From Pseudomonadota bacterium (GTDB lineage Bacteria; Pseudomonadota; Gammaproteobacteria; Methylococcales; Methylococcaceae), in contig JBFMDC010000026.1 in assembly GCA_040753975.1 (NCBI GenBank), positions 1 to 18,033 on the forward strand: a DNA stretch of 18,033 nucleotides. Reading direction: 5' to 3'. Below are positions 1 through 18,033 of the stretch, in pieces. The notes under the pieces are model-generated. The model ran no database searches, was not told where the DNA came from, and was given only the letters and a program-made list of their open reading frames with translations. Positions within the stretch are counted from its first letter, which is position 1, and each line of letters opens with the position of its first letter. The translations under genes were made by a program, and so were the position numbers.

Positions 1-249
1 CGGGCTGTCCTGCCCGGCACCCTTCGGGCCAGTGCCAATCCGCTCCCGGCGGATTGGTCATGCCGGGCTGTCCTGCCCGGCACCCTTCGGGCCAGTGCCA
101 ATCCGCTCCCGGCGGATTGGTCATGCCCGGCTGTCCTGCCGGACACCCGGCGGGCCGGTGCCAGTCCGCTCCCGGCGGATTGGTCATGCCCGGCTGTCCT
201 GCCGGACACCCGGCGGGTCGGTGCCAGTCCGCTCCCGGCGGATTGGTCC
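1..249 (+). repeat. Tandem array of a 63-bp unit, about 4 copies. The first copy is truncated by the window edge. Copies 1-2 are identical; copies 3-4 are a shared variant. Each unit can fold into three short hairpins.
   Basis: Period 63 seen directly: unit starts at 60, 123 and 186, each beginning atgccgggctgtcctgcc. The same unit recurs at 17958-18033. Per-unit inverted repeats are ccgggc/gcccgg, ggcac...gtgcc and ccaatccgc-tcccg-gcggattgg. Confidence 0.85.
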
Positions 250-264
250 GGCAATCCCTGCCGG
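248..264. repeat. Hairpin ccggca-atccc-tgccgg closing the tandem array. Its reverse complement lies at 17888-17904.
   Basis: Exact 17-nt reverse-complement match between the two window ends. Confidence 0.6.
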
Positions 265-324
265 AATGACGACCAACCCAATTTCGACAAAGCCCCACTC
301 CAGGGTTTGTCAAACTTTGCGAGT

Positions 325-343
325 CCCCCGGCTAAGCCGGGGG
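325..343. repeat. Orphan hairpin cccccggc-taa-gccggggg. Its stem is identical to the subterminal hairpins of the IS200-like element at 11262-11281 and 11842-11861. It may be a REP-like element or the footprint of an IS end.
   Basis: Perfect 8-bp stem with a 3-nt loop. The same stem sequence appears at both IS200 ends. Confidence 0.5.
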
Positions 344-539
344 CTTTCCCGCGATAAATAAGCGAAAAACCGGGCATCCGGCCTCGTCGTCGGACCTGCC
401 TCCAGCACCCCCAATGCAAATCGACGCGGACAATCGCATTGGCATAGACTGAACTCCCGGGCAGGGACCGAGTCTGGCTTGCCGGTCGAGGACTCGGTAA
501 GGCGCTCGGGGCCACCGCTTACCGCCGAGAGCCAAGCCC

Positions 540-1829
540 ATGAAATCCCCCGAGCACTTGTTCCCCGCTGTCAGGCCGCAAGTCTCGGACAGCTTCAAGG
601 TGCTGAAACTGCTGGCCCTGGTGCTGCTGCGCGAATACCGCGAAGGCGGGATCAGACACCGGGCGATGAGCCTGGTGTATACCAGCCTGCTCTCCTTGGC
701 GCCGCTGCTGGCGGTGAGCTTTTCGGTGCTCAAGGCGTTCGGCGTGCACAATGAGATACAGCCGCTGCTGCTCGAAATGCTGGCTCCCCTGGGCGACAAA
801 GCGAAGGAGATCACCGATAAGGTCATCGGTTTCGTCGAGAACATCCAGGTGGGCGTTCTGGGCTTCGTCGGCTTTCTGATGCTGTTCTACACCGTGGTGT
901 CGCTGCTGGAGCAGATCGAGGACAGCTTCAATCACATCTGGCGGGTGTCCAGGACGCGCCCGCTGTACCGCCAGTTCAGCGACTACCTCAGCATCGTCCT
1001 GATCGGTCCGGTACTGCTGTTTTCCGCGATCGGCATCGCGGCGTCGATGAGCAGCATGGAAATCGTACAGCGGCTGATCGCTCTGGAGCCTTTCGGCACG
1101 GCCTACTATCTGGCCGGCATCGCCCTGCCCTATGTGCTGATCGTCGCCGCCTTTACCTTCGCCTATTCGTTCATACCCAACACCGGGGTGAAATGGCGGC
1201 CCGCGCTGGCGGGCGGCCTGTTTGCCGGCCTGAGCTGGAAAGCGACGGGCTTTCTGTTCGCCGAGTTCACGGTCAATTCCGCCCATTACAGCGCCATCTA
1301 TTCCGGCTTTGCCGTCATCCTCCTCTCCATGATCTGGCTGTACCTCAGTTGGCTCATCCTGCTGCTGGGGAGCGTCGTCTCCTTCCACATCCAGTTTCCG
1401 CGCTATCTCGGTTACGGCGGACGGCGGCCCCACCTGAGCCCCCAGTCCCAGGAGCGCCTCGCCCTGCTGCTCATGATCCTGATCGGACGGAGCCATGCGC
1501 GCGGCGCGCCCGCCTGCACGCTTCCCGACCTGGCGGATCAAATGAACCTGCCTTGGGAAGCCGTGGCGGACCCGCTGGAATGCCTGAAACAACACGGCCT
1601 GCTGTTAAGCCTGAACGGCGAGCAGAAAACATTTGTTCTCGCGCGGGATACCGATGCGATCCTGTTGAGCGAAGTGGTGGAGGCGGTTCGAACCGCGGGC
1701 GATCGGCCGGCCCTGACTCTTCAAGACGAACCCGATGCCGTCCGGGAAATCCTGGCCGCCATCGACCGCGGCCCGGAAACGACTCTGGGAAACCGCAGCT
1801 TGCGGGACGTCGTTCGGATCGAGGAATAG
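540..1829 (+). CDS. yihY: YihY/BrkB-family inner-membrane protein (the family formerly mis-named ribonuclease BN). It carries a C-terminal extension of about 130 aa.
   Basis: 429-aa ORF with multiple hydrophobic helices. Typical YihY segments are present (FYTVVSLLEQIEDSFNHIW, LLLGSVVSFHIQ). Ordinary family members are about 300 aa. Confidence 0.8.
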   Translation: MKSPEHLFPAVRPQVSDSFKVLKLLALVLLREYREGGIRHRAMSLVYTSLLSLAPLLAVSFSVLKAFGVHNEIQPLLLEMLAPLGDKAKEITDKVIGFVENIQVGVLGFVGFLMLFYTVVSLLEQIEDSFNHIWRVSRTRPLYRQFSDYLSIVLIGPVLLFSAIGIAASMSSMEIVQRLIALEPFGTAYYLAGIALPYVLIVAAFTFAYSFIPNTGVKWRPALAGGLFAGLSWKATGFLFAEFTVNSAHYSAIYSGFAVILLSMIWLYLSWLILLLGSVVSFHIQFPRYLGYGGRRPHLSPQSQERLALLLMILIGRSHARGAPACTLPDLADQMNLPWEAVADPLECLKQHGLLLSLNGEQKTFVLARDTDAILLSEVVEAVRTAGDRPALTLQDEPDAVREILAAIDRGPETTLGNRSLRDVVRIEE

Positions 1830-1984
1830 CCCCCGCACACGCCCCGTATCCGCTTTTCTCGGCTATCTGAGCGGCAGAAGACGTCGACGATCCTAATCTG
1901 TTCGGCAGGCTTTGCAGACGGCATGTGAAGGCTCCTCAGTTGGTTCAAAGGTTGGTAGGTCGCATGCCAAGGAACCCACTGCGG

Positions 1985-2323
1985 CTACCGCCCGAACTCG
2001 GACGGCGATTGCCCGATACTCTTCTTGAACGCCCTCGCGAACGACCCCGGTCTTTCGTAGCCGCTGCCCAATGCGATGTCGATGATCGGGCGGTGGCTGC
2101 GGAATGCGAGTTGATAGGCGGCGCGCTTCAACCGGCGGAGCTGGACGTATTGGTACACCCCGATGCCGAAAAGAGCGGCGAACTGACGGTGGAAATGATA
2201 TTTCGAGAAGGCGGCGACGCCACAGAGCCTGTCCGGCGTGAGATCGCCGTCCAGGTTCGCATCGACATACTCGAGTACCTTGCGGAATCTGGCGCGGTAT
2301 CTGTCCGAGCTTGTTGCACTCAA
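1985..2323 (-). CDS. Stand-alone AraC/XylS-type helix-turn-helix transcription factor, MarA/SoxS-like size (112 aa). TTG start.
   Basis: The whole protein is about one AraC HTH domain (…LCGVAAFSKYHFHRQFAALFGIGVYQYVQLRRLKRAAYQL…GYERPGSFARAFKKSIGQSPSEF). A strong SD (AAGGAGA) sits 8 nt upstream of TTG at 2323. No in-frame ATG lies upstream. Confidence 0.7.
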   Translation of the reverse strand: MSATSSDRYRARFRKVLEYVDANLDGDLTPDRLCGVAAFSKYHFHRQFAALFGIGVYQYVQLRRLKRAAYQLAFRSHRPIIDIALGSGYERPGSFARAFKKSIGQSPSEFGR

Positions 2324-2582
2324 CGAAATATCTCCTTGGCGACCGCCAGCTTAGCGCCCTGAATTCAATAATGCCTGACAGAAATTGCTGAATCGGCGGA
2401 GCCACGTTTTGACGTCAATCACAGAACATTTACGAAATCGGGTTCCGCCCCAACATTTCTTTACTTTCTGAGCGGTGGCGATTTGTAGGGGGAAGATGAT
2501 CAGCAAAGAGTCGCTACCGCGACGATGATTTGAATCGGGTTTCCGCACCCGAAGGCGGGTTACTTTCTTTTGCTCGGCCAAA

Positions 2583-2610
2583 GACCAGTTTGCCGGGAGC
2601 AAACTGGGTC
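2583..2610 (+). repeat. Hairpin GACCAGTTTGC-CGGGA-GCAAACTGGGTC. It belongs to a CGGGA-loop hairpin family together with 16412-16439 and the tandem-repeat hairpin.
   Basis: 9-bp perfect stem plus a bulged extension. Loop and GAC…GGTC flanks are shared with the hairpin at 16412-16439. Confidence 0.45.
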
Positions 2611-2839
2611 GCACGGAGTGCGCCCGAAGGGTTTGCGGCAGGAAAGCCGCAAAACAGCGTAACCAAAGAAAAGGCCGCCCGACTGCCGCGAAGGCCCCCG
2701 AGCGCCAAGGCTTTTGTCGGGGGGCGATCGAAGGGGCTTCCGCCAGCGGCTGCGGGAATGCCAATACATCATTATGTGACTCTACTTTCGAGAAAGTTAG
2801 TAGCTCCGTGAGTTCCCATGCAGAATTTTGCTAGACTTT

Positions 2840-3076
2840 CTAGATTGATGAAATTTCCCATCTCGCCTGAATCGTATCCGCAGAAAGGTCCGCTCCGCAG
2901 TCCCACTCAATAAAATACTTGCCGTTGTGAATTCGTTCAAACTCAGCCCTGTCCTTCAGCGGAGCGAAAGCTTCCGACTCGAGATATGGCTTTACATCGA
3001 ATAAACCAGCCTTGCCGTCTTCGCTCTTGATATAAAGCACGTAATTGTCTCTCGGAATTATTTCAACAATATTCAT
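2840..3076 (-). CDS. DUF2442-family small protein (78 aa). It is the downstream gene of a putative two-gene toxin-antitoxin-like module.
   Basis: Size and sequence are typical of DUF2442 (…YVLYIKSEDGKAGLFDVKPYL…GKYFIEWDCGADLSADTI). It overlaps the upstream DUF4160 gene by 4 nt (ATGA). The region is AT-rich. Confidence 0.7.
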   Translation of the reverse strand: MNIVEIIPRDNYVLYIKSEDGKAGLFDVKPYLESEAFAPLKDRAEFERIHNGKYFIEWDCGADLSADTIQARWEISSI

Positions 3077-3345
3077 TGATCAAGCCCTCGGATTGGAAAT
3101 GGTTTATTTCCGATTACGGCTAACTGCCAGTCAGCAAGTAAATCATCCTGATGTATCTCAATCCATGCAACAACCAGTTTGTGTTTCTTTAACGGAAGTT
3201 CGCCAGCCAATACGAAACCATCGTAAATTGAGTACACAGCAACGCGCCCCTGATATTCCGCATGAATATGCGGAACGCTGTGCTTATTCGTGTCATAGAA
3301 AAACATTCGAATAATAATACCATAGAACATCGATATGGTAGGCAT
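3073..3345 (-). CDS. DUF4160-family small protein (91 aa from the internal ATG at 3345; the upstream in-frame ATG at 3366 would give 98 aa). It is the upstream gene of the DUF4160/DUF2442 pair.
   Basis: MPTISMFYGIIIRMFFYDTNKHSVPHIHAEYQG is the canonical DUF4160 N-terminus. AGGAG lies upstream of the 3345 ATG. The pair co-occurs widely as an operon. Confidence 0.7.
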   Translation of the reverse strand: MPTISMFYGIIIRMFFYDTNKHSVPHIHAEYQGRVAVYSIYDGFVLAGELPLKKHKLVVAWIEIHQDDLLADWQLAVIGNKPFPIRGLDQ

Positions 3346-3381
3346 TAGAACCGTCTCTCCTGTCATACCTGATTTACTGAA

Positions 3382-3395
3382 CCGAATCTATTCGG
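3382..3395. promoter_or_regulatory. Palindrome CCGAAT-CT-ATTCGG just upstream of the DUF4160/DUF2442 pair. It is a candidate autoregulatory operator.
   Basis: Perfect 6-bp arms in an AT-rich 5' region, between the dnaE2 stop and the pair's start. Confidence 0.3.
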
Positions 3396-3453
3396 CCCCA
3401 GCATATCAAAGTAATTTTGCGATGCTTGTACATGTTATCTCACTTTTTGACGC

Positions 3454-6400
3454 TCACTGAAAATCCCTGGACTTTACCACCAACCCGTCCAGCCATTTTC
3501 CGATATCTTCCAGCCGCCCGGCGACGAGGTGCAATACGCCCTCCTCCTGCTGCACGGTGCCGGATACCGCGAGGAGGTGGGCATACAGCAGCGCACGGCG
3601 TTGGGCCTGGGCGGTGGCGGGCCAGACGATGAGGTTGATCTGGCCGGTTTCGTCTTCGATCGTGACGAAGGTGGTACCGTTGGCGGTCATGGGGCGCTGC
3701 CGGCAGACCACGAGGCCGGCAACGCGGGCGATGGCGCCGTTCCTCACCTGCCACAAAGCTTCGGCGGTGCGGAAGCCGCGGCGGTCCAGCCGCTCCCGTA
3801 GGAGACTCAACGGATGGCGGCGCAGGCTGGCGCCGGCGGCTGCATAGTCGGCGATGACGTCCTCGGCTTCGCCCGGTTTCCTCAGCAGGGGCGCGGCTTC
3901 GGCGAATTGCGGTTCGGCATAGAGCGGGGTCGGCGCTTCCACGCCGGCGGCTTCCCAGAAGGCGCGATGGCGGTGGCCGCCGAGTCCGCGCAGTGCATCG
4001 GCGGCGGCCAGCGCTTCCAGCTCGCGGCGGTCGAGCCGGGCGCGGGTGGCTAAATCCTGGACGCTTTGGAACAGGCTCTGCCGGCGGGCTTCGCTCAGGC
4101 GTTGCGCCGCAGCGGACGAGAATCCGTTGACCAGGCGCAGACCCAGCCGAAGGGCCGGAACGGGCGAGTCACCCGGCTCCAGCGCACAATCCCAGTCGCT
4201 GTGGTTGACGTCGATCGGGCGCACTTCGACGCCGTGGCGGCGGGCGTCCTGGATGAGCTGGGAGGGGCCGTAGAAGCCCATGGGCTGGCTGTTGAGGAGA
4301 GCGCAGGCGAAGGCGGCGGGATGGTGGCACTTGAGCCAGGCCGAGACGTAGGCCAGGAGGGCGAAGCTGGCGGAATGCGATTCGGGGAAGCCGTATTCGC
4401 CGAAACCCTGGATCTGGCGGTAGATCTGGCGGGCGAAGCGCTCTTCGTAGCCGCGTTCGCGCATCCCGTCCATCAGCTTCTTCTCGAACGGCTCCAGCCC
4501 GCCTTTGCGGTGCCAGGCGGCCATGGCGCGGCGCAGTTGGTCGGCCTCGCCCGGCGTGAATCCGGCGGCGACCATGGCCAGTTGCATCACCTGCTCCTGA
4601 AAGATCGGCACGCCCAGCGTCCGCTTCAGCACCTTCTCCACATCGGGGCCGGGGTAGGACACCGGCTCCAGCCCGGCCCGCCGGGTAAGATAAGGATGCA
4701 CCATGTCGCCCTGGATCGGTCCGGGCCGGACGATGGCGATCTGGATCACCAGGTCGTAGTAGTTCTTGGGCCGCAGCCTCGGCAGCATGCTCATCTGCGC
4801 CCGCGATTCCACCTGGAACACGCCGATGCTGTCGGCCCGCTGCAGCATCTCGTACACCGCCGGGTCTTCCGGGGGGATGTCGGCCAGCGCGAACGGCCGG
4901 CCCAGCCCTTCGCCCACGTAGGCCAGCGCCTTGCGGATCGCGGTCAGCATGCCCAAAGACAGGACGTCGACCTTGAGCAGCCCCAGGGACTCCAGATCGT
5001 CCTTGTCCCACTGGATCACGGTGCGCTCGGGCATGGCGGCGTTTTCCACCGGCACCCAGTGCGACAGGTCCTCGGCAGCGATGACGAAGCCGCCCACGTG
5101 CTGGGACAGGTGGCGGGGAAAACCCACCAGCATCTGCACCAGGGCCAGCAGACGCCGCACCGCCGGGTTTTCGGACGCGAGGCCGGCTTCGGCCAGGCGC
5201 TCCGGCAATGTCTCCGCGACGCCGTGGCGGTCGAGCACCCGCGCCAGGGTGTCGATCCGCGACGGTGAAAAGCCCAGGGCGCGGGCGACGTCGCGCACCG
5301 CGCTCCTCACGCGGTAGGTGATGAGGCTGGCCGCCAGCGCCGCCCGGTGGCGGCCGTACTTGCGGTAGATGTACTGGATGACCTCCTCGCGCCGCTCATG
5401 CTCGAAATCCACGTCGATGTCGGGCGGCTCGTTGCGTTCCTTGGAGATGAAGCGCTCGAACAGCAGATCGAGCCGGGCCGGATCGACCTCGGTGATGCCG
5501 AGGCAATAGCACACCGCCGAATTGGCCGCCGATCCCCTGCCCTGGCACAGGATGCCACGGCTGCGGGCGAACTGGACCACATCATGCACGGTCAGGAAGA
5601 ACGGCTCGTAGGCCATGGCGCCGATCAGTTCCAGTTCGTGCCCGACCTGCCGCCGCACCTTGTCCGGCACGCCTTCCGGCCAGCGCTTGGCCATGCCTTG
5701 CCGGGTCAGCTCGCGCAGCCAATCGATGGCCGTGTAGCCGTCCGGCACCAGCTCGGCCGGGTATTCGTAGCGCAGTTCGTCCAGCGAAAACCGGCAGCGC
5801 TCGGCGATGCGCAGCGATTCTTCGAGGAGTGGCCGCGGATAAATCCGCGCCAGGGTCTCGACGGGACGCAGATGGCGCTCGCTGTTCGGAAACAGCGCGT
5901 AGCCGAGTTCCGCCAGCGGCTTGCCGAGGCGGATGGCGGTCAGGGTGTCCTGCAGCGGCTGGCGCTCGCGGGCGTGCATATGGACGTCGTTGCAGGCGAC
6001 CAGGGGGAGGCCCAGCCGATCGCCCAGCGCCTGTAGGGCGGCCAGGCGGCGGCCGTCCTCGCCGCCCAGGAACAGCTCGGCGCCGATCCAGCAGCGGGCC
6101 GGAAACAGCCGCGCCAGCCAGGCGCCGGTTTCGGCATCGGGCGCGTCTTCCGGCAGCCAGAGCGCGAGGCAATGGTCGAGCGCGTGGGTTTCGAGCTGAT
6201 GGCGGAGCAGCCGGTACCCGCCTTTCTCCGCCGCCCGCCGGCCCAGGGTGATGAAGGCCGCGAGCTGGCCGTAGCCGCGGCGGTCGGTCGCCAGCAGCAC
6301 CAGCTTGGGACCACCCTCCAGGCGGAATTCGCTGCCGATGATGAGCTTGAAGCCGAGTTGCTTGGCCTCGGCATGGGCGCGCACCGCGCCGGCCAGCGAG

Positions 6401-6522
6401 CATTCGTCGGTGAGCGCCAGGGCCGCGTAGCCCAACCGGGCGGCTTCGGCCACCAGCTCCTTGGGATGCGAGGCCCCGCGCAGGAAGCTGAAATTGCTCA
6501 GGGCATGCAGCTCGGCGAACAT
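3454..6522 (-). CDS. dnaE2: Error-prone DNA polymerase III alpha-subunit paralogue DnaE2 (ImuC), 1022 aa.
   Basis: It begins MFAELHALSNFSFLRGASHPKELV…LALTDECSLAGAV (PHP domain) and continues with pol III alpha motifs. The ORF-track ORF reaches 7122, but the conserved N-terminus starts at the ATG at 6522, 4 nt after the imuB stop. Confidence 0.9.
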   Translation of the reverse strand: MFAELHALSNFSFLRGASHPKELVAEAARLGYAALALTDECSLAGAVRAHAEAKQLGFKLIIGSEFRLEGGPKLVLLATDRRGYGQLAAFITLGRRAAEKGGYRLLRHQLETHALDHCLALWLPEDAPDAETGAWLARLFPARCWIGAELFLGGEDGRRLAALQALGDRLGLPLVACNDVHMHARERQPLQDTLTAIRLGKPLAELGYALFPNSERHLRPVETLARIYPRPLLEESLRIAERCRFSLDELRYEYPAELVPDGYTAIDWLRELTRQGMAKRWPEGVPDKVRRQVGHELELIGAMAYEPFFLTVHDVVQFARSRGILCQGRGSAANSAVCYCLGITEVDPARLDLLFERFISKERNEPPDIDVDFEHERREEVIQYIYRKYGRHRAALAASLITYRVRSAVRDVARALGFSPSRIDTLARVLDRHGVAETLPERLAEAGLASENPAVRRLLALVQMLVGFPRHLSQHVGGFVIAAEDLSHWVPVENAAMPERTVIQWDKDDLESLGLLKVDVLSLGMLTAIRKALAYVGEGLGRPFALADIPPEDPAVYEMLQRADSIGVFQVESRAQMSMLPRLRPKNYYDLVIQIAIVRPGPIQGDMVHPYLTRRAGLEPVSYPGPDVEKVLKRTLGVPIFQEQVMQLAMVAAGFTPGEADQLRRAMAAWHRKGGLEPFEKKLMDGMRERGYEERFARQIYRQIQGFGEYGFPESHSASFALLAYVSAWLKCHHPAAFACALLNSQPMGFYGPSQLIQDARRHGVEVRPIDVNHSDWDCALEPGDSPVPALRLGLRLVNGFSSAAAQRLSEARRQSLFQSVQDLATRARLDRRELEALAAADALRGLGGHRHRAFWEAAGVEAPTPLYAEPQFAEAAPLLRKPGEAEDVIADYAAAGASLRRHPLSLLRERLDRRGFRTAEALWQVRNGAIARVAGLVVCRQRPMTANGTTFVTIEDETGQINLIVWPATAQAQRRALLYAHLLAVSGTVQQEEGVLHLVAGRLEDIGKWLDGLVVKSRDFQ

Positions 6523-6526
6523 CGCT

Positions 6527-7999
6527 TCAGCCGAACAGGCCGTGCAAATGCCAGGGCCCCGCCGTCCCGGCGTCCCGGTAGATCCACAGCCGGGCCCCGG
6601 CGCCGTCGACCGCCACATGATAATCGCGCCGCACCGGCCCGCCGTCCCACCAGCCGGTTTCGATCCGCTCGCACTCGGGCAGGATGCGGATGTCCCGCTT
6701 GGATAAAAGCCGGGGCCGAGGCAGCAGCCACAGGGGCCGGGGCGACCGCGCCGCCGCGCCGCTGCGGGGTGCGTTGCCGGATGCCGCCCGCTCCGGCCGG
6801 TGATCGGCGCGGAGCACGGGCTGGCGCAAGGCCTGCGGTCCCAGCCGCGCCTGGAGGCGGTCGAGCAGTTCGTCCCAAGCCTCCCCGCTGGCCGCCTCGG
6901 GCGTGAACAGGTCCGCCATCGGCACGGCGAACGGCTGGAGGTCGGCGCTTCGCAGCAGCAAGCCCCGGACCGGGGCGGGCAGCGCCACCCGCTCCAGCCG
7001 CTGGCGCAGCAGGGCTGCGAATTGCCCGGCCTGCCGTCCTGCCCGGCGTGGCCTTGAGCAAACCCGCGTCGGCGCGGCGCGGGCATGCCGCAGTTCGAGC
7101 TCCAGCTCCGCGGCGACGGCATCGCGGCTCCGCAGGAAAGCCTCGAATTCCGCCAGCAAAACTTCGACCAGCGGGAAGACCTGGGTCAGGTCTTCGGTTT
7201 CCATCGCCAGTTCTCGCTCGGCGCGGAATCGGGGCGGGGCATGGAACTGCCGCAGCGGCTGGGGCCGGCTGCCCGCGGCCTCGTCCAGCCGCCGCAGCAG
7301 ATCGCGGCCATAGCGGCGCGCCAGACCGTCCCGCGGCATGCGCCAGAGATCGCGCAGCACCTGCAGTCCGGCACGGGCAAGACGGCCGGTGAGCTTATCG
7401 TCGATGCCCAGCGCGGCGACGGGCAGATCGCCCAGCGCGGAACGCAGCGCCTCAGCCTCGAGCACCGGCGCCGGGAACCCTGCCTGCGCCATCAGCCAGG
7501 CCGCCGCGGGCGTCGGCGCCAGACCGCATTGCACCGCGTGGCCGTCCGCCGCACGGCAGGCCGTTTCGGCCAGCGCCTCCGGCCCGCCGAACAGCCGCAG
7601 GCTGCCGCGTACCTCCAGTTGGAGGGTGGCCGGGAAGTCCAGGCTGATCCAAGGGGTGAAGCGCAGGCAGCGTTCCGCCAGCCGGGAAAGGGCCCGCCGC
7701 TCGGCCTCCGGGTCCCGGTTCACCGCCGTCAGCCCAGGACAGAGCGCCTGAGCTTCGGCCAAGGCCATGCCGGGGACGACACCCTGTGCTTCGGCTGCCG
7801 CCGAAGCACTGTGAACCAGGAGCCGGCCGCCACCGGCTTCGGTGACGGCGATCGGTTCGGACGCCGCGGCCCCTAAAGCCTCCAGCGCAAGCGCGGGGAA
7901 ATGCAGCGCCAGCCAGAGCGGCGCGGCCTCGGCCGGGGGGACCTCGCATGGCGGTTCCGCCGGGAGAGAAGGGGAATGGTAAGCGCGCGCGAGGGACAT
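6527..7999 (-). CDS. imuB: ImuB, a Y-family polymerase-like protein of the mutagenesis cassette, 490 aa.
   Basis: …LWLALHFPALALEALG… is the typical ImuB N-terminal motif. It sits between imuA and dnaE2. It has a Pro-rich leader of about 25 aa before the conserved start, with no alternative in-frame ATG. Confidence 0.85.
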   Translation of the reverse strand: MSLARAYHSPSLPAEPPCEVPPAEAAPLWLALHFPALALEALGAAASEPIAVTEAGGGRLLVHSASAAAEAQGVVPGMALAEAQALCPGLTAVNRDPEAERRALSRLAERCLRFTPWISLDFPATLQLEVRGSLRLFGGPEALAETACRAADGHAVQCGLAPTPAAAWLMAQAGFPAPVLEAEALRSALGDLPVAALGIDDKLTGRLARAGLQVLRDLWRMPRDGLARRYGRDLLRRLDEAAGSRPQPLRQFHAPPRFRAERELAMETEDLTQVFPLVEVLLAEFEAFLRSRDAVAAELELELRHARAAPTRVCSRPRRAGRQAGQFAALLRQRLERVALPAPVRGLLLRSADLQPFAVPMADLFTPEAASGEAWDELLDRLQARLGPQALRQPVLRADHRPERAASGNAPRSGAAARSPRPLWLLPRPRLLSKRDIRILPECERIETGWWDGGPVRRDYHVAVDGAGARLWIYRDAGTAGPWHLHGLFG

Positions 8000-8005
8000 G
8001 GCGCC

Positions 8006-8626
8006 CTACAGCACCAAGCGGACGCGCGCCCCGCCGAATCCGCCGCGGGCCTTGAGTATCCGCAGTTCCAGCCCGCCTTCGCAGACTCCGAGGCTCAGGC
8101 GCAACGCCGCCGTACCGCCGGCAGCACCGCCGGAGAACAGCATGCCGAGCGCGCCCCCTTCCCCCGCCGCCAGCTGCAGGCGGCGCCAGGCGGAGGGCGG
8201 CAGCGTCCGTGGCCAAGCCAGCACCAGGCCGGTCTCGGGATGGCGCAGCACCAGTTCCAGCGTCCAGCTCAAGTCCCGCTTGTGGTCCGCCACCGCCACC
8301 ACCAGCATCCGCCCGATCTCGACCCCGGCCTGGACCAGCGCCGGCGCGTAGGGCTCGAACGGCGGCGCGACCCACACCAGCCGGCGCCCATCCCCGGCGA
8401 TGCGCCGCATCAGCGGCAGTAGCAGCCGCAGTTCGCCGATGCCGTGGCTCGGCGCGACGATCTCGGTCAGGGCGCCCGCCGGCCAGCCGCCGCCCGGCAG
8501 CACCGCATCCAGCGCCGCATGGCCGCTGGGGACGACCGGCGCCCGCCAGGCTGCCGGCCGGCGCCCGCGCCAGACCCGGGGGTCGCGGTCCAGCAGCTCG
8601 GCCAGTGCCTCCACCTTCCCGGCCAT
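8006..8626 (-). CDS. imuA: ImuA (SulA/RecA-fold cell-division-inhibitor-like protein), 206 aa.
   Basis: The conserved start MAGKVEALAELLDRD…ALDAVLPGGGWPAGALTEI lies at position 106 of the longer ORF-track ORF (8006..8941). Its ATG overlaps the lexA stop by 1 nt (TGATG). Confidence 0.8.
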   Translation of the reverse strand: MAGKVEALAELLDRDPRVWRGRRPAAWRAPVVPSGHAALDAVLPGGGWPAGALTEIVAPSHGIGELRLLLPLMRRIAGDGRRLVWVAPPFEPYAPALVQAGVEIGRMLVVAVADHKRDLSWTLELVLRHPETGLVLAWPRTLPPSAWRRLQLAAGEGGALGMLFSGGAAGGTAALRLSLGVCEGGLELRILKARGGFGGARVRLVL

Positions 8627-9234
8627 CAGCCCACCCGGGTGCGGATCACGCCGACCACGATGCCTTCGATGCAAAGCGGCTGGCGTTCCAGATCGACGGC
8701 GATGACGGAAAACTCGGGATTGGCGGGCTCCAGATAGGCCACGGCACCCTCCAGCCGCAGGCGCTTCACGGTCACCTCGTCGTGGAGGCGCGCCACCACG
8801 ATCTGGCCGGAGCGGGCCTCCTGCGCCTGCTGCACCACCAGCAGATCGCCGTCGATGATGCCGGCGTCGCGCATGCTCATGCCCTGGACCCGCAGCAGAT
8901 AATCGCCCTTGTGCCCGAACAGCTCCGGCCCCAGCCGGCAATGGCGCTCGACCTGGGCCTCGGTCATCAGCGGCCGTCCCGCCGCGACCTTGCCGATCAG
9001 AGGGAGGTCCATGTCCTCGGCCTTGGCGAGCAGGCGGATGCCGCGCGAGGCGGAAGGGATCAGCTCGATCGCCCCCTTGCGCTCCAAAGCGCGCAACTGC
9101 TCCCGAACCCCATGAGGGGAGCTGACCCCGATGGCGCGGGCGATCTCGGCGATGGTGGGAGGAAAACCTTCGTCTTCCACGCTGCGGCGGATGCAGTCCA
9201 GGATTTCGCGTTGGCGGATGGTCAGGGGCTTCAT
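8626..9234 (-). CDS. lexA: LexA repressor, 202 aa from the second ATG. The first in-frame ATG is at 9243.
   Basis: The protein aligns end to end with E. coli LexA (MKPLTIRQREILD…; cleavage site VAAG; catalytic GMSMRDAGI Ser and VTVKRL Lys). Confidence 0.9.
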   Translation of the reverse strand: MKPLTIRQREILDCIRRSVEDEGFPPTIAEIARAIGVSSPHGVREQLRALERKGAIELIPSASRGIRLLAKAEDMDLPLIGKVAAGRPLMTEAQVERHCRLGPELFGHKGDYLLRVQGMSMRDAGIIDGDLLVVQQAQEARSGQIVVARLHDEVTVKRLRLEGAVAYLEPANPEFSVIAVDLERQPLCIEGIVVGVIRTRVG

Positions 9235-9248
9235 GCTCGGCATACGAA

Positions 9249-9268
9249 TACTGTTTTTATGAACAGTA
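9249..9268. promoter_or_regulatory. LexA (SOS) box TACTGTTTTTATGAACAGTA.
   Basis: A perfect CTGT-N8-ACAG motif lies inside a longer palindrome (cgaatactg…cagtattcg), 6 nt upstream of the first lexA ATG. It overlaps the -10 of the promoter below. Confidence 0.9.
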
Positions 9269-9292
9269 TTCGATCAGCCCCCACCCCGTCAA
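9263..9292 (-). promoter_or_regulatory. Sigma70-type promoter of the lexA-imuA-imuB-dnaE2 operon: TTGACG-18-TACTGT on the minus strand.
   Basis: Read directly from the sequence: -35 cgtcaa at 9287-9292 and -10 acagta at 9263-9268 on the plus strand. The LexA box overlaps the -10. Confidence 0.6.
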
Positions 9293-9383
9293 CCGCCCGG
9301 CGGTCCGCCAATAGACCAGATGTTCACGCGGAACAGATCGGTCAATGAGAGTTGCTGCTTCCAACAACGGCAAGCCGAGCAGC

Positions 9384-9412
9384 TTGACGCCGTTCCTTAT
9401 TGATATGATAAT
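9384..9412 (+). promoter_or_regulatory. Sigma70-type promoter TTGACG-17-GATAAT facing the YceI-like gene. A partial Fur-box-like AT tract (GATATGATAATGAGAAACATT) overlaps the -10.
   Basis: The hexamers and spacing were read directly. The Fur-box resemblance is only partial: GATAAT repeats in an AT-rich tract. Confidence 0.5.
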
Positions 9413-9457
9413 GAGAAACATTCGCATTAAATGCCACCCATCCGCTTGGAGGTCTCC

Positions 9458-9529
9458 ATGATTCGCGTTGCATCTTCCGCTATCGCCCGTCCTTACCGCG
9501 ACCACCCGGTACAAAAGCAGGGGTCGTAG
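9458..9529 (+). CDS. Possible 23-aa leader or small ORF (MIRVASSAIARPYRDHPVQKQGS) between the promoter and the YceI-like gene.
   Basis: GGAGG lies 5 nt upstream of the ATG. An in-frame ATG at 9431 would extend it to 32 aa. There is no homology support. Confidence 0.2.
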   Translation: MIRVASSAIARPYRDHPVQKQGS

Positions 9530-9590
9530 CGATCTCGTCGGCCGAACGTCACGAATATATAGTCCCAACACCACCTTATGAGGTGACAAA

Positions 9591-10217
9591 ATGATCGGAA
9601 ATCGACTCTTTTCGAAGCTCGTCCTCGGCGCCTTCGTATTGGCCGCGGCAAGTCCAAGCCAGGCCGAGTGCCGCTATAAGCCGAACAAAGAGGGGTTCGG
9701 CTTCAGCTTCACCGCCTATGCCGCCCCGAACAAGACCTACGTGATCAAAGACAATCGTTTCAAGAAATTCACCCTGGCCTCGCCGTCCGGGATGCTGCAG
9801 GACGCCAGCATCGAGATCGACGCGACTTCTCTGGACACCGGTCATGACCTCAACAATGGCAAAGGAGGCGAGTGGCCGGCAGCAATCATTCCCGTCCGCG
9901 ACAGCAATGTGGTCAACCACTTCTTCAAGAAGTTCGACAACAATCCTGGCGTGGTCTCGGCCAAAGTCGCCGGCATCACCAAAGACGGCATCGATTTGGC
10001 GGTGACCATGAACGGCGTCACCAAAACCGTGCCCATGAAATCCGCGGTGAAGGACGGCGTCCTATCGGCTACCGGCACGTTGAACGTGCTGGATTTCGGG
10101 ACCGGTAAAGCGTTTGACGCCTTCCGCCAGGTTTGCGAGATGGCCTTCCATCAGGGCAAGACCTGGAGCGATATCGAGTTTGAGTTCCATGTGCCGGTGG
10201 AAGGGAGCTGCAGCTAG
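9591..10217 (+). CDS. YceI-like periplasmic (polyisoprenoid-binding-type) protein with a signal peptide, 208 aa.
   Basis: The N-terminal signal is …LAAASPSQA. Blocks resembling E. coli YceI are present (IEIDATSLDTG, RDSNVVNHFF, GVTKTVPMK, LNVLDFG). SD gaggtga sits 5 nt upstream of the ATG. Confidence 0.65.
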   Translation: MIGNRLFSKLVLGAFVLAAASPSQAECRYKPNKEGFGFSFTAYAAPNKTYVIKDNRFKKFTLASPSGMLQDASIEIDATSLDTGHDLNNGKGGEWPAAIIPVRDSNVVNHFFKKFDNNPGVVSAKVAGITKDGIDLAVTMNGVTKTVPMKSAVKDGVLSATGTLNVLDFGTGKAFDAFRQVCEMAFHQGKTWSDIEFEFHVPVEGSCS

Positions 10218-10298
10218 GGTAGGATGCCTTTACTCAAGGGGGCGGGGTTTGCGGAGTGGCCATCAACCAGCGGTGAGGTGAACGTGACGGCGGAGCAC

Positions 10299-11103
10299 AT
10301 GGCCTGGCACTGGAGCGGGAAGGAGGTGCGTATTGGCGTCGATCGCCTCGGTGCGGGACCGACTGTGCTGCTGTTGCCCGCGATGAGCTCCATCTCCAGC
10401 CGGGGCGAGATGCGCCCCTTACAGGAGCGACTGGCGGCGGACTTCTCTACCGTCGCCGTCGATTGGCCTGGCTTTGGCGATGAATCGCGGCCGTAGCGGC
10501 CGGACACGCGGCCGGGTACCTGCTCCGGGCTGCCGCAGATACGCCGGGATCGGCCGGCCAATTGTGCCTGATCGCCCCGACCTGGCGCGGCCCTCTGCCG
10601 ACCCTGCTCGGCGGCCGCCGCTGGCTCGGACGTTGGCTCGTCCGGGCAGGCGATCTGCCGCTGTTCGGCCAATTCCTGTACCGGCTCAACGTCAACCGGC
10701 CCATGGTGCGCCTGATGGCGCGCGGCCATGTCTACGCCGAGCGCGGGACTGGCTGGCCGGCGAGCGGCTGCGCCAGAAGCTCGCAGTCATCGCCGCCCCC
10801 GGCGCACCGCACGCCTCGCTGCGTTTCGTCGCTGGCCTGCTGGACCCGATGCCGGACCGCGCCGCGTTCATCGAAAATGCAACGCGTGTCCGCGATCCTG
10901 TCCTAGTGGTCTACGGCGCGGCGACTCCGCACAAATCCAAGGCGGAAATGCAAGCATTGACGGCAGTTCCGCACGTCCGTTGCGTCGAGCTGCCCAAGGG
11001 CAAGCTCGCTATTTACGAGGAGTTTCCGGACACGGTGGCAGAGACGGTGAAGTCGTTTCTGCGTGGCGGCGGCCTACGCTTGGAGTCCGCGGAAAAACCC
11101 TAG
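10299..11103 (+). pseudogene. Alpha/beta-fold hydrolase gene split across three reading frames, with an Ala at the nucleophile position (GHAAG). It is probably decayed.
   Basis: The N-terminal part is in the frame of the 10224 ORF (…LLLPAMSS…VAVDWPGFGDESRP*). The middle part is in frame 2 (AVAAGHAAGYLL…LIAPTWRGPLP…). The C-terminal part is in frame 1 (…DPVLVVYGAATPHK…AIYEEFPDTVAETVKSFLRG). The frame switches are near 10484-10496 and near 10745. Confidence 0.5.
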
Positions 11104-11149
11104 CGGACGGTCGCGGGTGGAAGTGGAGCAGGGGCGGGAGCGGCCGGAT

Positions 11150-11875
11150 CGTCGGGGTCTCTCAAGAAACACGCCGGGCCGCCCCAAGTGTTTCTTGCCC
11201 ATTGATGGGTCAAAAACGGAGCGCAGCGGGTTTTTGGGGGTGGGCTAACTCATTGAGGTAAGCCCCCGGCTTTGGCGGGGGACTCACCGGGGTTTGACCT
11301 GTACGGCGGTCGTTGTGAACCTGAAATCTCGACCAAGAGATGGAGGTTCACGATGAAAGAGTACCAGAGTCTTTCCCCCACCAGATGGGGTTGTAAGTAT
11401 CACGTAGTGTTTATCCCGAAGCGGCGGAAGAAACAGATTTTTGGAGCGGTCAAGCGGCATCTTGGAGAGATATTTCATGAACTTGCCGGGCACAAAGAGT
11501 CGAAAATCGTGGCGGGCCACTTGATGGGGGATCACGTACACATGTGCATCAGCATACCGCCGAAGTGCGCGGTTTCGAGCGTGGTGGGCTAGATCAAGGG
11601 CAAGAGCGCGATCCAAATCGCCCGGCAATTTGGTGGTCGGCGGAGGAATTTCACCGGGGAGAATTTTTGGGCCAGGGGCTACTTCGTTTCCACGGTGGGC
11701 TTGGATGAGGCCATGGTTCGGGCATATATCCGCCGACAGGAACAGGAGGATGAGCGCCACGATCAGATGAAGCTTGGCCTGTAGGTGACCGCCTTGGGCG
11801 GCTCATGATTTTACGGCGCCTTTGAGGCGCTCACCCAATAAGCCCCCGGCTTTGCCGGGGGTGATTTAACTATTC
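11150..11875 (+). mobile_element. IS200/IS605-family insertion sequence, about 0.7 kb. Its boundaries are approximate.
   Basis: An HUH/Y1 tnpA is flanked by near-identical subterminal hairpins: gcccccggctttggcggggg at 11262-11281 and gcccccggctttgccggggg at 11842-11861. An additional left-end palindrome caagaaacac…gtgtttcttg lies at 11163-11197, as in IS200. There are no terminal inverted repeats, as expected for this family. Confidence 0.7.
11353..11784 (+). pseudogene. tnpA: IS200-type transposase TnpA interrupted by an in-frame TAG at 11590-11592. The stop falls between the HUH motif and the catalytic Tyr.
   Basis: MKEYQSLSPTRWGCKYHVVFIPKRRK…GDHVHMCISIPPKCAVSSVVG-TAG-IKGKSAIQIARQFGG…ENFWARGYFVSTVG…RAYIRRQ is read in a single frame. 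GGAGG lies 6 nt upstream of the ATG. The TAG sits where IS200 TnpA has a conserved Tyr (GYLKGKS). Confidence 0.75.
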
Positions 11876-12352
11876 GTTCCGCCCTTTTGTCCTCAAACTT
11901 CCCAGCGTCAGACGCAACACCGGACCCATCGGGCCTTGCCCCACCGAAGGTGCGGGTAAAGGTGCCTCCTCCTCTCGCCCCAAGGCCAGCATTTCCTTGT
12001 GTTCTTCCAGCAAGTGATGCAACAGCTTTAACGACAAAGAAGGCGGTAAAGCACCTCCGATGACGTCGATGAGGAATTGGCTGTGATCGCGCACCACCAC
12101 GTATTCTCTCGGCCAGGGCGCCGGGTAGTCCGCCAAGAGATCATTCATTTTCTCGATGTTGCCCCGTTCTTCTTCGGCGATATGGCCGAAGAGCCGCTGT
12201 TTGACCTCGGGGGAAATCGCCGTATCCCCCAGCAGTTCCAAGAGCATTTCAATATGTTCCCGAACGTTGTGGGCGATGCGGGACGCCTGCCCTCGAAGGG
12301 CCTCATCGTTCATCGCCTGTATCAGGCCTCCTTGCGGCAGCTTTGCGGTCAT
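11870..12352 (-). CDS. Encapsulin cargo protein. It is a putative hemerythrin-like (HHE, HxxxE x2) or diiron ferritin-like protein with a C-terminal family-1 targeting peptide. It is about 160 aa.
   Basis: The C-terminus …GPVLRLTLGSLRTKGRNE matches the family-1 targeting-peptide pattern (LxxGSLxx). HxxxE motifs are present (GHIAEEE, HHLLEEH). The ATG at 12352 overlaps the encapsulin stop (ATGA). Alternative starts are at 12373 and 12313. Confidence 0.6.
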   Translation of the reverse strand: MTAKLPQGGLIQAMNDEALRGQASRIAHNVREHIEMLLELLGDTAISPEVKQRLFGHIAEEERGNIEKMNDLLADYPAPWPREYVVVRDHSQFLIDVIGGALPPSLSLKLLHHLLEEHKEMLALGREEEAPLPAPSVGQGPMGPVLRLTLGSLRTKGRNE

Positions 12353-13197
12353 GGCCCGGTTTCCAAGGTACAAATGGCAGTGGGGCGCTTGATCCGGAGC
12401 ACGATGCTTTCATAGATCCTGAAGCCATAATTCATATTTCTTGGCCCCAGATAGGCGATACTGACATCCTCTGCGATCGCCAGATCGAAATTCTCAGGAC
12501 CACAGGAAACCACCACGGCCTGCTCGGGCTTCAGCACCGGCGACTGATAAACCCCATCCTCGCAGAGCTTGGTGATGGAATCGATCTCGATCACCGGCAT
12601 ATCCTTCTCGGTCTTCAGGAGTGCGGCGTAGAGTTGAGGCGAGAGCACCGCGGCGTAAGGCCGATGGTGATGGGCATCGAGCAGGGCCAAGGTGGCTTCG
12701 CGGATATTCACGTAGGCTTTGCCGAACTGATTCCAATCGAGCATTGGGGTCGTCAGCCTTTTTTCGGCATTCAAGAGGCCTTCCATGCCCAATTCCCTGT
12801 GGCCATGGTAGATCAGATCCTCTTCGCGATGGGCCAGGAAATGCGCCGCCCGCACGGCCCGGCTCACATCCAGGGGAGCGTCCAGGGCGCGGCTCAATTC
12901 CACGTCCCGCCAATGAAAGATGAAGTCCTTGTAGATCAACGGGATCCTTTTATAGACCTCGGATTCGGCCTGTATGACCCGGGCGTCCCGTCCGCCTTCC
13001 AGATCGACCTCCGCCAGAGCATCCACCCCGTAGGTCTCGTACGAGACCGTTTCCAAGCCCGCACCCAGCGGCCCGTATACGTCAATGAACCGCCTCGCCG
13101 TCAGCGTCCGCTGCATTTCTTTCAGGATTTCGGATTCCAGGCGCTGGCGTTGTGACTCGCTGAGTGGATACTCGACATTGCGTTGATAGCTTCGCAT
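12349..13197 (-). CDS. Family-1 encapsulin shell protein (HK97 fold; the family historically labelled linocin-M18 bacteriocin), 282 aa.
   Basis: It aligns along its length with T. maritima encapsulin: FIDVYGPLG~FVDVEGPYG, IPLIYKDFIFHWRDVELS~LPLIELRATFTLDLWEL, and C-terminal LRIKRPTAICTLE. GC is lower than in the flanking core genes. Confidence 0.85.
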   Translation of the reverse strand: MRSYQRNVEYPLSESQRQRLESEILKEMQRTLTARRFIDVYGPLGAGLETVSYETYGVDALAEVDLEGGRDARVIQAESEVYKRIPLIYKDFIFHWRDVELSRALDAPLDVSRAVRAAHFLAHREEDLIYHGHRELGMEGLLNAEKRLTTPMLDWNQFGKAYVNIREATLALLDAHHHRPYAAVLSPQLYAALLKTEKDMPVIEIDSITKLCEDGVYQSPVLKPEQAVVVSCGPENFDLAIAEDVSIAYLGPRNMNYGFRIYESIVLRIKRPTAICTLETGP

Positions 13198-13317
13198 GAC
13201 ACACCTTTATTCGGGGTGAACCTAAGGAGCGAGGAGCCGGGTTTCAATGGCCTGGCCGGCCATTCGTTGCAAAGGTTGCGCCCGGACCGATGGGCTGTCA
13301 ATCGTGGATGGCATCCG

Positions 13318-13352
13318 CTGTTAGCAGCAGGCTGTTAACAGGCTGTTAACAG
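13318..13352. promoter_or_regulatory. Candidate operator made of three 10-bp palindromes: CTGTTAGCAG and then two perfect CTGTTAACAG copies. It lies immediately upstream of, and abuts, the -35 of the promoter below.
   Basis: Copies are at 13318-13327, 13332-13341 and 13343-13352. They sit in the divergent region between the encapsulin gene (minus strand) and the ABC remnant (plus strand). Confidence 0.5.
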
Positions 13353-13356
13353 CAGG

Positions 13357-13385
13357 TTGACGGCATATCGAACGCGCCATATCAT
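13357..13385 (+). promoter_or_regulatory. Sigma70-type promoter TTGACG-17-TATCAT.
   Basis: Read directly: -35 at 13357-13362 and -10 at 13380-13385. Confidence 0.5.
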
Positions 13386-13462
13386 CGTTGACGCGGATGC
13401 AAAGCGTTCGCATTTGCGAAATACCCCCCTGCTTCATCGTCGATTCATCCCGCTTCCACGCC

Positions 13463-14308
13463 ATGGCTTTGATTCGCATGATTCCGGCGCGCTCCTGGCG
13501 CACGCTGCTGCTGAGCGGTGTCAGCGCGACGGTTGGCGTGCGGGTCATGGCTTTCGTCAATGAGCGCATGATCCAGGGGCCGGACATCGACCGGGCCTCG
13601 CTGATGGAGTTCGCCGTTCTTCTGGTCGCGATGTTCGCGGTCGCTTCCGCCGCGCAAATGATGATGACCCGCTTGGGTCATCGGCTGGTCTACGAGCTCC
13701 GCCGCTCGCTCGTGAAGCGCATACTCGACACCGACTGCGAGCGGCTCGAACACGTGGGCCCGGCGCGTATCCTCGCCAGCCTCAGCAGCGATACCGGCCA
13801 CATCACCTCCGCCTTCATCAGCCTGCCGAACGCGGTGTATGGAACCGTGTTGACCTCGGGCGCGCTCGGCTACCTCGCCTGGCTTTCGCTGCCGCTGTTC
13901 TGGGCGATCGCCGGATGGCTGAGCCTGGCGGTCCTGATCGGCTGGCTGTTGCTGGTCCGCAAGGCGAAAATGGAACAGGGGAAGTTGCTGGATCTTAAGC
14001 TCTCCCAGGGACAACGGAAGCGACTGGCCTTGCTGCTCGCCGCGCTCGAGGAACGGCCGATTCTGATTCTGGACGAATGGGCGGCGGACCAGGACCCGTC
14101 CTTCCGCGAAACTTTCTACTTCGAACTGCTGCCGAAGCTTAAGGCTACCGGAACGACGATCTTCGCGATCACGCATGATGATCGGTACTTCCACCTGGCT
14201 GACCGGCAGTTGAAGATGGACGGCGGACACCTCACGGAAATGGCGATCCCGCAGGCGATGACCGCCGCGGGGGTGCGGAGCGGTGCAGCTTCGGTGGCTT
14301 CCAGGTGA
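13463..14308 (+). pseudogene. YojI-like ABC exporter (cyclic-peptide/microcin exporter family) carrying an in-frame internal deletion. The N-terminal transmembrane part is joined directly to the ABC signature, Walker B and H-loop. The Walker A and Q-loop region (about 260 aa) is missing.
   Basis: …TRLGHRLVYELRRSLVKRILDTDCERLEH… parallels the YojI N-terminus. The sequence jumps from …LLLVRKAKMEQGKLLDLK straight to LSQGQRKRLALLLAALEERPILILDEWAADQDP…TIFAITHDDRYFHLADR. No GxxGxGKS/T motif occurs anywhere. Total length is 281 aa; full-length family members are about 550 aa. Confidence 0.6.
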
Positions 14309-14412
14309 GCGACCGGGTCGTCGCTGATGGGCTGGTCACGCTCTAACCGGGGCCCGGCCCATCGCTGGATACCCGCTTCCCGAGCGCGGTCTACGCCGCG
14401 GAGATATTGACC

Positions 14413-16308
14413 ATGCCGCTACTGCCCACTTTCCTCCTCGCGCTGGCACTCGTCGCTCCCGCTACCGCCCAGGAGACCCAAACGCTCCTGCACCTGCTCG
14501 ATTACATCGGCGTGGACTACCCCGAGGCGATCGCGGACGGGAAGGTGAAGAACGAAGACGAATACCGGGAGATGCTCGAGTTCACCCAGCAGGTCAACGA
14601 GCGCCTCCAGGGGCTGCCCGAGCATCCCGACAAGGCGGCGCTCCTCGCCGACGCGCAGGGGCTCGCACGCCTGGTTAAGGACAAGGCCGACCCATCGGCC
14701 ATCGCCGAAGGCGCGGGGAAGCTGCGCTGGGCCATCGTCTCCGCCTACCGGCTCAGGCTCGCGCCACGCGCACCGCCCGACCTCACGCGCGGCAAGGCGC
14801 TCTACGCACAGCATTGCGCCGCCTGCCATGGCGCCGAAGGCCAAGGCGATGGGCCGGCCGCCAAGGGACTCGACCCCGCGCCGTCCAACTTCCACGACCT
14901 GGAGCGCATGGCGCAGCGCAGCGCCTATGGCCTGTACAACACGATCACGCTCGGCGTCGATGGCACTTCGATGGCATCGTTCAGGCAGCTTTCGGAAGAT
15001 GACCGCTGGGCGCTCGCGTTCTTCGTCTCGGTGATGGGCGTTCTCGGAGAGCGCGTCAGCGAGGGCGAGCGACTGTGGAAGTCGGGCGAGGCGGTGGCTG
15101 CATTCCCCGATCTCGGCAACGTCGCGATGCTTTCGACGAGCGAAGTTGTCGCGCGCTACGGCGATAAGGCCGCCCGGGTGCAGGACTACCTGCGGGCGCA
15201 TCCCGAAGTCATCCAGCCCTCTCCGATCGAATTGGCACGGCGCAAGCTGGCCGAGGCGCGTGAGGCGTACGCGCGCGGCGAGCGATTGGCTGCGCACGAC
15301 GCCGCCATCGAAGGCTATCTGGAGGGCTTCGAACTGGCCGAGACCAGCCTCGCCAACATCGACCCGACCCTGATGCGCGAGACCGAGCGCGAGATGTTCG
15401 ATCTGCGCGCCGCGATCGAGCGCGGCGAGCCCGCCGTGGCCTTCGCCGAGCGCGTCGAGCGCGTCGACGCGCTGCTCGCCGCCGCTCAAGAGAAGCTCCG
15501 CGCGGGCGGTCTTTCGGCGGCGACCGCGTTTACTACCTCGCTGATCATTCTGCTCCGCGAAGGGCTGGAAGCGATCCTCGTGCTCGCCGCCGTCATCGCC
15601 TTCGTCGCCAAGACCGGCCGCCGCGACGCCCTGCCGTGGGTGCATGCGGGCTGGATCGCGGCGCTGCTCTGCGGCATTCTCACCTGGGCGCTCGCCAGCT
15701 TCGTCGTCGAAATCTCCGGCGCCAACCGCGAGCTGACCGAAGGCGTCACGGCGCTCCTTGCCGCCGCCATGCTGCTTTACGTCGGCTACTGGCTGCATGG
15801 CAAGGCCTATGCCGCAGCCTGGACCCGCTTCATCCGGGAACAGGTGGGTCAGGCGCTGGCCAGGCGCACGCTATGGGCGATGGCGGCGGTATCCTTCCTC
15901 GCCGTGTACCGCGAGATGTTCGAGATCGTGCTCTTTTACCAGGCGCTGTGGGTCCAGGTGGGCGAGACGGGCCGCGCGCCGGTGCTCGGCGGCGCGGCGG
16001 CGGCTGCGGTCGCGCTGGGGGCCATCGGTTTCGCGCTCTTCAGGTACAGCGTGCGCCTGCCGCTCGGACCGTTCTTCGGCGCCACTTCGGCCCTGCTCGC
16101 TCTCCTCGCGGTCGTCTTCACCGGCCACGGCATCGCGGCGCTGCAGGAGGCCGGCGTGTTCCGGGCATCGAGGCTCGACTTCGAGCCGATGCCGCTGCTC
16201 GGTCTGTATCCGAGCGTCGAAGCGCTGCTTGCCCAACTTTTCGCGCTCGCGCTGGTCGGCCTCGGATTCTGGACTGCCCGGCGCAACGCCATGGTGCCCG
16301 CGACATGA
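14413..16308 (+). CDS. Fusion protein: an N-terminal periplasmic cytochrome c domain joined to an FTR1-family iron permease.
   Basis: A signal peptide is followed by the heme motif CAACH. The C-terminal half is polytopic and carries both RExxE motifs (LREGLEAIL, YREMFEIVL). GGAG lies 9 nt upstream of the ATG at 14413. The ORF track starts at TTG 14407. Confidence 0.8.
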   Translation: MPLLPTFLLALALVAPATAQETQTLLHLLDYIGVDYPEAIADGKVKNEDEYREMLEFTQQVNERLQGLPEHPDKAALLADAQGLARLVKDKADPSAIAEGAGKLRWAIVSAYRLRLAPRAPPDLTRGKALYAQHCAACHGAEGQGDGPAAKGLDPAPSNFHDLERMAQRSAYGLYNTITLGVDGTSMASFRQLSEDDRWALAFFVSVMGVLGERVSEGERLWKSGEAVAAFPDLGNVAMLSTSEVVARYGDKAARVQDYLRAHPEVIQPSPIELARRKLAEAREAYARGERLAAHDAAIEGYLEGFELAETSLANIDPTLMRETEREMFDLRAAIERGEPAVAFAERVERVDALLAAAQEKLRAGGLSAATAFTTSLIILLREGLEAILVLAAVIAFVAKTGRRDALPWVHAGWIAALLCGILTWALASFVVEISGANRELTEGVTALLAAAMLLYVGYWLHGKAYAAAWTRFIREQVGQALARRTLWAMAAVSFLAVYREMFEIVLFYQALWVQVGETGRAPVLGGAAAAAVALGAIGFALFRYSVRLPLGPFFGATSALLALLAVVFTGHGIAALQEAGVFRASRLDFEPMPLLGLYPSVEALLAQLFALALVGLGFWTARRNAMVPAT

Positions 16309-16373
16309 AATCCAGGCGATCCGCCCTAACCGTTTCCGTGTCACACGCACGTCTCTTCCTACCCAGGAATCTG

Positions 16374-16397
16374 CGGTCGGAGACCGCCTCCTTTTTC
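16374..16397 (+). terminator. Candidate intrinsic terminator after the cytochrome c-FTR1 gene: GCGGTC-gga-GACCGC followed by CTCCTTTTT.
   Basis: A 6-bp GC-rich stem with a 3-nt loop is followed by a T5 run, 66 nt after the stop codon. Confidence 0.4.
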
Positions 16398-16411
16398 CTT
16401 CTCCCGCTGGG

Positions 16412-16439
16412 ACAAAACCGCCGGGAGCGGTTTTGGTCG
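16412..16439 (+). repeat. Hairpin GACAAAACCGC-CGGGA-GCGGTTTTGGTC, a member of the CGGGA-loop hairpin family.
   Basis: It has the same architecture as the hairpin at 2583-2610: same loop and same GAC…GGTC flanks, with compensatory stem changes. It is close to the reverse complement of the tandem-repeat hairpin (ccaatccgc-cggga-gcggattgg), again with compensatory differences. Confidence 0.5.
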
Positions 16440-16505
16440 AGTGGAGCTCGCCCGAAGGGTTCCGGGCTGGACGGCCCGGAAACAAAAGGTGGCCCGGAGG
16501 GCCGG

Positions 16506-17723
16506 ATGAGGGATAGAGACCGCACGGTTCCGGGGCACAATTCGAGGGCCGCGGGACCGTGCGGTCTCTCCCTGTTCGCCATGGTGCTGCTCCTTGCCGG
16601 CTGCCAGCACGCGACGGCGCCCGGGCCGGCTACCCCGGCGCGCGCCCCAAGCGACGCCTCGGCGCCGCCGCCCGCGACGGGCGACACCCGCTACGTTTTC
16701 GGGTGGGGCGAGCTGCCCGCGATCCTCGCCCAGCCGCGCGGTGGCAGCACGCGCGGGGCTCCGGTCACACTCGCACCGGGCCGGGCGCTACCGTTGCCGG
16801 AGATCGCCGCCGCGTCCGACGAATTCATCCAGGACCGGGCCGCGATCTTGGCGCTCGCCGGCGATTACAAGGTGAGTTTCCACTTCATGGAGTCGCTCGG
16901 GCTTGCACCCGACTACCAACCCACCAGGCCTTACCACTCGTGGGCCACTGAGCGCGTCGATGTGCTGGAAGACCGGGGGCGCTTCATCAGCCTTCAGCAC
17001 ACGCTCTTGATGTTTTTCAAAAACGCCGATGGCACGGTATCCGGGCCGGAGGTCGCGAAGCACTGGCGACAGGACTGGACCTACGAGGATACCGACCTCT
17101 ACACCTTCCGCGGCGCTTCCACCTGGTCGCGGCGCCGCGTCCCGGCCGCCGAAGCGGCCGGGCGCTGGTCGCTGGCCGTGTTTCAGGTCGACGATTCACC
17201 GCGCTACGAAGCACTCGGCCGCTGGGAGCACCGCGGCAACATTTCCGCCTGGACCAGCGAACGCGCCTGGCGTCCGCTCCCGCGTCGCGAACACACCGTG
17301 CGCCAGGACTACGACGTCATGGAGGGCATTCACCGCATCCTCCTCACCCCCACCGGCTGGCTCCATGAGCAGAACAACTTAAAACGCGTCGCGGGCGAAA
17401 CCGGCGAAGCGGCGCGCTTCGTCGGGGCGGAAATTGGCCTGGACCGCTACGAACGCATTACCGCGCCTAGTCTCGTTGCCGCGGACGAATATTGGAAGAA
17501 AACCGCCCGCTATTGGGCGGTGGTCCGCCGCGCCTGGGCCGAAGTGCTGGCGCGCCATGAGCGTTTCACGCTACGCACGGAAGTGGGCGGCAAAAAGCTT
17601 TTCGAGGAGCACCTGGCCTACGCCGAGAAGCTCGCGTCCGGCACGCCGTTCGACGCCGCTGACGCGGAAGGCCAGGCGCGAGCGACCCTCCGGAAATTCG
17701 TCACGACCAAGAAGCCCCCCTGA
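16506..17723 (+). CDS. Putative lipoprotein of unknown function (405 aa), probably co-transcribed with or functionally linked to the cytochrome c-FTR1 gene.
   Basis: GGAGG lies 5 nt upstream of the ATG. The signal region ends in the lipobox LLLAGC. The long ORF-track ORF (15636..17723) extends upstream through the FTR1 gene in another frame and is not credible. I recognise no characterised family confidently. Confidence 0.6.
   Translation: MRDRDRTVPGHNSRAAGPCGLSLFAMVLLLAGCQHATAPGPATPARAPSDASAPPPATGDTRYVFGWGELPAILAQPRGGSTRGAPVTLAPGRALPLPEIAAASDEFIQDRAAILALAGDYKVSFHFMESLGLAPDYQPTRPYHSWATERVDVLEDRGRFISLQHTLLMFFKNADGTVSGPEVAKHWRQDWTYEDTDLYTFRGASTWSRRRVPAAEAAGRWSLAVFQVDDSPRYEALGRWEHRGNISAWTSERAWRPLPRREHTVRQDYDVMEGIHRILLTPTGWLHEQNNLKRVAGETGEAARFVGAEIGLDRYERITAPSLVAADEYWKKTARYWAVVRRAWAEVLARHERFTLRTEVGGKKLFEEHLAYAEKLASGTPFDAADAEGQARATLRKFVTTKKPP
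16515..16569. other. 14-bp perfect inverted repeat AGAGACCGCACGGT…ACCGTGCGGTCTCT with a 27-nt spacer. It spans codons 4-21 of the lipoprotein gene.
   Basis: Read directly. The GCGGTC/GACCGC motif also forms the small hairpin at 16374-16388. Confidence 0.6.
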
Positions 17724-17806
17724 CGCTTCGACAATCCGCTGTGGCTCGTTCTCATCGAGCCGGCGGCGATGACCTTGACATCGATGAGCAGGGGCGAAGT
17801 AACGAT

Positions 17807-17854
17807 CCACCGGCAAAGCCGGTGGCTTTCGACGGCTGGCCCCTCCAAGGGGCC
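17807..17854 (+). terminator. Two back-to-back GC-rich hairpins downstream of the lipoprotein gene: ccaccggc-aaa-gccggtgg, then ggcccct-cca-aggggcc. They may be a terminator or REP-like.
   Basis: Perfect 8-bp and 7-bp stems. The first is followed by CTTTC, a weak U-tract. Confidence 0.35.
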
Positions 17855-17887
17855 TGACCGCCGTCGGGCAAAAGCCAAGTCGTCGCC

Positions 17888-17904
17888 CCGGCAGGGATTG
17901 CCGG
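17888..17904. repeat. Hairpin ccggca-gggat-tgccgg, the reverse complement of 248-264. It lies 54 nt upstream of the right-end tandem repeat.
   Basis: Exact reverse-complement match to 248-264. Confidence 0.6.
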
Positions 17905-17957
17905 GATCCAGTGGCCACGGATGGCTGCGACCTCACACCTCCCTGTGAGCTGGATTC

Positions 17958-18033
17958 ATGCCGGGCTGTCCTGCCCGGCACCCTTCGGGCCAGTGCCAAT
18001 CCGCTCCCGGCGGATTGGTCATGCCGGGCTGTC
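17958..18033 (+). repeat. The same 63-bp tandem-repeat unit as at 1-249, about 1.2 copies (units 1-2 type), truncated by the window edge.
   Basis: Identical to 60-122. The last 9 nt of the window equal its first 9 nt. Confidence 0.85.

Follow-up and report, generated by a model that had tools for sequence, protein, structure and literature searches.

The 63-nt tandem repeat which bounds the analyzed DNA on both sides (the whole stretch of 18,033 nt is hereafter referred to as the window) is very probably a short form of a structured module related to the small RNA RrB of Escherichia coli. The explanation that best accounts for the observations overall, to which we assign a probability of roughly 0.6, combines membership in this module family with carriage of the array by a mobile composite and a possible decoy function of a putative minus-strand transcript.

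The first-pass annotation had described a 63-nt tandem repeat at both window ends, with three inverted repeats per unit, and comparison of the units in register bears this description out. Four units are located at the left end (1-63, 64-126, 127-189, and 190-252), where TRF called a single array at 3-248 (period 63, 3.9 copies, 95% matches, score 394), and one more is found at the right end. Units 1 and 2 are identical to each other and to the unit at 17962-18024, and the terminal 72 nt of the window match exactly (1-72 and 17962-18033), confirming that the window is bounded by the repeat on both sides. Since the contig begins within the array, the left array comprises at least four units in all and may include further type-1 units. 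The covariance model R1, built from an alignment of family members (A1, see below), recovered all window copies as well as 147 matches in the listed genome loci, and places four family loci within the 18-kb window, including 2 diverged single copies, oriented opposite to the array, which were absent from the annotation:

1-252, minus strand: four short-form 63-nt RrB-like modules in tandem (TRF, register, and R1); the unit reads GA-CCAATCC-GCCGGGAGC-GGATTGG-CACTG-GCCCGAAGGGT-GCCGGGC-AGGACA-GCCCGGC-ATGA on this strand
17954-18033, minus strand: second array copy, consisting of the first unit and 9 nt of the next and ending at the contig end (R1 match at 17954-18021, 69.8 bits)
2582-2658, plus strand: long-form single module with an extra middle hairpin, cgcac-GGA-gtgcg (R1, 71.6 bits, E 4.5e-16; direct repeat)
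16410-16486, plus strand: long-form single module between the FTR1/cytochrome c gene and the DUF6607 gene (R1, 70.5 bits, E 8.3e-16; direct/inverted repeats)

Within the left array, the minus-strand matches of R1 cover positions 56-123 (68.8 bits), 182-249 (47.1 bits), 124-181 (25.5 bits), and 1-55 (29.0 bits). A weak R1 match at 11589-11636, beside the Y1 transposase (E 0.025), appears to be spurious. Other identities of the repeat were also set aside. ORF 32-361 covers the array, but the gene calls shown for a contig from a near-identical strain (JGI contig Ga0484001_0003359, 27,954 nt) include none at this place and the family is extragenic, arguing against a coding repeat; the units are arranged head-to-tail, without spacers, arguing against a CRISPR array.

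Read on the minus strand, the unit consists of three hairpins (stem-GCC GGGA GC-stem, CCC-GAA-GGG, and stem-C AGGACA G-stem) and contains 2 GGA loops per 63 nt, approximately 37 nt apart; hairpins flanking the array add three GGA motifs to its minus-strand total. The single copies have loops like those of the array but different stems. On the array's minus strand, the loops are GCC-GGGA-GC in the first hairpin, GGA in the optional middle hairpin, and AGGA(A/C)A in the last, with CCC-GAA-GGG between. The module at 2582-2658 adjoins a low-GC islet (2700-3450; approximately 48% versus approximately 65% elsewhere) carrying a DUF4160/DUF2442 gene pair, and a long near-perfect hairpin (16502-16580), which draws spurious mir-Ro6-3 Rfam matches on both strands, lies between the module at 16410-16486 and the start of the DUF6607 gene.

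Units 3 and 4 are changed relative to units 1 and 2 at positions 2, 15, 17, 23, 24, 31, and 38, and unit 4 has further changes at positions 29, 60, and 61. The annotation had interpreted such differences as compensatory, which is correct for one pair: the change from G2:C15 to C2:G15, turning the hairpin CGGGC/GCCCG into CCGGC/GCCGG, is the sole true compensatory change, whereas the change at position 17 (ggcac...gtgcc to ggaca...gtgcc) is not compensatory, leaving C·A on plus and U·G on minus. At positions 23-24, TT is replaced by GG in the middle-hairpin loop, elsewhere conserved throughout the family, and units 3-4 have thereby lost the GAA typical of that loop. The substitution at position 38 (A38G), which reads as G·U on plus but as A·C on minus, had been taken, as a G·U-compatible change, to indicate a transcribed plus strand. 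This argument fails because there is one wobble per strand, that at position 38 favoring plus and that at position 17 favoring minus. Furthermore, the near-identical strain has A at position 38 and carries 2 units at this locus. Unit number and the position-38 substitution are thus strain polymorphisms. The array has expanded and contracted, probably through unequal recombination or slippage between units, as in the difference between at least four units here and 2 in that strain.

To delineate the family, a pattern derived from three window copies (GCCGGGAGC, a gap of 10-30 nt, and GCCCGAAGGGT) was searched for in a collection of species-representative genomes, in which it matched more than 116 genomic stretches (a lower bound). 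Complementarity of the flanking stem was observed in approximately 109 of 126 individual matches among those listed, nearly all of which belong to Gammaproteobacteria and span many orders. The listed hosts include Enterobacterales, Pseudomonas and its relatives, Saccharospirillum, Halomonas, Stenotrophomonas, Pseudoxanthomonas, Lysobacteraceae, and Rhodanobacteraceae, as well as Methylobacter, Methylumidiphilus, Thioalkalivibrio, Thiotrichaceae, Methylophaga, Arenicellales, Salinisphaeraceae, and Microbulbifer. Among the matches listed, the closest relatives of the repeat come from Methylobacter and Methylumidiphilus MAGs (L045, L018, L085, and L094).

Alignment A1 comprises 102 family members from public genomes, taken from the matches listed, with 2 loops fixed by the discovery pattern. 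In this alignment, 93.3% of the stem cells are paired, compared to 38-44% with slid partners, and cells with a double change number 456, compared to 142 ± 8 after shuffling (0 of 500 shuffles as high), with both-side changes in 13 of the 20 pairs. The 2 variable stems covary strongly, whereas the loops are fixed. Stem covariation in 102 relatives thus upholds the annotation's view that the structure is under selection and that the repeat is not a neutral satellite. As a check independent of the loop pattern, metagenomes were scanned with stem A alone; GGA in the last loop was kept in 66 of 67 unique full-length members of this set. G(A/C)A is retained in the middle hairpin, the stem of which covaries (CTC..GAG, CAC..GTG, GCGC..GCGC), and the structural alignment with the E. 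coli rrB homologues held after the discovery pattern was relaxed. Stems are the same among copies of one genome but different between genomes, suggesting recent within-genome amplification under a common structural rule. Tandem arrays are present in other taxa too (L021, L065, L111, and L060), with periods of 63-64, 69, 75, and 80 nt. For instance, an array of approximately six units in Stenotrophomonas acidaminiphila (L065:6640-7150) runs up to a terminator that also serves a convergent gene, and four units in a Lysobacteraceae MAG (L111:1340-1680) lie in GGA orientation within a 3'UTR, between the stop codon and a strong terminator. Overall, the family occurs in three settings, namely, as dispersed copies, in tandem arrays, and linked to tRNA or 5S genes.

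A scan of the whole window against Rfam 15 (E up to 1) yielded no match in the arrays; the only Rfam matches elsewhere in the window, to miRNA and xrRNA families, were rejected as spurious. The RrA/B/F sRNAs and tRNA-linked repeats of E. coli and, in general, CsrA decoys are already known, and no description of the wider family was found in a limited literature search. The spread across Gammaproteobacteria, the tandem 63-nt short form, the inverted-repeat/IS200-like carriage, and the tRNA-shaped scaffolds appear to be undescribed in the literature covered.

The enterobacterial members L031 and L119 correspond to the segment of the rRNA operon between terminators T1 and T2, and the window units align with both in A1, with intact units scoring 69-72 bits with R1. 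When searched with blastn, the enterobacterial copy was found in 4,095 of 5,426 complete E. coli genomes, at a median of 2 places each, by rrf and tRNA-Thr. The window unit itself (56-123, minus strand) matched the same places in 3,944 of the 5,426 genomes (E 7e-5 in 28 Gb of E. coli sequence, query coverage 93%); the match examined is in sense orientation and lies 83 nt past the final 5S gene of an rrnD-type operon. In E. coli, rrA, rrB, and rrF encode the sRNAs RrA, RrB, and RrF, which are classed among the "tRNA-linked repeats" (TLR) and co-transcribed with rRNA through T1 read-through (Stenum et al. 2021, PMC8144298). Binding of the short form of RrB to CsrA has been demonstrated by MS2 pull-down and EMSA (KD of approximately 100 nM) and is abolished by mutation of three GGA motifs, 2 of which are in hairpin loops; RrB also binds Hfq weakly and has modest phenotypes, and conservation of RrA/RrB/RrF has been reported only within Enterobacteriales (PMC8144298). 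Judging from the blastn position, the transcribed strand of rrA/rrB/rrF, the sole relatives with experimental data, corresponds to the minus strand of the window (PMC8144298).

The window units have the same core as RrA/RrB/RrF (GCC-GGGA-GC stem, CCCG(A/G)AGGG hairpin, and CAGGAC stem), with approximately 75% blastn identity over 93% of the unit and a gap at the extra middle hairpin of E. coli. However, whereas the E. coli copies are single, reside between T1 and T2 downstream of 5S, possess the middle hairpin, and end in an 18-nt copy of the 5S 3' end, the window units are tandem, lack the middle hairpin, and are located between protein-coding genes in a mobile-element-like composite. The 3' ends of RrA/RrB/RrF repeat the terminal 18-19 nt of the stable RNA that precedes them, a repeat of which the window has only an AATCC remnant. 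The GGA loops (RrB stem-loops 2-4), which are the CsrA-binding determinants of RrB, are present in the window units at the level of sequence. The tRNA scan and Rfam identified no tRNA or rRNA genes in the window, and the arrays are not between rRNA terminators. Identity with the E. coli "box C" repeat seems less likely, the E. coli matches being rRNA-operon trailers present at a median of 2 per genome.

The genomic context of the family was assessed with a crude gene caller (ORF length and codon-position composition), making the orientation counts approximate. Among the matches listed, which merge into 130 loci, 35 loci are convergent, 22 are tandem in sense and 29 in antisense, and 8 are divergent; the other 36 were unclassified, 29 being near a locus end and 7 within a called ORF. 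When the 7 sense and 14 antisense tandem intergenic loci of the metagenome set are included, the GGA strand shows, with approximate gene calls, no preference for being sense to the neighboring genes (29 sense versus 43 antisense). Dispersed copies favor the 3' ends of genes, as REP/BIME do. In A1, both stems contain G·U and A·C mismatches in nearly equal proportions, and a strand test based on these counts revealed no asymmetry, a result as compatible with DNA-level or neutral decay as with RNA constraint.

Among the matches listed, a tRNA gene is located within 500 nt of 21 of the 130 loci and a 5S gene adjoins 3. In ten stable-RNA-linked loci, the module lies downstream of the RNA gene and shares its strand, and in seven of these the spacing is nearly constant (69-75 nt). 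The linked copies examined have a terminator hairpin and a GGAUGA-GAACC..GGUUC-GA hairpin ahead of the module and, behind it, AAUCC and a duplicate of the final 18-20 nt of the tRNA, with the flanks making an acceptor-like closing helix. In the tRNA/5S-linked members (L010:1283-2100, L056:6060-6340, L072:5280-5580, L109:3340-3700, L115:1000-1290, and L083:1-520), the module is found approximately 70 nt past the stable RNA gene, after a T-arm-like half, and looks as if GGA hairpins had replaced the interior of a tRNA; L010 has four tandem units after tRNA-Gln. The stable-RNA-linked copies probably represent the expressed, selected form of the module, and the dispersed copies are probably passengers for the most part rather than regulators.

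The array itself likely sits in a mobile composite, the parts of which, together with the resident insertion sequence, are as follows:

300-362, minus strand: outer end resembling an IS200-like left end, with a hairpin at 325-343 and a conserved GTTTGAC (A3: 11236-11330 and L149; inverted repeats; blastn)
248-273, minus strand: terminal inverted repeat GTCGTCATTCCGGCAGGGATTGCCGG, 26 nt, 88% complementary to 17879-17904, with the hairpin CCGGC-AGGGAU-UGCCGG and a GGA-containing loop
17932-17949, no strand assigned: small hairpin CTCACAcctcccTGTGAG, with a GGGAGG loop on the minus strand (sequence)
17914-17925, no strand assigned: small hairpin GCCACGGATGGC, with GGA on the plus strand (sequence)
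17879-17904, plus strand: second terminal inverted repeat GTCGTCGCCCCGGCAGGGATTGCCGG (repeat search)
17803-17856, minus strand: outer end resembling an IS200-like right end, with hairpins at 17807-17825 and 17838-17854 (A4: 11775-11880, L002, and L149)
11245-11870, plus strand: resident IS200-like element with hairpins at both ends (Pfam PF01797 Y1_Tnp, E 7e-20)

In minus-strand order, the IS-left-like end (362-300) and the inverted repeat at 273-248 are followed by the array, AAUCC, a CUCACA-GGGAGG-UGUGAG hairpin, the inverted repeat at 17904-17879, and the IS-right-like end (17856-17803). Both small hairpins listed above fall between the array and the latter inverted repeat. The 26-nt inverted repeats also flank modules in metagenome loci L130, L152, L161 (twice), and L183, where the place of these small hairpins is taken by one that has a different stem and a GGA loop on the same strand. 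In the near-identical strain, leader and array are present at 2 loci, one between the mog-like gene and brkB, the other following the DUF6607 gene, with leaders 96% identical, and the leader, one unit, and the tail recur at an unrelated locus of another metagenome (L149, 960-1345), where the unit is inverted relative to its flanks. An independent rearrangement, or inversion of the DNA between short GGATTC/GAATCC repeats, could account for this orientation. Given its presence at 2 or more loci here and at an unrelated locus elsewhere, the composite behaves as a non-autonomous mobile element, approximately 400-600 nt long, which would carry the array between its 26-nt inverted repeats.

In common with the non-autonomous, MITE- or PATE-like derivatives of IS200/IS605 elements, the composite has subterminal hairpins, occupies several loci, and encodes no internal transposase; it differs from them in its cargo, an array of RrB-like modules with 26-nt inverted repeats of its own. 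No tetranucleotide is common to the flanks of the three composite copies and the IS copy. Since the ends are approximately 70-75% similar to IS200-like ends and there is no clear target-site signature, we only infer that the composite may be mobilized by a Y1 transposase. The tnpA gene of the resident element (11353-11784) contains an in-frame TAG (11590-11592) and is a pseudogene; a 79-aa gene call in the JGI and Logan contigs implies the same stop. An inverted repeat, TTTCGACAAAG-N14-TTTGTCAAAC, at approximately 281-315 lies inside the tail resembling the IS200-like left end; its GTTTGAC is conserved in the IS copy and L149 and may represent a −35 element or a site bound by a protein. Just outside the composite is a hairpin resembling a terminator and followed by a T-run (366-385, minus strand; GAGGCCGGATGCCCGGTTTT TCGCTTATTT), with no minus-strand gene upstream.

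Alternative explanations concern the ends of the contig, the strand, and the function of the repeat. The exact 72-nt overlap of the ends could signify a circular 17.96-kb replicon or an excised circle in which the repeat is a junction, origin, or iteron region, and the composites are in direct orientation, such that recombination could in principle excise one. We consider a circle highly improbable, given the chromosomal gene content (dnaE2-imuB-imuA-lexA, encapsulin, FTR1, and brkB), without replication or mobilization genes, and the contig from the near-identical strain, which leaves the left array into the mog-like and Pyr_redox_2 genes, indicating that the window contig is not circular, and also ends inside the right array. 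The connection of the 2 ends, for which the annotation had recommended a check, is thus not a circle junction, with leader and array lying at 2 different chromosomal loci; rather, the contig breaks inside the array because an array of variable length sits in a repeated mobile composite. The annotation's own proposal, a structured RNA transcribed from the plus strand, would display the loops UGUCCU, UUCG, and UCCC, for instance, as an anti-Shine-Dalgarno or C-rich-loop sRNA. The mog-like gene (upstream, L002) and brkB (downstream) have the same orientation as the array, so that read-through would produce plus-strand RNA, and the fold energy is equally strong on this strand (z −8.1). Yet the single G·U-compatible change on the plus strand is offset by an equal wobble for the minus strand and is polymorphic between strains, the polarity relative to transcription is reversed in both single copies of the window and in the E. 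coli homologues, and no Rfam family matches. A plus-strand RNA therefore appears very unlikely.

A possible alternative to the RrB-like, potentially transcribed module, although one we would back only tentatively, is that the repeats are purely selfish or structural DNA of REP/BIME or MITE type, with hairpins acting as single-stranded or cruciform DNA for transposase, gyrase, or other proteins, and with GGA loops inherited from a founder, devoid of an RNA function in this genome. The lack of orientation bias relative to genes, with convergent contexts enriched (35) and divergent ones depleted (8), agrees with this possibility, as do the uniformity of stems within but not between genomes, the near parity of G·U and A·C mismatches, the terminal inverted repeats and IS200-like ends around the array, the copy number differences between strains, and the inversion of the L149 unit relative to its flanks. 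However, it is the loops rather than the stems that are conserved across bacterial orders, and the extra hairpins keep same-strand GGA loops while their stems differ. Furthermore, expression and CsrA binding are documented for the E. coli members (PMC8144298), and the tRNA/5S-linked copies are mostly in sense at a fixed spacing of approximately 70 nt. For classical REP elements in particular, both a RAYT gene and a GTAG head were sought in the window, and neither was found; the only Y1 transposase of the window is the IS200-type tnpA pseudogene, so a RAYT/REP link was discarded. Like REP/BIME/REPINs, the family is extragenic, palindromic, clustered, homogeneous within genomes, and found near gene 3' ends with no orientation bias, but it differs from them in having units of 63-85 nt with three or four hairpins and in conserving loops, not stems, across orders.

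Returning to the RrB-like module on a mobile composite, the minus strand of the array, which is the sense direction of the IS-like ends, would, if transcribed, offer 2 GGA loops per unit. CsrA dimers bridge sites 10-63 nt apart. The GGA spacing of approximately 37 nt would suit one CsrA/RsmA dimer per unit, and the array would accordingly act as a small CsrB-like decoy. Consensus scans revealed no sigma-70-type promoter near the arrays on either strand and no downstream terminator, nor was a GacA box found near the arrays within three mismatches, and the minus (GGA) strand of the array is antisense to both flanking genes in the window. For these reasons, we consider a CsrA-decoy role of the putative minus-strand transcript, predicted from its motifs, plausible but on the doubtful side. 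A more elaborate scenario, in which the arrays are working CsrA/RsmA decoys on mobile elements, the module having arisen as a tRNA-shaped trailer and been copied since, with array length tuning decoy capacity, is unlikely. Were this scenario true, the trailers of tRNA and rRNA operons would have coupled CsrA activity to stable-RNA synthesis, and the copied arrays would extend to lineages with few or no known Csr/Rsm sponge RNAs.

The array resembles CsrB/CsrC/RsmB/RsmX/Y/Z and RsmU in its repeated GGA-loop hairpins with a spacing compatible with a CsrA dimer, a likeness that would be functional only if the minus strand is transcribed. Unlike the CsrB/Rsm RNAs, however, it has no sequence or Rfam match to them, no GacA/UvrY box, and no evident promoter or terminator, and is multi-copy, mobile, and variable in length. 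RsmU of Xanthomonas is described as a 3'UTR-derived CsrA-sequestering RNA (PMC7694677) and, as far as can be judged from its primer-defined ends, is not obviously RrB-like.

The E. coli module, which lies in the rrnB T1-T2 terminator cassette of many cloning vectors, has been described as an sRNA restricted to Enterobacteriales, whereas the evidence presented here suggests a family distributed across many gammaproteobacterial orders. The combination of conserved GGA loops and freely covarying stems offers a comparative handle on its function, and the family provides candidate CsrA/RsmA decoys for Methylococcales-like, Xanthomonadales, and other genomes. Even if most copies are inert, they would constitute a clear example in bacteria of a structured-RNA module propagated as a dispersed repeat, and such arrays explain a recurrent type of assembly break.

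No exact-sequence record was found for the product of the brkB-like gene, and comparison of the window proteins with the retrieved family loci gave a single, distant imuB/lexA match. Elsewhere in the window, a lexA-imuA-imuB-dnaE2 SOS mutagenesis cassette occupies 3454-9243 on the minus strand. An ABC-transporter-like ORF (13388-14308), with a weak ABC_membrane match only, appears truncated or fused and may be a pseudogene. An encapsulin gene (Linocin_M18) is followed by a downstream cargo gene (11870-13197), the product of which has no Pfam match and ends in a C-terminus (...LTLGSL...) resembling an encapsulin targeting peptide.

Follow-up and report, generated by a model that had tools for sequence, protein, structure and literature searches.

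To elucidate what the recurring CGGGA-loop hairpins of a Methylococcus-related MAG represent, we analyzed an 18,033-nt contig of that MAG in full (the window); the contig is also contained in the public runs SRR35774032, SRR35812110, SRR35810329, and SRR35808922. The preliminary description had proposed a family of dispersed hairpins with one loop and different stems, at 2583–2610, at 16412–16439, and in every unit of a tandem repeat. The hairpin at 2583–2610 (GACCAGTTTGC-CGGGA-GCAAACTGGGTC) was confirmed, and the second one also exists, although its true site is 16411–16438, one base to the left. Both contain the one-nucleotide bulge described earlier (a G in each case), and the tandem-unit sequence ccaatccgc-tcccg-gcggattgg is indeed the same hairpin on the opposite strand, differing from the 16411 copy by compensatory changes at two pairs. 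Chance occurrence does not explain these copies, with GCCGGGAGC found 7 times in the window against 0.82 expected and none of 200 shuffles reaching 7. The hairpin family is confirmed, but the hairpin does not stand alone: the CGGGA-loop hairpin is stem-loop H1 of a larger conserved structured RNA module of 63–78 nt.

Comparison of the two dispersed copies revealed that their similarity extends beyond H1 alone, running for 65 nt with 71% identity (2592–2656 versus 16420–16484), and single-sequence folds recovered the same four hairpins. The module consists of H1 (loop CGGGA), H2, an invariant GCCCGAAGGG mini-hairpin (GCCC-GAA-GGGY), and H3 (loop CA-N-GGA-NG), in this order, with H1 being the first of three or four hairpins per module. 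It measures 75–80 nt, with a short form of 63 nt that lacks H2. GGA is present in the H1 and H3 loops of every window copy, with a spacing of 36–57 nt between the two loops, and the intrinsic orientation is the same throughout. The orientation flip between dispersed and tandem copies, highlighted in the preliminary description, merely reflects separate loci on opposite strands, all copies being in the GGA-loop orientation. A covariance-model scan, which had also been suggested there, detected seven copies in the window with the model R2, built from 98 copies without any window or Enterobacterales sequence (70, 66.3, 65.3, 62.7, 48, 27.7, and 23 bits; E values from 1e-3 to 2.5e-14). The next-best R2 match in the window scored 10 bits, and the opposite strand of the copies reached at most 10 bits with the covariance models. 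The two dispersed copies, A and B, comprise the following features.

2581–2658, plus strand: copy A, long type (R2 70 bits, E = 2.5e-14); its MFE fold consists of exactly the four hairpins
2583–2610, plus strand: H1 of copy A, GACCAGTTTGC-CGGGA-GCAAACTGGGTC, one-base G bulge
2611–2621, plus strand: H2 of copy A, GCAC-GGA-GUGC
2622–2631, plus strand: mini-hairpin of copy A, GCCCGAAGGG
2632–2653, plus strand: H3 of copy A, loop AGGAAA
2542–2559, plus strand: predicted terminator-like hairpin with a T-rich tract on its 3' side, 23 nt ahead of copy A (consensus scan)
16409–16486, plus strand: copy B, long type (R2 62.7 bits, E = 1.1e-12; folds)
16411–16438, plus strand: H1 of copy B, GACAAAACCGC-CGGGA-GCGGTTTTGGTC, one-base G bulge
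16439–16449, plus strand: H2 of copy B, GAGU-GGA-GCUC
16450–16459, plus strand: mini-hairpin of copy B, GCCCGAAGGG
16460–16481, plus strand: H3 of copy B, loop UGGAC
16373–16387, plus strand: predicted terminator-like hairpin and CTCCTTTTTC, upstream of copy B
16491–16503, plus strand: small hairpin GGCCC-GGA-GGGCC just 3' of copy B (inverted repeat found on the minus strand)

Copy B lies between an FTR1/cytochrome c gene (ending at 16308) and a DUF6607 gene (starting at 16581), and the hairpin at 16491–16503 adds another loop GGA beside it. The H2 loop contains GGA in copies A and B and in none of 95 other copies. The H1 stems of both copies carry no U tract, and the 3' ends of the window copies are GTAACCAAAG (A), GGAAACAAAAGG (B), and GGCATGA (tandem units). 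A promoter scan of the window gave no convincing promoter for copy A or the arrays.

A pattern search over 185,579 genomes with GCCGGGAGC-N10-24-GCCCGAAGGG yielded at least 119 loci. Among the matches listed, approximately 84 were unique true copies, almost all from Gammaproteobacteria, and in these listed copies the stem sequences of H1, H2, and H3 vary while complementarity is retained. The pattern scan and two covariance models together gave at least ~100 copies from diverse Gammaproteobacteria, including enterics, Xanthomonadales/Lysobacterales, Pseudomonas, Halomonas, Thioalkalivibrio, Methylococcales, and sponge symbionts, with multiple copies per genome. A first metagenome scan with a 29-mer pattern gave no matches and a second one gave 51 loci; in viral contigs, 3 of 17 pattern matches were true copies, with an uninformative context.

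In the MAFFT alignment A1, 85.2% of the cells were paired, whereas shuffles averaged 64.7% (none of 500 reached the observed value) and slid controls of this alignment gave at most 44% pairing. The second covariation set, comprising 95 distinct copies with the window and Enterobacterales left out, showed 88.7% paired cells compared with 65.5% in shuffles and both-sided changes in 20 of 25 pairs, and none of 500 shuffles matched it on any of five measures. In this set, H1 is 97% paired with 8 of its 9 pairs covarying, and the ~50 nt of the module past H1 covary too. The closing pair of the mini-hairpin is G:U in 45 copies, G:C in 39, and A:C once. GGA is present in 88 of the 95 H3 loops from other genomes, H3 having been left free in the search pattern, and the variant H1 loops CUGGA, CAGGA, and CCGGA all retain GGA. 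Pairing of CGGG in the H1 loop with CCCG in the mini-hairpin, as a pseudoknot, is not supported, because the variants preserve GGA but not the leading G residues of the loop. The 5' arm of H1 is A-rich and the 3' arm U-rich in many genomes. As the preliminary description had suspected, structure is conserved over sequence, which points to a functional, probably protein-binding, structured element, and among the options it had listed the evidence favors an RNA motif.

TLRs ("tRNA-linked repeats") have been known in E. coli since 1978. The window module is a member of the TLR family, because R2, whose source copies include neither window nor E. coli sequences, recognizes the window copies as well as E. 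coli RrB (75 bits, E = 1.8e-15 on rrnB rrB). The nearest described members are the E. coli sRNAs RrA, RrB, and RrF, to which the window module is distantly related. RtT of E. coli tyrT is a distant homologue, with R2 scoring its four TLR repeats weakly (17–23 bits) on the correct strand. The preliminary description had missed both the larger module, with its homology to a known E. coli sRNA family, and a further copy at the right contig end (17958–18033, minus strand). The module family is captured by no Rfam model: no match was found at the elements in the whole window (E up to 1) or in 2540–2700 (E up to 10), and 18 loci from Pseudomonas, enterics, Halomonas, and others returned only tRNAs and int-alpA at the gathering threshold.

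The window copies are not tRNA-linked. Their neighbors are protein genes, no tRNA or tmRNA (ARAGORN) and no rRNA or tRNA (Rfam) was found in the window, and the copies show neither an 18–19-nt repeat of an upstream stable RNA 3' end nor tRNA-like flanks. In other genomes, copies are located within tRNA/rRNA transcription units or directly before intrinsic terminators. At nine loci, corresponding to 14 of 105 copies (L012, L030, L058, L078, L082, L090, L113, L122, and L125), the module lies 50–90 nt downstream of a tRNA gene and ends in an exact 13–19-nt copy of the 3' end of that tRNA; a repeat of the upstream stable-RNA 3' end is also visible at E. coli rrnB. The tRNA-linked copies are flanked by the T-stem 5' strand with GTTCGA and by AATCC with the T-stem 3' strand, which places the module within the T-loop of an incomplete tRNA copy. 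This architecture hints at a hitherto undescribed mode of origin. A 5S gene is nearby only at the enterobacterial loci, so a general linkage to 5S rRNA was rejected.

Short-type units form tandem arrays at both ends of the contig, within a composite that has the following features.

1–248, minus strand: left tandem array of 63-nt short-type units without H2 (Tandem Repeats Finder, period 63, 3.9 copies at 3–248)
248–186, 185–123, 122–60, and 59–1, minus strand: units of the left array, the last one truncated by the contig end
248–273, minus strand: 5' terminal inverted repeat of the composite, GTCGTCATTCCGGCAGGGATTGCCGG (inverted-repeat pair), as RNA a hairpin with loop AGGGAUU
280–349, minus strand: region resembling an IS200-like left end (local alignment to 11235–11360 and repeat families)
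325–343, minus strand: hairpin CCCCCGGCTTAGCCGGGGG in this left-end-like region, which also contains GGGGGACTC
313–308, minus strand: TTGACA −35-like box with no convincing −10 box; the promoter scan found nothing here
17958–18033, minus strand: right tandem array, one full unit (18020–17958) and the 3' part of the preceding unit, truncated by the contig end
17905–17957, minus strand: composite tail, helix AUCCAG/CUGGAU around the hairpin CUCACA-GGGA-GGUGUGAG (17949–17932), from folds
17879–17904, minus strand: 3' terminal inverted repeat, CCCGGCAATCCCTGCCGGGGCGACGAC, complementary to its 5' counterpart (inverted-repeat pair)
17807–17865, minus strand: region resembling an IS200-like right end, with a hairpin at 17865–17831 and the hairpin CCACCGGCTTTGCCGGTGG at 17825–17807 (alignment to 11770–11885 and a repeat family)

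R2 scored the left array at 48, 23, 65.3, and 27.7 bits, on the minus strand only, and 17954–18022 in the right array at 66.3 bits; the left units were absent from every seed alignment. The H3 loop of the tandem units is AGGACA, and the two 5' units of the left array have an A:C mismatch in H1 as well as CCCGCCGGG in place of CCCGAAGGG. The 5' and 3' repeats of the resolved two-unit composite (L179, 9738–9512) pair as an 18-bp closing helix, and the loops of its fold (z = −5.25) contain two CGGGA, two AGGACA, and one GGGA. The composite tail is conserved in metagenome copies, and the motif of the 5' terminal inverted repeat bounds single-unit composites at 15 metagenome loci. The whole ~390-nt non-coding composite block is absent from M. 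capsulatus, 17807–17865 being the far boundary of the insertion relative to that genome, and a second copy is located 17.7 kb away. The similarity of the composite ends to the IS200-like ends is moderate (local alignment scores of 51 and 46). The left array is neighbored by a MoCF_biosynth gene and a BrkB/Rrf2 gene, while the right array adjoins DUF6607. Circularity of the contig, with the same repeat at both ends, was rejected because a near-identical JGI contig runs on past the left locus; the window represents a complete MAG contig broken in repeats. At the left locus, the window has at least 4 units and the JGI contig 2.

The most likely function of the module would be that of a CsrA decoy RNA. 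Taken together with the TLR identity, titration of CsrA is the best explanation of the observations, and we consider it fairly probable. GGA is displayed in several hairpin loops of the window copies, namely in H1 (CGGGA in all), in H3 (AGGAAA, UGGAC, and AGGACA), and in H2 of copies A and B. In the proposed mechanism, the module would be transcribed in the orientation that exposes GGA in both the H1 and the H3 loop, which could bind the two RNA-binding faces of the CsrA (RsmA) dimer, and the bound RNA would serve as a decoy drawing CsrA off mRNAs. The solo copies A and B have each gained a third GGA loop, in H2, and both follow terminator-like hairpins, just as rrB follows T1. The arrays of short units are carried in the inverted-repeat composite between IS200-like end hairpins, which would explain its insertion and duplication, and an array of n units, resembling a small CsrB or RsmZ, would offer approximately 2n+2 GGA loops.

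The sole functional lead for TLRs is the binding of CsrA and Hfq by E. coli RrA, RrB, and RrF, which are made by read-through of T1 and co-purify with both proteins (PMC8144298). RrB binds both proteins in vitro, with a KD of ~100 nM for CsrA by EMSA and further evidence from MS2 pull-down, and changing GGA to UUU in RrA/B/F abolishes CsrA binding (PMC8144298). Against the decoy reading, the in vivo phenotypes of deletion or overexpression of rrA/B/F in E. coli were modest and contradictory, and CsrB out-competes RrB tenfold (PMC8144298). In our data, the GacA/UvrY box TGTAAG-N6-CTTACA, which drives classical Csr/Rsm sRNAs, showed the same score distribution in the 300 nt upstream and downstream of 88 copies, with none at the window copies. 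A crude terminator scan gave no enrichment downstream (16 of 83 versus 14 of 83); this comparison is uninformative, in part owing to upstream T1-like terminators that read on both strands. The A:C mismatch in H1 of the two 5' array units would be a G:U pair if read on the other strand, and in the composite fold the GGA hairpin of the 5' inverted repeat is consumed by pairing with the 3' repeat. E. coli tyrT RtT carries no GGA in the corresponding loops; therefore, CsrA binding cannot serve the whole superfamily.

Several other readings of the module were weighed against CsrA titration. The likelihood that the copies are ordinary intrinsic terminators, or GC-rich inverted repeats arisen by chance, is negligible: the genome is GC-rich, the window contains 327 inverted-repeat pairs, and the A-rich and U-rich arms of H1 in many genomes are terminator-like, but this reading is already refuted by the shuffles (0 of 200 with as high a motif count), the covariation, and the R2 scores (E values of 1e-9 to 1e-14 with no window sequence in the model), the window H1 stems being free of a U tract and the module covarying for ~50 nt past H1. 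We also regard it as quite unlikely that the module is a DNA-level mobile repeat, in which single-stranded DNA hairpins are recognized by a Y1 (HUH) transposase (IS200/IS605 TnpA or RAYT), covariation preserves a DNA hairpin, and the RNA has no trans-acting role. Because Y1 transposases work on a single strand, strand asymmetry by itself is compatible with such a reading, which is also consistent with the IS200-type tnpA pseudogene in the window, with the 26-nt inverted repeats that bound the array composite between hairpins of the same family as the IS200-like element ends, with the ~390-nt insertion relative to M. capsulatus and its second copy 17.7 kb off, and with the multiple module copies per genome. 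However, the IS-end-like hairpins belong to a sequence family distinct from H1 and H3, the Y1 gene falls below the RAYT model cutoff, and conservation of the module extends through a bacterial class, in genomes and contexts without a nearby Y1 gene, including fixed sites within tRNA/rRNA operons. What is conserved is the GGA loops and the four-hairpin architecture rather than a subterminal cleavage motif, and the E. coli homologue is an expressed, processed, CsrA-binding RNA (PMC8144298). A mobile element would account for the movement of the arrays and not for the conservation of the module.

An RNA-level cis element that does not titrate CsrA is unlikely in our estimate; such an element could be a stable-RNA processing or stability module, a tRNA-like substrate (of RNase E, RNase P, or 3' exonucleases), or an Hfq-dependent base-pairing sRNA, with the GGA loops serving another partner. 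In the E. coli study, cleavage by RNase E is proposed to be directed by the repeated 3' end and Hfq binding is reported (PMC8144298), which would fit, as would the nine loci with a tRNA 3'-end copy, the T-loop position of the module, and the existence of RtT members without GGA loops. The window copies, by contrast, have no nearby tRNA/rRNA gene or tRNA-like flanks, but H1, the mini-hairpin, and H3 persist in them and GGA loops have been added. GGA is the most conserved loop feature (88 of 95 H3 loops), and no target complementarity was identified.

If the module is a CsrA decoy, it is a candidate CsrA antagonist in many lineages without known Csr/Rsm sRNAs. Published TLR conservation is limited to Enterobacterales (PMC8144298); our analysis extends the four-hairpin module across Gammaproteobacteria beyond enterics, with abundant compensatory changes and near-invariant GGA loops, and indicates that it can leave the tRNA context and be amplified. 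A broader proposal, possible but doubtful, is that the TLR module represents an ancient Gammaproteobacteria-wide CsrA-decoy cassette, spreading either by insertion into the T-loop of partial tRNA copies or, as seen in Methylococcus-type methanotrophs, by riding on an IS200-derived miniature element, with possible amplification into tandem arrays. If true, it would constitute a transposable, copy-number-tunable sponge for a global regulator and could be the missing CsrB/RsmZ equivalent in lineages without a described Csr sRNA. The rrnB T1-T2 terminator cassette of many expression vectors contains one such module.

Comparison with known systems further defines the module. A type III toxin-antitoxin (ToxI-like) arrangement was considered, and no toxin-like ORF adjoins either array. 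Like REP/REPIN sequences, the hairpins are short intergenic palindromes, dispersed and clustered, with covarying stems and a Y1-family gene in the window, and the preliminary description had named a REP-like element as one option, with a search for RAYT genes as a check. That option found no support: the sole Y1 transposase gene of the window (11353–11781) is an IS200-type tnpA pseudogene (133.7 bits with NCBIfam transpos_IS200 and 34 bits with REP_Tyr_transpos, cutoff 80), and the hairpins flanking it, CCCCCGGC-N-GCCGGGGG (CCCCCGGCTTTG(G/C)CGGGGG), form a sequence family distinct from the CGGGA hairpins. The CGGGA hairpin is part of an asymmetric, class-wide module, which is not a REP/RAYT system. 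Miniature IS200/IS605 derivatives (PATE-like) resemble the predicted array carrier only, with IS200-like end hairpins bracketing the ~390-nt non-coding insertion; what sets the carrier apart is its cargo, a structured RNA array that has inverted repeats of its own.

CsrB, CsrC, RsmX, RsmY, and RsmZ contain several hairpins with the repeated loop (C)A-N-GGA-N-G, which is the working mode proposed for the module. Neither the window nor the 18 loci of other genomes matched an Rfam Csr or Rsm family. Unlike these sRNAs, the module has fixed four-hairpin units and no GacA/UvrY box, and many copies are co-transcribed with tRNA or rRNA, in contrast to Csr/Rsm sRNAs with a Gac-dependent promoter. Two reported RNAs were rejected as the same RNA: RsmU of Xanthomonas (PMC7694677), whose probe primers and locus (3' UTR of comEA) do not match, and CsrR1 of Alcanivorax (5' UTR of hfq, PMC9788540), as the Alloalcanivorax copy (L019) lies in a different context. 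RtT (Rfam RF00391; rttR in E. coli K-12) shares H2, (G/A)CCCGAAGGG, and H3 with the module, and its T-loop-insertion architecture and upstream ATGAGAAC motif recur in the tRNA-linked copies of other genomes, but its loops carry no GGA and its 178-nt units are linked to tRNA-Tyr. The Rfam RtT model (gathering score 45 bits) missed the window copies when all 18,033 nt were searched at E up to 1 and when 2540–2700 was searched at E up to 10, and gave a weak full-length match of 21 bits to E. coli rrB.

The closest described elements are RrA, RrB, and RrF, the TLR elements located between T1 and T2 of E. coli rrnA, rrnB, and rrnD (Stenum et al. 2021, PMC8144298), with CsrA and Hfq binding shown only for RrB. 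Unlike rrB, the window copies lie outside an rRNA operon and have no copy of an upstream stable-RNA 3' end, copies A and B contain an extra GGA in H2, and the short units lack H2 and are tandemly repeated. E. coli rrB shares the H1 loop CGGGA, H2, GGCCCG(A/G)AGGG, and the H3 loop AGGAC with the window module. Both have GGA in the H1 and H3 loops and a terminator-like hairpin upstream, the predicted one at 2542–2559 before copy A resembling the rrnB layout, in which terminator T1 is upstream of rrB.

Analysis of the window revealed two dispersed hairpins with CGGGA loops. The first, GACCAGTTTGC-CGGGA-GCAAACTGGGTC, occupies 2583–2610, as the preliminary description had it; the second, GACAAAACCGC-CGGGA-GCGGTTTTGGTC, is likewise present, but had been placed at 16412–16439, whereas its true position, 16411–16438, lies one base to the left. 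Each tandem unit carries the proposed opposite-strand hairpin, ccaatccgc-tcccg-gcggattgg, and the stem differences among the hairpin copies are indeed compensatory. A chance origin was tested with the 9-mer GCCGGGAGC, which occurs 7 times against 0.82 expected, a count attained by none of 200 dinucleotide shuffles. The copies and the insertion sequence in the window are as follows:

2581–2658, plus strand: copy A, dispersed long-type module; its spacer of 530 nt has an AraC-type gene on one side and a DUF2442/DUF4160 pair on the other
16409–16486, plus strand: copy B, dispersed module flanked by an FTR1-cytochrome c gene and by a DUF6607 gene whose start codon lies 95 nt downstream
1–248, minus strand: left array, unit of 63 nt in 3.9 copies over 3–248 (Tandem Repeats Finder)
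17958–18033, minus strand: right array, an extra hairpin copy at the opposite contig end
11257–11861: IS200-type insertion sequence with tnpA at 11353–11781 and direct flanking hairpins AAGCCCCCGGCTTTGGCGGGGG and AAGCCCCCGGCTTTGCCGGGGG

Copies A and B are alike over 65 nt (71% identity, repeat family D4), and the tandem unit is co-linear with both in its minus-strand reading. Folding each sequence singly gave four hairpins per module: H1 (9–11 bp, loop CGGGA), a short H2 (GCAC-GGA-GUGC in copy A, GAGU-GGA-GCUC in copy B), a mini-hairpin of sequence GCCC-GAA-GGG, and H3, with loop AGGAAA (copy A), UGGAC (copy B) or AGGACA (tandem units). At 63 nt, the tandem units represent a short form of the module in which H2 is missing. 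GGA is found in every main loop of the window modules; the H2 loop is GGA in copies A and B, compared with 0 of 95 other copies.

A pattern search and a covariance-model scan, the kinds of check suggested in the preliminary description, recovered relatives with covarying stems. The pattern GCCGGGAGC-N10-24-GCCCGAAGGG, which fixes 19 bases and leaves the H1, H2 and H3 stems and the H3 loop unconstrained, matched at least 119 loci in 185,579 genomes (one genome per species). After filtering for H1 complementarity, at least about 84 unique true copies remained among the matches listed, nearly all from Gammaproteobacteria, in which the module is widespread. The carriers include Thioalkalivibrio, Methylobacter, Methylomonas, Saccharospirillum, Halomonas, Alloalcanivorax, the Pseudomonas/Stutzerimonas group, Stenotrophomonas, Rhodanobacteraceae, Lysobacterales, Arenicellales, sponge symbionts, Thiotrichales, Serratia, Kluyvera, Brenneria and Pectobacterium. 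Chance matches without the hairpins came from Actinobacteria, Myxococcota and similar groups.

Comparative alignment revealed that the CGGGA hairpin belongs, as one stem-loop, to an RNA-type module of four covarying hairpins; among the options raised earlier, the evidence favors an RNA motif. In A1, for which 70 long-type copies were aligned with MAFFT, RNAalifold recovered H1, the mini-hairpin and H3, and H2 was put into the structure by hand before pairs were counted; standard pairs made up 85.2% of cells, compared with 64.7% after shuffling (0 of 500 shuffles equal), and sliding the 3' partner by 1–3 columns as a control gave at most 44%. A second alignment, A2, comprises 98 copies gathered and aligned with R1, a covariance model from A1, with the window and all Enterobacterales excluded. 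In its 95 distinct rows, 88.7% of cells are paired (65.5% shuffled) and two-sided changes occur in 20 of 25 pairs; in H1, pairing reaches 97% and 8 of 9 pairs covary, and none of 500 shuffles matched the observed value on any of five measures. A2 is fitted to its model and hence biased toward it, and the unfitted MAFFT result is concordant.

With filters off, the covariance models gave the window copies 21–70 bits in the GGA-loop orientation and at most 10 bits elsewhere in the window, the opposite strand of the same sites included. The closing pair of the mini-hairpin is G:U in 45 copies, G:C in 39 and A:C in only 1, the pattern expected of an RNA helix on the GGA strand. GGA is present in the H3 loop of 88 of the 95 copies, with the consensus CA-N-GGA-N-G (CAGGGAUG in 26 copies, CAUGGAUG in 15, CAGGAUG in 11), and is retained in the rare H1 loop variants CUGGA, CAGGA and CCGGA. 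This H3 consensus fits the CsrA/RsmE binding consensus, (A/U)CANGGANG(U/A) shown in a hairpin loop, and the H1-to-H3 GGA distance of 36–57 nt falls in the range that a CsrA dimer can span.

Among the relatives, locus L077 turned out to be the part of the E. coli rrnB operon enclosed by terminators T1 and T2. It was located by BLAST, unannotated and sitting between rrf and murB, in 3,983 of 5,426 complete E. coli genomes (median 2 places per genome). The rrnB T1–T2 sequences have been described as tRNA-linked repeats (TLRs), with 22 copies at 10 loci in K-12, whose hallmark is a final stretch of 18–19 nt identical to the 3' terminus of the tRNA or rRNA upstream (Stenum et al. 2021, PMC8144298). 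The copies of rrnA, rrnB and rrnD are the sRNAs RrA, RrB and RrF, which arise by T1 read-through, bind CsrA in vitro (KD ~100 nM; GGA-to-UUU mutants lose binding), also bind Hfq, and have modest in vivo phenotypes; their conservation was reported within Enterobacterales only (PMC8144298). Rfam holds no model for RrA, RrB or RrF, and its RtT model (tyrT TLRs) matches rrB weakly over the full length, reaching 21 bits where the gathering score is 45. R2, a model built from A2 and therefore independent of the window and of E. coli, scored E. coli rrB at 75 bits (E 1.8e-15), copy A at 70 bits, copy B at 62.7 bits, the tandem units at 66.3, 65.3, 48, 27.7 and 23 bits, and all 4 tyrT repeats at 17–23 bits on the correct strand. 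These scores therefore place the window elements and RrB in one family, with RtT as a distant branch. That the window module is homologous to RrA, RrB and RrF and belongs to the TLR family is close to certain.

A tRNA linkage was also found outside enterics. ARAGORN and model matches placed 14 of 105 copies, at nine loci (L012, L030, L058, L078, L082, L090, L113, L122 and L125), 50–90 nt downstream of a same-strand tRNA gene; every one of them ends in an exact 13–19-nt repeat of that tRNA's 3' end. Their 5' flank is a repeat of the T-stem 5' strand followed by GTTCGA, and their 3' end reads AATCC followed by the T-stem 3' strand, the acceptor 3' strand and CCA. Since these flanks track the individual upstream tRNA (e.g., TTCAATT in a tRNA-Met), the module is embedded in the T-loop of an incomplete tRNA copy. 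The same layout, CCAAGG-TTCGA-[module]-AATCCTTCCCCCACCACCA, is seen in the E. coli RtT unit (L127). A conserved ATGAGAAC motif occurs further 5' of the tRNA-linked copies and likewise in E. coli RtT. Other copies resemble stand-alone sRNA genes, with 1–4 units directly followed by an intrinsic terminator, as in Stenotrophomonas, Pseudomonas xionganensis and Bacterioplanes.

Both window ends break within tandem arrays. The left locus, with at least 4 units in the window, was resolved by a 99.7%-identical JGI contig, whose minus strand shows, in order, the inverted repeat GTCGTCATTCCGGCAGGGATTGCCGG of 26 nt, two units, a tail of 53 nt bearing a GGGA-loop hairpin, and the complementary inverted repeat. 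As RNA, this two-unit composite folds at −137 kcal/mol (z = −5.25), with the inverted repeats paired and the loops showing CGGGA twice, AGGACA twice and GGGA. The same inverted repeats lie at 248–273 and 17879–17904 in the window, and single-unit composites of this type occur in many metagenome contigs. In one of them (L147, 1300–1700), the loops of both terminal inverted-repeat hairpins hold an extra ~45-nt palindrome (CAATCGCAAACGGTCGT...ACGACCCTTCC), which looks like a second small element targeting these hairpins. The two 5'-most units of the left array (123–248, minus strand) have an A:C mismatch in H1 (GCGGACTGG). This mismatch, which would read as G:U with the plus strand folded and is absent from the near-identical JGI strain, is a weak hint bearing on transcription direction.

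The arrays constitute an insertion specific to the window lineage. Over 21 kb of synteny, no copy is present in M. capsulatus Bath or in a second strain, and the MoCF–brkB spacer, 170 nt in M. capsulatus strains, holds a ~390-nt insertion in the window lineage. The insertion is bounded by hairpins CCCCCGGCTAAGCCGGGGG (325–343) and CCACCGGCAAAGCCGGTGG (17807–17825) of the same family as those flanking tnpA. The suggested link to REP-associated tyrosine transposases (RAYT) is not supported in the window, where the only Y1 gene is IS200-type: tnpA, broken by an in-frame TAG at 11590–11592 with a Pfam Y1_Tnp match in both halves, scored 133.7 bits on NCBIfam transpos_IS200 and 34 bits on the RAYT model (cutoff 80). 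The array-adjoining regions align with moderate similarity to the left and right ends of the IS200-like element, so the array composite appears to have been carried by an IS200-derived miniature element, and an IS200-type transposase may have mobilised the insertion.

As to the setting, the window is one complete contig of an NCBI MAG. Its BrkB-like protein is 93–94% identical to Methylococcus proteins, and the dnaE2–brkB segment differs from M. capsulatus Bath and is therefore a variable region. A LexA-linked mutagenesis cassette (lexA, imuA-like, imuB with an IMS domain, dnaE2; 3454–9243) adjoins the DUF4160/DUF2442 pair, and an encapsulin gene lies at 12349–13197. Copy A has two occurrences of the motif (C)GAAAT(C/T)GGGTT(T)CCGC upstream of it (2434–2450 and 2530–2547), and a similar CGAAATTGGGTT lies upstream of the left array (281–291, minus strand), with a TTGAC(G/A) box ahead in 2 of 3 cases. 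Possibly a common promoter or leader element, the motif was not detected by a sigma-70 scan. A long near-perfect hairpin without a U tract (AGAGACCGCACGGT...ACCGTGCGGTCTCT, 16516–16568) stops 12 nt short of the DUF6607 start codon and is weakly matched on both strands by the miRNA model mir-Ro6-3, a generic long-hairpin match.

In the window organism, the module would be transcribed in the GGA orientation and would bind CsrA, and the arrays might act as multi-site sponges. Against the CsrA reading stand the weak E. coli phenotypes, the RtT members without GGA loops, the A:C mismatch in two array units (G:U on the other strand), a promoter scan that gave no convincing promoter for copy A or for the arrays, and the absent Gac box; upstream of the module copies in general, GacA/UvrY boxes showed no enrichment. 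Taken together, identity and CsrA-decoy mechanism as a joint claim seem to us moderately probable. The sole near-consensus GacA/UvrY-like box upstream of any copy, TTTAAGCGGCGGCTTACG (10 of 12 positions, ~103 nt upstream), occurs at L088 and L121, both on the Arenicellales chromosome OY843749.1, a genome that also has several tandem arrays.

Compared with the TLR hallmark, the window copies are without stable-RNA linkage: ARAGORN and Rfam found no tRNA or rRNA gene in the 18,033-bp window, and the hallmark is therefore missing here. Similar to RrB, which T1 precedes, copies A and B also follow a terminator-like hairpin with a T-rich tract. The kind of element is already known from TLRs and RrA, RrB and RrF. 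Relative to the literature searched, the class-wide distribution with a defined covarying structure, the absence from Rfam, the T-loop-embedded architecture beyond E. coli, and the free-standing and tandemly amplified forms, one of them between IS200-like ends in a methanotroph, appear to be new.

What the first reader, a model, noticed from the sequence alone, without database searches (positions are those of the whole stretch)
2840..3453. AT-rich DUF4160/DUF2442 pair inserted directly downstream of dnaE2, co-directional with the SOS operon
The two small genes overlap by 4 nt (translational coupling). They lie in a region whose base composition is far more AT-rich than anything else in the window. 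They start 88 nt after the dnaE2 stop on the same strand, and no obvious terminator lies between. DUF4160/DUF2442 pairs are uncharacterised and are suspected toxin-antitoxin-like modules. Placement behind a LexA-controlled mutagenesis operon raises the possibility of read-through SOS induction, in addition to the pair's own promoter and the CCGAAT-CT-ATTCGG palindrome.
Basis: partly seen in the sequence, partly recalled or inferred. Interest (0 to 1): 0.55.

Follow-up and report, generated by a model that had tools for sequence, protein, structure and literature searches.

The report
Known-type toxin-antitoxin pair behind dnaE2
The two small AT-rich genes after the error-prone polymerase gene dnaE2 are a horizontally acquired toxin-antitoxin pair of a family (DhiT/DhiA) already shown by experiment to work that way, so the finding is real but fairly ordinary.

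Summary
On the minus strand, a DUF4160 gene (3345-3073) and a DUF2442 gene (3076-2840) overlap by ATGA. They lie in a 0.7-kb block of 43% GC, the lowest in a 65% GC window. The block starts directly after the stop codon of dnaE2, the last gene of a LexA-box-preceded lexA-imuA-imuB-dnaE2 operon. No terminator was predicted in between.

DUF4160/DUF2442 pairs are a validated type II toxin-antitoxin family: DhiTA in Dickeya dadantii (2021) and a plasmid persistence module in Thermus (2025). In both, the toxin gene comes first.

The host is a Methylococcus population. The pair is shared only by lineages 95-99.5% identical to the window. It is absent downstream of dnaE2 in all 80 other relatives examined. 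None of 80 related pairs from metagenomes lies next to SOS genes, so the placement looks like a single insertion.

Two sister lineages inactivated the toxin independently, one by a +1 frameshift and one by a Q74 stop. The antitoxin is intact in all 14 contigs.

The perfect palindrome exists only in this window, and the spacer evolves three to four times faster than dnaE2.

SOS read-through is plausible and has an exact precedent in E. coli dinB-yafNO, but it is untested. This is a new member of a known kind, of low to moderate interest.

The parts
9251..9266 (.). LexA box (CTGT-N8-ACAG) upstream of lexA; the only one in the window
   Evidence: 1 match, 0.13 expected by chance
8626..9243 (-). 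lexA, first gene of the SOS mutagenesis operon
   Evidence: LexA_DNA_bind 2.5e-26 and Peptidase_S24 1.1e-27
8006..8626 (-). imuA
   Evidence: NF033429 ImuA_translesion, 181.9 bits against a cutoff of 150; its start codon overlaps the lexA stop
6527..7999 (-). imuB (Y-family-like)
   Evidence: IMS 6.4e-11; syntenic imuB found in 66 of 85 dnaE2 loci
3454..6522 (-). dnaE2 (error-prone Pol III alpha paralogue, 1022 aa)
   Evidence: PHP, DNA_pol3_alpha, finger, HHH_6 and OB domains; 94% aa identity to a Methylococcus sp. MAG
3346..3453 (-). AT-rich spacer between dnaE2 and the toxin gene. It has no predicted terminator and diverges fast between lineages. It contains TGATATGCT (3408-3400), a possible extended -10 element, which I read from the sequence by eye
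3382..3395 (.). Palindrome CCGAAT-AG-ATTCGG; perfect only in this window (G3393 is T in three sister lineages)
3073..3345 (-). DhiT-like toxin gene (DUF4160, 90 aa; alternative upstream ATG at 3366). It is intact here, frameshifted between 3219 and 3218 in L001-L005, and carries a Q74 stop (C3126>T) in L171-L177
2840..3076 (-). DhiA-like antitoxin gene (DUF2442 only, 78 aa). Its start overlaps the toxin stop (ATGA) and it has its own GAGG Shine-Dalgarno sequence. It is intact in all 14 contigs of this locus: identical in L001-L005, and longer (102 aa) with 2-3 substitutions in L171-L178
2757..2839 (-). AT-rich tail of the inserted block. The L002 rearrangement breakpoint (about 2752) lies at its distal end
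2401..2826 (.). Lineage-specific non-coding segment. In sister lineage L178 it is replaced by the antitoxin tail plus a 174-aa ORF

Best explanation
This is a horizontally acquired type II toxin-antitoxin module of the DhiT/DhiA (DUF4160/DUF2442) family. It is lodged directly after the last gene of the lexA-imuA-imuB-dnaE2 operon of an uncultured Methylococcus population.

**Mechanism.**
- Shown for other family members: the first gene encodes a growth-inhibiting toxin. The second, translationally coupled gene encodes a protein antitoxin that neutralises it by direct binding. The module therefore behaves as an addictive, selfish element.
- Inferred for this copy: the same mechanism applies. 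The biochemical target of the toxin is unknown. The conserved D18, H26, H28, H65 and D72 residues suggest an enzyme.

**Location.** The position is most likely incidental, the product of one insertion event in one lineage. Because the spacer has no terminator and no clear promoter, the pair is probably transcribed at least partly by read-through from the LexA-controlled operon, as yafNO is from PdinB in E. coli. This step is inferred, not shown.

**Decay.** The module is decaying in the population. Toxin-null alleles arose twice while the antitoxin is kept.
For: **Family membership.**
- Pfam DUF4160 scores 78.4 bits and DUF2442 scores 47 bits, both above their cutoffs.
- The NCBIfam DhiT model matches at 1.5e-24 over positions 1-82 of 84.
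- The toxin is 39% identical (E 1e-21) to the toxin of a Thermus pTthSNM plasmid, which belongs to the experimentally tested series. The antitoxin is 23% identical (E 1e-4).
- Toxin-first order with an ATGA overlap is found in almost all of the 78 metagenomic relatives that have a DUF2442 partner. Dickeya dhiTA has the same arrangement.

**Experimental basis of the family.** See PMC8198452 and PMC12724237.

**Foreign origin.**
- The block is 43% GC against 65% for the window, and GC3 is 0.41-0.51 against 0.87 in dnaE2.
- The pair is absent from 80 dnaE2 loci, including the closest (94% aa).
- Relatives at 84% nucleotide identity lie in unrelated flanks.
- Some relatives are integron cassettes.
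- A related pair sits elsewhere in Methylococcus sp. ANG, next to transposases.

**Toxin function inferred from decay.** There are two independent toxin-null alleles: a +1 frameshift in L001-L005 and a Q74 stop in L171-L177. The antitoxin is intact in all 14 contigs, with 4 synonymous against 2-3 non-synonymous changes.

**Read-through.** The pair is on the same strand, the gap is 108 nt, no terminator is predicted and the spacer has no significant structure. There is a single LexA box at the head of the operon. The precedent is dinB-yafNO (PMC2814082).
Against: - Nothing about this copy has been tested: not its toxicity, its neutralisation or its transcription.
- The toxin scores below NCBI's equivalog cutoff (86.4 against 100 bits).
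- The antitoxin covers only the N-terminal 65 of 160 positions of the DhiA model (15.4 bits). It therefore differs from the Dickeya antitoxin and may not bind DNA.
- The exact 90-aa toxin of this window is not on record elsewhere. It carries F44 where sister lineages have S, so even this copy could be impaired.
- Q74* removes only 17 residues. Calling it a null allele is an inference.
- Rho-dependent termination cannot be predicted.
- The contigs of each lineage come from related samples and are not independent observations.
Confidence: 0.8

Rival explanations
1. The pair is a functional, selected part of the SOS response. It is co-induced with ImuA-ImuB-DnaE2 from the LexA promoter, and the toxin slows growth while error-prone synthesis proceeds, as in a yafNO-type arrangement.
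For: It shares a strand with the operon, no terminator is predicted, and no consensus promoter of its own was found. The arrangement is kept in lineages 5% apart. E. coli dinB-yafNO provides a precedent.
Against: The association is unique to this lineage. None of 80 dnaE2 relatives carries the pair, and none of 80 relatives of the pair lies next to SOS genes. The toxin was inactivated twice independently, which argues against selection for its activity. The composition has not ameliorated towards that of the host.
Confidence: 0.12
2. The pair is an anti-phage (abortive infection) toxin-antitoxin module in a small variable defence islet downstream of dnaE2.
For: DUF4160 occurs as an effector domain of the Menshen system (PMC12065111). 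The region downstream of the pair is variable: a 174-aa ORF in sister lineages against 426 nt of non-coding DNA here, plus a rearrangement breakpoint. The toxin matches phrog_14333.
Against: Neither protein of the pair nor the 174-aa ORF has a PADLOC match. No recognised defence genes lie nearby. No phage data exist for this family.
Confidence: 0.15
3. The pair is an inert relic. The module is no longer functional in any lineage, and the intact reading frames in this window are just not yet broken.
For: Twelve of the 14 contigs of this locus carry a broken toxin gene. The spacer evolves fast. The window toxin has a private S44F change.
Against: The antitoxin is intact everywhere, with mostly synonymous change. 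The toxin is full length, with all 25 invariant family positions present. L178 also keeps an intact toxin.
Confidence: 0.2

Closest known systems
DhiTA of Dickeya dadantii 3937 (DUF4160 toxin DhiT / DUF2442 antitoxin DhiA; PMC8198452)
   Same: It has the same two Pfam domains, the same toxin-first order and overlapping genes. The toxin matches the NCBIfam DhiT model over its full length (1.5e-24).
   Different: The toxin scores below the equivalog cutoff (86.4 against 100 bits). The DhiA model has 160 positions, and this antitoxin has 78 aa covering only positions 4-68. Autoregulation, shown in Dickeya, has no conserved operator here.
Persistence-Enhancing Module of Thermus thermophilus pTthSNM-type plasmids (PMC12724237)
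   Same: It is a short DUF4160 (86-87 aa) plus a short DUF2442-only partner (91-92 aa), with the toxin first. The toxins are 39% identical over 89 residues. The Thermus toxin scores similarly against the DhiT model (90.7 bits).
   Different: It is plasmid-borne and stabilises plasmids, and its two genes are separated by 10 nt. The pair here is chromosomal, its genes overlap by 4 nt, and the antitoxins are only 23% identical.
E. coli dinB-yafN-yafO-yafP operon (SOS-regulated type II TA behind a translesion polymerase; PMC2814082)
   Same: A toxin-antitoxin pair lies directly downstream of, and co-directional with, an SOS-controlled error-prone polymerase gene.
   Different: The polymerase differs (Pol IV against DnaE2), the TA family differs (YafO/YafN, antitoxin first), and yafNO has a mapped promoter of its own. 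Co-transcription is not shown here.
Toxin-antitoxin gene cassettes of chromosomal integrons
   Same: Close relatives of this pair are bounded by attC core sites. Fifteen of 78 have GTTRRRY at -27 to -48 of the ATG, against 2.65 expected. L122 sits between canonical attC sites in an array. The pair carries only about 25 nt of conserved leader.
   Different: The window has no canonical attC site on either side. No integrase appears among the genes checked against Pfam or among the Pfam hits on record for the 99.5%-identical contig L001.

Membership tests
DhiT/DhiA (DUF4160/DUF2442) type II toxin-antitoxin | First gene encodes a DUF4160 (PF13711) protein | tested here: met
   78.4 bits against a cutoff of 23, profile positions 1-65 of 65
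DhiT/DhiA (DUF4160/DUF2442) type II toxin-antitoxin | Toxin reaches the NCBIfam DhiT equivalog score (NF048015, 100 bits) | tested here: not met
   86.4 bits, E 1.5e-24. The experimentally related Thermus toxin also falls short (90.7 bits)
DhiT/DhiA (DUF4160/DUF2442) type II toxin-antitoxin | Second gene encodes a DUF2442 (PF10387) protein | tested here: met
   47 bits against a cutoff of 23.9
DhiT/DhiA (DUF4160/DUF2442) type II toxin-antitoxin | Antitoxin matches full-length DhiA (NF048016, 160 positions, cutoff 200 bits) | tested here: not met
   15.4 bits, positions 4-68 only. This is the short, DUF2442-only form, as in Thermus
DhiT/DhiA (DUF4160/DUF2442) type II toxin-antitoxin | Toxin-first bicistronic arrangement with overlapping or adjacent genes | tested here: met
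   ATGA overlap. The same arrangement occurs in most of 78 relatives
DhiT/DhiA (DUF4160/DUF2442) type II toxin-antitoxin | Toxin inhibits growth and the antitoxin neutralises it | not testable with these tools
   Indirect only: two independent toxin-null alleles with the antitoxin retained
DhiT/DhiA (DUF4160/DUF2442) type II toxin-antitoxin | Own promoter repressed by the antitoxin or by the toxin-antitoxin complex | tested here: inconclusive
   No consensus promoter. The palindrome is not conserved in sister lineages or in relatives. The spacer diverges fast
SOS-regulated toxin-antitoxin in a translesion polymerase operon (dinB-yafNO type) | LexA box at the operon promoter | tested here: met
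   CTGTTTTTATGAACAG at 9251-9266
SOS-regulated toxin-antitoxin in a translesion polymerase operon (dinB-yafNO type) | Toxin-antitoxin mRNA rises after DNA damage through transcription from the polymerase promoter | not testable with these tools
   Only permissive evidence: same strand and no predicted terminator
Integron gene cassette | attC recombination site (RYYYAAC ... GTTRRRY imperfect palindrome) at the 3' end, and an R' core just upstream | tested here: not met
   none in the window. It is met in relatives such as L122

The most novel reading that the evidence does not exclude
The DhiT-type toxin is a true member of the LexA regulon in this Methylococcus. The pair has no effective promoter of its own and is made only when the lexA-imuA-imuB-dnaE2 operon is derepressed. 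DNA damage would then trigger both the mutasome and a toxin-driven growth pause. The repeated loss of the toxin would show the cost of that coupling.
Probability: 0.12. Interest if true: 0.5.

Novelty: new member of a known kind. Interest (0 to 1): 0.25.

Why it matters
It adds a chromosomal example, from natural populations, of the little-studied DhiT/DhiA toxin-antitoxin family. The metagenomic variants provide a small natural experiment: the toxin was knocked out twice while the antitoxin was kept. This supports the toxin and antitoxin roles assigned in Dickeya and Thermus.

It also offers a second possible case, after E. coli dinB-yafNO, of a toxin-antitoxin pair riding on an SOS polymerase operon. 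None of this changes how the family or the SOS response is understood, unless co-induction is demonstrated and shown to matter.

Tried and rejected
- **Palindrome as a conserved operator: rejected as a family feature.** The upstream 125 nt of 73 relatives share nothing but the ribosome-binding region. Sister lineages carry a mismatch in the palindrome.
- **Integron cassette in the window: not supported.** I found no attC site under two sets of criteria and no integrase.
- **Flanking direct repeats as target-site duplications: rejected.** Only a 12/15 match was found (2824-2838 and 3413-3427). It is not conserved in sister lineages and is probably chance.
- **RNA elements in 1800-3700: none.** The only hit was a sub-threshold ffh sRNA match (E 0.15).
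- **Solved-structure relatives by sequence: none.** Neither protein matched, whether searched alone or as a profile.
- **Fold of the antitoxin: not searched.** The model was too poor (pLDDT 60).
- **The 426-nt segment 2401-2826: unidentified.** It has no copies in any fetched locus or in plasmids, and its ORFs have no NCBIfam family.
- **The 174-aa ORF of sister lineages: unidentified.** It looked HEPN-like to me by eye, but it has no Pfam, NCBIfam, PADLOC or PHROG match.
- **Closest dnaE2 relative (L006) as an empty-site reference: of limited use.** Its whole context differs.

Full report
**What is in the sequence**

On the minus strand the window carries lexA (9243-8626), imuA (8626-8006), imuB (7999-6527) and dnaE2 (6522-3454). 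The identifications rest on Pfam and NCBIfam. LexA has LexA_DNA_bind plus Peptidase_S24. ImuA scores 181.9 bits against a cutoff of 150. ImuB has IMS. DnaE2 has PHP, DNA_pol3_alpha, finger, HHH_6 and OB domains. A canonical LexA box, CTGT-N8-ACAG, lies just upstream of lexA at 9251-9266. It is the only one in the window.

Two small ORFs follow dnaE2 on the same strand. One matches DUF4160 (PF13711, 4.7e-22, full-length profile). The other matches DUF2442 (PF10387, 3e-12). They overlap by ATGA (3076-3073).

ATG 3345, 108 nt after the stop, is the better start for three reasons:
- Nearly all of the 120 best homologues are 90 aa and begin MPTIS.
- A GGAGAG sequence lies 9 nt upstream of it.
- Nucleotide homology to other pairs starts only about 24 nt upstream of it.

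**Composition and signals**

Positions 2755-3453 are 42.6% GC, against 64.7% for the whole window and 69-76% for the operon. The next-lowest 614-nt stretch in the window is 54%. GC3 is 0.41 and 0.51 in the pair, against 0.87 in dnaE2.

No terminator-like site lies between dnaE2 and the pair. The scan finds no sigma-70 consensus promoter on that strand. The spacer folds no better than shuffled sequence (z = -1.0). The palindrome CCGAAT-AG-ATTCGG is at 3395-3382.

**What the pair is**

The literature held here shows that DUF4160/DUF2442 pairs are no longer uncharacterised.

In Dickeya dadantii 3937 the pair was named dhiTA. The toxin gene comes first and the two genes overlap and are co-transcribed. 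DhiT inhibits growth in both Dickeya and E. coli, and co-expression of DhiA removes the effect. A promoter in the 100 bp upstream is repressed about 50% by the antitoxin and more by the complex (PMC8198452).

In Thermus thermophilus plasmids the same kind of pair increases plasmid persistence. Deleting the second (DUF2442) gene prevents transformation, while deleting the first does not (PMC12724237).

A 2025 analysis lists DUF4160 as an effector domain, typically followed by DUF2442, with no confident structural homologue (PMC12065111).

The copy in this window compares as follows:
- The toxin matches NCBIfam's DhiT model over positions 1-82 of 84 (1.5e-24). At 86.4 bits it stays under the equivalog cutoff of 100.
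- The toxin of a Thermus pTthSNM plasmid scores about the same, 90.7 bits.
- The window toxin is 39% identical to that Thermus toxin (E 1e-21). The antitoxins are 23% identical (E 1e-4).
- The DhiA model has 160 positions. The 78-aa antitoxin here matches only positions 4-68. It is the short, DUF2442-only form, as in Thermus, and lacks whatever the C-terminal half of Dickeya DhiA does.

**Foreign origin and age**

DnaE2 is 94% identical to that of a Methylococcus sp. MAG, so the host is a Methylococcus.

None of 80 dnaE2 loci from other species carries the pair within the fetched flanks. In the closest one, L006, similarity to the window begins and ends exactly at the dnaE2 reading frame, and the neighbours are different genes. 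L006 shows absence of the pair, but it is not a clean empty site.

Contigs that are 99.5% identical (L001-L005) and about 95% identical (L171-L178) to the window do carry the pair at the same place, after the same 108-nt spacer. The insertion therefore predates about 5% nucleotide divergence and is confined to this species-level group.

Relatives of the pair are numerous: 4109 toxin hits. They reach 84% nucleotide identity in unrelated flanks. They are usually more AT-rich than their surroundings. Thirty-seven plasmid records carry a homologue. A related pair sits in two complete Methylococcus genomes at another locus beside transposases.

Some relatives are integron cassettes. Fifteen of 78 have the attC R' core GTTRRRY 27-48 nt before the ATG, against 2.65 expected. 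In L122 the pair sits between canonical attC sites in an array of three. The window has no attC site.

**Evidence on function from natural variants**

The 14 contigs of this locus fall into three groups:
- Five contigs (L001-L005) carry a +1 insertion between 3219 and 3218. It destroys the C-terminal half of the toxin.
- Seven contigs (L171-L177) carry C3126>T, which gives Q74*. It removes 17 residues, including four invariant positions.
- The window and L178 keep an intact 90-aa toxin.

The two lesions are different and lie in different lineages, so they arose independently.

The antitoxin reading frame is intact in all 14 contigs, and its changes are mostly synonymous (4 synonymous against 2-3 non-synonymous). 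This is the pattern expected if the first gene is harmful when unopposed and the second protects. It agrees with the roles found by experiment in Dickeya and Thermus.

There are two caveats. The contigs within each lineage come from related samples. Treating Q74* as a null allele is an inference.

**Regulation**

The idea of a private promoter plus a palindromic operator is weakly supported, for these reasons:
- The perfect palindrome is unique to the window. L001, L171 and L178 all have T at 3393, giving CCTAAT..ATTCGG.
- The spacer differs by 13-16% between lineages whose dnaE2 differs by 4.3% and whose toxin-antitoxin genes differ by 1.5-3%.
- The upstream regions of 73 relatives share only the ribosome-binding region.
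- The short antitoxin lacks the C-terminal half of DhiA.

One conserved stretch, ACTTTGATATGCTGGG (3412-3397), contains TGATATGCT. It could be an extended -10 element just before the palindrome. I read this from the sequence by eye and did not test it.

With no terminator and no clear promoter, read-through from the LexA-controlled operon is a reasonable inference. It has an exact precedent. E. coli yafNO lies directly downstream of dinB. Its induction by mitomycin C comes entirely from the dinB promoter, and yafNO also has an autoregulated promoter of its own (PMC2814082).

Against an evolved functional link, none of 80 dnaE2 relatives has the pair and none of 80 pair relatives lies next to dnaE2, imuB or lexA. 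The toxin is also being lost.

**Structure**

**Verdict**

This is a real, well-delimited, horizontally acquired DhiT/DhiA-type toxin-antitoxin module at the tail of an SOS mutagenesis operon. It is intact in this window and broken in most sampled relatives. It is a new member of a known kind. SOS read-through is plausible but untested, and the location is probably incidental. Interest is low to moderate.

Noticed in passing
window 3-248 and about 17960-18033: A 63-nt tandem repeat (3.9 copies, 95% matches) lies at the start of the window, and the same unit appears again at its very end. The contig seems to be bounded by copies of one dispersed repeat, which probably broke the assembly.
   Followed up: partly
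window about 2752; L002 8421-8857; L001 13783-14219: Contig L002 is 99.5% identical to the window up to about 2752. It then continues with the reverse complement of the inside of a 424-aa Pyr_redox_2 (sulfide:quinone-reductase-like) gene that lies 4 kb away in L001. This is either an inversion or an assembly chimera. The breakpoint coincides with the distal edge of the AT-rich block.
   Followed up: partly
L006 6004-9072 (MAG Methylococcus sp. STC_26): This dnaE2 is 90% nucleotide-identical to the window exactly from start codon to stop codon. It is flanked by a response regulator and a histidine kinase upstream and a transpeptidase/class-D beta-lactamase-like ORF downstream, with no imuB, imuA or lexA. 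The polymerase gene alone appears to have changed context.
   Followed up: partly
window 3454-9243 against its flanks: The lexA-imuA-imuB-dnaE2 cassette is 68-76% GC, while neighbouring genes are 54-62% GC. The mutagenesis cassette itself may be an older acquisition.
   Followed up: no
L178 714-1238; L173 1972-2502; window 2401-2826: Sister lineages carry a 174-176-aa ORF with no Pfam, NCBIfam, PADLOC or PHROG match between the pair and the AraC-type ORF. The window has 426 nt of unique non-coding DNA instead.
   Followed up: partly
L122 3883-3975, 4522-4582, 6384-6479; also L131, L149, L165: Relatives of the pair lie between canonical attC sites, and the tails of many longer DUF2442 homologues (..DAQQ..) appear to run into an attC R'' box (GCCCAAC). 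I inferred that last point from the protein tails and did not check it against DNA. This toxin-antitoxin family seems to travel partly as integron gene cassettes with only about 25 nt of leader.
   Followed up: partly
window 1985-2323 (minus strand): This 112-aa ORF consists only of an AraC-type HTH_18 domain, with no ligand-binding half. It is conserved at 91% aa in L178. It may be a truncated regulator gene or a stand-alone HTH protein.
   Followed up: no
L167 and L168 7732-8291 (Methylococcus sp. ANG CP160399; CP079095): A related DUF4160/DUF2442 pair (antitoxin 82% identical, 96 aa) lies at a different locus, after NRPS and esterase genes and next to DDE_3 transposases. L168 also has a second, orphan DUF2442 gene beside an Mrr_cat-like ORF.
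   Followed up: no
L001 1496-1735 (roughly window 11350-11590): A 79-aa fragment of a Y1_Tnp (IS200-type) transposase is annotated in the near-identical contig, about 2 kb beyond lexA.
   Followed up: no

Follow-up and report, generated by a model that had tools for sequence, protein, structure and literature searches.

The catalogue of cargo proteins known from family-1 encapsulins is short and comprises DyP, Flp/EncFtn, IMEF, hemerythrin, Bfr-like proteins and few others. EncFtn usually goes with T=1 shells, the ferroxidase centre of IMEF lies at a dimer interface, and hemerythrin-like domains carry an H-HxxxE-H-HxxxE arrangement. The hemerythrin encapsulin of Streptomyces sp. AA4 is said, by Giessen & Silver, to protect from oxidative or nitrosative stress. 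Typically, a family-1 cargo gene is located directly upstream of its shell gene (PMC8346489; 10.1101/085266), and one hemerythrin gene downstream of a shell gene has been reported, in Sporichthya (10.1101/085266). Bacterial EncFtn proteins have the signature H57xxxE61-E62-x-E64-H65 together with Glu32, and the published targeting peptides (TPs) read RLTVGS(N)L(M) in EncC, PLTV(I)GS(T)L in EncB and …TVGSLI in IMEF (PMC11202242). A duplication origin has been proposed for the four-helix proteins of the ferritin superfamily (He et al. 2016, PMC5012862).

Here we describe a shell gene and a cargo gene in a stretch of 18,033 nt, analysed as a whole and referred to as the window. The best explanation, to which we assign a probability of roughly 0.6, is that they form a self-contained mobile two-gene encapsulin module with a duplicated EncFtn-like metal-binding cargo for iron storage. 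The encapsulin system itself is of an already known kind; what is new is an unannotated cargo family. The type of cargo sets the function of an encapsulin compartment, and the two cargo families considered below are absent from Pfam, NCBIfam and PDB.

The shell and its tagged cargo

The shell ORF matched NCBIfam encap_f1 (NF041155; 3.6e-68, 229.8 bits against a cut-off of 100) over residues 10-278 of 282, and Pfam Linocin_M18 (PF04454; 1e-55, 189 bits against a cut-off of 24.3). Since both curated cut-offs were exceeded, the product is a family-1 (classical) encapsulin, as the preliminary description had stated. In phmmer searches, the nearest solved shells were two iron-storing ones, those of M. 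xanthus (EncA, 4pt2/7s20; 2e-75) and Quasibacillus thermotolerans (T=4 encapsulin, 6nj8; 2e-73), and EncA-type relatives from Myxococcaceae are about 45% identical to the window shell. The match to the shell of the M. xanthus EncA/EncB/EncC system (4pt2, 7s20, 7s5c, 7s8t) is full-length, and the compartment is probably icosahedral and one of the large iron-storage shells (T=3/T=4). No phage morphogenesis genes (terminase, portal, protease) were found among the larger ORFs in a Pfam scan of the 18-kb window, which contains dnaE2, imuB, YceI, IS200 tnpA, an ABC fragment, FTR1, DUF6607 and similar.

The start of the cargo gene (ATG, 12352-12350) overlaps the shell stop (TGA, 12351-12349) as ATGA, and the NCBI annotation also gives a 160-aa cargo (P0001, 100% identical). 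The overlap, which had been noted before, is present given this start; it hinges on the true start because the alternative ATG has an AAGGAGG of its own (Table 1). The cargo tail reads ...PVLRLTLGSLRTKGRNE. In the close clade PVLRLTLGSLR is invariant, and about 60 of 64 members retain the consensus of the whole cargo family, [WL]T[VL]G[SP][LM], while the linkers preceding it differ in length and sequence from member to member. The window TP is one conservative change away from that of M. xanthus EncC (RLTLGSL versus RLTVGSL). This family-wide conservation and the match to published TPs bear out the targeting-peptide-like tail that had been proposed, and support the reading of the downstream protein as a TP-bearing encapsulin cargo with predicted packaging.

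Table 1. Coordinates of the features of the encapsulin operon and the adjoining IS element in the window.
Feature	Position	Strand	Details
Family-1 encapsulin shell gene	12349..13197	(-)	282 aa
Cargo gene	11870..12352	(-)	160 aa from ATG 12352; 147 aa from alternative ATG 12313
AAGGAGG Shine-Dalgarno	12327..12333	(-)	13 nt upstream of alternative ATG 12313; perfect match, read from sequence
N-terminal repeat, helices 1-2	12125..12310	(-)	Residues 15-76; H28, E32, H33, H57-IAE-E61-E62-RG-N65
C-terminal repeat, helices 3-4	11972..12121	(-)	Residues 78-127; D89, H90, H113-LL-E116-E117-H118-K-E120
Pro/Gly/Ala-rich flexible linker	11918..11971	(-)	Cargo residues 128-145; pLDDT 66-72
Targeting peptide LRLTLGSLR	11891..11917	(-)	Cargo residues 146-154, C-terminal
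IS200-family element remnant	about 11259..11861	(+)	Starts 9 nt past cargo stop; Pfam Y1_Tnp 1.7e-19
IS200 23-nt hairpin repeats	11259-11281 and 11839-11861		Bound the element; direct repeat

A four-helix cargo family with an internal duplication

The window cargo had no sequence match in Pfam, NCBIfam or PDB, and the Pfam/HMMER check of the 160-aa protein suggested earlier, for a hemerythrin or ferritin family, thus matched no family. Related loci were retrieved with the shell alignment. The cargo turned out to belong to an unnamed four-helix family. Its members, at least 64 once redundancy is removed, all come from metagenome bins, and their alignment is divergent and lacks any conserved 7-10-mer. 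Members directly adjoin a related shell in every tested locus of sufficient length. The shell and cargo gene pair was found again in dozens of independent loci, indicating that the pairing is not due to chance. In a neighbor-joining (NJ) tree of 83 shells, the clades follow the cargo type (two-helix, four-helix, IMEF, EncB/EncFtn). Both unnamed families, the four-helix one and a two-helix sister, are "hypothetical" in every source, and their hosts are all uncultured Melainabacteria, Planctomycetota, Myxococcota, Acidobacteriota and Pseudomonadota. A literature search retrieved no description of the four-helix family; the entries listed in the supplement of PMC8346489 include none from Melainabacteria/Obscuribacter, an absence that is not proof.

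The AF2 model of the cargo, calculated with a 43-sequence alignment, has four helices in one chain (pLDDT 88) with inter-helix loops of 5-6 residues, helices 1 and 2 spanning residues 8-41 and 48-75. Confidence was reached only with this alignment, as a model based on just the three close homologues was not usable (pLDDT 53). When the N-half was compared with the C-half by hhalign, the alignment reached Prob 94%, E 9e-8 and a score of 35.1, against 11.6 for the reversed control and a shuffle maximum of 12.2. Each half also aligned with the two-helix sister family (Prob 95-96%, score 39-43; controls ≤13.8), the N-half with Prob 96% and a score of 42-43 (shuffle maximum 13.8) and the C-half with Prob 95-96%. 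At the level of sequence profiles, these scores show that the halves are homologous to each other and to the two-helix family. The cargo resembles two tandem copies of the small ferritin-like proteins with which such shells are normally loaded.

The two-helix family occurs in MAGs of Planctomycetota and Polyangiales/Myxococcota (L018, L021-L025, L028, L030, L032; P0048-P0094), and a search of a large database with its profile yielded 47 further members. It adjoins a shell of the sister clade and carries a TP of the same type as that of the window cargo. In contrast to the window cargo, it has a single repeat, keeps the full HxxxEExEH and often has two tandem TPs, and its gene is always upstream of the shell gene rather than downstream. 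Its consensus K.EHR…HLY.EEDEH, that is Glu(-30) plus HxxxEExEH, equals the bacterial EncFtn signature of PMC11202242. Against the EncB/EncFtn profile the family reached Prob 80-82%, E 1e-5 and a score of 30-31 over 26-27 columns, with a shuffle maximum of 14.8. It contains no Pfam domain, and no Pfam-annotated EncFtn was found among the large-database matches to its profile.

Compared directly with EncFtn, the four-helix family gave weak values (Prob 20-40%, score about 23; controls 14-19). HMM-versus-sequence searches tied neither cargo family to EncFtn at significance, and PDB HMM searches with both families returned insignificant matches only (EncC E 0.42, EncB E 0.75). EncB_fam (NF058679) scored 9.9 bits on the window cargo against a cut-off of 90, and PF22277, TIGR04535 and NF058679 had no match above cut-off in 43 members. 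The weak matches of the members included EncC 7s8t, bacterioferritin, EncB_fam, IMEF, DUF892 and unrelated ones too, and no hemerythrin. The link to EncFtn therefore derives from profile-profile scores, motif and spacing, and it passes through the two-helix family, mainly through helix 2. The cargo most likely descends from ferritin-like proteins of the EncFtn type and has since diverged.

The window cargo shares several features with the described iron cargos. The cargos of M. xanthus and of the window are small, acidic and helical with a long flexible linker, and helix 2 of EncB/EncC and of the window cargo both read H-x-x-x-E-E-x-E. However, EncB/EncC are two-helix protomers in decamers, whereas the window cargo is a single chain of two diverged repeats and four helices, has Asn at the position equivalent to His65 and extra invariant or nearly invariant histidines (33, 90, 113, 118), and is encoded downstream of the shell. 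EncFtn itself (Rhodospirillum rubrum Rru_A0973, 5da5, PF22277) shares Glu32 … H57xxxE61-E62 and a C-terminal TP with it. The EncFtn protomer has two helices and forms a decameric ring with the metal site at the dimer interface; the window cargo differs from it by its duplicated, fused architecture, its short loops, N65 for H65 and the lack of a PF22277 match. IMEF of Q. thermotolerans comes with a related shell and a TVGSL-type TP. It is also four-helix, and iron mineralisation is known for IMEF and proposed for the window cargo. IMEF identity was rejected, as PF24309 was unmatched, TIGR04536 matched one of 43 members at E 0.027 and hhalign (10.7) stayed at the control level; a true IMEF (L072) scores 1.6e-23 on the IMEF profile.

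Ligand pattern and proposed function

Among the aligned family members, H33, H57, E61, H113, E116 and E117 were present in 63 of 63 and H90 in 64 of 64. Across the 64 members, D/E32 was found in 63, E62 in 61, H28 in 60, H118 in 58 and N65 in 56. The N-half has E32, H57, E61 and E62 at a spacing identical to that of EncFtn, but Asn at position 65. In the C-half, H113xxxE117 is followed by H118 in place of Glu62 and by W/L/M in place of His65. The full EncFtn ferroxidase signature was thus found in neither half of the window cargo, and with these replacements ferroxidase activity is not assured.

We propose that the shell subunits form an icosahedral compartment, and that the cargo, co-transcribed downstream, would be packaged via its C-terminal RLTLGSLR on the flexible linker. 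A two-helix EncFtn/EncB-like unit was probably duplicated in tandem to yield a single-chain four-helix metal-binding family. After fusion, the N-half would have kept E32…H57xxxE61-E62 with Asn replacing the ferroxidase His65, the C-half would have kept H113xxxE117 with His118 replacing the bridging Glu, and the invariant His33 and His90 would be new. In this way, fusion would have freed the metal site from symmetry. The resulting asymmetric His/Glu-rich di-metal site would bind and oxidise Fe(II), and the iron mineral would be stored in the shell; iron oxidation and storage is the most likely function of the cargo. Because unfused and fused forms occur in sister shell clades, the origin of four-helix di-iron proteins by duplication of an EncFtn-like hairpin becomes directly testable.

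The short inter-helix loops point to an up-down-up-down bundle instead of the EncFtn ferroxidase-dimer or ferritin arrangement. It is conceivable, though rather doubtful, that the protein is a natural EncFtn-like tandem fusion that has adopted this non-ferritin bundle, with a hemerythrin-like His-rich site and non-ferroxidase chemistry (e.g., with O2, NO or peroxide) in a T=3/T=4-type shell. If true, the fusion would exemplify, in a present-day protein, the proposed origin of four-helix ferritin-superfamily proteins by duplication, and the ferritin-like and hemerythrin-like designs of such sites would have converged here.

The preliminary description had interpreted paired HxxxE motifs in the cargo body as hemerythrin/HHE-like rather than Flp-like. 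The motifs are indeed there (H57xxxE61 and H113xxxE117, and also H28xxxE32 and H112xxxE116), but the interpretation did not hold. A hemerythrin-like (HHE-type) di-iron protein, whether by homology or by convergence, would bind O2, NO or peroxide and serve stress protection. H33, H57xxxE61, H90 and H113xxxE117, all invariant, follow the hemerythrin ligand pattern with one set per predicted helix, and H28 and H118 are nearly invariant as well. Loops of this length would permit only the hemerythrin topology and not that of ferritin, and two canonical ferroxidase ligands, His65 and one bridging Glu, have been lost. Hemerythrin encapsulins share with the window cargo four helices, H…HxxxE…H…HxxxE-type ligands and a C-terminal TP. 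However, Pfam Hemerythrin (PF01814) had no match at E≤1 in the window protein or at E≤0.1 in the 43 members, no hemerythrin was among the four PDB profile matches at E≤10, and hhalign against hemerythrins, whose profile consisted of three animal sequences only, gave 12.3 with a shuffle maximum of 16.3. The shells of hemerythrin cargos form a T=1 cluster (10.1101/085266), whereas the window shell is EncA-like and falls among iron-storage shells of the T=3/T=4 type. Furthermore, HxxxE belongs to the EncFtn signature and both halves are homologous to the two-helix family, so that the paired HxxxE motifs are characteristic of EncFtn and are accounted for by EncFtn-type ancestry. We therefore consider a hemerythrin-like cargo unlikely; the likeness in ligand set, six conserved histidines and short loops remains one of apparent functional analogy, not of membership.

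A different role is quite improbable. The His-rich site might hold another metal (Mn, Co, Zn, Cu) or a cofactor, and the cargo might be an EncD-like ferric reductase/electron-transfer protein or might, without being catalytic, sequester metal or act as a scaffold. The degenerate ferroxidase triad is in line with such a role, as is the lack of a second TP-bearing cargo beside the shell in the window, and EncD is a four-helix encapsulin cargo that has no ferroxidase centre and binds FMN (PMC12746231). On the other hand, NCBIfam EncD, tried as a candidate identity, was unmatched in the 43 members, and the invariant His/Glu pattern would agree less well with a flavin site than with one for metal. 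Moreover, the cargo is the only TP-bearing gene of the module in every locus and should thus be the primary cargo. That the likeness of the tail is fortuitous and the ORF not an encapsulin cargo can practically be dismissed, considering that the tag persists despite variable linkers, that a related shell adjoins the gene wherever the locus is long enough and that the EncC TP it resembles was defined experimentally.

Gene order and probable mobility of the module

The reversed gene order that had been pointed out is real and unusual. Shell-first order marks one clade of seven loci, and in its sister clade the cargo gene comes first, as is usual; the reversal amounts to a minor rearrangement, specific to this clade, within a mobile cassette of two genes. 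No conserved accessory or iron-related neighbours were found around the seven shell-first and several cargo-first loci, and beside the next-closest shell (L017, 58% identity) no ORF carries a TP. The "terminator-like" hairpin that follows the cargo gene belongs to the pair of hairpins at the ends of the IS200 element and is not demonstrably an operon terminator, and a consensus terminator scan gave nothing relevant.

Lower GC content and an IS flank had been taken as signs of horizontal acquisition, and both were confirmed. The GC content of the operon is 57.5%, compared to 65.3% in the rest of the window and 67-75% in dnaE2/imuB. The flanking element is of the IS200 type, and its tnpA (Y1 transposase) is broken by an in-frame TAG at 11590-11592. 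In the nearest relative (L002), homology is limited to the two operon genes. Together with the GC content and the IS200 remnant, this supports the earlier proposal, and the module looks horizontally acquired.

Shell and cargo genes of the window

The shell gene is a clear family-1 encapsulin, as the preliminary description had held: it matches Linocin_M18 and, over its full length, the NCBIfam family-1 equivalog at 229.8 bits against a cut-off of 100. The ATGA overlap described for the two genes is visible in the sequence GGGCC-ATG-A, where the cargo ATG (12352-12350) straddles the shell TGA (12351-12349). An alternative ATG stands at 12313 with AAGGAGG 13 nt before it, so that the true start, and with it the overlap, is uncertain. 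The cargo C-terminus reads …PVLRLTLGSLRTKGRNE, and its tag RLTLGSL differs from the EncC tag RLTVGSL, which was defined by experiment, in a single conservative change (PMC11202242). This near-identity and the conservation of the tag in the family bear out the targeting peptide (TP) proposed for the tail, which would dock the cargo to the shell lumen.

Among solved shells, M. xanthus EncA (2e-75) and that of Q. thermotolerans, 6nj8 (2e-73), come nearest, while two other PDB shell entries, 2e0z and 9ry4, are more distant (about 1e-12 only). Because EncA and 6nj8 are the closest relatives, and related EncA-type shells are 42-47% identical to the window shell, the latter would be expected to build a large particle like those of T=3/T=4 (T numbers after PMC11202242 and PMC12746231).

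The cargo is identical to the MAG protein P0001 of NCBI ('Pseudomonadota bacterium'), labelled hypothetical. Comparison with Pfam and other profiles matched the cargo to no family: there was no hit in Pfam, NCBIfam or PDB, and EncB_fam scored best with 9.9 bits, its cut-off being 90. When 5.8 billion proteins were searched by indexed words, only the cargo itself and two relatives (76% and 57% identity) came back, and each of the two has its gene immediately downstream of one for a Linocin_M18 shell. Exhaustive profile searching of 1.84 billion representatives gave 41 proteins at E<=1e-3; nearly all of them end in (W/L)TVG(S/P)(L/M), preceded by a linker that varies in length and composition.

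Wherever the contig is long enough, the gene of this four-helix family adjoins a family-1 shell gene; the coupling of shell gene and TP-bearing gene is tight. We scanned GTDB genomes by shell alignment and searched the ORFs of the resulting 80 loci with hmmsearch. Every locus with a shell at least 47% identical to that of the window carries the cargo family, except L017, an Armatimonadetes locus. In the Myxococcaceae EncA, Bacillaceae IMEF and Sericytochromatia loci, whose shells are more distant, hmmsearch did not find the cargo family; they carry EncB, IMEF and EncFtn-like cargos instead. The cargo family co-diversifies with a shell clade. No neighbour gene was conserved across the encapsulin loci examined. 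Neither side of the L017 shell gene, whose product is 58% identical to the window shell, shows a TP-bearing ORF; the gene for the cargo of this 'orphan' must lie elsewhere.

Fold, kinship and probable metal site of the cargo

AF2 on a 43-sequence alignment gave a confident model (pLDDT 88, pTM 0.72) with helices at 8-41, 48-75, 82-98 and 104-127; the loops have 5-6 residues, and the tail is of low confidence. Fold searches with it returned generic helical bundles only. Profile-profile comparison matched helices 1-2 (N-half) with helices 3-4 (C-half), and the cargo is therefore an internal tandem duplication.

Profile-profile comparisons, each paired with reversed-column and shuffled-column controls
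Comparison	Prob	E	Score	Controls
N-half vs C-half	94%	9e-8	35.1	<=12.2
Each half vs two-helix family	95-96%	about 1e-8	39-43	<=13.8
Two-helix family vs EncB/EncC/Pfu-EncFtn profile	80-82%	1e-5	30-31 (26-27 columns, helix 2)	<=14.8
Four-helix family vs EncFtn, direct	20-40%	about 1e-3	about 23	14-19
Four-helix family vs animal hemerythrins	<1%	0.17	12.3	control level
Four-helix family vs IMEF	<1%	0.44	10.7	control level

The genes of the two-helix family, the single-repeat sister of the four-helix family, stand upstream of neighbouring-clade shells (Planctomycetota, Polyangiales/Myxococcota MAGs) and form at least 47 clusters, every one of them labelled 'hypothetical' and lacking a Pfam domain. 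In their consensus, K.EHR.IL..IA.DPGM.PETR..LI.HLY.EEDEHLAEI, Glu(-30) and HxxxEExEH reproduce the signature of bacterial EncFtn exactly (Glu32; H57xxxE61-E62-x-E64-H65; PMC11202242). The EncB/EncC/Pfu-EncFtn profile retrieves the Rru, Hoch and Pfu EncFtn structures. Two-helix members often have two TPs in tandem, e.g. …LTVGSLRADPEPIQPNADSNLSVGSLRH, by which a single cargo might attach to two shell protomers.

In the window cargo the N-half reads E32 … H57-I-A-E-E61-E62-R-G-N65, in a numbering that agrees with EncFtn by coincidence. It keeps every signature residue but His65 (Asn in 56 of the 64 family members), with the Glu-to-Glu spacing of 30 residues unchanged. The C-half equivalents are D89 … H113-x-x-E116-E117-H118-x-E120: the HxxxE pair (H113, E117) is retained, His118 occupies the bridging-Glu position, and W/L/M that of His65. 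An invariant His follows the Glu32 equivalent in both halves (H33, H90), and H28 is nearly invariant. Four helices, an internal duplication and invariant His/Glu positions are shown for the cargo. The paired HxxxE motifs, correctly noted before, are therefore an EncFtn trait and no evidence against Flp; their reading as hemerythrin rather than Flp did not stand.

Small-molecule binding of the hemerythrin type is an unlikely function. With six conserved His and five to six carboxylates in the order H…HxxxE…H…HxxxE, spread over four helices with short loops, the ligand set would resemble that of hemerythrin more than that of ferritin. The modelled loops would leave no room for the long crossover without which ferritin could not mimic the ferroxidase dimer of EncFtn (PMC5012862). 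The proposed hemerythrin kinship stayed at control level against animal hemerythrins. Kinship with IMEF was rejected at the same level. In the preferred reading the core would bind two metal ions, most likely iron. That it would oxidise Fe(II) for storage we hold at roughly even odds, since residues of the canonical ferroxidase triad are missing.

Neither the shell nor the packaging principle is new. Both cargo families are absent from Pfam (2025), NCBIfam (2026), PDB (2026) and the literature searched; judged by this, the cargo is a novel form within a known kind, the ferritin-like encapsulin cargos. Unfused and tandem-fused cargos in sister shell clades bear directly on the hypothesis that four-helix di-iron proteins arose by duplication.

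Gene order and mobility of the operon

Family-1 cargo genes as a rule lie directly upstream of the shell gene (PMC8346489; 10.1101/085266), with IMEF-associated ferredoxins and a second hemerythrin in Sporichthya as exceptions; the shell-first order noted in the window is real and atypical. Most four-helix loci are cargo-first (L005, L008-L011, L019-L020, L026-L027, L029, L031, L033-L043). The shell comes first, at a spacing of -4 to +23 nt, in the window and six other loci: L001 (the same locus as L014, Deltaproteobacteria), L002 (JGI metagenome), L012 (Solibacteraceae), L013 (Pseudomonadota), and L015 and L016 (Melainabacteria). An NJ tree of 83 shells groups these in a single clade, whose sister is that of the cargo-first four-helix loci; the reversal was therefore one event, inherited by the clade. 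Precedents exist: in Sericytochromatia MAGs a bona fide EncFtn-like cargo (PF22277 2.2e-09; EncB_fam 1e-21) lies directly downstream of the shell, a second, independent instance.

That the shell-first clade is found across four phyla or more, at shell identities of 78-93%, implies horizontal transfer. From 13198 to 11883 the window is 85.5% identical to L002 (blastn), whose flanks showed no blastn similarity to those of the window, and the genes flanking the pair differ in every locus compared. Shell and cargo genes together are what moves, in agreement with the horizontal acquisition suggested earlier. The lower GC was likewise found (57.5% in the two genes, 65.3% in the remaining window, about 70-75% in dnaE2/imuB), as was the IS flank, an IS200-type element lying 9 bases beyond the cargo stop. 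As an observation, the preliminary description was confirmed in every part. A terminator-like hairpin that follows the cargo gene is one of the two IS200 ends and need not terminate the operon.

Other features of the window and related loci

Coordinates of features (window unless a locus is named)
Feature	Position	Strand	Remarks
BrkB/YihY-Rrf2 ORF	540-1829	+	429 aa; BrkB/YihY membrane domain (38-285), C-terminal Rrf2-type iron-dependent regulator domain (306-425)
Low-GC island	2751-3500		sharp; 42-44% vs 56-70% around
DUF2442	2840-3076	-	in island, adjacent to DUF4160
DUF4160	3073-3366	-	in island, adjacent to DUF2442
dnaE2 with imuB-like gene before	3454-8941	-	PHP, DNA_pol3_alpha, finger, HHH_6, OB domains
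imuB-like IMS-family gene	6527-7999	-	precedes dnaE2
311-aa ORF	8006-8941	-	no Pfam match; possibly imuA
IS200-family element	about 11259-11861		bounded by two 23-nt hairpin copies; Y1 transposase with in-frame TAG (11590-11592)
Cargo gene	11870-12352	-	160 aa, stop at 11870
Shell gene	12349-13197	-	282 aa; Linocin_M18 1e-55; NCBIfam equivalog 3.6e-68
Tandem repeats	13331-13364		three ~11-nt units
ABC fragment	13388-14308	+	306 aa; ABC_membrane N-terminal part (profile 43-163) joined to last 30 positions of ABC_tran
Cytochrome c domain fused to FTR1-family iron permease, then DUF6607 protein	14407-16308 and 15636-17723	+	
L017 shell	L017:2908-3849		
Three-domain multicopper oxidase (Solibacteraceae)	L012:5284-6720	-	~1 kb from shell-first operon
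Sericytochromatia downstream cargos	L053:3847-4272, L055:3847-4152, L067:3847-4218		
Two-helix members with tandem TPs	L018:2558-2938, L021:2627-2941, L024:916-1236, L028:2450-2917, L030:2598-2960		

The tandem repeats, CTGTTAACAGC twice and then CTGCTAACAGC, each with the palindrome TGTTAACA, lie in the gap that separates the shell gene from the divergent ABC fragment, about 135-170 nt 5' of the shell start. They show no Fur-box-like sequence and may be an operator for some regulator. The ABC fragment looks like an internally deleted exporter, a pseudogene beside the inserted operon. The DUF4160/DUF2442 island is probably another acquired small module, and 3454-8941 is an SOS mutagenesis cassette. 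The encapsulin module and the FTR1 iron-uptake genes stand 1.2 kb apart on opposite strands, an adjacency that may be accidental, the module being mobile.
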